From: Dudresnaya verticillata
Taxonomy: Eukaryota
Length of the DNA stretch: 64,000 nt
NCBI GenBank assembly: GCA_977862235.1
Contig: OZ374562.1
Span: 806,001 to 870,000 of the forward strand
Direction: 5' to 3'
The notes beneath the pieces are model-generated. The model was not told the DNA's origin. It saw only the letters and a list, made by a program, of their open reading frames with translations, and did no database searches. This document shows, piece after piece, positions 1 through 64,000 of the stretch. The translations under genes and the position numbers were made by a program. The number at the start of each line of letters is the position of its first letter. The first letter of the stretch is position 1.

Positions 1-1
1 C

Positions 2-928
2 GTGTGTTTTCGAGACTCCGAATATCGCTTCGGACTTGGTCGCGCGTTGATATCGGATGTCACGCAACGTCAATACGTATGGGTACTTGCGGAACTTCGT
101 TCATGATGGTGGTTCGAAGTTGTTTCCGAGGAAGGCGGGTACCCGGATCTTTCGCTCTGATGCTCAGATCGTACGATGCCGTTCCCGAAGATGTTCGTGA
201 TTTCCATCGAGGCTGCGGATCGGAGGGAGCTCCAGTCGACTCGTCGCGATTTCCAGACGGGACAGTGGTCCCAAGTGGTCGGGCACGACTTGGGATCCGG
301 GGCCTGATTCGATTGGCGTCACAACCGACCCTCACGAGGGGGCGCGGTCCGCGAGTCGATTCCTTTTCGCATCCGAGTGCCGCGGTTCGTGCCATCGGAG
401 GCGAGATTTATCCTTGCCGCGTGTTCCCCGCTCCGTAGCTCCGATGTGTTCGCCACCGCTGACTCCGGGATCAGCGCTCGGCACCAGGGCCGTTGCTTTG
501 GCGCCGAGCGCTTCGGGTTCCTCGGCCGCGAGTCTCGAGATGCTCTGTCCCACGAATATTCGTACTCTCGACTCCGTGAGTAATGCGTGTAGCGAAACGG
601 GCATCTCCCCGATGGGACGTTTCGGCAAGTGCTGGAACACTTCGGCGGAAACTTCCTTCCCACAGCCACGGAGGTGAGTCGCCTTCGTAGGAAGCTTCGG
701 GATCGGGATGCGGAGATAGAGGACCTTCGTCATCGTATTCGGGACCTCGAGTTGAGCGGTAAGCGTAAGCGTCGGCGCGAAGATTACGGTTACCCGAGTT
801 ACGATGCTTCGCGTGGGTCTGGCTCCGGGGGCCCTTCGGGCTTCGGACCCAGCGGTGGCGACGGATCGATGGTCACCGTGGACAATCAGAGACATCGGAT
901 CCGTATGCGCCGAACTTTCTTCGAGTGA
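2..928 (+). pseudogene. 3' part of a degenerate antisense accessory ORF of E1
   Basis: Frame +2 start VCFRDSEYRFGLGRALISDVTQRQYVWVL aligns ungapped by eye with TEWVANVAYAWLWEVYDTFRMYHL of the A/B antisense protein; 629-928 gives a coiled-coil/basic segment (EVSRLRRKLRDRDAEIEDLRHRIRDLELSGKRKRRR). Confidence 0.45.
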
Positions 929-2345
929 CTCGTGACGAAAATGGAAACGATCCTCGTAACAACCGGCCTTAAGAATAATCTAATCCGTATGGTGTGGTAC
1001 GTAGTGGTAGCGCCGTGGCTTCTTCTTTTAGCTTCATAGCTACTTAGTTTCTCGTTTTGTTATCGGGCTCCTTGTTATTGGAGCTCACGGTGGAGGGGTC
1101 TCGGTCTCGTTGTATCGTCTCGAGGAAAACGTTTCTCTTTCTCGACCCTTCTCTTGCCTCGTAGCAGTAGTCACAAAGTTGTTAACATTTTATCTTTGGC
1201 ATAGTAGCTTCTCTTTATCAGGCTTCATGCTCAAGTGTGCGAATTGAGACTTCTTCGTAGAGCGGCTTCGTTTTTCGTGATGCGTGTGGCGTTGATTAAG
1301 AATAAAATTACGCGTGTTTCCTTCGAGGCGTCGAGTCATCGAGACTTCGTAATTCTGCGTGCACGGCCCTCTCCTCAAGACGAAGGCGTCCGCGGCGGTG
1401 TGATTCGTGTGATACGTATGTCCGGGCAGCCCGCAGCGCTGCGGAGGGGTCTCAAAGTCTTCGGGGAGCAAGTCGCGTGAGCTCGCTGGCTTTTGAATTC
1501 GAGTTGCGGCGGATGCGCACGGGCGCGGAAGGAACGTATAGTAACGCGATATCGAGCACCGAGGCATGAGAGAGGAGTGCGCGAGTCGAACTAGTGAGAA
1601 ATCCGTGGCATTTTGCGAAGGCGCGTCGTGCGTCTAAAAAGGGAGGACTCTGTGGCTCCGGCAAGGGAGTGAGGAGGCGCGTGCGGTGCTCCGAGGCAGG
1701 CGATCGAGCGATGTTGGCGTGATGCGTGGGTTGCGACTGCGGAGTGCGTCTTGCGGGTGGCATCGGCCTCGATCTATTACGTACGGCGCGTATGACAAGT
1801 TAAGTATGGTGCACAGTGTCCGTTCGTCGCGGTGTCAGCCCTGTGATTCGAGTTCCGCAGTGCAACCATGTGCGCGTACGAGCCGGCGGCGGATATCGCG
1901 AAGCTTGTTGGGTCGACCACCACACTGATGGTCGATACCGCACGCTTTCGTGACCAGCAACTTAGCGGTGGCATCGTGGCGAACGAATTCGGTGACGCAG
2001 AGAGGACTTCGTGTCGCCTCCGAGCGCTTCGTTGTCGTGCGTCGCGTGCAACCGAAATTGCGGAGCTGCACTAGCGTGAGGTGCGGGGTGACGGGCGTCT
2101 GCTTTGAGGCAACCTTGTGCATCGGGGCAGTTGCAGTGTGCGACGAAGGCGCGTTGAGAAATACGGAGAGGGGTATCGCGAAGTGGTGCCATGAGGGGCG
2201 CGTAGCGGCACTGTGCAAACGTATGCTCCGGGGCAATCGGGATGAGTACGTTAGCAGTCAACACGTGGTGCAAGAACGTAGTGGGACTCCGGGGCCGTTG
2301 TTGTGATGAACGTCTTGTGCCGCGCAACTCGAGTGGGCGTAGGAG

Positions 2346-5300
2346 TCATTCGTGCTTCGGGTTGCTGATCACTAAGTCGGAGCTACGGAACCACTCGGGG
2401 TCCCACTCGGAGAGCCATTCGTGGGCACGTAGCGCGGGATCACGAGGGTCCGCTTGTCTTCGAAGCCTTGGTAAGTAGCGCGAAACGAGTTCTTCGGGCA
2501 CGTGCGTACGAGGTTCCCACGTAGGCCTCGAGCAGAAGTACCATTTGATGCGAAACAATAATCTTCCATCGTCTTCGGTTGCGCGATCGAGGATGCGATC
2601 GACAATGTATTCGGGGCCTGCGGTGCCCTTCTCCGCAATATCTTTGGGTCTCATTATGGACGGTCGGGAATCCGATGGCGGGCGCGTAGATACAGCGGTC
2701 CGCGAAGACACGTTCAACGAGGCCCTTACGATCGATCACGAGGGTGCGCGTATCGTTCAAGAGGACCTTATGTGGCCCCTCCGCAGGGGATTTCAACTTC
2801 GGAAGTATAGTTTTCCCATCGTGGGCATCAAGGAACACGTAGTCTCCGGGTTTCACGCGACTCTTCGTGCTTCGGAAGCGCTTATCGAAATCGCGTTTAT
2901 AGCGGTTTTGCACGCGCTGTAACGAAGTTCGTGCGGAGGTGATTGCGACGTCGAGTCGCTGAATGAAATCGTTGCGAATTTCCTCCGTGGGTTTCTGTCG
3001 GTGCTTCCGGGAGCGATCCTTGACTGTGAATTCGGGCGGCTGTCGCGATAAAACGAGATTGAACGGAGTTGTCTTCGTAGACCGATGAATGTGGCAATTG
3101 TACGAATACGTTAGCGCATATACCTAGCGGTCCCAATCTTTTTGATGGTCGTTCACGTAGTTGCGAAGCATCGCGGGATAGTCCGTTTATATCGTTCGGG
3201 TTTTCCATTCTTTTGCGGATGATACGCGGAGGTGAACACGTTCGATAACCCGAGTAGTCGGCACACGCCCTGAAAGAACTTTGAAGTAAATTGTTTTCCG
3301 TTATCAGAGAGCACCGAGGCTAGCGGTCAGTACTTGAAGATCCAAACTTCGCAAAACGCAGCTGCGACGTGATACGCGGTTGTGACTCGTAGTGTGGCCA
3401 CCTGGGTTAACTTCGTAAATTGATCCGTAATCGCGAGTATGAACGTGCGTCCGGATTTCGTTCGTGGCAACGGGCCTAAGATGTCAGTCGCGACCAATTA
3501 GAGGGGGCGCGTAGCGGGGAAGAGATTCAATCGGTGAAGGTTCCTTCGTAAACGAATTTGATTTCTCGCGCTTGCAATTTCGAACCGTAGATGCGATAAC
3601 GGCAGCCGTGTAAGGCCAGTAATACGGTTTACGAAGTGAGTAGAACATGCGATTCTGCCCCGGGTGGCCTGTGAGTAACGAATGATGCGCTAGCGTAAGT
3701 ACCCGGGCTCGGAGCGTTTCGGGCAATACGATTTGCGTTAACTTCGGAATTGTCGGATGCGTTCGTCGCAAGAGACCGTCTCCATCCTCGTAAAAGATAC
3801 TATCCTTCGTTTTCGATTGGCGTGCTTGCACCGTTTGGCAGAACGAATAAATACGTTGTCCCTAGAGGATTTCGGATACGGTAATCGGGGCGGGTAGGTC
3901 TACGGGTTTGACATCGGTTAGACAACGCGGTTTCTCGTTAGGGTCGATTCGATAAAGGTCAAACGGATCATTGTCATCGATATCGTCCCATAAATCGCAG
4001 TCATCGTAAACATCGGTTTGTCCTTCGTATTCATCCGGTAGTGCTTCATCTTGTGCGTGGGCGCAGCCTTCGTGGCACGCATGAGGGTGGGTTTCGGAAT
4101 CTTTCGGGACCTCCATGGGTCGTTGCGTAGTATCGCCTCGAACTACTGTTTTTTCGAGCGTCGTCGTCCGTGTGGAGTCGTGGTGAATCGAAGTGACCTT
4201 CGATTGACGTTTGCGAGATCGCGTAGTGATGCGAACCGGCTTTCTTTCGTTTTCGATAGTTTTCGTGATGTCGTTTCGGAAACGTTCTTCGTGATTTGCC
4301 GCGTTTTGATCCGAGTCAAACGCAGGCACTTCGTCATCGATTTCGGGTTGTTCGCGATGCGGAAGGAGCAACCTCGAGAGGGCATCGGGAATCTGGTGGA
4401 CGCGACCGGGGCGATACACGATTTCGAAGTTGAATTCGGCTCATCGCAGCCTCCATCGCGTGAGTCGCCCGGACGAATCGGTGAGATAAAGAAGCCATCG
4501 TAGCGCGTCGTGGTCCGTACGCACGATGAACCGGGTCCCTTCGATTTACGGACGTAGCGAAGTAACCGCCCATACGACTTCGTAGCATTCGCGCTCGGTT
4601 GCGGAGTAGTTCTTCTCGGCACCGTTTAACGAATAAGACCAGTATCCCACGGGTTGAAATTCTTCGTGATCTTGCTCCTGTAGCAACGAGCACCCGTGTT
4701 GATACGTAGACGCGTCCGTATCGATGATGTAACGTTTCCCTAGTTTCGGTAGCCGGAGTACCGGCGGTGACACGAGCTTCCGTTTGAGCTTCTCGAATGC
4801 TGTAACCTGATCCTCCGTGGGATTCTCGTAGTCCGGATCCGCGTCCTCTCGTGCCATGTCCGTCAACGGTCGCGCAATTTTCGCGACGTTTTTCAAGAAT
4901 TTTCGGTATACGTTACACGCGCCGAGGAATGAACGGACTTGGGTGCGTGCATTCGGGAACTTCGCGCATCGGAATGCCTCGCAGCTCTTCTCGGCCATAC
5001 TCAGCTTCCCCGGGGAAATTAAGTGTCCGAGATAATCGACTCGTTTTTGGAAGAGGAAGCACTTCTTCATCTTGAGCGAAACCCCGGCGTTACGAAGTAG
5101 CGTGAGGACTTGATGGATGATGCGCGATGTGTTCACGAAGATTCGCGGAGAAAACGATCACGTCATCGAGGTAAACGAGGCAGTACTGCTAACGGACTTC
5201 GGACAGAATGATATCGAGTGCACGCTGAAACGTAGCGGGCTCGTTTTTCAAACCGAAGGGCATACGAAGATAACGATAAATTCCGGGAAACGAAGCGAAC

Positions 5301-6690
5301 GTAGTTTTGTCGCGGTCTTCCGGGGCAGCCGAAATCTGCCAATACCCGCTGTTACAATCTAATGTCGAAAAACCCGAAGCCTCTCCGAGTGAATCGATAC
5401 AATCTTCCATCCGGGGAAGCGGGTACGCGTCCGAGAGTGTTTTCGTATTGAGTCTTCGGTAATCCACGCAAAAACGAAGTGTTCCGTCTTTCTTCGGTGC
5501 CAGTACTACGGGAGACGCACACTCGAGGTAGCTGGTTCGACTACTCCGGCTTTGAGCATACTGTCGATTTCGTTACGGACGATTTCTCGTATTGCGGGCC
5601 CTTCACGGTAGGGCATCGAACTAATAGGCTGAGCTCCGAGTTGTAGATCGATACGGTGCTCCGTGGCTTTGATCGTTCCGAGGTCTCCGTTCCACATCGA
5701 TTCGTGCTTTCGTAGCATCTCGACGACCTCGTTTCGCTTAGTTTCGTCGGGTATATTCGAAAGGTCTCCACGTTCTTCCCAATCGCGGGAACTCGAATTG
5801 GCTTCGTCAGCCACGTTCACGGCGCCTTTCTTGAGCGGTTTTTCCTTCCTGGATACGGATTCTTCGGGTGACCTCGAGTCGTCGTGCTCGCGTAGCGTAG
5901 AAATGTTGAGCACCTTGGCAAACGAATCCGCGACTTCGCTATCGGGTGTCAAAATCGCGAGCGGGTTACGAGCTGCGTATCCGATGACGTTTCCCTTCGG
6001 TAGGACTCGAGGCTTATCCGTGAAGTTCGCCATGAACACCGAACACTCACGATTCGGACTGAAATAGTGTATCCCGTTCTTTAACCGTACGCCGTGTCGG
6101 TGCTGTAACGAAGGTTTCGATTCGATGTGAATTAGTCCGGGTGCCTCCGAAGTCACGCTGAATAGCTTCTGCGAATAACTCGGGATTGTGACTCGGCGGT
6201 TCAAACGAATGGGGCGGGTCTCTCAGTCCCAATTTTGCAACGCGCGTTGGTGTCACTTGATAGCGTTTTCCCGAATTTCTGTTTCGGATTTCTCGAATTA
6301 ATAGCTGGCGGAGCCGATCCAGCGATTGATAATCGGAATCGTGCTTCCACACTTCATGATGAGCCTCCGTGGGCTGAGCTCGATGCCTCGTAAATGCGCG
6401 TCCATCCACGAAGTTCGAAGGAGAACGTCGACTGCGAGTTTTTGCTTAACCAAGAAGGGTACGCGGTAACGAACGTTCCCGAGGCGGCCTGTCAGGTAAA
6501 CGATATCATCGAGTTGCAACAAGGTGCGATCAGCAGACGCGAGCCTCGGAGCTGATTCCATCGTGGACGCGTTCGCTTCCCGACCGATGGGTAACGCAGT
6601 CCGGGCTATTAGATTGTAACCGGAACACATATCGAAAGCAATCGTATGCGGCGTCATTACGGAGGCATCGAGGACCACGAATACGGTCAT
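2346..6690 (-). pseudogene. pol: E1 pol pseudogene (protease, RT, RNase H, integrase, chromodomain)
   Basis: PR-like FDMCSGYNLI (6298-6690); DYRRLN..YPLPR, MPFGLKN and YLDD (~5162-5173); RNase H IIDTDAS; integrase HHSLLTGHPG and SDNGKQFTS; chromodomain EYIVDRILD..FRIKW..TWEP (2346-2717). Confidence 0.93.
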
Positions 6691-6940
6691 GAGGAAGATC
6701 TACGATGTCATCAAGCAAACGTATTACTTAATGGAAACTGCAGGTTCGCTCTTCGGAATCGGTCTCTTCTTCAAATTTTTTCTGACGAAGCGGATTTCGA
6801 GAGGAATCGACGTTCCGTTCGGTCTCGTCGTCGCGTAGCGCGCTTCCCTCGCATCGCAGCGGATTTAGGAATCGTAACTCGCGGAGTGTCTCGGGGAACG
6901 GAATTAGACGAAGTACGTGGCAAAACGGGCGTCTTCGCCT

Positions 6941-9381
6941 TTACTCGTTTTCCGAACTCGAACCAGAATTCGAATTACGAGGATCCGTGTCCAAAGGAGT
7001 GGTTGATTGATCGCCTCTTCCGATTTTGGCGGAGTCATCGTAAGCCTCCGAGGGCAAGTTCGGGCGACTCGACTCAATCGCGTCAACGTTTTCACGGACT
7101 GCGAGAACCGGTTGGCGGCTTGGAGCCTGCCCGTGTCTCGCATTGCGGAGGACGGTCGGCGGTCCTCGATGCGCGAAGCTTATTCGACGCTGGGCTCGGT
7201 CCCGCGGGTAGCACGTATCGACATGACGAAGGTCTCGGTTTGCGCGATTGTCACGCGATCCTCGCGAGTCCAGTCCACGGTGACCTCGATTGTCAACGGA
7301 CGCGAACGAATTTCCTCTCGTGGTACCGCGATTCACGAAGGTGTTACGCGTATACGGTCTTGTCTCGAGTTGATAGATATAGTTCTGATACACGGAGTAG
7401 GGTTGTTGCTCCTTCGTGAGATACGGACACTAATACATTAAATGACCGATATCGTGGCAGAACCAACACGGCCACGCATCCTGGTTCGTCGGGATCATCG
7501 AACGCGCCATCTCGATTTGCCCCGGGTCATCGGCGGCACACGCGCGGGCACGAAACGCTCGATGCGACTCGTGAGATCCAACGTATCGTACACGGAGACC
7601 GTTGTCGAAGTAGTCGGTGTAGCGGCCGCGGAACAGGGTCCCGAACGAATCATCATCACGGCCATTTTCGGGTCTTCGTTCATCGGGTACTCGAATTCAC
7701 TCCCGGGAGTATCGCATCGTGCGTCCAGGCGCTTGATGACTCTTTCGGTACGTAGCAGACGCTTGTTTCTTCGAATCACGAGACTGTTGGGCCGCGGTGT
7801 GACGTTTTTCGCGAGCTCCGAATGTCTTGCCTTCGGCTTGCGCTGTCCGTTGTACGCTCATGAAGTTCTTTTGCTCGGACAATGATAAAAGGCGAACCTG
7901 GTCGGCTACGATAGGATACGTAGTAGTTAGTAGTCCACGAATAAATTGGTTCGTTAACGAAGAGTCATCGTAGACACCGGAGCAGACATCTGCGTAGCCT
8001 TGTAGACGAGTCGTTAACTCCATCTCGGTTTCTTCGGACTTCTGCTTCGCGGTAATCACGCGATCGTGTGCGTCAGCGATTAAGTCTTCCATGATAAATA
8101 GTTGTAGCAATACGTTCATGAGAGCGGACCAGCAAACCGGGTTGCCAGTATTAACGCCTCCGAAGGCATAGTGCTGATACACCTGGAACGCGGTCTCGTC
8201 GAGGAATCACGAAATCGTTCGAACTGCTGCTCCTTCGGTGAGCCCGACTCCGTTCAGCGCTTGTCGAATATCACGAAGAAATGCGAGAACCTTAATCGGA
8301 TCGCGTCCCGTAAACTTCTCGAGCCTCGGCATCATCGAACGCATGCGCGAAACGGTTTTCAACGTGTTACCTCAGAATACTTCGTGTTGGTTATCCCGAG
8401 GTGACGAATGCGTGAGTCGATACGATCGATAGCTTACGGCCCGCGCAAATTCGGGAATGAGCGTCGGTATCGGTTCGACGCCCGGCTCGAGCGGCCCCCA
8501 ATGCCAGAATGATGATACCAGTCCCGCGAGCGATAACGGTTGTTCGATTATGGGTCCTCCGGGGGACATCGGTGGTTGAAGTGAATTTCGGAATACTGCG
8601 GGGTTGATACGGGGTTGTCGGAGGCATTGGTTGCCTGATGCGATGAGGGGCGCGGGGACTGATTCGGATACGTGTTTTTCGGTAACGCAGATTTGGCAGC
8701 CGGGCCTTGCACGGGTTGAACTCGCGGCGAATTGCGGGGGTCAGGACGGGTATCGGGACGATCTTCGCGATTTAGAGTCTTTTCCTTCGGTAACGCGGCG
8801 GACACGATGTCACGAATAGCGTTCAACCGCTCCTTCGTAAACGCGTGCGAGCTGCGAACGGGAATCGAGTGACTCTCATTGCCCACGGGGGCGGTTGCGT
8901 TGCGCTCAAGCACGAAGAAGCGGCTGCTGACTTCCGAGACGAGATCCCGGAGACTCTCGAGCGAGTCTTCGATCCTACGGGCCTTGCCAGCACGGAAATT
9001 GTCGAACTCTGCGTGAACTCGATTATGTGTGTTGCGAATTGAAAGCTGCGTGACACGGTACGCAGTGGACAGCGCGTCGATGACCTCTTCGTAGAGTAAA
9101 CGTAGCTCAGCACTGGAGATTTCATTCATCGAGAAGAGTCGATCGACGGTATCCGAGGGAACGATTTCCAACGGAGTGTACGTATACGAAAGGCCGGACT
9201 GGCTACCGTGAGCCTGCGAACGCGAGTCTCTGAGAAGATCGGGTACCGTTCTACGTGAAGCGCGGGTACGAGAAAACGGTTCTCGGTCACTCGCGTTCGA
9301 GTCGAAATACGGGAGCTCCGGAATCGGTACGTCATCGGGTTTCGGTACCGGCGAATCGGGACCACTCGAAGCGTGAGACAT
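6941..9381 (-). pseudogene. gag: E1 gag pseudogene
   Basis: Fragmented ORFs 8548-9381, 7697-8182 (AKQKSEETEMELTTRL, gag-like) and 6941-7393 ending SENE*, located between PBS and protease. Confidence 0.75.
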
Positions 9382-9433
9382 CGTGTCTCGGATAGAAAGG
9401 AATTACGAATAAATGCGAAACTTCGGAACCACG

Positions 9434-9451
9434 TTCTAGGTCGGGAGACCA
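9434..9451 (-). promoter_or_regulatory. Primer binding site of E1 (tRNA-Tyr-like)
   Basis: TGGTCTCCCGACCTAGAA 1 nt after the LTR end; identical to the PBS of A and B. Confidence 0.9.
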
Positions 9452-9452
9452 G

Positions 9453-10292
9453 TGTGATATAATGAAATCCACGGTGACGCGGGGGAGTCTCGCACTGCAA
9501 GGAATGGCCTCGGAGCCTAACTTGTGGCCTCGAAGCCTGACGGAGAAAGGAAAGGGGTGGTAGCGTGGTAGAGCGGAGCGACCAACACGAAGGACCACGG
9601 TGTCAACGTATTCGTGCGCGGAAGGGAGAACTCGAGCGATCGATCACCGGGGATGACTCAGGTGCGCGGGCTATCGAAAGCGAGGCTCGACCGTATCCGC
9701 GGTCACGAAGACGAAGACACCGAACTCGAAGAAATAGGCGTTTACCGGAGATTCCGAGGTCCGGGAGCTAGTCGCTTACCGGAAGTCCTCGGAGGTTGTG
9801 CCAGACGACTGTCTAAGCAATACTACGTGAGCACGAATATACGTCAACGCGGGAGACGGTTCGTACTCGAATGATTCGTAACGGCCCCGGTGCCAACGAA
9901 CGGTCGTCTCACGTATGGTGGCGGTTACGAAGTGCGCCAGCGATGCATACGGAGGTGCACGCGCGTAGTGGGCCTCGGTGCCGCTAAGCGCAGGAAACAA
10001 CGGGAAGATCACGAAGGCGTCAGCGATTTCGTATCGCGTGCGTTCTGTAATGCGAATGCCATCGTGGCGCGCGCGATCACGAAGTCAGCTCGGAATTCGT
10101 CCGGAGGCGTCAGCTATTTCGTATCGCGTGCGCACTGTAATGCGAATGCCATTGTGGCGCGCGCACAGTATGCGCACTGCAACACGTTTTCCATCGTGGT
10201 GTGCGCGTTCACGGAGTCGTTTCGAAATTCGTATTTCTCGATTACTTTCACGTAGACCACGGAGTTGTTCTGCGCACAACGTATATACCACA
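9453..10292 (-). repeat. 5' LTR of E1 (~840 bp)
   Basis: Termini TGTGATATA...TATACCACA (imperfect inverted repeat, TG..CA), adjacent to PBS; contains a 90-bp tandem duplication starting at 10015 and 10105. Confidence 0.8.
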
Positions 10293-10585
10293 CTCTGCTG
10301 CGATTGAATCCATGTACGAGGTCAACTGGGTCTTCCAACTCGGGTCCGAGTTCTTCTCAGCGATTCTACGTACGTAGATCTCGCGGTCCTTCTTGAAAGT
10401 CCCTGTCCACAGTCACGAAGTCGGCGGTCGTTATCCCTATCAGCCGCGGAGCCTCAACGGTCGCAACGATCGTCTGATGTACCTTGCTTCTGGTACCAGT
10501 TCCAGCACCTTGTCGACTCCTTGTATTCATCGTGAACACGAATAACCTCTTCAGCCAAACGGTAATCCCCGGGGTGAGTAATTAC

Positions 10586-11083
10586 TGTAACGCAGTCCGG
10601 ATAAAGCGAGCCACTCGCGTACGTGGTGGTGGGTAAAAGAGAGAGAAAAGGGAAAAGCAGGAAGGCGAGGATGGAGACTAGGTCACTGCGGGTTGCTGGG
10701 AGTCCCCGTCGTCTGTGCTGACGCCCGCGGGCTACCGTCATTAGGTAAAAAAGCAGAATGTGAGCTGCTCTGCTCAAATCGTACGACCCACGCTATTTAG
10801 TGGACTACACGATCGCAGCCTCCGCCCTGGATCGGGCAGATCCAGTCTGGCTCAGCTTGTCGCGGATTGCCGCCGTCGCGTCTGTCGGAGACGACGGTCG
10901 GAGAGTCGTATTGTACAATACAGTCCTGTATCCAGGCTGGGTGCCCTGCAGACATCCAATCAGATAGAGAGGCATGTCCAGGCACTGCTGTGCTGCAGAG
11001 AGGAGGTACCGTACAGTGTACAATGTACAGGGTTGCCTATGCTGGCAGGGTCCGAGTACAGGTAGTACTGGGTGGTGCTTACA
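10586..11083 (-). repeat. Candidate older LTR followed by a gag-like fragment (10293-10585) into which E1 inserted
   Basis: Ends TGTAACGCA...TGCTTACA; purine-rich tract like the other LTRs; no partner, TSD or tRNA PBS seen. Confidence 0.3.
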
Positions 11084-11552
11084 GGAATTACCAGATTTCC
11101 AAAGTGAGAAAATGGTCTCATTCGGAAATCGACAGCACCACCTAGATCGCCAGATACAGCTGTAACACCTGTACGCTCAGCAGCGCGCTTTTGCGCTGCT
11201 CCAAGCCCCCATTCCCGCCAAAGCTACAATTCGGCGTTATCTCTCCAGGGCCTGGTGTTAAGAATTGACAAAAAAGTCACATCGTTCGCGGGAAGCCGGT
11301 GATGAGTGAAACGCCGATACAACAGCGCGGTCTTGCTGTATACAACAGCTCCAACCAGGCACCGAGAGCAGTACCACACAATTGCCTTCGTCTTCTCCCT
11401 GCTCTCCTTCTTTTCCTCTAAGATGAACACGAACGACATTAATCACCTTTCTACTCCGGCTCCATCTGACAGTGCAGTTCTGCTTCCATCTTCAACTTTC
11501 AACACAGGTTGTCCGGTTGGCGTGGCACGCCTGCACTGCAGGCATCCGCAAC

Positions 11553-12295
11553 GATGACGCTGGACATCACACCCATACTATCGCGTAGGGCCGAAGCTTC
11601 TGTTGACACCCACGCTCCTATTCCGAAATTAATCCAGAAGGTGAGGAAGAGTGGAACGCGAACCGGCTCCCCTAACTACAACAGTGAGGACCTTTCCGCA
11701 GCTCTCGACGTCAGGGCGTTGAGCCCCTTGGAAGCAACGAGTGGGACCTCGTGTCAAGTCGGTACAACGTATGGGCCGAACGCAATGAACGCCCTCATCG
11801 TCATCAAGACTCCCTGAAAACCAAGTTCGATAAATTGTGCATAACTAAGAAGAAGACCGGAGACCCTTCCTGCCCACCCAGTGTCCGCCGCACGAAACGA
11901 CTCGCTCGTGGTATTATCGCAAGATGTACTGCAGACTCGTTGGGTGATGGCGATGCTGACGACACAGAATCTGATGGAACAAAGGTACTGTCTGGGGGGC
12001 TGTGGTATCTTCCAATGAAATGCGGGACGCTGTTGTTGGAGAGCGCACGGATAAGCGCTCGCCGGGTAAAACTGGGATAAAGCGTTCTGCGGTGCACGAC
12101 CAGATCGGAATCATGGTGAACCACATCGGCGATATGACTGATGCGCTTCGCAGCAGGCCCAGTGCATCTCATGTCGTTACCAGAGATGACATACTGACCA
12201 TAGTAAAGTTTGAGATGGAACCAACGCAGATTATGATGGCCGAGATGCATCATTGGCTGAAGGAGATGCGTGAGAACCGCGACCACAGGGAGTAA
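11553..12295 (+). pseudogene. Harbinger-associated Myb/SANT-like DNA-binding protein, frameshifted
   Basis: GSPNYNSEDL ... EWDLVSSRYNVWAERNERPHRHQDSLKTKFDKLCITKKKTGDPSCPPSVRR across frames 11509-11817, 11751-12080 and 12002-12295. Confidence 0.65.
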
Positions 12296-12429
12296 CGCTG
12301 CTTGGTACTTTAGAACTTTACTCGTTCCCCTGTGTGTAGTGTGCGGAGTTCGTGGACGGGAAAGTGAAACCCAACGTCTTTATGTTAGCGGTGTTCAGTT
12401 ATATTGAGTTCCGTTTGCATACGTTGTTC

Positions 12430-12956
12430 TTATCTGGTTTCCACCGACTGTTCTTTCCTTCGGTTTAGCAGGCGCACGCATATAGCAATCAATCGATGCC
12501 GCTTTCTAGAGTCTGCGGGAAGTGGAACCTTAAGACGCGCGAACGGCCCCTTGATTGCTCTAATACCCCATTCAGCAGTCTGTCGCTCACTTGGCATAAC
12601 CCTTTGAATGATGGTATCTATAGCCGCTAGCTCAACAGACACCGGTACATCATGTACCTCATTTGATTTCCGCCCGCGTAAAACTTTTCCGTTGGCAGTG
12701 CGTGTATTATTGACGAATGCCGGATCTCCCAATTAGTCATTCCTACAGGTGTCATCTCACCACCAAGCTTCGGAAAGTACAAACCGGATACTACGGTAAG
12801 CATAGTATCATGCCAACTACCCTGGAAGTTGATAGCGGCGTGATTATTTCCCCCTTGAAGTTAAACATAAAGCAATTTGTCACTTCGACGGACTGTGTAT
12901 ACCCCTCAAAGTAAGCGTTCTGCAAGTCCGTGTCTTGAAAGTCAGCACAAGGAAAC
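12430..12956 (-). pseudogene. PIF/Harbinger DDE transposase, C-terminal half
   Basis: QNAYFEGY..NCFMFNFKGEII; frameshifted AINFQGSWHD; GDPAF; ERQTAEWGIRAIKGPFARL (DDE_Tnp_4-type motifs). Confidence 0.8.
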
Positions 12957-13623
12957 TGTATTGCAACACCCAAACACGGGGATTGTCCCAACCGTGTTTG
13001 ACGCGGTCTCCCGCGGTTAGGTAGCAGGCGCCACGCGGTGAGGCGGGCGCCTGTGTGGTGGTAGAGCAGCCGAGACACGTGGTGTGCCCTGGGGATAGTG
13101 TGACTGGGGTCGACTGTAAACCCCCCGATCCACCTGAAGTGCCGTACTGCACGTAAGCGTAGCGACGGCGATACACGCCTGTAGGATGGCGCGGAAGAGG
13201 GACTCAGAACAGGGTACGTAGCCCGAATTGCGAGCGGTGGTGACACCGGAAGAAAAGTCGGGGGTATCCTCAGGTTCAGAGACCAACTTGGCGCTTTACT
13301 GTGAGAGGGTTTCACCCCGTATACTAAGTATCCCCCGCGGGAGGTGCGCGCGCGTGTCTGGCGCTGTGCGTCAGACACCTGGCATGTGCGCGCACCGCGA
13401 GCTCACTAAAATATCGCGCAAAAATAATTAGCGTAGAAATACTACTACCGCACTGTAAATCAGTGCAAAATAACGGTGCGCATTGCTGGCGCGCACCCGA
13501 TCGCGGACTCCCTCGGATATTGCTGGCGCGTGTGCGCGTGTAAACGTGGATGATTGCGCACACGTGTGCGCGTGTATGGCAGCGGGCGTCTGCGGGAAAA
13601 CAGGGTCCGGGCGCTGCACCACA
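12957..13623 (-). repeat. 3' LTR of C
   Basis: TGTATTGCA...TGCACCACA; direct repeat of 32518-33185; adjacent polypurine tract GAGGGGGGGCTA on the minus strand. Confidence 0.92.
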
Positions 13624-13899
13624 TAGCCCCCCCTCAAGAGCGGACCCCGCAGCTGATCTCCCTACGCCGTTCCACGGTGGCCTCACCGAAATGCCGGAGT
13701 CACCTCAAGTTTTCCCTGCGATCACGTCCCCGCCGTCTGTGACGCGACTCCCTTGTTGCGCGGCTCCCCGCGTTCCAAACCTTCACCTGCGCCAAACCAG
13801 GGTCTTCTGCACCTAAAAATCTCTCCGGCTCATCCCGCTTTTTGTGCTGACTTGCCAGCCTTGTGCGGCTCCCGGCTTACTTCCTCACCCCCGAGTGGG

Positions 13900-14723
13900 C
13901 ACACGTTTATCCCCGCACTGCCTTGCTGGCTCCGAAAATTGGCTGCCGCGGTTCCCGCGTTTTTCAAAACGTGACCTGCGCCGCGCCCGGCGCCTGTCGC
14001 AGCGAACTTCCTCTGGGCCACCCCTGTTCTAGGGCCTAAGCGCACTCGTCGCGCGGATATCTGCTCGGTTCCCCGCATCCGATTGCGTCGGAGTTTGCCT
14101 CTGCGCCAAGAACTTGGCTGGTTGTTCAACATCGCGGTAAACCGCTTCCATCTCTACCACTGCCACTCGCAGGTCCACCGCGCCTCATTGATATAAGTAA
14201 CCCGCCGCGATCGGCATCGGTACCGTGCGAAATCATAGGGCGTGCCTGGCACCTCTTCAGAGACATAGAGTCCACGCTTTTGTTCCCACTTCACAATTAG
14301 TAGTACCTTCGGCCAGCACGGCCAGCGGTAAACAATCCCGGGGGTGTGTGCTCATTTTTTGGTTTCCAACTGTAAGCCACCGTAAGCATTTCTGGTGGAC
14401 CCACGGGTCCCCCTTTTGGACTGAACGGGGCGTTCCTGAGTGGACCCTGGACCGGGTGGGCTATTGGCTGCCCCGCGTGGGCCTCAGCGCGCGCAGCGTA
14501 GATATTCCCGATGGCGATCTTGCTGGCAACTCCCGAGTCCTCTCCCACGGGCAGAGTCCAGGGCCCCGAAACCTCTGAAGCGGGTGTAAACCACAAGGAT
14601 GTATCCGTAGCCAGCCAAAACGGAGAAACCTCCGGTCAAGACCCCGATGTTGGACATCTTATGAGTGAAAGACAGCGAGAGTTGCTCCGAGAGTGTGATA
14701 GTCGGCATGTTTGCCGTACTTGA
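13900..14723 (+). pseudogene. Degenerate antisense accessory ORF of C
   Basis: Across frameshifts: AVPAFFKT..ATPVLG and SEFA/LRQELGWLFNIAVNRFHLYH, resembling KVPPVWR..VTYLG and TEWVANVAYAWLWEVYDTFRMYH; followed by Trp-rich ORF 14225-14578; boundaries approximate. Confidence 0.45.
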
Positions 14724-15000
14724 CTGCAAGGGCACAAGACCTGCTCCATACAACACGGGGGCGTCCCGAAAGGTAATGAAGCCTTAAACGTGGGTTTCCA
14801 CGATATCCCCCGGGCCGTTGACCAAAACAATGGGACCGCCCTACCCCGGGTCAAAATACGCGGCATGCCGCACAAAGTCACGCGTGTTACTGAGGCGTAC
14901 GGCGACCACACGCACGAACGCCCGACAGCGCTGTCACCAGCAAGAACCTTGAGTCACCGTGTTTACGTGCTTTTCCCGCGGTACTCAGCGTTTGTAACTG

Positions 15001-18000
15001 TCATCCGACCATCGCCTTGAGAAGCGAACTGGGTGTACCCAGATTTTCCCTTCGGCAGGAGCGCAGAACCTGACTGCGGGGTAAGTGCTCGATGGGTTCG
15101 AGTGCATTTTGCCAGCTGGGGTATCCGAACCACTTAACTTCAAAGAGGAGACTCTCGTTAACATATTTGTGGCTCGCCACTTTGTCTATAACAAATTTCG
15201 TCCGCGGGGTCCCCGCGGTAGGTAGAATGGCGGGAGGAGGAACTATTCCTTCGCGAGGATGACCCTCGGTATGGTACGACGTGCGCGTGGGTATCCCCAC
15301 TATGCGGCTGTCAAACGTCACGCGCCGTGGTGCGGTGGTGCCATCGGGCGTGTCATACGGGGGTGACCCCGGAATTGTTGCTCGTAGGCGTGCGCTGCGG
15401 GGCGTGGGCAAGAGGATGGGTTCGTCGGCAGGTCTGCCCTCGGCTAGCCGCTGCAGCCGCAACTCGAGTTTCCGCGTCCAGCGAGCTGTGGCTATCATCG
15501 GATTTATTTCCGCTTTCTTTGCAGTGCCTGCTGTTGGTGGCTTGGGCGCGACGAGTCGGGGCATCGTCGCTCGACGAAGTGTCTCGGGGGTTACTGGGGT
15601 CGACCTCGCGTGGATGCCAAAGGTCACCATGGACGATGTTGAGGCGCATAGCTTCGTTGGGACCCTTACACCCTGCCCGTGATTATCCACACCTCTAGCG
15701 ATATCACCGTGGACATCCACGCCCCCCAGCCCTCGCGGTCCAGGTCGTCTTGATAGACGGTCTGGATAGGGGCCCGGTTGGTGACCTAAATCTCCCTCGT
15801 TGCCAATTGGCATGACGTTAACGTCCCATGGGTGGTGACGCCGGTTGTTGAGGGCGCGTTTGTCCCGTGGGCGCCCACTTCTTCCCTTTCATGTCGGCCG
15901 CGTGGTGTACCCAGGGTGAACCCCGTTTCTGGCGTATAATCGATGCGGATCAGCTCCAACTCGTGGTCTCCCACGTTACCTGTCCGCAGTTGACCGAGTT
16001 TTAGTTCCCGCGTCGTTGACGGCGCCTTTGGTTGCGGCTTGGTGGCTTCGCGGTAGACCGCTTCGATAACTTGACTTTCCTCCCCTGTGAGTGGGCTTTG
16101 CCGCCTGCAGCTGGCGTGGTATGCTGCTTGGCGGCGTGGTAGCCAAGGTCGCTCTGGGTGATGTCCCCGGTTTGGCTTGTATCGCGGGTGGGGCGTTCCC
16201 CGAAGACGTCGGAGTCGGCTCCGCGGAGCGCTTAATTTGGCCACCCTCAAGTGGAGATGAGCGTGGTTTAGTCAGAACGGCTTTTACCGGCGGGGACCCC
16301 GCATGGGAGCTCCGCCGTCGAAATTCGATAAGACCGCTGCGTAGGCGAGGGCTCCGCCTCGTAGTTGCCTTGCGCCGTAGGTCGGTTCCCTATCGGCAGT
16401 GGTGGACTACTTGGCGCCGTCTCCGGCGCGGGAGATGCGGTAGTACGTAATCCAGACGGGATCCTAGTTATGACTCTCGCATACGGTTGGGCGTCACCAA
16501 TTCCAGATTCGCCCCGATGCGGCAGATCTGTCAATCCGCGCTCGAGTTTAATTGGCGCTGACTGCAGCGGTACACTTGGCGCTTGCACGGCGACTGTAGG
16601 ACTCGCTCCACTGTCTCCTGGCACAGGAAGTGCTTCCGCATCCGTTCCCTGCGGCCTTTCGTCATCGGTCGCGGCCGTGGGCTTGAGAGGAGGTGCTAAC
16701 ACCACCTGATCGCGGGCAGTCCGCTCCTGAGTGCCATTCCCCATGTCGAGAATGACGGTGTCGCCTTCGGCCTTCACGACCTGGTAAGGGTCCTCCCTAA
16801 CCGGTGTGAGTTTGTTTTTGGGGGCATCCCTTCCGTAGTACTCCTTCTTGACGAACACCTAAGAACTGTCGCTGATCACATCCGCGGGTATCCGCACTCT
16901 TGCATCAAAGCCGCGTTTGTATCGCGCCTGTGACTTGGTGAGTTCTTTTCCCGCGGTCTCCATCAACCCGCGTAGCCTTTCCTGCCACTCCTCGCGATAC
17001 TTCGCATTAGACGGGAAGCTTCCCAGCGAGGGCTCGGCCTCGATGTCTAATGGCGGCGGCGGGCGTGATAGAACGAGTTGATAGGGGGCTAGATTCGTCG
17101 CAGTGTGAACCTGCGTTTTGTAAGAGTACGTGAGCGCGTCACTGAACAAATCTTAATCACGCGGGTGGTCCGCGACGTAGTGCCGTAAGCTCGCTTGGAT
17201 AGTCCTATTGAATCTCTCGGCCTGCCCGTTGGTCTGGGGGTGATACGTAGTCGTAAACAGGTTCTTGACACCCAGTAGTCCACAGATAGCTCGAAACAGC
17301 TCGCAGTGAACTGCGGTCCATTTTCCGACAGTAATGTCTTCGGCATAGACAAAGACCCAATGGTTTACGAACGCTTTCGCGATCTCCATCGCAGATATCC
17401 TCTTGAGCGGTATAGTCCGCATGAGCTTCGAATAGCGGTCTACGATGGCCAGTAGGAATCGATTGCCGCGCTTGGACCGGATGAGTTCTCCAAGAAGGTC
17501 AATCGAAACCTGTTCAAACGGCGCTGTCGCCGGGAATAACCGTAGATACTTGGACACACGTCGTAGTTCGACTCGATTTCTCGCGCATGTGACGCAGTTC
17601 CAAACCATGGAGGGTAGCACAAACCGTGGAGAGCAGCACCTACCCCCCGTTAAGACGCGAACGCAAGTGAGTGTAGAACGCGGCTCCCAATTGGGCACGA
17701 AGTAGTTCTTCAGTAGATAACGGCCGAAGTAAGGCTTCGCCTTTTGTAGGGGGCGTTGTGACCAGTAACCCACGTCTGCGATTGCGCAGGAGGGTTGTAT
17801 TCAAAGCCACGCGTACTTCTTGCGAGGATCGTCCCCCGGCTTTACCGAATTCTTGGGCTGCCGGTAACGGTGTGTAGGACGGAGGGCGCTTCATCGGCCG
17901 TCGGGTTATCGGTACCCTTGTTCCGTGGTCGAGTTCGACTTCCTTAGTGCGAGGGTAGATGGCCTCGAGAAACCTGTCGCATAAATCGCAACCCAGGATA

Positions 18001-18341
18001 ACTGGGGCGACCAACCGTTCGCATACAATGAATTCGAGGTTAACGACGCGGGGACCGAGGCGGACAATGAGTTCGATTGTACTCAGCGTCAATATCGGCT
18101 TGTTGTTCTCGTCTGCGATCGTCTGTAGGGCCACGGAATTGATTTCGGAGTTCATGTCCGGTCGAAGTTCTGACTTCCGGATAAAGTTGGGTCCCGCGCC
18201 CGTGCCAAGGAAGCTCAACTTACGGGTGAGCAGGCCCATTCTTGCGCCGATCTCGGCGTATACCTTGAAGTTGCGCCTCACGAGCAGGCAGACTTCGTCG
18301 GTATCTCGATGCTGCCGCACCCTGTGCCATGTACGGCGCAA
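15001..18341 (-). pseudogene. pol: C pol remnant: protease fused to integrase and chromodomain, RT/RNase H missing
   Basis: FLGTGAGPNFI (PR); CVTCARNR, IDLLGEL..IVDRYSK, YHPQTNGQAERFN (INT); FVIDKV..FEVKWFGY (chromodomain). Confidence 0.9.
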
Positions 18342-18389
18342 GGGGGCAGGTCTCCGCGTTTTTCCGCGTCGAAGATGTCCGTTGGTGGG

Positions 18390-19233
18390 TCAGACATCTG
18401 CGGAGATATCCCCGGTAAGTGGCTGGGTTTCGCGCCCCGAATCCCGTCGGTCGACGAAGGATCGAGGGACGCTCCAACCGCGGGGCCAGGAACCCCGATT
18501 AGTTTCACTGGGCGCGGTTGACCGCGGTTTCCTCGCGACGTAGCACCTGAGTGCGCCCCTCGGCTGCTGTAGGACGGGGTTCGGCCCCCGCTTGACGACG
18601 TTGAATTGCGACGACTTCCACAGCTTGAGTATGCGAACCGCGGCGGGCTTGATGCGGTTCACGGCGGGCTTCTAGCCACACATTGAAATCCGCGCGTAGG
18701 GTGCGTAGGTCACCAGCGAAATTGGTTTCCATCGTACCGGCGCGGCCTGCCACGACTGCAGTACAAAGGGCGTTGACCTTGACAGTCAACCCGTCGTAAC
18801 CGACTTCCAGGAGCGTCACGCGCTCAGCCGCAATCGAGGACTGAGGCATTGATCGCCTCCTGTAGCGCCGCAATTTGGCGGGATAGTCTCGACGCGAGGT
18901 TTTGATCCTCGTTAATGTAAACGGCGCGGATCGCTACTCGCGGTAAGGTGGCCCCAGACTGGACGAATGCCGCAGTCGGGTCCGGGGTTGGAACGGTGGT
19001 AGACACCGGGTTTGGTGGATGGTCCGAAGGCATCTCTTCGTGCGAGGGTTCGCCCGACGGAGCGTTCTCCTGAACGACTTGTGTCGGCAACGAGGTATTT
19101 TCCTCGAGAGGTGCTTGTGACGGTCCAGCACCACTCGGCGCGCCGGCATCGACGGCCAAGTGAAGGGCACTACGCGCAGAAATCTGCGGAGGTTGAGTCG
19201 CGGAGGTCAACTCCGTTGGCGGCAGCGGAAAAG
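18390..19233 (-). pseudogene. gag: C gag remnant (continues at 32197-32490 after removing D)
   Basis: Joining across the AAAG duplication restores an open frame ..RRSDVDSVQPPPPFPLPPTELTSATQPP.. Confidence 0.6.
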
Positions 19234-19579
19234 AACACCGGTTTCCCGCGTTTCAGAATGTACTTTCAAAAACAGGCTGCAATAAAACCGTTCAAAAGTA
19301 CATGCGTTGGAAGGGGAGCGTCCCCTGAGCACGCTGGTGCAAACGGAGTAGAGCACTAAGTAGTAGTTCACGAGTTATGTTGGTTGGCGTGCTAACCCGG
19401 CAGTGAGTCTGAAATAATAAATTTTTGTGTAATTTCTGAGATTTTTATTTCAGATTTTAAGGTAACCTAGGCTACTTCCATGGGCCCCTCACCGCGCAGT
19501 ATACGCTGCCCCAACAGTGCAGAACTACTCGTCAGTTCAATGCCGCTCTCCCCATGACATGCAGAGTATTGCAGCACTG
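19234..19579 (+). repeat. Left TIR of D
   Basis: Reverse complement of 31820-32192 with scattered mismatches and small indels. Confidence 0.9.
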
Positions 19580-20260
19580 CCATGAATTCCCTTCCCGGAC
19601 TCACTCCGGTGCAACTTCGGGCATTCGTCAACCGGCAACTGCACGCTACCTCTCTAGTGCCATGCCCTCTCTGCTCTTCCCTAGGCTTCAGGACTTGCTA
19701 TGCGCAGTCGCACTCGCCCGCTACACTCTCCATCCTCACCGACACATCGGCTCGTTGTCCTCCGCTACAACCAAAAACCCCACCCAAGTATTGTAATCCC
19801 TGTTTCACCAACGTTACAGCATGTGCTGCATAGTGCGACGGCATTCATGTAGCGCTCTTCCCAGTGTATACCGTCCTCTCCGTCGACCTACTCCATGTAG
19901 TTTGGACTGGGCTCCGATACTGAATTTTGTCCCACATTGCAGTGAATTCGCCGTGGTCATATGTTAGACCTCGTTCCCCGCCCCGGACACCTCGTACTTC
20001 ACCCGTGCAGTTCCCTATACATGTAGCGAGCTGCAGCTCGCCAGACGCCCCGGTCAAAACCACAAACGCCCATTTCTAGCCGTGCACTTGAACCAACTTC
20101 GAAAGTGCACTCAAAGCCGTCTCCCGTAGTAGTCCACAACGCGATTCCTTACTTGGGCCCGTTCCCCTCTTCAAGCACCTCAGCATGATAAACATACACA
20201 ACCGCTCTCGTACTCACTTTATCTGTAACTAACACTCCTCAACTACCTTTACCCTAAACC

Positions 20261-21222
20261 TCAGTCCGCTGCAGACTCCGGGTCTTCTTCATCGACCTCC
20301 ACCGTCCACCACCCTAACAAAACCAGTATTCCCTCCAGCACCCCCTTCACCGCCTCCCCAACTGCGACAGCATCCGAAATCATGACCCGTGCCCGCCGCA
20401 CCAAGTCCAGACGAAGCCATATGGTGCCACTGGTATGACGCCTGGTTCGCACCCGAGCTTCTTCTAGCTCGGCGCGCAGTCTCCGCACCTCCAGCACCAA
20501 CGCTTCCGGTGCTTCCCCCCAACTCTCCATTTAAGTCGTCTCCACCAATCCTCAAACCGACACTGTACCACTCCCTTTTATAGACGGAACCGGGCACCAT
20601 TCTGGAGTTTAGTTGACCTCGTTTACACCAACTCTGCACATATTTTCCCTATTGCGACACCGTTGCAACGTCGGGAATCGTTAGCACGCAAACCGTTCTT
20701 GTTCCGTAGTTGTCATTCTTTTTGCGGACGCGGCGAATGCCAATCGATGGGAGTACCTGGTGGAGGAATGTTCACAATGTTCATCCTTGAGATTCTGCGC
20801 TTCTCTTCATGGCCTTTGAGAACTGCTGTCTCATTCTGTCGACGTTCTCGTGCTGACATGTTATCCATGTCTATAAGCAGAGGGTTGGGAGCCATCTCAC
20901 ACAGCTTCTGCATTCTTCTCTCCCTTGCATCCCTGAGGAAGTTACTCAATGCGAAATATTCCTCGCGCCCCGCCACATTGTATTGTCCTTCTTTCCCTAT
21001 TACATCCGTCATAAAACTATTGAAGACCGACCTGTCAAAGAGCTTGATGTCCAGAGTTTCTAGACCGATTATTTCCTTCCCTGCGCTGCTGAAGTATATC
21101 AATATACTCTTCAACCTTGCCACTCCGAACCGTTTCACGATGTCCTTCGCACACTCCCCGTCCTTGCACAAGTCGGATACATTCAGGGACTCCATTTTCT
21201 TGGCCCACTTCCACCACATCAA
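20261..21222 (-). pseudogene. Unknown cargo gene remnant(s) in D
   Basis: ORFs 20713-21222 (169 aa, globular-looking) and 20261-20530 (coiled-coil-like); no recognised domain. Confidence 0.35.
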
Positions 21223-21681
21223 ATGTTACGTCCTACAGCTCTGTCAAACATTGACGGTGTACAGTCGGGTTTCTGAGCTCCATTCTGTTCTTTTCGATAG
21301 TGCCATCCATGTGCCATGCACGATTCAAGTGCAATGGCATGCAGTCCTGAGTAACTGAGCGTGAGCCACTTCCGAGACTCGATGAGGGGTGCTTCTTGTT
21401 ACAGTAGTCATCTCAACATCACGGTGGCAGGCTGCGGTCTTCATTATTGCTTCGTGACGTAAACTGTCGTGAGAGATGTCTTACAGGATATATTGTTCCC
21501 GCTTCTCTCCACAAAGTACATGGGAGAGAGACCGAACTCATCACATGCACCTGGGATTCGGATTGCCCACGTATTACTTGGCACGCGTATTAGCACACGT
21601 TGTTTTTCTACCCAAATTTGATTGACGACAATCAGAATCTCCCGTCCACCACCGTTTCGGTTGCCCTCAAACTGTACGGTC

Positions 21682-22455
21682 TGTAGTATAGACGTCGGGT
21701 CGATCCGACGTCTGATACTTGCTGGTCCGAAGCCGCCACACAGACCCGTCGATGGGTAGCTGTTGGGGTTGGTAGAGCGGTGTCGGCCGCGTGCGCCCCG
21801 CAGGTGCGGATCGACGGCGTCGATGCCGGAGCGCGCACGGGGCGTACCGTAAGCGGGTAGGCAGCGGCCGGATCCCAGCGTCCCTGTCGAAGGGCGGCAC
21901 GAAGCCGACGGAAAGGAAAAGGAAAGGGGAAAGCCTAGCGAGGCAAGGGGAAAAGGGGAAACCGCCCGCTGGCGTAAGGCAAAGGGATCGAACCCGAAAA
22001 GGCTGGGGGCAAGCTTCAGCGCGAGCTGTTGCTTGCCCGGTTTACTGAGCCGTCGATGGCCGACGGTCTTAAATACCCTACACTATGTGCACTACGACTA
22101 CTTCTACAGTAGGTGCGCCCCACAACACCAACGCGGGAGGTGTGCGAGCGCGTGTCCATACACGTGTCGATACGTCCGGGTAACGGTTACCCGTGGGCGC
22201 GCGCGGGGCGTAACGGGCAGCGGCCCTCTCAACGGCTCGATGCCGGAGAGCGTCACAGGGGCGCGCCGTGTGCGGCACGGCGCGCGGCCGCTGCCGGCAG
22301 CAATGCGGTCGACCGCTACTAATTCAATGAAAAAACTAAGGGCACGCTGCCCAACCACGACTCGCCAGCGGGCGTCATCGTGTGCACCATTGCAGTGCGG
22401 CGCTGCCAGCATACCTTACAGCCGCTGCTGATAATGTGCTGACAGCTATACTACA
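21682..22455 (-). repeat. Solo LTR (774 bp) related to the A/B LTR type
   Basis: 10-bp terminal inverted repeat TGTAGTATAG...CTATACTACA; 5-bp TSD CGGTC at 21677-21681 and 22456-22460; shares the GCTTGCCCGG..TTTACTG motif and purine tract with the B LTR. Confidence 0.9.
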
Positions 22456-22707
22456 CGGTCGTCTCTAGGGCAGTAACATGACGTAAAGACACGTGTATTT
22501 ATTCCGTCGTTGAAAGAAAGCACACAGGATCTCCATGCGATATAGTGTGATGCCTGTATCCAAGGCGTAGACTATAGCGGTAGTCTGTGCGGTCAACGCG
22601 GGAAAGCTCACTTGCCACCTTGCACGCCCCTTCCGGGGTTTGACTAAGTTCTTGACTTCGCTCTACAATCCTTCACGGCCATCTAGGTAGTCACCTTCAA
22701 ATTCGGA

Positions 22708-23880
22708 ATGGGTATTGGGAAGCGAAAGTCGAGAAGAGGTGCTGGACCTAAACAGATTCCTCGATCGAAAAAGACCGCAAAAGATCTATTCGCCGACTTA
22801 ATAGATAGTTCCGTCAACACAAGAGTAGACCCTGCTTCCTGTATTCCATTGACGGCCATTTGTCCTATTGTTAGGTCTGGAGTGGAACGTTTGAAAGGAG
22901 AACATCTCGTTTCTCTTTACGGATTCAGCGCATTACCTGGATGTGAGTCCCGGAAGTATCCGTATAGTTTCACAGGGCAAGAGGAAGCACCGGAGACGTT
23001 GCGTGGGCTGGTGGGGTTCTTTGCATGGGATTTGCACAAGTTGGAATCGTCGTAGTACGATATTACCGTCAGAGTAACCTCCGAGATGCATATTGGGTAT
23101 AATCGCCTGGCACGAGCTTTTCAGAATCCTCCGTCTACAGCATTCATTCCAGATCGAGTGCGGCTTTGCTGCAATGGCCTTGCAATGTCTGGAATGTGGA
23201 CAACGACATGCCCTATGAACTCCTCACATGTACATCGCGACCGAATTCCGAGTCTTGACCCCACGACCATGTTGCGTGGAGTTCACACTCTTCGGGTTGA
23301 GGTTCTTGAGATGGGGTCGTTCATTGATGGCGCACGACTGCGCCTGGATGCCATATATAGTGATGTTTTCAACCGCGTGGGAAAGGTGGTTGTACAGGTG
23401 ATGAGTTTTTCCAGGCAGGCTCTAGACAGACTACGTTCAATTGAAGAAAGGTTGGGAATTGAATTCAGAGAAGAGGTGGAAATCGAGTTGGATTCAGATC
23501 CAGAATCACATTTGCCTACCCCTCCAGTTTGATCGCCATTGCACTGCACGCCGAAGTGCCCAGTGAGAACGGCCTAGAAGATAAATCAGAATGACGCGTC
23601 AAACACTCCAGGAGCTGAGAGGTGAGATTGACAAACTCCGTGTGCGGGTTTGACAACTGCAAACGAGAGCAAACTATCTCGATGAGCAACTTCGGGCCGT
23701 AGCACAAGCCGTGAGGGAGATTGTGTATGGTGAAGTCAGGCGAGCTGTGAACGCGCTGAGGAGCATTAGAAGGAGAGTCAGGGCCCTATTCAGGGGGATT
23801 ACCAGAATGTATGGTCCAGCACAGAACGAACAGAACCCCGGTTCGGATGGAGGGGGGGATACCGGAAATGTATAGCCATC
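22708..23880 (+). pseudogene. Unknown cargo gene remnants in D, including a paralogue of the transposase N-terminal motif and coiled-coil segments
   Basis: ORF 22708-23055 contains KYPYSFTGQEEAPETLRGLVGFFAWD; ORF 23086-23532 is helical/coiled-coil-like. Confidence 0.4.
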
Positions 23881-24245
23881 GGCAATCTTTAGAGTGGTCC
23901 TGTGCCTCGCGAGAAACTGAAATATGAACTGCGTTGTGTTGCATATTTCCATGTCGTCTCATGCTCGAACATCGCGACACGCGCCCGTATCCTTGCTTGA
24001 CGGTAATGCCGCAGAGGACGACTCCCTGCGCACAGCGCAGGGAATTTGGACTTGCCAGAGCGTTTCTGCTTCACATGGGAGCCGGCTCTAAACCAGGCGC
24101 GGGGTCAGCAACGATAGCCTCGGCGCGAACAGGAAGAACTGGCGGCAGTGTGGATGGTGCGCGGCATGGTGCGCGAGGTGCACGCACAAATCTGGCGACG
24201 AGGGCCGGCAGGTGGCGGACTGTGTACGACCGAGCCCCGGGAGCC

Positions 24246-24587
24246 CCGGATAGGTTTTCACAGCACGGCCTTGCAGAAACGTAAAGACTAATATCACTAT
24301 TGACGAATAGATTTCCACGGCGCGCGAGATCAAATATCTGTTTAATAGGTATTTCTACACTGAATCTGGAAATACCTACATAGTTATTTTCCAAATCACT
24401 TTCACAAAACCTATTGTAATAGGTTTTGCTGTCGGCGCGTCAGAAATACCTTTATAGGTATTTGTAAGCACGCAACCAGAACATCTATTAGAAAGGTTTT
24501 TGCGTCGCCGGGTCGAGAAAACCTGAAAACTAATATCGATATTGCCGGATAGATCCCGGCGGCTCGCATTCTCAGAAACCTATCCGG
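24246..24587. repeat. AT-rich island of palindromic ATAGGT/ACCTAT motifs bounded by a 12-bp inverted repeat (MITE-like or binding-site array)
   Basis: CCGGATAGGTTT...AAACCTATCCGG; internal AAAACCTATTGTAATAGGTTTT and AAATACCTTTATAGGTATTT. Confidence 0.55.
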
Positions 24588-26865
24588 CCATCTCGGAATC
24601 ACACCCTCCCGTCGCTGCAGGTACGCGGCCGCGCGGTCAGTATGACACACATCAGAATAGCTGCAGCTGCGTCCCTGCCCAACCCCCCCTGCGCATCACA
24701 CCCACACCCCCAGCTGCCTGTGCCGCGCTGAGCAGACTGCAGTGGCAGCGCAGTGTCGACGTCCGCCTGGTGTGGTCGAGGTCTGCCGCGTCTGCTGCTG
24801 CGCTAAACGAGCGTAGGCGCGCGCAATACGCTCCCATCATCATCGCGACATACGCTCCCACAGCTGCCGCGCCCACGCCTCCGTCTTGCTTCCGTGTTGC
24901 CTAATATGGAACCGATGTGTATGGGTACCTCTTAGTACAAGGCGGCACTACGAGTTCTTCGCAAGGACACATACATCGATGTAGTTCAGCTGGCCGAGAC
25001 TCATGAGGAGAGGGAGCGCTAACCCTTCAAGCTGGCTAAGGAAAAGGTTGCACGTCGGTGATCAAGGCTTCCCAGCACACCAAGCTTCCTCAAAACGATT
25101 TGGCCATATACCTCGGTCCAACTATGGGAGTGTCGATCCGCCGTAGAGTCTCGGCGATATGAGGCACGTAGCAAACCATGGAATGGGATGCTCGCACAGC
25201 TTACTCGTCAACTGCCCATGGAGGCACGCTCAAAACAGAATGCGGCAGCTGCGAAAACCGAGGAACAGGTATTTTCAGGCTGGGGTAAGCACTGCAATGA
25301 TGCTGCAAGAAAGGCACTAAGCTCACTACGCCGACCGAAGAAAAACGTCCCGAGTCCGCTGGTCGATCAGACTTGCAAGGCTCTGAGAGCGCTTCAGCTG
25401 AAGCGCTTAAGCGATTCTAGAATCGGGACCACCGACGATGAGCGGGGAAGAGTTTGGCATAGCTGCACCCCAAATCGTTGCTGCTCGAGTGCGGATTATT
25501 GAAAGAAATTTGTCTGGAGATGATCAGCGACATGTTCGATGGAAACGTCATTGGCATTGAATGCCGCAACAAACGAAGGAGTGACGACCGAGTCAACGTC
25601 TAGACATGGTGGTGAGCTTTTCCGAGGTTTGTTTCGGAAACGGCGTTAACAAGTGTGTAAGCCTATCCCTTTTATCCTGTATTGTGTTATTCGAGTTCAA
25701 TTCGGCAGTGTAAACACGTCATCCACATGTTTTCTGGGTTCACCGCGTTGTTGATGTCAACTTCGCAGTGCCTGCCAGGCACCCAGTGGGTGGCACGCAT
25801 ATCATTGCTTGTTTCTGCGGACAAGCAAGTGATCCCTGTAACATTATGCTTGTTTTCCTATCGCATGTACGTATCGCACGTACGGATAGGACAATCATGA
25901 TTTGTCGTTTTGGAGAGCTTGCTCCTTGAACGAAGATCAGTGGGAGGACTGGCAGGAAATAGAAGCTTTCCTCGGCGGCTGTCGCAATGAGAACGAGGTT
26001 GCGAAAAGGTGCAATCTGGGGGATGTGCACAGTACAAACAGATTTCCTTGTTCAAAACGAAGGTGCACGCAGCAACAATCTAAGCAAAAATACCGAACCC
26101 AACCTTTTGGGGTGTCCTCTCAATAGAAGATATGTTCTCTACCTGTGTTAATCGAAGAAGTTCGGTATGCGCTGCATGGCCCCCGCCCGGTGATGGCAAG
26201 GAAGTGACCGTGCCTACCCAGTAGTCAGAGGTTCTCATGGACTCACATGGGTGTGATTACGGCAGAGGCCCATATGCAGCGGTTTTGTGTCGACAAGTAT
26301 GTCATGGCGTTTGAGAAGGTTTTTGATGCGTTCTGCGAACAGGCATTTGATGGGAGACTCTCCCAACTCTGAGTTCGAGAACTATATATATCCTCTTGGA
26401 TTCACAGCAGCCAGGAAATGCACCTTGAAGGTGCATTTCCTGACTGCTTTTGCGAGAAAGGACAGACTGAGAGTCACTGCCCGAACGAGCACGTTGTAAA
26501 ACACAAGTTGTCCCTATTGAATACAATAAAGATTGTCAAGGTGGTAGTTGAGAAAGTGTTGCATCGTGCTACACGACAATCTACACGACAATATGTGTGT
26601 AGCCAACCAGAAGTGTGCCGGCACTATCTACGCATCATTAAAGTTTTATGTGTCTTGATACAACAACCGTCTATCTCACAAACTGCGAGAAGAGACACGC
26701 CACGCTCCCAATACGCGCTCGCCTGCGGCCGCCAACCGCAAATGCAACAGCGGCGCAATGCGCAGGCTGACCGACCTGAGCCATCTCGATAGCTCACTTG
26801 GATATGAAATGTGCAAGACTCCAAATGACCCACCAGAAGCGTAAACAGTTTTATGGTCTATCGTG

Positions 26866-29861
26866 CTACGATTTCTGTAGGGAGTCTCGTATTTTCTTCT
26901 TAACTGCTTGCGGAAGGCATCTATTAGACAGCTTCTCAAACTCAACGAGGACAGACACGGCATCAACATCGTCAGTCCATGCCTTCTTGATTCTGGCGTA
27001 GACAGAAGGGCGATATTTACCGTCCCACGCGTCCTGTCCTGAACCAACCTCATACCACCTGATTGACAGGGTGCAGACGACACCCGCGCTATCCTTCTTC
27101 CAGCCCTGTACCTGCGCAATCCAGAAAGGCACATTATTGTCCTTAATGTTCAGGACCACGAAACGGTTGACACCATACGTCAAGCCAGCACGCTGAGTCT
27201 CGTGCTCAGCGTCATCCTGCTACTCGGCGTCTCTATGTGCATCCTCCCCCAGTTCACCATCGCTTTCGACAACTTGCTCCGACTTTCTATATACACCCTT
27301 CTTCTCGAACACCTTTGTCAGGTCCCAATGCAGAGGCTCCTCGCGATCGCGGAAGACCTCATTGCGCAATTTTTGCAATTCCTTTAGCTTCGCGGAGTCA
27401 TTGATTCGTAGTTCCTCAGAGTGTAAGCGCTTGCTTACTTCTTCTTTATCTGGAGGGGAGATTATCGCAGTGGCAGGTGTCTTTCCCAATTCGGGTGGGA
27501 ATAGCAAGAATCCTTGTTGAGGTCCCTTTGTTTTCAACGCCTTCCACGAATCATTGCAACCCACTCGTACCTCACACTTCGTCTTACAATAAGCTGCAGT
27601 AGAGCCAGGGTCCAGTTCCGATCTGGAAAATTTGAAGTAGCGAAAGTGGGAGAAAGGCTGAACCCCCCCAATACACTTTTCCTGTTTGCAGAGTCCGGAC
27701 CAGTTCGCGATGCGTCGCATGCGCGTCACTATGGGCTTGGGGGTGAATGATTGACGAAGTTCCTCCATCAAGTCATGCATGGTCACTGCGTCGTGGACTC
27801 GAAGCCTCCTGGAGGTGCAACTAAATGTTTGGTCGATATCGGCATTTGTGTGCCCGATTGGCAAGAAGGACATATGCACTTCAGTGAATACCCCCCACAA
27901 CACGAGCGACTCCAAATAGGCGAGTAGGAATGCATTCTTTTTCTCTCGTGTACAGTTGTCTCCTTGAAGAAATAGAGAGTACCACGCACCTCCCCTCTAT
28001 CCCATTTAGTTGATAAGACACGGTGCAACGACTCAACGATATGGTTTGCAGCGGATTCGAACTCACCAGTCATTGTCAATAATGAAAATCGGTCTGCACA
28101 ACCGTGGTCCAGTACTCCTATCAATTTTTGCTGCCAGCGCGTGGCCTGTTGTCGCTTTCGATCGAACATGGAAGTGTGGTAGACCGTAAGCTGACTGATC
28201 AGCACCATCGATAATAATGGAGCAATAGCGTGTCGGCGAGAGTTTCGCCATATCGCATTTCTTCCGGTACTCGATTCTATCTTGCCTTGCCATCTCTACA
28301 TGCCGCCTGCGGCGCTCTCTAAAACCCTCCGTCGTCGTCTGGTCCGCACCCCTGACGTCATGCGGGCAAGTTGGGCCCTCACAGTCTCTCACTCGGCACA
28401 CTTCGCGAATCGGTGGGTTTTGCGCACTTTGATCCTTGCGCAATATGTAGTCCAAACAGTGTAAAAGTAGCTCTGAGAGGGCGGCGTCTATCCTCGGTAC
28501 AATTTGGCAAGCTCACGCACAAAGACATCGTAGACCGCCTGCTTTTGAAAGAAGGGAAGATGGAGCTCATCTCTGTCTGGCATTGCGTCAGATGTGGCTT
28601 CGGCTAACCGCTCCAAGAAACTCACAATAAGTTCAAGAGAGTCTGTTGAAGCATCTCGCGAGCTCTGTCCGGGGCCAGTTCGCCTTCGGGCCTGTCTTGT
28701 CCCTTTCATCGATGATTGCAAGTCTCTCGAAAATCCAAATGCCCGTTCCAGAAATGTGTAACACACCAGCCTAGCGTTGAAGAAGTATATATTCGAGTTG
28801 CGTTCCAACAGGCTTCGTAGATATGCCTGCCGAGCTACCCCATTCATTGCAATTGTACGCCTCGCTTTCTCCTGAACATATATGCTCTCGATTGTTGCAA
28901 AGCATTGTTTGGACTGACAGCATTCCCACGATGAGACGTTTGTGCTCTCAAGGTCTTCGAGCAGTTTCCGGCGCTTGCTGGCCATCAATGGTGCAGTGTG
29001 GTTGCCTCTCGGCCTGTTGTGATAGGCGTAGCGTCGCTTCTGTCGGGTGTTCTGTTCTGTTATGTGCATGTCCTCATCTTCCGGCCCTGGGATGGCAGCA
29101 GCATTTGTATCCGCAGGAGGGCTGGACCTTGCGTTTGGTTCCACTGGTCCTTCCGTTTCAGCCGCCTCCTCCGCCTCTTCAAGCGTATCGCTATCGTCCC
29201 CCTCACTCCCCGGTACATATGCCTCGTCACTAGATTCTTCTTCTTGCGGAGTAGGTCCATCTGCCAGGTTTAAAACCTGTGGCCGAGGTCGCCATGCAGG
29301 TCTGGTTCGAGGTGTTTACTGCAGAGGTCACGCGGATAATGCTGGCGACGGTGCAGTTTGCGGGGAATCCACAGTGAGTCTCGTTTCTTCTCTCCCAGCC
29401 ATGGGTGGTGTTTTCAAGGCCTGTTTACGCCTGTTTAGACGTGTCGCGGGGGTTGGTGTGTGAGGCTTACTATTGGAGCGGCTGGCAACGTGTTTGTTGT
29501 GCATCTGCGAAACGTCCCAAACATGCATTCCAACCTCAAGACCGCGAAGAGTAGCGCGTGGATCTTCAACGCCCTTGTAGGTGTAACGGTATGGCTTCGA
29601 AGCAAACGTTTCTTCTATCTTCACCTTGTAAATGACCGCCAATGTATGCCCTTCCTCCTCGACTTCTTGCAGATAATGCCCATATAGTCTAGTGCAATAG
29701 CATCCTGTACTGTCCGCTGCAATAGGCTCTGGCGGGGCGAGCGGCTCAGCGGTGCCGACTATCAGCCCTCTGTCGAGCAACTGAACTCGCCTTCGAGTAG
29801 GGGAAGTAGCAGTTTCCTTCCGCTCATTGCCTTTAGGTATCTCAACTAAAGATGTCGACAT
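26866..29861 (-). pseudogene. Sola-like DDD/E transposase pseudogene (~1000 codons)
   Basis: RFAKCAE (C2 motif), CSIIIDGADQ, LY-LQGDNCTREKKN, FLPIGHTNADIDQTFS; in-frame stops at 29328, 28488 and 27220 plus frameshifts. Confidence 0.8.
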
Positions 29862-30212
29862 TTCTGTTGCAACTCGTCAACAGTTACGGTCCCCGTTGCG
29901 GAGATCTCCTTCCAGCTGGTGAAACCACTGGTAATTAGTAGTAGGGACACGAGGGCAGGCGACGGCGCTGATGGTACGTCTGGGAGATATCGCTGAGTGG
30001 CGTGGAACCACCTGATTTGCCAGTCTGATTCTAGGAGGTTCTGATATTTCCAAAACGAGGGTTTTCAGAACGAGGGCACGCAACAGATCTTGACCTAGGG
30101 TGTCTGTGAAGATGGGCGGCGATGCCCTCGAAGCATAGGCAAGCACCACACACTGTAACGTGGCTGCAGTCTTATCGCTCTTTGCACTTTTGGCTGCTGT
30201 TTTGTTAATCCT

Positions 30213-31540
30213 GTGCTTCCATTTTCCCGTCGTTCCTGGTTCATACTAAGCTTAGAAACTGATGGCACAGCTGAGAAGCTGATACAGGAGCTTTTCAAGG
30301 CAGTTGGTGCATTTGGAGTGAAAGATTGTCACGAGGGCTGCGACAGGAACAAAACTTTGATCTGGTTATTCAGAACGCCCAAGACAGGTTCCAGCCATAT
30401 TGATGTCTGTTTGTTGTTGATGGAACCTGCAAGTCTAACTATCTTAAGAGAAACATCTTGATGCGAATTTCTATACTAGCAAGTAACTTTGGTCGTAAAT
30501 GTGAGGGAAGTCACCACCTCTATTCAGCAAGAGGTGAAGAGCTTGCGATTCAAGGGAACGTCGTTTCATTTGAGCAAAAGACGCTTTCGGCTGGGAAGCA
30601 CCGGGATAGATGGGAATCGGGGGATCGATCTAGTGCGTCAGACTGAAAGGAAAGCACAGGTGCTGCGTTGCTGAAGACTGTGTGCAAGATTGCTCGTATA
30701 AGTCTTTCTCACAGCGCCGAAAATTCGGTCCGAGCATGGTTCCGGTTGTACACGAGGTTGCTGAGAACAAATACCGCACAACTACAGAAGCTGATATATG
30801 AGGTTGAGATATGTGCCCCAAAGCCGCGGGATAAAGCGTTGAAGCCATGCTTAAAGGGAGAGAATGACGCACTTGTAGAAACGTTTCAAGTCCCATATGA
30901 TGTCATGAACGCATGCTGCAACGAAGAGAAAGTTGCCATGAGTCGAATCGTTGACTTCCAACTGCATTCGTGTGGTGTCAGGGTCGAACGATGGCTAAGT
31001 GCAAGTGTGGCATGTTCAGACTGGGCGGCTAACCCAAAGGCATGCTACGGGCCATACAGGCTTTGTCAAGAGTATGGCTGTAAGCAGAGACGGTGGGCGT
31101 GTAGGTTCTGGGTCATCTGACAGGGTAGTTCGTGTGTGGGATGTTGACCAAGGTTTGTTTGCCAAGGAGCCGCTGGGGGGCCACATGGACTGGGTTTATA
31201 GCGTGGCAGTGAGCCCGGACGGTGCCCGTGTCGTGTCACGATCTCCTGACAGTACAATTAGCGTGTGGGATGCTGAGGCCGGGAAGCAAGTTGGAAAGCC
31301 TCTAACCGGACCTGCTGGCTTGGTCTTGAGTGTAGTGATAAGCAATGACATTATTCGTGTCGTGTATTGTCCGGCTGAATTGATAGGACCGTTCGAGTCT
31401 GGGACGCAGAGGGAAAGGAACAAGATGGAGTGTCTACGACGGGTGGCATAGGCTCTGTGAGGGAGGTGGGGGTAAGTGGCTTTCTATTGGTTTCAGGGTC
31501 GCGTGGTGGAACAGTTCGACTTTGGAATGCAAGCACATGG
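30213..31540 (+). pseudogene. WD40-repeat gene fragment, likely from an NB-ARC/NACHT-WD40 (STAND) gene, carried in D
   Basis: GHTGFVKSMAVSRDGGRVGSGSSDRVVRVWD; GHMDWVYSVAVSPDGARVVSRSPDSTISVWD; preceded by helical region LKTVCKIARISL..WFRLYTRL..APKP. Confidence 0.8.
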
Positions 31541-31819
31541 AGAAGAAAATAGGCGTGCCACTGCTAAACTCAGAATTGAGTTTAGAGGTTAGCTCTGACT
31601 GCGCTCTAGTACGGTTTCCGGTTCCCAAAAACGTGCTCCAGTGTGGGTAGGGCTTTAGCCGTCAGCCCCGGTTCCGGTCCCATGCAACTCCAAGCGCTTG
31701 CTCTACAAACGTGCAAGCTAACGTACTTGAACCCCGCTCCTTCGCCGCGCAGGACGAGCGTTCATCGGGAGAATAATGCGCGCAGTCTGGCAGAAGCGAG
31801 GCCGGGAAGAAATAAATTT

Positions 31820-32192
31820 CAGTGTTGCAGTACTCTGAACGTGCAGTGTGACCTGTATCGAACTAACGAGTTGTTCTGCACGTTGCGGCAGCGTATGCTG
31901 TGCGACTGCAGCTTATACTGCGCGGTGAGGCGCCCATGGAAGTAGCCTAGGTTACCTCAAAATCCGAAAAAATATCAGAAATTACAGCAAAATTAATTAT
32001 TTCAGACTCGCTGCCGGGTTAGCACGCAAACCGACATAACTCGCGAACTACTGCTTAGGTTTCTATTACGTTTGCACTGGCTGTGCACTGGCGTGTTCAG
32101 GGGACGCTCCCCTTTCCAACGCATGTACTTTGGAAGCGTTTTATTTCAGTCTGCTTTTGAAAGTACATTCTAAAACGCGGGAAACCTGTGTT
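31820..32192 (-). repeat. Right TIR of D
   Basis: Ends ...GGGAAACCTGTGTT; inverted match to 19234-19579. Confidence 0.9.
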
Positions 32193-32496
32193 AAAGGCGG
32201 AGGGGGTTGTACCGAGTCAACGTCCGAGCGACGTATAACCGTCGAATGGCCACCGAAGGCGTCAACAATCTCGGGACTAACCATATGTGCCTCTTGAGCG
32301 CGTGAGCGAGTGGTGGGGGCCGTTATGGTCCGCGGTGTAGACGAGGTCTTCCTCGATTTCGACGGCCCCGTTATGGGAGAAGTGGAAATCCACGTACGGA
32401 CGTTCCGTAACTTGGTAGAATTACCGGCGGCTTCTCCGTGGGACCTTGATTAGAACGAAAGCGAGGTAGAACCTCTCAGTTGATACGAAGTGATCC

Positions 32497-32514
32497 TTCT
32501 AGGTCGGGGGACCA
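32497..32514 (-). promoter_or_regulatory. Primer binding site of C
   Basis: TGGTCCCCCGACCTAGAA, one mismatch to the E1/A/B PBS, 3 nt from the LTR. Confidence 0.88.
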
Positions 32515-32517
32515 CTT

Positions 32518-33185
32518 TGTAGTGCAACACCCAAAAACGGGGATTGCCTCAACCGTGTTTGACGCGGTCTCCCGCGGTTAGGTAGCAGGCGCCACGCGGT
32601 GAGGCGGGCGCCTGTATGGTGGTAGAGCAGCCGAGACACGGGGTGTGCCCAGGGGATAGTGTGACCGGGGTCGACTGAAAAAAACCCGATCCACCTGAAG
32701 TGCCGTACTGCAGTAAGCGTAGCGACGGCGATACACACCGGTAGGATGGCGCGGAAGAGGGACTCAGAACAGGGTACGTAGACTGCATTGCGTGCGGTGG
32801 TGACACCGGAAGAAAAGTCGGGGGTATCCTCAGCTTCAGAGACCAACTTGGCGCTTTATTGTGAGAGGGGTTTACCCCTTATACTAAGCATCCCCCGTGG
32901 GAGGTGCGCACGCGTGTCGGACGCTGTGCGCCTGACACGTGGCATGCGTGCGAACCGCGAGCTCACTAAAATATCGCGCAAAAATATCTAGCGTAGAAAT
33001 ACTACTACCGCACTGTAAATAAGTGTAAACTAAGGGTGCGTATTGCTGGCTTGCACCCGATTGACGACTCCCTCGGATATTATTGGCGCGCGTGTGCGCG
33101 TGTAAACGTGGATGATTGCGCACACGTGTGCACGTGTATGGCAGCGGGTGTCCGCGGGGAAACAGGGTCCGGGCGCTGCACTACA
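32518..33185 (-). repeat. 5' LTR of C
   Basis: TGTAGTGCA...TGCACTACA; visibly diverged direct repeat of 12957-13623. Confidence 0.92.
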
Positions 33186-33933
33186 TTGAGCCATGTCGAG
33201 TTCTTTCAACAGAGTTTTCGTCCTACCCGCTACAGTACACCAGAAACTTTTGGGAGCGTCTCTTGACGTGACACCACAGTCACAAGCTAATTCCATCCGT
33301 TCCACCCCCGCCACCCGAAGCTTCCACGAGCCCTGACGTCACACCTCGAGCCCATTGGCTACCATTCCCACAACGGACAAATCATCCCCAACAAACGGCC
33401 AAGCCACCCCGCGTCATGTGCTCCGCGTCGCCCGGCTCGCCGGGCCCGAGATCAACCCACAATGACGTAACGTCGAAACCCCCAGATCGAAAAAGAAATC
33501 TCCCAACAACCAAGCGACCTGACGCGAGATACACGTCGGTAAGCGTCAGAAACCAACCCAAGAAATTTAGAACTGACCAAGCCGCCCATGCTCTCCACAC
33601 CGCCGACGGCACCCCACCCGTTCCTCCACAAGTCCCCCACCCTACGCGCCGCCCTGGCGCAACCGATGCACGGAGTGTTTTTCTGTCACCTCTCAGAACA
33701 CGCACGCTCGACTTGTCGACATCGCAGCGCAGATCGACCCTGTCCTCTTCGACCCAGACACCCTCGCCTTTTGCGTTTGCCCTGTCTGCCCCAACCCGCG
33801 CCCATCCTCCCTCATACCGGTCCCTCTCCAACCTCCGGCACTCCGCTGCCGCATCTGCCAGTCCCCTTTCGAAGAAGCCGCACTACTCCGCGTCCTGCAA
33901 CTTGGTGACGCCCTACGGCACGCCTCGATCAAA

Positions 33934-35352
33934 ATGGCGAAGCTGCTGGAGAAGCCCCGCTCAACCTCGCGAACTGACCTGAGGGGCAGAGCAACCGACA
34001 CCGCCATTGCAAGCCTTGAGGCATCCATTCAGCGTCAGGAAACCGGTCTGCTTGAGACGAGAGCAGAGCTCTCCGCGCAGAGGGATTGCATGAGCGTGAT
34101 CGAGCGGAATCTGGACGACACGCGCAGGTTCCTGTCTTCCCGAATCGACGAAACGGCGTCTACCTTCCATGCCAAGATGGAAAACGTCTCGGACCGCATC
34201 GCAGATCAAATGCATTCTTCGGCACGAGAAGCGCGTGATGAAGCCGCTGAGCTGGCCAAGAAACAGACAGAGCACCTGGCGTCGCTCATCGCATGCCGCC
34301 CGAACACTCCCGAACCCACCGCCGCCAGCCGCGAAGCGGGACGGCCTAAACCCGGACCCGCTGCGCCCCGCCAGGACAGTGGGTCTCATGCTCCCTCTGT
34401 TCACACTCGCCGGCCGGTCTCTAAACCGAATCCGTCGGCCTCAGCTAACCGCGCTGGCCTGGAGGGCACGACGCCCGCATCAGTACCACCCCCAGCCAAC
34501 CCACATGGCCATACCCCATATCTCGATGCAGCACGTGCCCCTGCGCAAACCCGACCGCTTCCCACGACCATGGCTGACCTGCACACCATGTACGCTACCG
34601 ACCGCGACTCGAGTGGGGACTTGTGGGAATTGTGAAGCCCGCTCACAGTGTCGTACTTCTATTACGATAAATGGGTTCGTCTTAGCGACTTGCAACGCTG
34701 CATTCTCAATGATGTCCTACACGGCAATCTTCGTGCCCTCCGAAACATGTGCTACCACAGCACGACATCTCCCTATATCGTGGAAGTTGTCTACGAAGAG
34801 TCCGCTCACACTCTGCTCGCGGAGAAGCTACATCGATTCATGCGCCCTGTCCCGGGCCATTTTGACTCCCTCCACCCCCCCACAGACAGCCCGCCCTCCC
34901 TGGCCCCGGAACATCACCTTCTTAATGTTGCGACCCGTTGGTGGCGTAATGGCAAACTAAACCCGCATCTCCCCACTGCCATGTGGTACTAAGAACGCCT
35001 TCGTACACTTGTGGCCTTCCACCCCTCCGTTCGCCACCGCCTTCAAGCGCGTGTAGACAAGGATGGAATGGATCAGGCCCTTGGACTTCGCCAGCGTGGC
35101 AACCGACCCCGTGTCGTACACTCCTTCCACTGGGAGCGCGGAAATGTTCCTGACCCGTCCCTGGATGGCACGACAGTGCCCAAGCTTGTGGATGCAACCT
35201 GCCCCCCTCCGCCGCGGAGCCCGGATACGATGGTAATACAGCGGCCCCATCCCGCGGCCCACGAAAGTACCGATCGTACCTACCCCACCCTCCTGCCCCA
35301 AACAGTACTCCCCGACACATCGGGAACCCCAAACGCCCCCAAACTTGAATGA
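33934..35352 (+). pseudogene. LINE ORF1 (coiled coil plus C-terminal domain), with in-frame stops
   Basis: Same-frame ORFs 33934-34635, 34648-34992 and 35011-35352 directly upstream of ORF2; heptad-like IASLEASIQRQETGLLETRAEL. Confidence 0.65.
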
Positions 35353-35682
35353 TCGCTGGAACATGGAATGTTGCAGGGCTCGCATCTACCTTGCCGGATG
35401 TCATGGATCTATTAACGACTTTAAACCTCGGCGTTCTGATCCTCACCGAAACACATGTTCCTCCCCTTTGCACCCCCTCCCTCCCTCACCCCACGTTTGA
35501 GCTACCAGCGACAAGGGCTACTGCCCGCGGCCCATGGCTTGGGGCAAAGCAATTATCACTCGCCCGGAGCTGCGCGCTTCTCTCCGATACACCCTCACGC
35601 CACAGCCACCGCTCCACCCAGCGCTATATCAGTTACTGTGTATCCATCTTCCGGCCTATGGAGATATCGTCGGGGTTTACAT
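35349..35682 (+). pseudogene. LINE ORF2 5' part (AP endonuclease)
   Basis: GTWNVAGL..LILTETH; IVGVYI joins to SP.. after element A. Confidence 0.85.
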
Positions 35683-36518
35683 TGTGGTGCAAGGGGAGGG
35701 CTGCCCCTTTTTCGCTGTGAGCGTATTATATGCCATCGTCTACCGATGGCACGTCAACCGCCGTTGGCGCGCGAACACGTCATAGACGATTGGCCCACGG
35801 GCGTACGGCCGCCGTTACCCCGCGCGGCGCGGCGCACGCGCCCACTGTACGGCCGGATCCGGATACACGATCCCGATCGGTCGGGCGCAAGGCGCCCGCC
35901 TGTAAGCTTGGCCCGGATCCGGATCGGATCCGGATGGGACATCGAGATCCAGCATCCGAATCTACAGTGATGTAAGGAGCGCGCCTGTAATGGCCGCGCG
36001 CTAGCAATGCTGGCAGGGATCTGGATCCGAATCCGGATTCCTCACGCCGCTACACGCATGCGTCTGTAAGCTACCCTTGAGCTCCCGCGCACGCGGCTGC
36101 ATGGCGACGACGACTTGTCAGACACTCGACGGCGCGACACGCGTCCTGAGTTCCCGCGCACCGCACCTGCCGCCGTTGCTCGCGTAGTATATTAGGTAAT
36201 CCGTCTGAGACGCTGAGTAAACCCCGGACAAGCCGGCCTTGGTCCAGACTTCCCCGTTCCGCACGCGCGCATTCTACCGCTGCCTGCGGCTAAGCGTCTA
36301 CCTCCCGTGCTTCCACGTCTACCATCGTCCTTGACGTGTCCCCTTTCTCTTTCCCTTTTCCTTCCTTTCCGCCTCTGGCGTTTACAGTCCGCCCAAGGCG
36401 TGCCCCTTTGCTCTACTACCAAGTCGCCCACGGCGGGACTACCTACCGCCGAGGGCGCAGCTACCCACCGAGCCCCGAACTGCTCGGCGGTCCATCGTCT
36501 ACAGACTTTTGCACCACA
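35683..36518 (+). repeat. 5' LTR of A
   Basis: TGTGGTGCAA...TTGCACCACA; TATA-like TATATTA at ~36188. Confidence 0.97.
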
Positions 36519-36520
36519 TC

Positions 36521-36538
36521 TGGTCTCCCGACCTAGAA
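36521..36538 (+). promoter_or_regulatory. Primer binding site of A
   Basis: TGGTCTCCCGACCTAGAA 2 nt after the LTR. Confidence 0.92.
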
Positions 36539-36741
36539 TTGTGCTACGTTTCAACGAGTTACTCCGTCGTGCGACGTCCGACCCTTCGTCTCTAGACGTT
36601 TGTCGCTAATCGTCCACGACGTTCAAGCAACTCTACGATTGTATTATGGCCTCACGACCGCCGCCGTCGCGAGGCCCAAGTTCAAGAAGACCGTCTTCGA
36701 CGCCTGGGAGTGTACCCGCGTCAGAACGGTCGCTACAGCGG

Positions 36742-39199
36742 ATGACAACGAGGTCTGGGCGCCTCGTGAGCCCCGAGATCGCGTCGGCGTTCCCGACGCT
36801 ACCCCCGGGCCACGGCCACGCAGGCTCCCACACGTCGCTCAACGGAGGAGAGTGACCTCCCCCGCTTACGCGCCACACCCCCGTCGTCGTCCGCACTTCA
36901 GTCCCCGAGGGATCGGCCCTCCGCACCTACCGCTCCTATGTTGACTCGGCTGATACAGTACAAGCCGAGCAACAGGACGTCGTAGACGGAACACAAGCCG
37001 ACATCGTCGAGGGACAACCGGAACTTCCGGATCAACCAACCAACCACGTCAACGACGATCAAGGGCGCTCCGCGGAGCGCAACGTCGCTGACGAACCATT
37101 GACACAAGGGGCATGTTGCCCCACTCCCCACGGCAGTGCCGGTTGTTCGCCGGCTAAGCCGAAGTCGCCAAGTCAAGGGGCGCAAGGGACGCCCGACCGG
37201 TCAAACCGCGAAAGCCAACCGCCTACGGCGTCACCCTCGGCCGTCCGCGTGAGTAACTTAACGATACCACGCGAACGGATCCGAGAGGTGTGCGTCTTAG
37301 AGGACGATGCGATGCTCGCTCGATTCGCCGGGTTGCTGGACGACAGTGTCAGAGGAATCGCAAGTCGTCTACAGACGTTGGAAGAGGATCGAAACGGCGC
37401 CCTACAAGGACTTCGATCCGACCTCGACCGTCTATTGACGAACCAAAACGCCCAAGGCGAGGGTACACAACCACCGCCGGCAGTAACGGTTCATTCGCAT
37501 TCCGAGCTTAGCTCACGCGAACGCTTTCAGCGACTCGCGACTCGCTTGAAGCGTCTCGAAACCGCCAAGTGGCGCAATGGTCCACCGTCGGGTGACGAGA
37601 GCTCATGCGAAGATCGTCACAGACGTAAGGATCGGAAGAAGCGCCGGCGCAAGCCGCGTCAGAGACGGAAGAAGAATCGTCATCGACGAGGGGACTCGTC
37701 CTCGTCCTCTTCGGACTCGTCAAGCGACGGAGAGTCATCAGACTCTTCGTCTGAAGACGACGATTTTCCAACTCTCGGCAGTGCCGCAAGACCTCGCGGG
37801 AAGCGGTTCAAGGGGTTGAAGGAGCTACGCCCCTCCAACCCCCTTTTCGATCAGTTATTATCGTACAGGACGTACCGTCTCAGAGACGTAGGGCAGAAAC
37901 GCTCAGGGCGCGACACGGGTAAGGTCAAAGACCATATCAAGCGCTTGGAGCTGACCATGAAGGACGCCGCCTTCAACGGTAGCGACCCCGTCATGGTCCT
38001 CGAGTTTCTGACGCGTTACGCGGATGAAGCCGATACGCTGGAGATGAGCGAAGCCCAAGCGTTCGTTGCACTGCCGTACTTCTTGCGAGGTACGGCAGCC
38101 ACGCAATAAGTCGACGTCTTCCCGCCATCGCGGCGGTGTGTCTTCGTATTCGGAGGCGCTGCAGTACCTCCTCCCTACGTATGCTACGCCAGCGGCGATC
38201 AGGGACGCTGTCCTCGCCCTACGGTCGACTGCCCAAAAGCAAGGCGAGGACGAGACGACCTATGGGATGCGGCTAGCCGGTGCGTGTATTCGTTGCGGTA
38301 ACGTATATCCCGATTGGGAAAAGATGACGCTGTACATCGACGGGTTAGACCCGTCGATCAGGTCCCTGGTCGCTCGCTTCCGAGAAGAAATGCCAAGGGC
38401 GGAGTTGTCATTTGAGCGGCTGGTCCACTTCGCACAGGACGAAGGGGATGCCAACCGCGCACGACACGGCAGAGCCGGTTCCGCGTCAGTACGACGTGAC
38501 CTACTGACACCGGCTCAAGCCGTACGCACACCGCGATCCGCCATCGGCGATGCCCGAGGGGTACTGCGTCCACAGACGAGAGGCGCCAAGCCTGGAGCGC
38601 GCGCTATGATAGCGGCGTCCTCCGTTGAGTTCCGAGACGTTAGTCGCCCTGTCGATGACATGGAAACACACGCCGAAGGCGATTTGTACTTGGCAGACGA
38701 GCAAGCGTCGGTGCCAACCTCGGCCCTACCGACGGACAGTTACGTCGATGACGAGGACGAAAGGGATATGGACCCTGCTCTCGCCTTTGGGCGCTCGGTC
38801 GTACCAGCGCCACGCGTCCCCTATTCCGAGTATGCTCCTCACGTCCACCGAGCAAGGCCCGGATGGCAGGACAGAGGCCCGCCCCGTCAAGACGCGCGTC
38901 GGCAGCTGGTATGCCACCAATGCTACGCCCGCGGACACATCGCGCCGGACTGCTTCCTCCGCATGAGCGACTTCATGAAGGTTATTACCAACTATGAAGG
39001 ACTAACCGAAGCCGAGAAGGCTGGTGTCCCCGCTGATGCGTATGTACGTTGCAAGGAACGCGCGACCCGCGACGCTGCTCGCCGTGCTGCACGACCATAA
39101 TCGCCCCGAGGTGGACCCATGCCGCACGCGGCAGAACGTCATCCGACGATGATCAATCGCTATGAAGCGCCGCAACCACCGCCGCAGGCGAAAAACTAA
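36742..39199 (+). pseudogene. gag: A gag (frameshifted) with CCHC zinc knuckle
   Basis: FNGSDPVMVLEFL; CHQCYARGHIAPDC; 10-nt deletion near 38107 relative to B; premature stop at 39098; ends AKN*; start approximate. Confidence 0.88.
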
Positions 39200-42100
39200 C
39201 TCGGGCACCAACTCCGGACACTGGGGTGTCGCACCACGATGAGAGGCCTAGGCCTCGGGTGCTGACACGGAAGGAGGGCCCGAAGTTAGTTACTGATGAC
39301 GCCGACGGGCGGATAGAGTCGTCACAGACGTCATTAAAACGCCCATGGCGAAGGTACCAACCCCCACAGGCGCGAGGACAGTTGTTCGTAATGGCCAAAA
39401 GGAACTATAAGGTGTACGCCGACTTGGGCGTAACCGTTAGTACCTTGGCACGTAAACTCACTGTCCTCGACACGGGGGCTGGTCCGAATTTCATTCGCAT
39501 TGACGATATTCCGCTGGAAGCGCGATCGCGCATCGTGGCAAAGAGCCTCCCCGTCATAGCCGACGCCAACAACAAGGCGATCCAGACAAGAGGCGCCATC
39601 GACCTGGTCGTTCGTCTAGGACGGAGAGACGTCAAGTTGGAACTGATCCTTTACGAACGACTCGCTGCGCCGGTTATACTCGGCTGCGACTTTTGCGACC
39701 GCTTTGTCGAAGCAATATATCCGTGAAGTCGCGAGGTTGAATTGGATGACGGGACTCTTGTCCCTATAACACGCCGCCCGCTGCGCCGACCCCCGTCGTA
39801 TCCTCCGTTACCAACGGAACAGGAATACGGCAAGGCCGAAGGGAGGACGTCGCCCAAGATCCGAGTTGCCGAGCGCGCGATCATCCCGCCTAAGGCGCAG
39901 CAATGGGTATCGGTGACCACCGAGCGCGCCGGCATCATCACAATTCAACCGTTCGGAACGCTGTACGACAAACAAGGTCTGGCCGTTACGAACGGGATTG
40001 CTCAAGTGGAGCCGCTAAAAGCGTTTCGCATTCTGGTTGCCAACTTCTCTCCCCGCCCGCAGGCGTTAGCCAAGGGCCAAGTCGTCGCGACGGGGTTACC
40101 ACATCCGACAGCAGTGTTCCCCAGTCACGTAAGTCTAGCCGATGTTTTGGGCCTCACAGAGGAACAAGCCGAGGAAGAGAAGGCAAACCAAGATTTCCGT
40201 TTTCAAACGAACGATAACACTGCGGCACAGCCGGATACTTTCACGAAGTCTATCGAGGCAACCACTGCTACACCTCCGTCAGTAGACGATTTAGACCTGG
40301 GACATCTCCCCGCCGAGCATCAAGGCCGGCTCAAGGATATGTTGCGCAAATACTCGTCTATGTGGGACGGGTCGTTGGGAGAAATCTCAACCACGGAGCA
40401 CTACATCGACTTGCTTCCCGGTTCTAGACCGATATCGTCCCCGCCCTACCGAGCGGGGCCGAAGCAAAGACAACTCGCTCAAGCGGAAGTGGACCGCATG
40501 CTGCGTCAAGGGGTTATCGAACCCGCTCAATCTCCGTGGGCGTCACCAGTGGTCTTCGCCCCCAAGAAGGATGGGACCCTCCGCTTTTGCGTGGACTACC
40601 GTCGTTTAAACGCAGTAACCATACGGGACACGTACCCGCTGCCGCGTATCGACGAATGCATCGACAGTCTAGGGGAAGCAAACGTCTTCACCACCCTAGA
40701 CTGTAACAGTGGGTACTGGCAAGTGCCGATCAATCCGCGAGACCGCGATAAGACTGCGTTCACGTGCCACGCCGGACTGTTCCGCTATAAGCGTATGCCA
40801 TTCGGTCTCACGAACGCACCCGCTACGTTTCAACGAACGTTGGACATACTGCTCGCTGGTTACAAGTGGCGTTCGTGCCTCGTCTACCTCGATGACGTAA
40901 TAATCTTCTCCAGCGACATCGACAGTCACTTCCGTCATGTTGACGAGAAACTTTCGACATTGCACCGCGCCGGGGTGACTCTGAAGTTGACCAAGTGTGA
41001 CTTCTTCACCCCGACCGTCAACTACTTAGGACACGTCATACGTCCAGGACGGTTAGAAGTTGACCGAACTGTCACTGCCGCGCTACGCGAAGCCAAGCAT
41101 CCACGGGATCAGAAGGAGCTACGGAGTTTTCTCGGTCTTTGTAACGTCTACAGACGGTTCGTCTCGCGATACGCGCATGTCGCTGCCCCCCTCAACAAGT
41201 TGCTGAGGAAGAAACAGGACTTACGGTTACAACCGTTTGATGAGACACAAGCCAAAGCGTTCAGTACGCTCGTCGAGGCCGTGACTCATCCGCCTATACT
41301 GGCGCTACGACAGCAGGGTCTCCCCTATTCCGTCGATTGTGACGCAAGCGAGTATCAGATCGGCTGCGCTCTCTTTCAGACGCAGCCCGACGGGGAACGT
41401 AAGCCGCTTGGCTTCTGGTCCCGCTCGTTCACCGCTCCAGAGCGTAACTACTCGGTCTCCGAAAAGGAGTGCCTCGCAGTAGTATGGTCCGTCATGACGC
41501 TGCGATCTTACCTCCAGATGGAGTCGTTCACAGTCCATACGGACCATTCGTAGTTGAGGTGGCTGATGGAAATCAGCGACCTCTCTGGACGGTTAATGCG
41601 GTGGCGCCTTCGCCTTTCCGAGTTCGACTTTGTCGTGAAGTACAAAAAGGGGTACCTGAATACCCAGGCAGATGCCCTTTCGCGTCTACAGACGAAAGGC
41701 GAAACCGTCGAGCCCATTGACGATGATATACCGTGCTATCACGGAAGCTACGTCGAAGACGGCCATCACACGTCACAGGACGATCTGTCAGACGCCGAAG
41801 GCGAGGTCGACGTTGCCGAACGAGAGTTCGAAGAGTTCGACCAAGTGTTGATCAACAACACGCCACCGGCGGATGAGGTACTCCTTCGTCAAGTGACGCA
41901 TGAGGAGTTGGTACACGCCCAAGGCGATGACAAGTACTGTAACGATGTCAAGAAACGTCTGAATGACGGAATCATATTGCCGTTCGCAACGGATGAACAG
42001 GGCCTGTTGGTCCGAACAGTGGAAGTCCGTCCGCAAGTGGTCGTACCCTCCGCGTTACGCGCTCGCTTACTCCACCTCTGGCACCACGCCAAGTTGGCAG

Positions 42101-43913
42101 GGCACCCAGGGGGGCGTCAGTTGTATCATACGCTTCGACGCGAATACTGTTGGCCATCGATGCCAGTGGACTGCTATGCGACCGTCCGCAACTGCGTAAC
42201 TTGCGCTAAGAATCGCGTATTGCTACGAAAAAGCACCAAGCAATTGAAGTTGTTCCCGGCAACCGAGCCTCTCGAATTTGTATCGATCGACATCCTGGGC
42301 GAACTCATACGCACGAAGTGAGGAAACAAGTTCCTACTCGTCATTGTGGACCGCTTCTCGAAGCTGGTCCGGACGGTCCCACTGCGTAGTATTACGGCAT
42401 TGTAAATCGCTAAGGCGTTTGTACGACATTGGGTCTTCGTGTACGGCCCCCCAAGAAACTGTTGTCCGAAAACGGACCACAGTTCGTGGCTAAGCTGTTT
42501 CAGGATATCTGCCGTCTTTTGGGAGTGGAGAATCTCTTCACTACGACGTACCATCCGCAATGCAATGGCCAGGTAGAACGATTCAATCGAACTATCCTGG
42601 CCTCGCTGCGTCACTACGTTGCGGATCATCCGAGGGACTGGGACCTGTTCACGGATGCCTTGACGTTCGCATACAACACACAGTTGCATTCGTCTACGCA
42701 TCTCGCTCCGTCTGAATTGGTGCTATCGAAGCCACCACGGCCATTGTCGCTCGACGCGGAACCGTCGCTCGAAAGCGTACCCACCGCGGGGCAATACTAC
42801 ACCAAGTGGCGAACGTGGAGGGGCGCACTGATGGGAACCGCTAAAGCGTCGTTAGAGAAAACTCAAGCACGTTAGAAACGAAACTTCGATACCCGATTAA
42901 GGAAATCGAAGGAAACAATCGCCGTAGACGACTTCGTATTCGTACGTAAGGACTTCGCCCGAGGCGGGAGCACGGATCGCGCAGAGCGTAAGCATAAGCT
43001 GGCGCCAGTGGCGGACGGACCATACCGGGTAACTCACGTTGATAACGAGACAGTAACCGTCCACAAGGGGCGTGATGAGCGGGAACGTTTGTCCCGAGAC
43101 CGCGTGGTCTGGGCGCCGACCCCACCGGGTCAGGCGGCCCCTCCAATCGTCGTACCACCAGGTCCGCCTGAGGAGCAGGGAGCAGTCGCCCCCACGTCAC
43201 ACCACGAAGGGACGACTACCCCAGGCACGCCACCAGCGGACCCGGGAGAGGACGCAGACACTCCGCGTACTGCGCCAGATCCGCAAGAGCGTACGCTCGC
43301 AGCGTCGCGCAGTCGTGGGTTGGCAGAGCTTTCGCCCTTCGCAGCCGATCGCAACGACCGCGCTTCGCAACCCGTCTCCAACGACGACAGTACCCCAGGG
43401 GTTCGCACCCGTTTGGAACACGTCGCTACGGCACCGCCGAATGAGAAAAATGACTCCGCTGAAAGCGCGTCCGATAACGAAGACGTTAACCGTGCAAGCA
43501 CGAAGCAAGGCGCTGCAAGCGATGAACTCGTCTCCAGACGCAACAACCCACTGACCGCTGATCGAGCGTCCGAGGCCCAAGGCCAACGCCTTCGGCGATC
43601 AACTCGTCGAGTACGCTTCGCCGAACCGGAACAGACGCCCATCACGCAACGAGACGAACCGCCAAAGGCGCTGGAAAGTACCACGTCCAAGCTGAACGCT
43701 GGGAGCGGGAAAGAATGCGTGATTGAACGCATCGAGTCGCATGCGTACGCGGATGATGGTGAGATCCTCTACCGTGTCAAGTGGTTTGGATACCCCACTT
43801 CAGCGAACACCTGGGAGCCCGTGTCCAGTTTGCCGCGATCACACGCCGTGCGGTACCACCGTCGGAAGCACACGCGCCTGCCTCCAAATATTGACGACGC
43901 CCAGCACGGATAA
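39190..43913 (+). pseudogene. pol: A pol (PR-RT-RNaseH-INT-chromodomain) with stops and a frameshift
   Basis: LDTGAG, YLDD, DCDAS, HHAKLAGHPG..CVTC, YHPQCNGQVERFN, GPY, YRVKWFGY..NTWEP. Confidence 0.96.
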
Positions 43914-45426
43914 CCCTAATCGGGAAAACAACGCTAAAAGCGAATGCACTGACGTTCCGAGACTGCACGGGAACGCAAACGTCGCCAACGGCGTGGAAGC
44001 CCCCTCTAACATACGTGGACGCGGGTACACCCGCCGTGGCGACAACCAAGCACATACGTCAAAGACGGAGCAGGACACAAATCTGGCGTCAAAGACAACC
44101 GCACCACACGCGGCCCCCATACAGCGCCCCGGATGCGAGTGTGGCTGACAGTGGCTCCAGATCACTCGCCGAGGTACGCGCCCCACCAATCCTGTGCCCA
44201 GACACATACTAGAGCTGGAAAGTTTAATGCGCAAACAAAGGGGAGGCGCACTACCCGACAATCCCCCACTATGCCAAACACGGTATGCCAAGTGGCCGCA
44301 CTGGTGCTACCGGCACGCACGACGCCAGACGCAATTCACAACGCGCAAGAACCGTCCCCGACGTTGCCGCACGCTTGCGCACCACGGCCAAGTCGCCGCA
44401 GCCTCACCTTACCCAGCCAGCGAAAGGCTCGGCCGGGCACGAACACACGCGCCGCGCCGCCGACGCACCTCCCGAAGAAGGGGAACGCCGCCGAACCCGC
44501 CGACAACGGGGGGAGTGAGTCGTCGAGGACGCGTTTATCACGGTTCCGTGCACGATGCACAACCAAACCGCTAACCAAATCGCGCAATGGCTCCGCCGCT
44601 GGGAATGGCCGCCACAGTCGCGCGACGACCATTCCCCACCCTCGGAGGAAAACGTCAGAGACGAGGAACAAGGCAACTCGCCTACCAGAAGCCACCTCAA
44701 CCACCACACGTCGACCTCCGTCAACGACGATGTGCACAACTAAGCTACAGAAGCTAAGCTACACACCAAGCGAGAAAGGAATACGCCCCTGGCGTGGAAA
44801 TGGCCCACGCTCACGCGCAAGCCGCGGACCGAACACGACAACACCCAGCAACGCTCTGAGCGAGTCCCCCATGACGACTCTGTCGAGCGTGGCAGGATGA
44901 AATGCAAACGCAAAGAAACGCTTTGCTAAGCGAAATAACCAAGAGACCCGGCCCCGAAAACGTCGACAATATTTGTCGTCAACGAAACGCAGTTCCGAAA
45001 ACACTACGCTAAGGCAGCGAACCAAGAAGGGAGGTACAACGCCCAAGTAACGTCTCTCGACGATTAATACAATAACGTCGTCACGACGAGACAGGAAGTA
45101 AGTGAACGCCCGCCGAAGTGACACCACTTCTCACCATACGTGTAGCACGAGTTCGCGAACACACCCGCAAGACACGATGGCAACACTCTACAACGCGACG
45201 CGGGACGAAACCGAACTACGTTACCAACGATATAATTTATTCGGGCTACGCAACGGGGAAGCCCCGCGCCCAAGCTACAAGCCACGGCGGCTAAATGCCG
45301 CAAAAACATTCAACACATTCGTCAACGACGTACGATGCCCTATCTCCCGACTCCGCAAAGGAGTCGACACCGCACCACGATACGCACCCCCGCGAAGGCC
45401 TTCCGCCCTAAACGACGCTAACAATG

Positions 45427-47781
45427 TCACGTCGCAGACGGTTTGGCCGAGTCCGCCGCACCATCGCCCTCGGCGGACTCCCTCAACGCCTCTTCATAGA
45501 GGTCGTCTTCCGTCACTGACGGCACACCAACAGCGGCAACAGGGAAGGACCGCAAAGGAACCGCCACCGCCACCGATGGAGAAGTAATACGCGCCGCTGG
45601 CGAAGAGTTTGACTCACCACCCGCCTTAGGCGGCGAAGCCTTTTTGGCTTTGCCAACCGCCGATGGCGCAGAACCAAGTCGGTCATCCGCCTCCGGCGCT
45701 GCCACGATAACACGCGCCTTCGGCGTAGTTGCAGGGGCTGTCCCCTTGGATGGCGAACCAACCGCAACCGCCTTTGGCGTAGAGTTCAACTCATCGCTAG
45801 CCTTCGGCGCCGCAGAACCTACCGCCTTCGGCGCAACTGCCGCAACCGTCTGAACCGACGTAGACCCCTCACCCGCCTTCGGCGTCATCGGTTCTATATC
45901 CGTCATCGACGCAGGAGCCACTGGGCCCTCCTCAACCGTCAGAGACGTTGTAGCGACATCTGCCTCGCTCGCCGCTGGCGGTACAGTAGCACTTACGTCC
46001 TTGGACGCTGAACCAGTCGCCTTAGGCGATGACGACTTTCCGTCTGCACCGTCTTTCGACGCAGAACCTACGCCAACCATCGGCACCGGCACCGACGCAC
46101 TCTGGGGACGCGGCGCAGCCGCCAGAGACTGGCTCACCCACTCAGTGGGCGAGCCACTCAAACCGCTAGTAGCGACTCCAGCTGCACGCAATAAGGCGAG
46201 CACGGTGCGGCGCTGTTCCTCGGTCCAGACCGGCACCGAGGGCACCGTCACAGACCCGTCTATGACGTTTGATACTACGCCTTGAGGCGTTACGGTCGGC
46301 GGAGCCGACTCGACTATTGGCGTCGCCATAATGGCATCGCCATCAACGTCCGAGACGGGAGCCGCGAGGTCCAAAGGTGCCACAGCCGGCAAGCCAGCTG
46401 ACACCCCAACACCACCGGCAGACCCTTGTGGCAACGCTGATGGTGGAGCCGCAGCCTCGGCAGATGACTCAACCGCCATAGGCGTAGCAACAGCCGTCCC
46501 AGACGGGTTACCCGGCTCGCCATCGGCGTTAAAAGCATCTTCCTCGGCCATCAAGGAACTCAAATGCGGAGGAAAATCACCGACAAAGTCGCAGCTCTTA
46601 CGCAAACCACGCGGGTGATTACCCGGTGTGAAGCGGTCCGTTTTGCGATGGCGCTCCGCAACGTTCTTCGTCGTACGACGCTTTGTCCATGGATTATAAT
46701 GGATCCAATCGCCACAGGCGGAGTGAGTACGACTCATCGCGAATCGCGGGCGGTTCGTCTTACGACGGTTGTTCCCTAACGGCACCGTCGCCGGGTCGTT
46801 CCAGTTAATTTCATCCGCTATTGAGCGCAAATCCCAGAACTCCTGGCTGTTCCTCGACCCGCCGAGTATCTCGGCTAGGTCCAGGCCACCAAGAGACGCG
46901 ACTATGCGAGGTGGCAGATAATACATGCGGAAGGTGTCATACACCTCCCACATCCAATCGTACGCTACGTTTGCCACCCACTCGGTGTAGAACATCACCC
47001 ACCATTTGGAGTACGGGTCCGTCATTAACTCCGACCCGATATACGTGAGACACGGAGGAAGTTCGGCAGCGAAACCTTCGCAAATTTCGAACTCTCGCCA
47101 AACGGGTGGCACCTTCACGAAGCAGTGAGGCAACTTACTGCGTTCGATATGATCGACCTGCATATCCTGATAGGCCACAAAGACGCCCTTTCGGCGACGC
47201 GTTTCACATTCCCAACGTATGCACCGTTCCCAAAAGAACGTCCCCGTTCGGTGTTGGTAACGAAAATCCGCTTTCAAGCGCACTCCCAGGAGGTACGCCT
47301 CCTGCCTGATGCGCGGCTCTGCCGAGACGCTCAGATGTTTGAGCGATAACGTCCCTAGACGATTCCCATATTCAATATCGCCATTGGTCCGGTATTGACC
47401 GGCATCAAGCTCGAAGATGGCCGGCGTTAACGCCGAACACGGATAACGCGTGGAGCGGCGATACACGTCTCCGACGAACTTGGCATGAACACCCGCACGC
47501 GATTGCCCTGCGCGAACCCACAGCCACTCGGGCGGAACCGCGCAGCGCAACTTCCAATTCATCGTCCAGACGACGGCAAGGGGGAGTCCTCCCGGCAAAA
47601 ATCCGCTAGTAGCGTAATGAGCAATGAGCTACTCATTGCGAAAGGCCTCCTGGTCAAACCAGGGGGCCTGCGCGAAGATGTCCCCGTGATCCTGCGGGTT
47701 CTTCCCGACGAAGTCGTATGGAGATAAGTATACCGGCGCGGCCGAGGGCGCCGCAACCTGCACACCATTGAACGTCGGCAT
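45427..47781 (-). CDS. Antisense accessory ORF of A, unknown function (~785 codons; premature stop at 47629-47631)
   Basis: 723-aa open frame 45427-47598; in-frame upstream ATG at 47781 (MPTFNGVQVAAP); strong protein conservation with the B copy. Confidence 0.85.
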
Positions 47782-48239
47782 AACGTCAACGACGCAACTT
47801 CGTTTACGCCACTGGCGCTTAAGGTCAAACGAACGTCAACGACGACTCTTGCACCACGCCACAGGCGGATATCCTTTCGGCTTACGTCAAAAGACGCCTT
47901 TTGTTCCTCGCCGTTGGCGACTACGATGAAGCTGCGTCACAGACGGGAAACACCTGCGCCTCGGGCGATGAACTTCACACAACTCGTCGACGACGATACA
48001 ACTGAAACGCCCCAGGCGACGAATTGAATGTGGCGTCGTTGACGGGATTCGCAAGGCGCCAACGGCGATGGTGTACAGTGAAGAAAAGCGCGCACGAGAG
48101 AGAGGGCTCGCCGGACGCAACGCGCAGCACGCGAGGTTAGCAGGCACAGCCGGAACGCAGGAACGCACGCACAAAGATGTGGGACCCGCAGAGAAACGCA
48201 AGCTTGTGGCGGACGTGTTCGCGTTTTGCGAGGGGGTCG

Positions 48240-49075
48240 TGTGGTGCAAGGGGAGGGCTGCCCCTTTTTCGCTGTGAGCGTATTATATGCCATCGTCTAC
48301 CGATGGCACGTCAACCGCCGTTGGCGCGCGAACACGTCATAGACGATTGGCCCACGGGCGTACGGCCGCCGTTACCCCGCGCGGCGCGGCGCACGCGCCC
48401 ACTGTACGGCCGGATCCGGATACACGATCCCGATCGGTCGGGCGCAAGGCGCCCGCCTGTAAGCTTGGCCCGGATCCGGATCGGATCCGGATGGGACATC
48501 GAGATCCAGCATCCGAATCTACAGTGATGTAAGGAGCGCGCCTGTAATGGCCGCGCGCCAGCAATGCTGGCAGGGATCTGGATCCGAATCCGGATTCCTC
48601 ACGCCGCTACACGCATGCGTCTGTAAGCTACCCTTGAGCTCCCGCGCACGCGGCTGCATGGCGACGACGACGTGTCAGACACTCGACGGTGCGACACGCG
48701 TCCTGAGTTCCCGCGCACCGCACCTGCCGCCGTCGCTCGCGTAGTATATTAGGTAATCCGTCTGAGACGCTGAGTAAACCCCGGACAAGCCGGCCTTGGT
48801 CCAGACTTCCCCGTTCCGCACGCGCGCATTCTACCGCTGCCTACGGCTAAGCGTCTACCTCCCGTGCTTCCACGTCTACCATCGTCCTTGACGTGTCCCC
48901 TTTCTCTTTCCCTTTTCCTTCCTTTCCGCCTCGGGCGTTTACAGTCCGCCCAAGGCGTGCCCCTTTGCTCTACCACCAAGTCGCCGACGGCGGGACTACC
49001 TACCGCCGAGGGCGCAGCTACCCACCGAGCCCCGAACTGCTCGGCGGTTCATCGTGTACAGACGTTTGCACCACA
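48240..49075 (+). repeat. 3' LTR of A
   Basis: Direct repeat of 35683-36518; preceded by short PPT GAGGGGGTCG. Confidence 0.97.
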
Positions 49076-50281
49076 TACATCAGCCCCCGCGCTGATAAAC
49101 CCACTCTTACCAACGTACTTGATCAAATCAAGTCTCGGTCTTCATGCCCCACGCTTCTGATGGGGGACTTCAACGCACGCCATCCGTCTTGGTTCTCAGC
49201 ACGCAACCCCCGCGGCCAAGCCCTCGTGTCGTGGTGCTCTCGAAATCCGTTCACAATCTCCGCCCCCCCTGTACCGACCTTCCACAGTGGCAATGGCAGC
49301 GGTGGTTCAAGCACCATCGACTGGTGCGTCGCCAACTGTGATCCCCTTGCACAACCCCACGTCGCCGAAGGTACCTGGGACGGGGCCAGTGACCACGCAA
49401 CCATCGTCGCCACCCTCCGACCGCGCTTCCCCACTCCGTCCCTGGCCCCAACCTGCGCCAAGCGCGCCCGCCACCGGGTTACCAAGACGACTTTGGCGAA
49501 CCCAAAACACTACGAAGCTGTCAGAGAATGCTACCGAGAATCCCTGCCCCCCTTTATTGCAGAACTGAAAACCTCCAGGACCTCGCTTGGGGCTCAGAAC
49601 ACCCTTGCCAAACTCCCCACCATCCTCTCAAAGCCTTGGGTTAGCGTTGCACCCGCAAGACCCCGTCGTTTTAAGCCACACTGGTCCATTGAGCTCTACT
49701 GCATGCGACGGCATAGGTGCCGTGCGTTCCGGCGAATGCCAAGCTCTGCTGCAGCACCCCAACGCGCCGCTGCTGAGCAGGAATACCGTAAGCTACAGCG
49801 CGTTATACATCCCCGAGTTCGAGCCATCAAGCGTCGCCAGAAGGAGAGATCCCAGCAAGAGTTGCTTCAACGCCCTCACTCTGACTTGGCTACTGCGATA
49901 CGTGCGCAACAGATGAAGCGCAAGCCACGACTTCGGCTCCAAAACGCTACAGGACCCTCTCTAGACCCAGCCCGCTTCACCCGGCACATGCGATCTCCCG
50001 CCGCTGTCCCACCCACGCCAGCTTCCCAAGAATTTTATGTACGTCCTTCCTTCCAGCAGTCCATCCTTCGGGCCATCTCCTCCATGGCAAGCGGAAAAGC
50101 GGTTGGACCAGACAACACACACGTGGAAATGCTGAAGCTCTGTCCCTCCCTCTGTGCTGACTTGCTTTTTGCAGTGTGGCAGTGTTGTGGCCGATTTGGA
50201 ATATTCCCAAGTGCCTGGAATGAGGGCGTCCTGATTCCTGTTCACAAGTCCGGACCGGTTGAAGATCCAGACAACCACCGC
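49076..50281 (+). pseudogene. LINE ORF2 continuation (rest of APE and start of RT)
   Basis: LLMGDFNARHPSW, STIDW, SDH, KAVGPD, FPSAWNEGVLIPVHKSG..DNHR; open throughout. Confidence 0.92.
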
Positions 50282-51184
50282 TGTGGTGCAAACGTCTGTA
50301 GACGATGGACCGCCGAGCAGTTCGGGGCTCGGTGGGTAGCTGCGCCCTCGGCGGTAGGTAGTCCCGCCGTGGGCGACTTGGTGGTAGAGCAAAGGGGCAC
50401 GCCTTGGGCGGACTGTAAACGCCCGAGGCGGAAAGGAAGGAAAAGGGAAAGAGAAAGGGAACACGTCAAGGACGATGGTAGACGTGGAAGCACGGGAGGC
50501 AGACGCTTAGCCGTAGGCAGCGGTAGAATGCGTGCGTGCGGAACGGGGAAGTCTGGACCAAGGCCGGCTTGCCCGGGCGTTTACTGTTACGTCTGGGACG
50601 GCTTACCTAAGTACAGTACGGCGATTCGGCGGCGGCGGTGCGTATGCGTAGCGCGGGAACTCGGGACACGTGTCATCCCGAGGCGCGTCTGACAGATCAC
50701 CGATTGCATGCAGCCGCGCGCCTGACAGGTTGCCGTGCAATCCCCTGTACGGGTGCTTACACACACACGTGGACGCGTGGACCTTACAGCCGTGCGTGCG
50801 CGCGCACTGTAGAGCGTGCGCATTAGATCTAACCCGATACTTGTCCGATCCCGATCCCATCCGGATCGGGCCAGCAATGAGAATACCCGGAGCCTTACAG
50901 GCGCGGATCTTACAGCTTAGGCGATCCGGATAGCCAATCTGGATACCGGATCCGGATCCCATCTGGATCCGTATTACAGTGCCCCGGGGCGCCACGTAGG
51001 GCCATCACCGTACAGTGCCCGCGTGGCGCGCGGCGCGCAGTGTGCGCACGCGCCCCAGTGAGCCGTCGATGACGTGTTCGCGCGCCAACGGCGGTGGTGA
51101 GCGCCGGTGGCGGTTTCTCCGTCGGTCGACGTATTTGGTCTGCCCGCTTTCAGCGGAAAAGGGCTCACCTCCCCTTGCACCACA
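50282..51184 (-). repeat. 3' LTR of B
   Basis: TGTGGTGCAA...TTGCACCACA; adjacent PPT GGAGGGGGGTCG on the minus strand. Confidence 0.96.
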
Positions 51185-51483
51185 CGACCCCCCTCCAAAA
51201 CGCGAACACGACCCGACCCTCAACCTGCTGCCGTGCGTTCTGCCGTTGCGTCCCTGCCGACTTCCGCGCCTTGCGAGTGAGTCCCCGCGTCTTCGCGTAT
51301 TGTATTGGTGCGCCGCTTGCGACTGCGACCTCGGCTGTGCCGTAAGAACTCCGCTCTTGTTGCGTTTGCGTACTCGTGCGGCTGCGTACGCTGCCCCGAC
51401 ATCACCGCCTGTGGCGCATAACGAGCTCCGTCGTTGACGTCTATCGTATATCCCTCGCCTGGGGCGTTGCAACTTAATCGTCA

Positions 51484-51770
51484 TCGACGTCGTTTGCCTT
51501 CAGCATCGCCATTGGCGCAGCAGTCGAACGTCGTTGACGCGGGTTTCCTTCTCTCGCCTAAGGCGTCGCAACAGTAGTCGTCTTCGACGTCGTTTGCCTT
51601 TGGCATCGGCATTGGCGCAGCAGCTGAACGTCGTCGACGTGGGTTTCGTTTCCTCGCCGAAGGCGTTACAACAGTAATCGTCTTCGACGCACGCTTCTTG
51701 ATGCTTTCGCCAGTGGCGCAGAACACGAGTCGTCTTTGACGTTTGCACAAGCATCGCCTTTGGCGTTAAC
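51484..51770. repeat. 100-bp tandem repeat (about 2.5 copies) upstream of the B antisense ORF
   Basis: TCGACG-initiated units start at 51484, 51584 and 51684. Confidence 0.8.
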
Positions 51771-51796
51771 ATATTCTCGTCGTTGACGTCATACCG

Positions 51797-54093
51797 ATGT
51801 TCAATGGCATGCAGGTGGCGGCGCCCGCGGCTGCGCCGGTGTACGCTTCGCCGGTCGACTTCGTCGGAAAGAACCCTCGCGATCACGCGCATTTCTTCGC
51901 GCGGGCCCCTGGTTTGACCAGGAGGCTTTGCGCGAGGAGGAATTGGTTGCCCATTACGCTACTAGCGGTTTCTTGCCGGGGGGCCTGCCCCTCGGCGTCG
52001 TCTGGACGTTGGAATGGAAGTTACGCTGCGCCGTTCCTGCGGAATGGCTTTGGGTGCGAGCGGGACAGTCGCGTGCGGACGTCCACGCGCAGTTCGTCTC
52101 AGACGTGTATCGTCGCTTCACGCGGTATCCGGGGTCCACGTTAACGCCGCCCCTGTTCAATTATGATGCGGGACAGTACCGCACAGCCGGCGAAGCCGAA
52201 TACGGTATTCGTCTTGGGACGTTATCGCTCAAACACGTGAGCGTGTCGGTTGAACCGCGCGTGTTGGGAGAGGCCTATCTGTTACGCGTACGCTTGAAAG
52301 CGGATTTTCGTTACTTGCATCGTACGGGTACGTTCTTTTGGGAGCGTTGTATCCGGTGGGAGTGCGAGATGCGTCGCCGAAAGGGCGTATTCGTACCTTA
52401 CCAGGACATGCAGGTCGATCGCATTGAGCGTAGTAAGTTACCGTTTTGTTTCGTGAAGGTACCGCCTGTATGGCGAGCGTTTGAGATATGCGAGGGTTTC
52501 TCCGTAGAGCTTCCTCCGTGTGTCACGTATCTTGGTTCCGAGCTGATGACCGACCCCTATTCCAGGTATTGGATCGTGTTTTACACGGAGTGGGTCGCCA
52601 ATGTGGCGTATGCGTGGTTATGGGAGGTGTATGACACCTTCCGTATGTACCACTTGCCCCCGCGTGTGGTGGCTCAGCTTGGCAGCCTCGACTTGGTCGA
52701 AATATTTGGCGGGTCCCGGAACGCCGAGGAGTTCTGGAACCTGCGCGCTGTGGCGGATGAGATCGACTGGAACGACCCGGCAATGGTGCCGTATGCGAAC
52801 AACCGCCATAAGGCGAACCGTCCGCGATTCGCGATGAGTCGGACTCACTCCGCCTGTGGCGATTGGATCCATTGTAATCCATGGACTAAGCGTCGTACGA
52901 CGAAGAACGTTGCGGAGCGCCATCGCAAAACGGACCGCCTCACCCCGGGTAATCACCCGCGTGGTTTGCGTAAGAGTTGCGACTTTGTCGGTGATTTTCC
53001 TCCGCATTTGAGCGCCTTAATGGCCGAGGAGGATGCGTTTAACGCCGATGGCGGACCGGAGAACCCGTCTGGGACGGACATTGCTGCGCCTATGGCGGTT
53101 GAGTCAACTGCCGAGCCTGCGCCCGCGTCTTCGGCTTTGCCTGGAGGCGCTGTTAGTGGCGGTGGAGTGCCAGCTGGTCTGCCAGCTGTTGCTCCTCTGG
53201 ACCTCGCGGCTCCCGTCGCTGACGATGACGGCGATTCCGTTATGGCAACGCCAATAGTGGAGTCGGCTCCGCCGACCGTGATGCCTCAAGGCGAAGCATC
53301 GAACGTCGCAGACGGTTCTGGGGGTCCAGCTTCGGTGCCGGTTTGGACCGAAGAACAGTGCCACACCGTGCTTGCGTTATTACAGGCGGCAGGCGTCGCT
53401 ACTAGCGGTCTGAGCGGCTCACCCACTGAGTGGATGAGCCAAGCGTTGTCGACTGCGGTTCCACCTCAGGGTGGACCCGCACCGAAGTCGACTAGTGTCG
53501 TAGGTTCTGCGTCGAAGGACGGTGTGGCAGAGATGCCTTCGTCGCCTAAGGCGAATGGTCCGGCGTCTAAAGACGTGAATATGACTGTACCGCCTGTGGC
53601 GAGCGAAGCGAATGCCGCTATAGCGTCGTTGACGGTTCCAAAGGGGCCAGGGGCTCCTGCGTCATTGACGGGTGTTGGGTTAACAGCGCCGAAGGCGAGT
53701 GAAGAAGCGACGCCAATCAAGGCGGTTTCTGAACTGACGCCAAAGGCGGTCGACGAGTCGTTGACTACGCTTAAAGCGGATGGGGCTGTGCCCGCGCCTA
53801 AGGCGAAATGTAGCTTAGGCTCTGCGCCTGTGGCGGGTGTTGTTGCTCCATCGCCTTTGGCGGATATTGTAGCGACGACGCCCAAGGCGATTGATGAGTC
53901 TCCCACTTCGCCTGCGGCGCCTGTTGTGGCCACTCCGGCAGTTGCGGTGGCAAGGCCTTTGCGGTCCGCCCCGGCTCCTGCCGTGGGTGCGCCGTCAACG
54001 ACGGAGGACGACCTCTACGAAGAGGCGTTGCGTGAGTCCGCCGAAGGCGCTGGGGACGTGCCCGCCGATTCGTCTGCGACGAAGGAGTCTTGA
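51797..54093 (+). CDS. Antisense accessory ORF of B, unknown function (1-nt frameshift at ~51909)
   Basis: MFNGMQVAAP (51797) joins the 721-aa frame 51928-54093; homologous to 45427-47781. Confidence 0.85.
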
Positions 54094-55400
54094 TGTCGTT
54101 TCTGGAACGGATAGCGGACGCGAGGTGCGTATTGTGTTGCCTTTCGGCTCCTTTGCGGGAGCGACGAGCGGAGTATTCCGCTTCGTCTTTGACGATTAAT
54201 GTAGCTGTAGTGGTCGATCGCTAGGGCGAGGGGTTGTCCCCATTTGTCTTTAGCCCAGTAAACTTCGGCCATTGTCAGCGTCTTTGTGTGTCGCGTTTCG
54301 CGTTGGCCTTAGGGTGTAACCTTGTGCTCCACTTTCGACTTTGCGTCGTGTTCTTAGTTGTCCGCTACAGTAGCGTTGGCGTTTGATGCCTATAGCCTTG
54401 GCCGTGCGTTGGCACTTGGCTGTGTTTGTCCAGTAGGGTCCGCTGTAGTAGCGTTGTTATTCGTGTTTCACGCGTGGCATTGTCGTATTTCCGCTTACTT
54501 AGCGTTTTGTTTTTTTGGTGGTTCATGTGTCGCACTGCGCCTTGGGCGTGGTTTGTTGGGTCACTGCGCCTTGGGCGTGGTTTGTCGGCGTCCTCGACGA
54601 CGGTCGCGAAGGCGGTGAGGTAGGTTTTGACGCTTCGGCGTTGCCGCCCCTTTCGTCTTCGACGTTTCTCGTTGTGGGTAGGGTAGAGTTGTCGGTCGCG
54701 CTCGCGTGACTGCGCGGCGGCTGCAGGCAGCGGCGGAGTCGTTGGCGATTTGTTGGCGCGTCGTGCACGGAACCCGCAGCAACTGCGTCTTCGACCACCT
54801 TCCCCCCCTTCGGGGGTGGGTTTGTCGGTGCGCCCCTTCTCGGAGAGTTACGTCGGAGACGTTCGATGGGTCTGGCGCGCGAGACCGTGGCCGGTAGGGT
54901 GGCGTTCCCAGGGAATTGGCCGTAGGGCGAGGCACGTCTCGACGTCGGAGACGGTTGTCGTGCGCTGCCACTTTGCGCCTGTCGTCGCTGGGGCTCGTAG
55001 CACCTGCTCAGCTACTTGGCATAATTGCGTTCGTCGTGCGTTGACGGCGGGTGGTGCGCGCTGCCGTGTTTGGAAATTAAAATTGGACCAATTACTGCCT
55101 CATATTACCCGAGGGTCGCCGGCGGCGGATCTCGATTTGCGATTTGGATCCACTGTCAACAGCGCACCCATCTAGAAGTTCCGTATGGGGGCTGCTGCGA
55201 GGTGGCGTGCGCGAGGCTGTCTATGACGCAACGACTTGCGTCCGCGTTCGTCCATGGCGTGCACGCGTGGTTGGCGCTGTCCTTCCGGCGACCGCGTCCA
55301 CAGGGCATGGGTTGAGCTTTCGCGCCGTTGGCGATCGTAGGTCGAGCACGTGGGCTCGATCGTCCGTCCATTCGCTTCCAGCGGTATTTCCGGACTAGGG

Positions 55401-58400
55401 TTAGCCGCGTTGCGCGTCGTCGACGTTTGGCGGCAGCTGCATACGTTCGCGACGGTGGTATCGTGTGACGTGGGAGCGCGGCAAACTGGAGACTGGCTCC
55501 CAGGTGTTCGCTGAAGCGGGGTATTCAAACCACTTGACGCGGTAGAGGATCTCATCATCATCCGCGTATGCGTGCGACTCTATGCGTTCAATCACGTATT
55601 CTTTTCCGCTCACAGCGTTCGGCTTGGGCGTGGACCTGTCCAGCGCCTTTGGCGGTTTGTCTCGTTGCGTGATGGGCGTCTGTTCCGGCTCGGTGAAGCG
55701 TACTCGACGAGTTGATCGCCGAAGGCGTTGGCCTTGGGCCTCGGACGCTCGATCAGCGGTCAGTGGATTGTTGCGTCTTGAGACGAGTTCATCGCTTGCA
55801 GCGCCTTGCTTCGTGCTTGCACGGTTAACGTCGTCTTTATCGGACGCGCTTTCAGCGGAGTCATTGTTCTCTTTCGGTGGTGCCGTAGCGACGTTTTCCA
55901 AACGGGTGCGAACCCCTGGGGTACTGTCGTCGTTGGAGACGGATTGCGAAGCGCGGTCGTTGGGATCGGTGGCGAAGGGCGAAAGCTCTGCCAACCCACG
56001 GCTGCGTGACGCGGCGATCGTACGCTCTTGCGGATCTGTCGCAGTATGCGAAGTGTCTGCGTCCTCTTCCGGGTCCGCTGGCGGCGTGCTTGGGGTAGTC
56101 GTCCCTTCGTCGTGTGACGTGGGGGCGCCTGCTCCCTGCTCCTCAGGCGGGCCTGGTGGTACGACGATTGGAGGGGCCGCCTGACCCGGTGGGGTCGGCG
56201 CCCAGACCACGCGGTCTCGGGACAAACGTTCCCGCTCATCACGTCCCTTGTCGACGGTTACTGTCTCATTATCAACGTGCGTTACCCGGTATGGTCCGTC
56301 CGCCACTGGCGCCAGCTTATGCTTACGCTCTTCGCGATCCGTGCTCCCGCCTCGGGCGAAGTATTCCTTACGTACGAATACGAAGTCGCCTACGGCGATT
56401 GTTTCCTTCGATTTCCTTAATCAGGTATCGAAGTTTCGTTTGTAACGTGCTTGAGTTTTCTCTAACGACGCTTTAGCGGTTCCCATCAGTGCGGCCAGCC
56501 ACGTTCTCCACTTGGTGTAGTATTGCCCCGCGGTGGGTACGCTTTCGAGCGACGGTTCCGCTTCGAGCGACAATGGTCATGGTGGCTTCGACAGCACCAA
56601 TTCAAACGGAGCGAGATGCGTAGACGAATGCAACTGTGTGTTGTAGGCGAACGTCAAGGCATCCGTGAACAGGTCCCAGTCTCTCGGATGATCCGCAACG
56701 TAGTGACGCAGCGAGGCCAGGATAGTTCGATTGAATCGTTCTACCTGGCCATTGCATTGCGGATGGTACGTCGTAGTGAAGAGATTCTCCACTCCCAAAA
56801 GACGGCAGATATCCTGAAACAGCTTAGCCACGAACTGTGGTCCGTTTTCGGACAACAGTTTCTTGGGGGGCCGTACACGAAGACCCAATGTCGTACAAAC
56901 GCCTTAGCGATTTACAATGCCGTAATACTACGCAGTGGGACCGTCCGGACCAGCTTCGAGAAGCGGTCCACAATGAAGAGTAGGAACTTGTTTCCTCGCT
57001 TCGTGCGTATGAGTTCGCCCAGGATGTCGATCGATACAAACTCGAGAGGCTCGGTTGCCGGGAACAACTTCAATTGCTTGGTGTTCTTTCGTAGTAATAC
57101 GCGATTCTTAGCGCAAGTTACGCAGTTGCGGACGGTCGCATAGCAGTCCACTGGCATCGATGGCCAATAGTATTCGCGTCGAAGCGTATGATACAACTTA
57201 CGCCCCCCTAGGTGCCCTGCCAACTTGGCGTGGTGCCGGAGGTGGAGTAAGCGAGCGCGTAACGCGGAGGGTACGACCACTTGCGGACGGACTTCCACTG
57301 TTCGGACCAACAGGCCCTGTTCATCCGTTGCGAACGGCAATATGATTCCGTCATTCAGACGTTTCTTGACATCGTTACAGTACTTGTCATCGCCTTGGGC
57401 GTGTACCAACTCCTCATGCGTCACTTGACGAAGGAGTACCTCATCCGCCGGTGGCGTGTTGTTGATCAACACTTGGTCGAACTCTTCGAACTCTCGTTCG
57501 GCAACGTCGACCTCGCCTTCGGCGTCTGACAGATCGTCCTGTGACGTTTGATGGCCGTCTTCGACGAAGCTTCCGTGATAGCACGGTATATCATCGTCAA
57601 TGGGCTCGACGGTTTCTCCCTTCGTCTGTAGACGCGAAAGGGCATCTGCCTGGGTATTCAGGTACCCCTTTTTGTACTTCACGACAAAGTCGAACTCGGA
57701 AAGGCGAAGGCGCCACCGCATTAACCGTCCAGAGGGGTCGCTGATTTCCATCAGCCACCTCAACGACGAATGGTCCGTATGGACTGTGAACGACTCCATC
57801 TGGAGGTAAGGTCGCAGCGTCATGACGGACCATACTACTGCGAGGCACTCCTTTTCGGAGACCGAGTAGTTACGCTCCGGAGCGGTGAGCGAGCGGGACC
57901 AGAAGCCAAGCGGCTTACGTTCCCCGTCGGGCTGCGTCTGAAAGAGAGCGCAGCCGACCTGATACTCGCTTGCGTCACAATAGACGGAATAGGGGAGACC
58001 CTGTTGTGGTAGCGCCAGTATAGGCGGATGAGTCACGGCCTCGACGAGCGTACTGAACGCTTTGGCTTGCGTCTCATCAAACAGTTGTAACCGGAAGTCC
58101 TGTTTCTTCCTCAGCAACTTGTTGAGGGGGGCAGCGACATGCGCGTATCGCGAGACGAACCGTCTGTAGACGTTACAAAGACCGAGAAAACTCCGTAGCT
58201 CCTTCTGATCCCGTGGATGCTTGGCTTCGCGTAGCGCGGCAGTGACAGTTCGGTCAACTTCTAACCGTCCTGGACGTATGACGTGTCCTAAGTAGTTGAC
58301 GGTCGGGGTGAAGAAGTCACACTTGGTCAACTTCAGAGTCACCCCGGCGCGGTGCAATGTCGAAAGTTTCTCGTCAACATGACGGAAGTGACTGTCGATG

Positions 58401-60127
58401 TCGCTGGAGAAGATTATTACGTCATCGAGGTAGACGAGGCACGAACGCCACTTGTAACCAGCGAGCAGTATGTCCAACGTTCGTTGAAACGTAGCGGGTG
58501 CGTTCGTGAGACCGAATGGCATACGCTTATAGCGGAACAGTCCGGCGTGGCACGTGAACGCAGTCTTATCGCGGTCTCGCGGATTGATCGGCACTTGCCA
58601 GTACCCACTGTTACAGTCTAGGGTGGTGAAGACGTTTGCTTCCCCTAGACTGTCGATGCATTCGTCGATACGCGGCAGCGGGTACGTGTCCCGTATGGTT
58701 ACTGCGTTTAAACGACGGTAGTCCACGCAAAAGCGGAGGGTCCCATCCTTCTTGGGGGCGAAGACCACTGGTGACGCCCACGGAGATTGAGCGGGTTCGA
58801 TAACCCCTTGACGCAGCATGCGGTCCACTTCCGCTTGAGCGAGTTGTCTTTGCTTCGGCCCCGCTCGGTAGGGCGGGGACGATATCGGTCTAGAACCGGG
58901 AAGCAAGTCGATGTAGTGCTCCGTGGTTGAGATTTCTCCCAACGACCCGTCCCACATAGACGAGTATTTGCGCAACATATCCTTGAGCCGGCCTTGATGC
59001 TCGGCGGGGAGATGTCCCAGGTCTAAATCGTCTACTGACGGAGGTGTAGCAGTGGTTGCCTCGATAGACTTCGTGAAAGTATCCGGCTGTGCCGCAGTGT
59101 TATCGTTCGTTTGAAAACGGAAATCTTGGTTTGCCTTCTCTTCCTCGGCTTGTTCCTCTGTGAGGCCCAAAACATCGGCTAGACTTACGTGACTGGGGAA
59201 CACTGCTGTCGGATGTGGTAACCCCGTCGCGATGACTTGGCCCTTGGCTAACGCCTGCGGGCGGGGAGAGAAGTTGGCAACCAGAATGCGAAACGCTTTT
59301 AGCGGCTCCACTTGAGCAATCCCGTTCGTAACGGCCAGACCTTGTTTGTCGTACAGCGTTCCGAACGGTTGAATTGTGATGATGCCGGCGCGCTCGGTGG
59401 TCACCGATACCCATTGCTGCGCCTTAGGCGGGATGATCGCGCGCTCGGCAACTCGGATCTTGGGCGACGTCCTCCCTTCGGCCTTGCCGTATTCCTGTTC
59501 CGTTGGTAACGGAGGATACGACGGGGGTCGGCGCAGCGGGCGGCGTGTTATAGGGACAAGAGTCCCGTCATCCAATTCAACCTCGCGACTTCACGGATAT
59601 ATTGCTTCGACAAAGCGGTCGCAAAAGTCGCAGCCGAGTATAACCGGCGCAGCGAGTCGTTCGTAAAGGATCAGTTCCAACTTGACGTCTCTCCGTCCTA
59701 GACGAACGACCAGGTCGATGGCGCCTCTTGTCTGGATCGCCTTGTTGTTGGCGTCGGCTATGACGGGGAGGCTCTTTGCCACGATGCGCGATCGCGCTTC
59801 CAGCGGAATATCGTCAATGCGAATGAAATTCGGACCAGCCCCCGTGTCGAGGACAGTGAGTTTACGTGCCAAGGTACTAACGGTTACGCCCAAGTCGGCG
59901 TACACCTTATAGTTCCTTTTGGCCATTACGAACAACTGTCCTCGCGCCTGTGGGGGTTGGTACCTTCGCCATGGGCGTTTTAATGACGTCTGTGACGACT
60001 CTATCCGCCCGTCGGCGTCATCAGTAACTAACTTCGGGCCCTCCTTCCGTGTCAGCACCCGAGGCCTAGGCCTCTCTTCGCGGTGCGACACCCAAGTGTC
60101 AGGATTTGGTGCCCGAGTTAGTTTTTC
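55401..60127 (-). pseudogene. pol: B pol (PR-RT-RNaseH-INT-chromodomain)
   Basis: 887-aa frame 56912-59575 with YLDD; PR in 59591-60268; chromodomain EYVIERIESH..YRVKWFEY..NTWEP. Confidence 0.96.
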
Positions 60128-62582
60128 GCCTGCGGCGGTGGTTGCGGCGCTACATAGCGGTTGATCATCGTCGGGTGACGTTCGGCCGCGTGCGGCATGG
60201 GTCCGCCCCGTGGAGATTGTGGTCGTGCAGCACGGCGAGCAGCGTCGCGAGTCGCGCGTTCCTTGCAACGTACATACGCATCAGCGGGGACACCAGCCTT
60301 CTCGGCCTCGGTTAGTCCTTCATAGTTGGTAATAACCTTCATGAAGTCGCTCATGCGGAGGAAGCAGTCCGGCGCGATGTGTCCGCGGGCGTAGCATTGG
60401 TGGCATACTAGCTGCCGACGCGCGTCTTGACGGGGCGGGCCTCTGTCCTGCCATCCGGGCCTTGCTCAGTGAACGTGAGGAGCATACTCGGAATAGGGGA
60501 CGCGTGGCGCGGGTACGACCGAGCGCCCAAAGGCGAGAGCAGGGTCCATATCCCTTTCGTCCTCGTCATCGACGTAACTGTCCGTCGGTAGAGCCGAGGT
60601 TGGCACCGACGCTTGCTCGTCTGCCAAGTACAGATCGCCTTCGGCGTGTGTTTCCATGTCATCGACAGGGCGGCTAACGTCTCGGAACTCGACGGAGGAC
60701 TCCGCTATCATAGCGCGTGCTCCAGGCTTGGCGCCTCTCGTCTGTGGACGTAGTACCCCTCGTGCATCGCCGATGGCGGATCGCGGTGTGCGTACGGCTT
60801 GAGCCGGTGTCAGTAAGTCGCGTCGTGCTGACGTGGAACCGGCTCTGCCGTGTCATGCGCGGTTGGCATCCCCTTCATCCTGTGCGAAGTGGACCAGCCG
60901 CTCAAATGACAACTCCGCCCTTGGCGTTTCTTCTCGGAAGCGAGCGACCAGGGACCTGATCGACGGGTCTAACCCGTCGATGTACAGCGTCATTTTTTCC
61001 CAGTCTGGATATACGTTACCGCAATGAATACACGCACCGGCTAATCGCATCCCATAAGTCGTCTCGTCCTCGCCTTGCTTCTGGGCCGTTGACCTTAGGG
61101 CGAGGACAGCGTCCCTGATCGCCGCTGGCGTAGCATACGTACGGAGGAGGTACTGTACTGCCTCCGGATACGAAGACACCCCGCCGCGGTGGCGAGAAGA
61201 CGTAGACTTGACGGAGCGGAATTGAGTGGCTGCCGTACCTCGCAAGAAGTACGGCAGTGCAACGAACGCTTGGGCTTCGCTCATCTCCAGCGTATCGGTT
61301 TCATCCGCGTAACGCGTCAGGAACTCGAGGACCATGACGGGGTCGCTGCCGTTGAAGGCGGCGTCCTTCATGGTCAGCTCCAAGCGCTTAATATGGTCCT
61401 TGACCTTACCCGTATCGCGCCCTGAGCGTTTTTGCCCTACGTCTTTGAGACGGTACGTCCTGTACGATAGTAACTGATCGAAAAGGGGGTTGGAGGGGCG
61501 TAGCTCCTTCAACCCCTTGAACCGCTTTCCGCGAGGTCTTGCGGCACTGCCGAGAGTTGGAAAATCGTCGTCTTCAGACGAAGAGTCTGATGACTCTCCG
61601 TCACTTGACGAGTCCGAAGAGGACGAGGATGAGTCCCCTCGTCGATGACGATTCTTCTTCCGTCTCTGACGCGGCTTGCGCCGGCGCTTCTTCCGATCCT
61701 TACGTCTGTGACGATCTTCGCATGAGCTCTCGTCACCCGACGGTGGACCATTGGGCCACTTGGCGGTTTCGAGACGCTCTAAGCGAGTCGCAACTCGCTG
61801 AAAGCGTTCGCGTGAGCTAAGCTCAGAATGCGAATGAACCGTTACTGCCGGCGGTGGTTGTGTACCCTCGGCTTGGGCGGTTTGGTTCGTCAATAGACGG
61901 TCGAGGTCGGATCGAAGCCCTTGTAGGGCACCGTTCCGATCCTCTTCCAACGTCTGTAGACGACTTGCGATTCCTCCGACACTGTCGTCTAGTAACCCGG
62001 CGAATCTAGCGAGCATCGCATCGTCCTCCAAGACGCACATCTCTCGGATCCGTTCGCGTGGTATCGTTAAGTTACTCACGCGGACGGCCGAGGGTGACGC
62101 CGTTGGCGGTTGACTTTCGCGGTTTGACCGGTCGGGTGTCCCTTGCGCCTTTTGACTTGGCGAATTCGGCTTAGCCGGCGAACAACCGGCACTGCCGTGG
62201 GGAGTGGGGCAACATGCCCCTTGTGTCAATGGTTCGTCAGCGACGTTGCGCTCCGCGGAGTGCGCTTGATCGTCGTTGACGGGGATGGTTGGTTGATCCG
62301 AAAGTTCCGGTTGTCCCGCGACGATGTCGGCTTGTGTTCCGTCTACGACGTCCTGTTGCTCGGCTTGTACTGTATCAGCCGAGTCAACGTAGGAGCGGTA
62401 GGTGCGGAGGGCCGATCCCTCGGGGACGGAGGTGCGGACGACGACGGGGTTGCGCGTCGGCGGGGGAGGTAACTCTCCTCCGTTGAGCGACGCGTGGGAG
62501 CGTGCGTGGCCGTGGCCCGGGGTAGCGTCGGGAACGCCGACGCTATCTCGGGACTCACGAGGCGCCCAGACCTCGTTGTCAT
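60118..62582 (-). pseudogene. gag: B gag with CCHC zinc knuckle
   Basis: Long frame 60853-62724; in-frame stops at 60853 and 60466; CHQCYARGHIAPDC; ends AKN*; start approximate. Confidence 0.88.
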
Positions 62583-62785
62583 CCGCTGTAGCGACGTCTC
62601 TGACGCGGGTACACTCCCAGGCGTCGAAGACGGTCTTCTTGAACTTGGGCCTCGCGACGGCAGCGGTCGTGAGGCCATGATACAATCGTAGAGTTGCTTG
62701 AACGTCGTGGACGATTAGCGACAAACGTCACAAGACGGAGAGTCGGACGTCGCACGACGGAGTAACTCGTTGAAACGTAGCACAA

Positions 62786-62803
62786 TTCTAGGTCGGGAGA
62801 CCA
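62786..62803 (-). promoter_or_regulatory. Primer binding site of B
   Basis: TGGTCTCCCGACCTAGAA 2 nt after the LTR. Confidence 0.92.
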
Positions 62804-62805
62804 GA

Positions 62806-63707
62806 TGTGGTGCAAACGTCTGTAGACGATGGACCGCCGAGCAGTTCGGGGCTCGGTGGGTAGCTGCGCCCTCGGCGGTAGGTAGTCCCGCCGTGGGCGA
62901 CTTGGTGGTAGAGCAAAGGGGCACGCCTTGGGCGGACTGTAAACGCCCGAGGCGGAAAGGAAGGAAAAGGGAAAGAGAAGGGAAACACGTCAAGGACGAT
63001 GGTAGACGTGGAAGCACGGGAGGCAGACGCTTAGCCGTAGGCAGCGGTAGAATGCGCGCGTGCGGAACGGGGAAGTTGGACCAAGGCCGGCTTGCCCGGG
63101 CGTTTACTGTTACGTCTGGGACGGCTTACCTAAGTATAGTACGGCGATGCGGCGGCGGCGGTGCGTATGCGTAGCGCGGGAACTCGGGACACGTGTCGTC
63201 CCGAGGCGCGTCTGACAGATCACCGATTGCATGCAGCCGCGCGCCTGACAGGTTGCCGTGCAATCCCCTGTACGGGTGCTTACACACACACGTGGACGCG
63301 TGGGCCTTACAGCCGTGCGTGCGCGCGCACTGTAGAGCGTGCGCGTTGGATCTAATCCGATACTTGTCCGATCCCGATCCCATCCGGATCGGGCCAGCGA
63401 TGCGAATACCCGCAGCCTTACAGGCGCGGATCTTACAGCTTAGGCGATCCGGATAGCCAATCTGGATACCGGATCCTGATCCCATCTGGATCCGTATTAC
63501 AGTGTCCCGGGGCGCCACGTTGGGCCATCACCGTACAGTGCCCGCGTGGCGCGCGGCGCGCAGTGTGCGCGCGCGCCCTAGTGAGCCGTCGATGATGGGT
63601 TCGCGCGCCGACGGCAGTGGTGAGCGCCGGTGGCGGTTTCTCCGTCGGTCGACGTATTTGGTCTGCCCGCTTTCAGCGAAAAAGGGCTCACCTCCCCTTG
63701 CACCACA
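62806..63707 (-). repeat. 5' LTR of B
   Basis: Direct repeat of 50282-51184 with scattered substitutions and 1-nt indels. Confidence 0.96.
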
Positions 63708-64000
63708 CCCATGGCAGCGATACCACAACAAATCCGAAACGGTAGAGGTCCGCGCTTGAAAATAGCCATGCACCCATTGGCTTTGCCATACAAATTCTCT
63801 CCGATTCGGAACAACGCCAATGCGTTGATTCGCCTTGAAGGGTTGCGCCATGAAGGCCTTATACCTTCTTGCTTCCAAGACGGTTGGATACTTCTCGATG
63901 AAGTAGTCCGCCGTCATCGGGGGCTTAATCTTTGCCCTATACGCATCGGTTCTAGCCGGGCGCCTCGCGCGATGATCAAAGTGGTGCCCCGGCCAATAAC
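63708..64000 (-). CDS. Fragment of an unknown protein, possible remote homologue of the antisense ORF family, cut by the B LTR
   Basis: Open from the window edge: YWPGHHFD..MTADYFIEKYP..GVVPNRREFVWQSQW..SDLLWYRCHG. Confidence 0.45.

Follow-up and report, generated by a model that had tools for sequence, protein, structure and literature searches.

Several plant Ty3/gypsy retrotransposons carry an additional gene in antisense orientation, the aORF-3R; examples are Grande gene23, RIRE2, Retand TRP28/Transposase_28 (PF04195) and PvRetro13 (PMC7264820; PMC11963269). The function of these genes is given as unknown and a nuclear or DNA-binding role is proposed (PMC7264820; PMC11963269), while the origin and function of antisense extra genes in LTR retrotransposons is treated as a recognised open question (PMC7264820). 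The antisense genes of the elements A and B described here, and of the family to which they belong, resemble the plant aORF-3R as far as the latter is described there: they are located antisense between pol and the 3' LTR, are conserved across lineages and come with a long 3' region (PMC7264820; PMC11963269). Outside plants, PMC7264820 mentions Boty of Botrytis/Sclerotinia, an LTR element whose antisense ORF occupies the corresponding place, and we liken it to the A/B family by position alone. However, Retand belongs to a non-chromovirus lineage, whereas A/B-family elements possess a chromodomain integrase, and Transposase_28 of Retand (PF04195) matched none of 106 A/B-family members at E ≤ 0.01.

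With Ty3/gypsy elements (Metaviridae) in general, the A/B-family elements share Gag, the order protease-RT-RNase H-integrase-chromodomain, TG...CA LTRs, a primer-binding site (PBS) and a polypurine tract; they differ from the usual arrangement by an added antisense gene of 1.9-3 kb, and their 3' region reaches up to 4.3 kb. Another comparison concerns the role of the gene. VANDAL anti-silencing proteins and the accessory genes of red-algal Plavaka are transposon-borne as well and act, or are proposed to act, on the chromatin of their own element (10.1101/2025.02.11.637652). However, both are DNA transposons and are compared with the A/B family by role, without a link in sequence or fold. The antisense genes of the A/B family are members of the known antisense aORF class, and the family itself is unnamed. 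No description of it was found in the literature covered (Repbase and most subscription journals lay outside this coverage), and passages of PMC6338049 and PMC6431247 contain nothing on it.

Retrotransposons of the window

The window, i.e. the whole stretch of 64,000 nucleotides that was analysed, consists of nested LTR retrotransposons, among which four Ty3/gypsy elements with chromodomain integrases were mapped by Pfam and tblastn, designated E1, C, A and B. The order RT-RNase H-integrase with a C-terminal chromodomain was found in these elements, C lacking RT and RNase H, and among solved structures the best relative of their pol is Ty3 Gag-Pol (E 1e-93). A, B, C and E1 were also identified by their LTRs, PBS and polypurine tract, the 3' LTR of E1 being located outside the window. 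The PBS TGGTCYCCCGACCTAG is common to all four (9436-9451 in E1, 32499-32514 in C, 36521-36536 in A and 62788-62803 in B) and presumably resembles the 3' end of tRNA-Tyr.

Element A (35683-49075, + strand) is bounded by LTRs at 35683-36518 and 48240-49075 (98.7% identical), has the 5-bp target-site duplication TACAT, and its gag-pol with chromodomain ends at 43913. Element B (50282-63708, - strand) has LTRs at 50282-51185 and 62806-63708 (97.3% identical) and a gag-pol with chromodomain ending at 55401, and no target-site duplication was found for it. The gap between A and B is spanned by a 613-codon ORF (48851-50692, +) with a domain of the endonuclease-reverse transcriptase type (PF14529, E 2.5e-16), and probably belongs to a LINE that served as insertion target for the elements. 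E1 (2440-9451, - strand) comprises, besides its PBS, gag and a decayed pol that ends in a chromodomain near 2440.

Element C is a deletion derivative. Its pol remnant (15001-18341, -) consists of protease followed by integrase and chromodomain. A polypurine tract at ~13625-13635 precedes the 3' LTR (12957-13623, -), which is 92% identical to the LTR at 32518-33185; the likely 5' LTR and PBS of C lie at 32499-33185 (-). A target-site duplication was looked for and none was found. Only 1.36 kb separate the pol stop of C from its polypurine tract, while A and B possess 4.2-4.3 kb of 3' region. Inside C, inverted repeats of ~400 bp (79% identical, 19234-19605 and 31795-32192) bracket 13 kb that hold a DUF7869 ORF (27220-27996, -) and a decayed WD40-like gene (~30990-31500); this insert is likely a large DNA transposon with long terminal repeats. 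Strongly decayed pol-like fragments were also observed at 24151-25359 (-) and 20764-20967 (-). Rfam gave no hit.

The antisense gene of A and B and its family

The antisense gene of A is located at 45427-47781 (-), with its first ATG at 47781 and an in-frame stop at 47629-47631, and that of B at 51797-54093 (+), with its first ATG at 51797 and a frame break before ~51898; both window copies are broken near the gene start. Proteins of the family consist of a core of ~370 residues, to which a small two-helix motif is joined in some members and a coiled coil plus basic tail in others, and the product of A comprises the core, a short stretch resembling the two-helix motif and a low-complexity tail. 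Just upstream of the B gene a tandem repeat was observed (51451-51689, 100 bp x 2.4 copies); tandem arrays are reported in Retand 3' regions.

Omega values of 0.098 between A and B and 0.14 between two outside copies (L001 and L002) show that purifying selection acts on the core. AlphaFold2, supplied with 106 sequences, models it as a mostly helical domain of 368 residues (pLDDT 93.8, pTM 0.92; the folded core of B corresponds to 51895-52998). Pfam revealed no family shared among the 106 members, only two single-member matches (E ~0.004-0.005), and PDB sequences gave no match (best E 0.24). Foldseek with the whole core returned nothing at E ≤ 0.001 in PDB or BFVD, and in a wide VIA search with the whole core 13 of 48,161 chains reached Z ≥ 2 (best Z 2.5). 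The ESM Atlas gave no usable family match (best 0.79), a search of plasmids gave nothing, and a peptide-pattern search of viral and prokaryotic contigs yielded no family members. The core fold is a confident prediction without a match among solved structures, and such an absent match does not prove a new fold.

The tails are variable apart from the two-helix motif of ~35 residues, which is present in 37 of 74. Folded at pLDDT 85, it is predicted to form two helices with a long loop and in this respect is similar to the SAP/helix-extended-helix motif. Two SAP domains are found among tied weak matches to it (Z 4.0 with rmsd 3.6 over 45 aligned positions, and Z 3.8). However, the SAP rows tie with unrelated two-helix pieces and Pfam SAP did not match the motif, so that the resemblance is a lead only.

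According to the initial annotation, the gene does not stem from a one-off capture but belongs to an old family that runs through the clade, its core being conserved and its C-terminus variable. This view is borne out, though by sequences from outside the window and not by E1 and C. At E ≤ 0.001, the A/B core profile matches 457 protein clusters at 50% identity (150 of the 457 counted were listed). Among the members listed for 21 proteins a single one is named, and its name is 'hypothetical protein'. The gene is located antisense behind a chromo-integrase in five outside elements (L001, L002, L019, L020 and L027), and together with A and B the antisense ORF between pol and 3' LTR is conserved across seven elements. 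Position and orientation persist among main lineages that are 41-53% identical in pol. L001 and L002 carry intact gene copies, tail to tail with the chromo-integrase; further intact natural copies are those of L019 and L020.

A search with the primer-binding site led to 11 loci, 5 of them with gag or pol similarity, and in the genome bin behind these loci the profile detected three remote members (E 8e-16 to 2e-7) and later a fourth. In the gag-pol elements L019, L020 and L027 the gene follows pol in antisense orientation; these three form a remote subfamily, which lacks the YD-R motif and possesses a coiled coil and a basic C-terminus, a tail type also seen in E1. On L003 and L017 the gene is present and there is no pol on the contig. 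No long antisense ORF is found in the 2.1 kb visible of L013, whose pol is 82% identical to L008/L020, and L029 and L030, which are distant, likewise have none; L024-L026 and L028 stop too soon after pol to show presence or absence. Two bacterial MAGs, G001 (L007, L008, L010, L011, L013, L016-L030) and G002 (L005), contain eukaryotic Ty3/gypsy contigs, many of them in G001 and several intact; these contigs are host DNA binned as bacterial. The host is probably a red alga, as suggested by WD40-like genes among the repeats and by relatives that were binned with a bacterial genus associated with seaweed.

In an unrooted pol tree of 9 rows, with L001 left out as too short, C is placed with A and B; L002 joins next, followed by L008/L013, and E1 falls outside. 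Simple co-descent of the antisense gene with RT and integrase, for which a comparison of phylogenies had been suggested, is contradicted between A and B. Their dS is 0.013 in pol, 0.14 at the integrase C-terminus and 1.02 in the antisense core, and when 43570-48600 is compared with 50700-55700, a stretch of 57-87% identity, which starts at ~43570 and reaches as far as the first half of the LTR, replaces the 94-100% seen before it. Since pol is shared (dS 0.013) but the antisense gene is not (dS ~1.0), the 3' cassette was likely swapped between A and B, the recombinant likely resulting from one template switch near the integrase C-terminus. A single switch would account for the pattern, and consequently gene tree and pol tree need not agree.

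Candidate homologues in E1 and C

The initial annotation further proposed that E1 and C carry remote homologues of the A/B gene. In E1, the 3' part of a decayed antisense frame lies within the window (frame +2, 2-928, + strand; 5 stops in 308 codons), possibly a remote family member. It gives SEYRFGLGRALISDVTQRQYVWVL at 17-88 (+), a peptide like the TEW...RLW helix of the family. Its position and its orientation antisense to and downstream of the minus-strand chromodomain pol, together with a coiled-coil-like stretch (665-754, +) and the basic cluster KRKRRR (761-778, +), were found as described. In C, SEFA (14088-14099) is followed in another frame by LRQELGWLFNIAVNRFHLYH (14101-14160), so that the candidate spans 14088-14160 (+), and these peptides, too, lie downstream of a chromodomain pol on the minus strand and run antisense to it.

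Scored with a 24-column matrix of the TEW helix, E1 17-88 ranks first among the 117,856 24-mers of the window (11.6 bits, next 7.4), also with A and B left out; held-out members reach 11-43 bits (minimum to median, n = 98). As the TEW block was picked after E1 had been seen, the test was repeated, without A and B, for every block. E1 then took rank 3 of 121 regions for the 19 blocks from the helix onward and rank 8 of 121 for all 59 blocks, and its rank drops to 18-66 at block widths 18 and 30. Neither a collinear downstream block nor the conserved YD was found. Scored on sense codons only, the codon usage of the frame falls into the top 2% of 1,119 null stretches (p ~0.02).

Over the whole region the picture is a different one. 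Neither tblastn nor HMM searches with A/B alone, a three-sequence HMM, 155 single family proteins or a 107-sequence HMM matched E1. It ranks 211 of 226 windows by frameshift-aware Viterbi, 41-62 of 186 nulls are as good by Forward scoring, and 9-21 of 230 are as good when the C-terminal half of the core is scored in glocal mode. Pairwise scoring left E1 at background as well. The hhalign probability is 0.1%, with a preference for a different, incompatible register. E1 stayed unmatched by remote-subfamily and combined profiles, while the remote-subfamily profiles scored B at 15-27 bits. Typical members subjected to 20% random decay still score 29-53 bits in the median, compared to a null maximum of ~3, and since they are still detected at this level, E1 is not a typical member. 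Remote members lose their profile signal at 5-10% decay; at 5%, 20 of 40 trials brought the most remote one, cut like E1, under the null maximum.

Further comparisons concern the surroundings of the E1 frame, which ends 1.5 kb from the pol stop, as the gene of A does. Its coiled-coil and basic tail has only weak Pfam matches (E ≥ 0.03), mostly to coiled-coil families, and is of the same kind as the tails of L016-L018, without a significant sequence match. The frame found nothing in G001 or G002. A word-index search with it (lengths 169-541 only) was blank as well, which is weak evidence, as the same search for the family found 0 and then 1 homologue, far fewer than HMMER. The closest pol relatives of E1 are L024-L026 (48-63% identical over integrase pieces), which end 0.4-1.2 kb after pol, short of where the E1 frame ends. 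For the E1 stretch, window 1-2400, no sequencing run was listed.

Taken together, the claim for E1 is borderline: the best 24-mer and a coding-like frame speak for it, whereas whole-region scores at background, missing robustness to block width and missing downstream support speak against it. Judged from the sequence, we see an even chance that E1 holds a true remote homologue of the family. Somewhat less probable, though a serious candidate, is a real gene of an unrelated family in the same slot, whose helix resemblance would be due to chance. The coding-like frame that close, remote and combined profiles all leave unmatched would fit this explanation, as would the position of E1 outside the pol-tree clade that holds the included gene-bearing elements, and chance look-alikes do occur (31396-31458). 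However, the best 24-mer of the window for the TEW block falls precisely at E1 17-88 and on the expected strand.

The look-alike at 31396-31458 is an off-frame reading of the WD40-like gene; as it outscored both E1 and C on whole-region tests, by-eye matches of their quality arise by chance. Another candidate, at 24092-24199, lies on the same strand as an apparent further decayed pol and was likewise dismissed as a look-alike. By eye, MSERQRELLREC of C and TFRQVLEHFG of E1 resemble the tail motif, but the motif HMM, which gives no significant match even to A or B themselves, is too weak to judge.

For C the claim is not supported. The four profile and single-protein sets that left E1 unmatched (A/B alone, the three-sequence HMM, the 155 single proteins and the 107-sequence HMM) gave no match. 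C ranks 126 of 226 windows by frameshift-aware Viterbi; 154-163 of 186 null windows are as good by Forward scoring, and 70-107 of 230 nulls are so when glocal scoring is applied to the C-terminal core half. The register claimed scores ~1 bit, compared with at least 11 for all 98 held-out members, codon usage is not above background, and the candidate is at background in pairwise scoring and hhalign too, with remote-subfamily profiles changing nothing. It is indistinguishable from chance, and no profile test gave a significant match to the core. The initial annotation had itself named the lack of a significant profile hit as grounds for rejection, and such a lack was observed for C and, on whole-region scores, for E1. 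The integrase of C is 60% identical to that of B and the one of L002 54%, yet the gene of L002 is readily detected. Since C is closer to B than L002 is, retains only the short 3' region and is a deletion derivative, a family homologue in C is, from its sequence, improbable; likely the element has lost its antisense gene.

Even less probable is that E1 and C both hold true remote homologues. The first rank among 117,856 24-mers, the coding-like frame and the 1.5-kb spacing as in A would agree with this, as would the shared PBS, the existence of a remote subfamily whose proteins end in a coiled coil and a basic tail, and the loss of signal at 5-10% decay. However, C is at background everywhere despite an integrase nearer to B (60%) than that of L002 (54%), has 1.36 kb of 3' region versus 4.2-4.3 kb in A and B and lacks RT, and E1 has neither the conserved YD nor a downstream block, with an incompatible hhalign register.

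Possible role of the protein

The reading we favour, at roughly balanced probability, is that A and B carry a conserved accessory gene whose product would act as a nuclear regulator of the chromatin or transcription of its own element. A promoter located in the 3' LTR or close to it would drive antisense transcription, and the protein would enter the nucleus through its basic clusters, bind nucleic acid or chromatin, and counteract silencing of its own element or regulate it. Antisense transcription, nuclear import and binding are proposed here by analogy with Grande gene23, Retand TRP28 and VANDAL. The size of the family, the conserved place and orientation of the gene, purifying selection, the confident model, the basic clusters (29 of 71 long members, loose pattern) and the scarcity of strongly hydrophobic 19-mers (>1.8 in only 3 of 71) argue for such a regulator. 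Against it stand the weak SAP evidence, the broken state of both window copies, L013 without a long antisense ORF and the neutral charge of the core. DNA binders often have a net positive charge, and the core, with a mean of 0.001 per residue, has none.

The main rival, which we consider doubtful, is that the core represents an enzyme of an undescribed fold, for example one modifying nucleic acid or chromatin. A large, well-folded domain with near-invariant polar residues at several columns (R 75-90%, D 78-91%, E 77-95%) would suit an enzyme. However, neither Pfam, PDB sequences nor fold comparison gave a match to any enzyme, W, P, G and L occupy many of the most conserved positions, and the YD-R motif is missing from the remote subfamily. 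The env position of the gene, from pol to the 3' LTR, would suit an env-like or movement protein serving cell-to-cell spread, but such a protein is highly improbable, since the gene is antisense in all seven elements where sense orientation is expected, hydrophobic 19-mers are confined to the 3 of 71 long members and BFVD gave no match.

Returning to the putative regulator, gene, spacer and U3 of the LTR likely move as one cassette through template switching during reverse transcription. However, a single template switch explains the geometry of this cassette without any functional link between protein and U3. Rather unlikely in its full extent, one might speculate that a PBS-defined, probably red-algal clade of chromodomain Ty3/gypsy elements has long kept a self-specific anti-silencing antisense protein of a new fold, swapped together with U3, and that E1 would represent a third, remoter subfamily.

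The specific claim on E1 and C contributes little beyond the A/B family. This family, in turn, offers hundreds of diverse members, intact natural copies, a confident model without match and a natural swap, and consequently structure solution, localisation and binding tests are directly feasible. With it, antisense extra genes are extended to chromodomain-bearing elements, most likely outside land plants.

Follow-up and report, generated by a model that had tools for sequence, protein, structure and literature searches.

A selected antisense third gene, encoding a protein of possibly new fold, in two chromodomain-bearing Ty3/gypsy retrotransposons

Two LTR retrotransposons in the window (the whole 64,000-nucleotide stretch of Dudresnaya verticillata contig OZ374562.1 analysed here) each carry a long reading frame on the strand opposite to gag-pol. 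Is this frame a genuine gene of the elements, and what could its product do?

The antisense gene and its host elements

Elements A (35683-49075, forward strand) and B (50282-63707, reverse strand) both show the features of Ty3/gypsy elements, namely paired LTRs, a primer-binding site, a polypurine tract and the order RT-RNase H-integrase. The 5' LTR of A (35683..36518, +) agrees with its 3' LTR (48240..49075, +) at 825/836 positions, a polypurine tract lies directly ahead of the latter, and the element is flanked by a 5-bp target-site duplication (35678-35682 and 49076-49080). In B, the 3' LTR (50282..51184, -) and the 5' LTR (62806..63707, -) agree at 879/902 positions, and no matching target-site duplication was found in the flanks. 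The primer-binding site that follows the 5' LTR of A (36521..36541, +) is common to both elements and is presumably of the tRNA-Tyr type. RT, RNase H, integrase and a chromodomain are encoded by gag-pol of A (36856..43913, +; chromodomain at ~43719-43835) and of B (55401..62727, -; ~55452-55598), with the chromodomain at the integrase C-terminus (PF00385, E 3e-9 and 5.5e-9, respectively). Chromodomain Gypsy lineages outside the chromoviruses exist in algae (PMC12477816), and the chromovirus trait covered here is the chromodomain. Stops and a frameshift disrupt gag-pol in both A and B, which have two pol stops in common.

In both elements, the antisense gene is flanked by the integrase chromodomain on one side and the 3' LTR on the other. 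Copy A occupies 45427..47781 on the reverse strand (ATG at 47781, stop at 45427; 785 codons), and copy B occupies 51797..54093 on the forward strand (ATG at 51797, stop at 54093; 2297 nt, ~766 codons); a 100-bp tandem repeat of 2.4 copies (51451..51689, +) is located between the B 3' LTR and the start of the gene. Position, strand and placement were thus as given in the preliminary description, while its length of ~785 codons applies to A and is too long for B. Each copy does carry a single lesion near the N-terminus, an in-frame stop at 47629-47631 (codon 51) in A and a frameshift at ~51905-51909 in B. Because the 36-40 residues ahead of each lesion match a profile of 70 homologous sequences (24 and 20 bits; 0/500 shuffles each), the gene start lies upstream of the lesions.

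Over the 380 codons downstream of the lesion, the two proteins are 83% identical, and the differences at codon positions 1, 2 and 3 number 50, 31 and 145. The dN/dS ratio is 0.105 (bootstrap 0.075-0.151) at a dS of 0.97, and the remaining five frames of the same DNA contain 7-17 stops per copy. The tail of the gene is less constrained (58% identity, dN/dS 0.43), and the non-coding flanks align at 57-67% identity with many gaps. Protein conservation despite third-position change, next to poorly alignable flanking DNA, had been noted from the sequence before, and a selected third gene had been proposed, with a dN/dS near 1 named as the outcome that would speak against it. The measured ratio is far from that value, and the family is large and diverged (see below). 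The antisense gene is therefore a third gene of these elements, kept under purifying selection. By region, dS between A and B was 0.11 in gag, 0.14 in the integrase tail, 0.50 in the chromodomain and 0.97 in the antisense gene, and the two elements have a mosaic structure. A homologue of the gene was found neither in the related chromodomain elements C and D nor in an EnSpm-like element of the same window.

The encoded protein and its family

In the protein, a globular domain of 350 aa is joined through a disordered linker to a hairpin of two helices. The globular domain (copy A, 46606..47661, -, ~350 aa, 407 bits with the family profile; copy B, 51910..52965, +) gave a confident AlphaFold2 model for B (pLDDT 93.8, pTM 0.92) that is almost wholly helix and loop. 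It is rich in aromatic residues and contains 11% Arg, with R91, R134, R152, R155, R245 and R300 conserved (B-domain numbering); D86, R91, E95, E151, R155, E192, D242 and D318 are near-invariant charged residues. The median net charge is +2, and no conserved His/Cys metal ligands were found in the family.

Neither sequence nor structure searches identified a relative of known fold, in keeping with the first impression that the protein has no known domain. None of the 68 family members gave a convincing Pfam match, the best PDB hit by profile had an E of 0.23, and Foldseek against PDB (E<=0.001) and BFVD (viral structures) returned 0 matches for the globular domain. Fold comparison with 48,161 chains reached a best Z of 2.8, with 19 chains at Z>=2 that mostly span residues 5-76 only, and ESM Atlas yielded leads below 0.9 only and none for the Gracilariopsis chorda protein. 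For the domain folded as a whole, these searches suggest a new fold.

The hairpin lies in the disordered tail (copy A, 46105..46230, -; copy B, 53341..53466, +, model pLDDT 82, helices 4-16 and 28-39), and its conservation exceeded the 99th percentile of shuffles in 18/36 held-out tails. Aligned with a small SAP alignment (7-8 rows), the family hairpin reached an hhalign probability of 28-34% (E 4-7e-4), and the controls gave 0/60 for column shuffles and 0.4% for the reversed comparison. The two window hairpins alone are degenerate and gave 0.3%. Pfam found no SAP match among 36 hairpin rows, although one row matched Ish1 (E 0.044) and one matched HeH (E 0.16), and comparison with Rho_N and E3-binding profiles was no better than with shuffles. 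The hairpin model matched the C-terminus of T4 endonuclease VII (Z 3.1, rmsd 3.4, 38 aligned) and the SAP domain of MANF (Z 3.1, rmsd 4.6, 39 aligned), but unrelated two-helix pieces score up to Z 4.3, above both. A basic DNA-facing surface was sought and not found: net charge is positive in 6/36 rows and negative in 23/36, compared with positive values in 6/7 SAP rows. A simple NLS-like pattern occurs in 15 tails only. Judged by sequence, the family hairpin may be called weakly SAP-like.

The homologous family comprises 432 clusters at 50% identity (E<=0.001), including four near-identical G. chorda hypothetical proteins (one 90% cluster, four contigs). Of 13 long contigs with a relative, 2 equalled in exact nucleotide size a contig among 118 RT hits in a blind list (0.02 expected, P ~2e-4), and a third was found by targeted look-up. 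These coincidences of exact size tie some relatives to related RTs. Another coincidence, at 2844 nt, was put down to chance, since both genes would not fit and 0.33 are expected among short contigs. A metagenome search revealed one 1.5-kb locus with the gene alone; genome contigs contained no copy of the gene and one distant RT locus without it. Nothing was found in viral contigs searched for gene context, in plasmids and phages or in Rfam, and Pfam, PHROGs, NCBIfam and PADLOC gave single weak matches or none. The literature searched, which did not extend to Repbase and most subscription journals, held no description of the gene. The protein family is apparently new, unless it includes PAG1, an uncharacterised gene of red-algal Plavaka transposons. 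Antisense accessory ORFs as such are a known kind, of which this gene is a variant, and its orientation and position are established for the two window copies.

A possible role in LTR activation, and the alternatives

As the gene is antisense, it should be unreadable from genomic RNA and would therefore need a separate transcript. We tentatively propose that its product, made from such a transcript, acts in the nucleus and in trans as a switch by which the LTR of its own element is activated or de-silenced. The antisense transcript would start within the 3' LTR or a short way inward of it, and the protein could then be produced with gag-pol off. The Arg-rich globular domain would bind nucleic acid, while the tethered hairpin and long disordered tail may contact chromatin or host silencing proteins. 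Reverse transcription would copy the gene and U3 as one block, so that factor and site should stay together through recombination.

The candidate binding site is an array of ATCCGG/GGATCC in U3. Ten sites lie in the A 3' LTR (48410..48595, with a twin at 35853-36038), and ATCCGG arrays of seven and five sites lie in the U3 of the B 3' LTR (50859..50957) and in the B 5' LTR (63382-63474). The counts of 10 in the A LTR and 7 in the B LTR compare with ~0.6 expected (family-wise shuffle control, 0/300 and 2/300) and with 0 in the LTR of element C, which is without the antisense gene. However, the U3 regions of A and B are related by descent, element C provides just one contrasting case, and host transcription-factor sites account for the array equally well. 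CpG is not depleted (o/e 1.15-1.5) and no clear context bias was seen among 50 LTR transitions, so there is no pointer to DNA methylation as the target.

The proposed switch has precedents. Antisense ORFs of Retand have been proposed to encode regulators that bind DNA, the product from Grande being located in the nucleus (PMC11963269), and accessory genes that act on chromatin are found in algal transposons (10.1101/2025.02.11.637652; PMC12477816). On the other hand, no structural or sequence link to a known DNA-binding or chromatin enzyme emerged, the domain has a low net charge and the hairpins are, unlike SAP, mostly neutral or acidic. It is doubtful that the protein is, more specifically, a new-fold anti-silencing factor of a red-algal retrotransposon lineage that is transcribed in antisense, binds the U3 ATCCGG sites and blocks chromatin silencing. 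If true, it would be a retrotransposon counterpart of VANC that arose independently and is passed on together with its target site in a single exchangeable unit.

Unlikely, in our view, is a role as an RNA-binding suppressor of small-RNA silencing, or as an RNA-binding chaperone and exporter of element RNA. SAP-like modules are also found in RNA-binding proteins, and the Arg-rich, aromatic-rich domain has no DNA-binding fold; yet neither a dsRNA-binding nor any other RNA-binding fold was matched, and an antisense transcript over genomic RNA would itself form dsRNA. Two reports fit this alternative, one associating methylated TEs of G. chorda with small RNAs (PMC8566409) and the other proposing an RNA-silencing role for extra ORFs of plant chromoviruses (PMC11728184).

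The dS gradient from gag to the antisense gene implies that chromodomain and gene travel together, as they might for a cofactor of the particle or pre-integration complex acting in packaging, nuclear entry or integrase-chromatin tethering. We consider such a cofactor rather unlikely, as position alone explains this linkage, the related chromodomain elements C and D have no homologue, and profile comparison with Gag revealed no likeness. A hairpin for binding, flexibly attached to a folded domain, would suit an adaptor, but the components of particles are usually made from sense RNA along with Gag. Of the three functions suggested in the preliminary description, packaging agrees less well with the antisense layout, the tethered hairpin and the U3 array than anti-silencing or chromatin work does, on indirect grounds.

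A DNA-, RNA- or histone-modifying enzyme of new fold, tethered by the hairpin, is improbable. The compact, confident model does present many near-invariant charged residues, a catalytic domain with a SAP tether is a common layout, and algal TE-borne methylases and oxygenases are known (10.1101/2025.02.11.637652; 10.64898/2026.05.21.726589). Against this stand the lack of conserved His/Cys metal ligands and a model nearly all helix and loop, with no Rossmann fold. A retrotransposon DAM methyltransferase, which would show DPPY and motif I, was rejected on that account and because the DAM-like 'GDFxYxDP' word is followed by W rather than PY (43 PW, 1 PY) and the motif-I pattern occurs in 1/166 members only.

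Quite improbable is cargo captured from the host or another transposon and lacking a role in the element, for which the lone metagenome gene, the indirect view of the relatives' genomic context and PAG1, which has no known domain and moves between TE families (10.1101/2025.02.11.637652), might be cited: selection operated within elements, hundreds of diverged clusters with dispersed near-identical copies are unlike a single host gene, and the EnSpm-like element has no homologue. A cell-to-cell movement or env-like factor is equally improbable, as membrane segments are lacking; the gene is antisense, whereas an env-like ORF3 would be in sense orientation with a signal peptide and a transmembrane anchor, no membrane or signal character was found in 68 full-domain members, and hydropathy >1.8 (19-residue) occurred in 3/68, at inconsistent places, so an env-like ORF3 was rejected.

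Comparison with known accessory genes

Retand/Tat elements (TRP28; Grande, RIRE2; PMC11963269) likewise have an ORF in antisense, located after pol and before the 3' LTR. They are, however, a non-chromovirus lineage of flowering plants without a chromodomain, whereas A and B bear one and are likely red-algal. At the sequence level, identity with TRP28 is not supported (0/68 members at E<=0.1; 0/2 window ORFs). The likeness is likely convergent, and the elements appear to have arrived independently at an antisense third gene of the kind described in Retand.

VANC, the anti-silencing protein of VANDAL Mutator-like DNA transposons, is also an accessory protein encoded by a TE, and it too combines a folded domain with disordered parts. 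Its targets are arrays of short motifs within the element that encodes it, which parallels the U3 proposal. A and B differ from it in showing no sign of methylation-driven decay; the VANC/MAIN-like (plant mobile) domain gave no Pfam match and was absent from the fold matches listed. VANC belongs to eudicot DNA transposons and is MAIN-like (PMC13547354).

PAG1-3 of Plavaka are red-algal TE accessory genes too, PAG1 being without a recognised domain, but they reside in DNA transposons, the comparison with PAG1 is by description only, and PAG2/PAG3 carry methylase, SET, ParB and oxygenase domains, none of which the present gene has (10.1101/2025.02.11.637652). SAP/HeH modules of mobile elements (Zisupton; a Chlamys element, PMC8557442) are similar short helix-loop-helix units with a similar residue pattern, while the family hairpin does not reach Pfam thresholds, is largely non-basic and has degenerated in A and B.

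Most red-algal genome growth, Bostrychia excepted, is driven by LTR elements (10.1101/2025.02.11.637652). If the model holds, the domain is a fold without a solved relative. Since the protein is conserved, well folded and carried by the element, and since it exists in hundreds of diverged versions and in intact natural copies such as PXF40140.1, its role can be tested experimentally. For annotators, the G. chorda hypothetical proteins of this family are likely transposon genes and worth flagging.

The antisense gene of elements A and B

Self-comparison and Pfam searches showed that several transposons are nested within the window. Two of them, A (35683-49075, +) and B (50282-63707, -), are related LTR elements in opposite orientation, each containing reverse transcriptase (RT), RNase H, integrase and a C-terminal chromodomain. 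The LTR pair of A is identical at 825/836 positions and is flanked by a 5-bp target duplication; the pair of B is identical at 879/902, and no matching duplication was found when its flanks were compared. Agarophyton chilense was the named red-algal source of RT matches (60-68%). Together with relatives of the antisense gene annotated in Gracilariopsis chorda, these matches point to a florideophyte red alga as the likely host. The primer-binding site of A and B would correspond to tRNA-Tyr. Read by eye, gag of B terminates right after an A-run at ~60120 (-), at which point the pol frame becomes open, an arrangement resembling that of programmed -1 frameshifting. A LINE endonuclease-RT (49076-50281 and 63708-64000) is split by B; its reading frame seemingly resumes beyond B, and a target duplication is absent.

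As the preliminary description stated, A (45427-47781, -) and B (51797-54093, +) each carry a long ORF with one lesion, antisense between pol and the 3' LTR, but the B copy spans ~766 codons rather than ~785. Codon 51 of the A copy is a stop, and the B copy has a frameshift near 51905-51909; each is the only lesion of its copy. Over 380 codons 3' of the lesion the two copies share 83% identity, with dS 0.97, dN 0.10 and dN/dS 0.105 (0.075-0.151). This ratio is far from 1 and bears out the earlier proposal of a selected third gene. The remaining five frames of the same DNA hold 7-17 stops in each copy, and the pre-lesion stretches of both copies fit the N-terminal extension of the protein family (0/500 shuffles each). 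The gene is genuine and was under selection during divergence of the A and B lineages; at present it is broken in both elements, as is gag-pol. The start codons (47779-47781 in A; 51797-51799 in B) are offset by two codons, and where one copy starts with ATG the other has a different codon.

An unnamed protein family and its predicted fold

Exhaustive searching recovered 432 clusters at 50% identity, 171 of them at E<=1e-10 and 41 at E<=1e-30, and 115 relatives were aligned. Annotation was looked up for 20 relatives, including 7 of the 150 listed by the family search; a Gracilariopsis chorda cluster, with four copies each on a separate contig, was the sole named one, and all names were "hypothetical". 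One 1.5-kb locus carries the gene and nothing else. Two of the 13 long relative-bearing contigs equal in exact size contigs in a blind RT list (0.02 expected), and a third pairing surfaced on a targeted RT-cluster look-up. With it, the relative P0001 and the RT P0017 are paired for both of their full-length copies. The gene is thereby tied to related RTs elsewhere through indirect linkage, its orientation being seen solely in the window copies. It is real, selected and widespread, and its family is unnamed.

The 68 members whose domain is nearly complete all share one layout. A variable N-terminus (median 58 aa) precedes the ~350-aa domain, and a low-complexity, mostly acidic tail (median 145 aa) follows it. 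The AlphaFold2 domain model, built from 117 sequences (pLDDT 93.8, pTM 0.92), consists chiefly of helices and ordered loops. The preliminary description had recognised no known domain, and in agreement with this, family libraries including Pfam gave no name, and Foldseek found no match in PDB or BFVD. A fold search across the VIA structure collection reached a top Z of 2.8, where models without a clear match typically give 7-8. Judged against PDB, BFVD and VIA, the whole-domain model is thus likely to represent a new fold. The family features do not support an env or a DAM identity. No description of the gene turned up in the literature searched, Repbase apart.

U3 sites, tail hairpin and possible role

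The U3 regions of A and B align poorly, yet both contain a cluster of ATCCGG/GGATCC sites (10 in A and 7 in B, vs ~0.6 expected). Shuffles whose best 6-mer equalled the count numbered 0/300 for A and 2/300 for B, and the remaining 60.5 kb of the window has only 26 such sites. The two U3 regions are relatives, and host-factor sites would give the same picture. A further GGATC-rich stretch (window 1-1000, 10 sites) belongs to no LTR of A, B or C and forms the end of an unnamed ORF-like region.

The second conserved piece of the tail is a predicted two-helix hairpin. Its pattern is present in 37/55 long tails, and its profile recovers 18/36 held-out tails. The family hairpin profile scored 28-34% against SAP, exceeding shuffles and reversal, with only 7-8 SAP rows and SAP preselected by eye. 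Pfam gave no SAP match on hairpins, nor did the A and B hairpins taken alone; fold matches were tied with noise, and the majority of hairpins are not basic. The piece is best called a putative tethered binding module. Several SAP-domain ORFs accompany a Ty3/gypsy RT in a 20-Mb "bacterial" MAG (locus L002, G001), which suggests eukaryotic contamination.

Being antisense, the gene would need its own transcript, and its expression would be uncoupled from Gag-Pol, an arrangement more in keeping with a regulatory role than with that of a particle component. When the U3 array is also considered, along with an Arg-rich, soluble domain and a tethered hairpin, we tentatively favour a protein that acts in the nucleus to activate the element's own LTR or relieve its silencing as the putative product. 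RNA binding or suppression of RNAi by the product is unlikely, and a particle or integration cofactor, the role that the antisense layout fits less well, is slightly less likely still. A new enzyme is improbable, and passive cargo or a movement factor is the least probable reading of all. In layout the gene resembles the antisense accessory ORFs of Retand elements, but by sequence it is no member of that group. VANC, another transposon accessory protein, targets short motif arrays in its own element. CpG methylation is an unlikely target of the product in the window elements; for red algae, PMC8566409 reports that repeats of Cyanidioschyzon carry H3K27me3 and that non-CG methylation in G. chorda goes together with small RNAs.

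Mosaic ancestry of A and B and neighbouring elements

A and B differ at 11/303 nt in R-U5 and have a dS of 0.11 in gag, but dS climbs to 0.50 for the chromodomain and 0.97 for the antisense gene. The low divergence of the former regions against the high divergence of the latter indicates that chromodomain, gene and U3 form a block of different ancestry, as would be expected from a single template switch close to the end of integrase. In the RT core (39571-41170 and its partner in B) only 1/1600 nt differ, compared with ~31 predicted from LTR ages. Hence this part has undergone recent gene conversion between inverted neighbours or an assembly merge, and pol dS is therefore unsuitable for use. 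Two pol stops are common to A and B (39724/59593 and 42403/56914), suggesting trans-copied descent from a defective parent, or conversion.

The window search found no homologue of the antisense gene in either of the other chromodomain elements. Element C (12957-33186; LTRs 614/667 identical) showed no RT matches and no U3 array, its LTR having 0 ATCCGG/GGATCC sites; its gap from pol to LTR is ~1.4 kb. Element D (2450-8455, -) is decayed, and its LTRs were not located. Nested within C is a 13-kb element (19234-32192) with inverted ends, a DUF7869 transposase, several unnamed ORFs and a WD40-like piece (~30999-31451). From its motifs, the transposase is presumably EnSpm/Plavaka-like.
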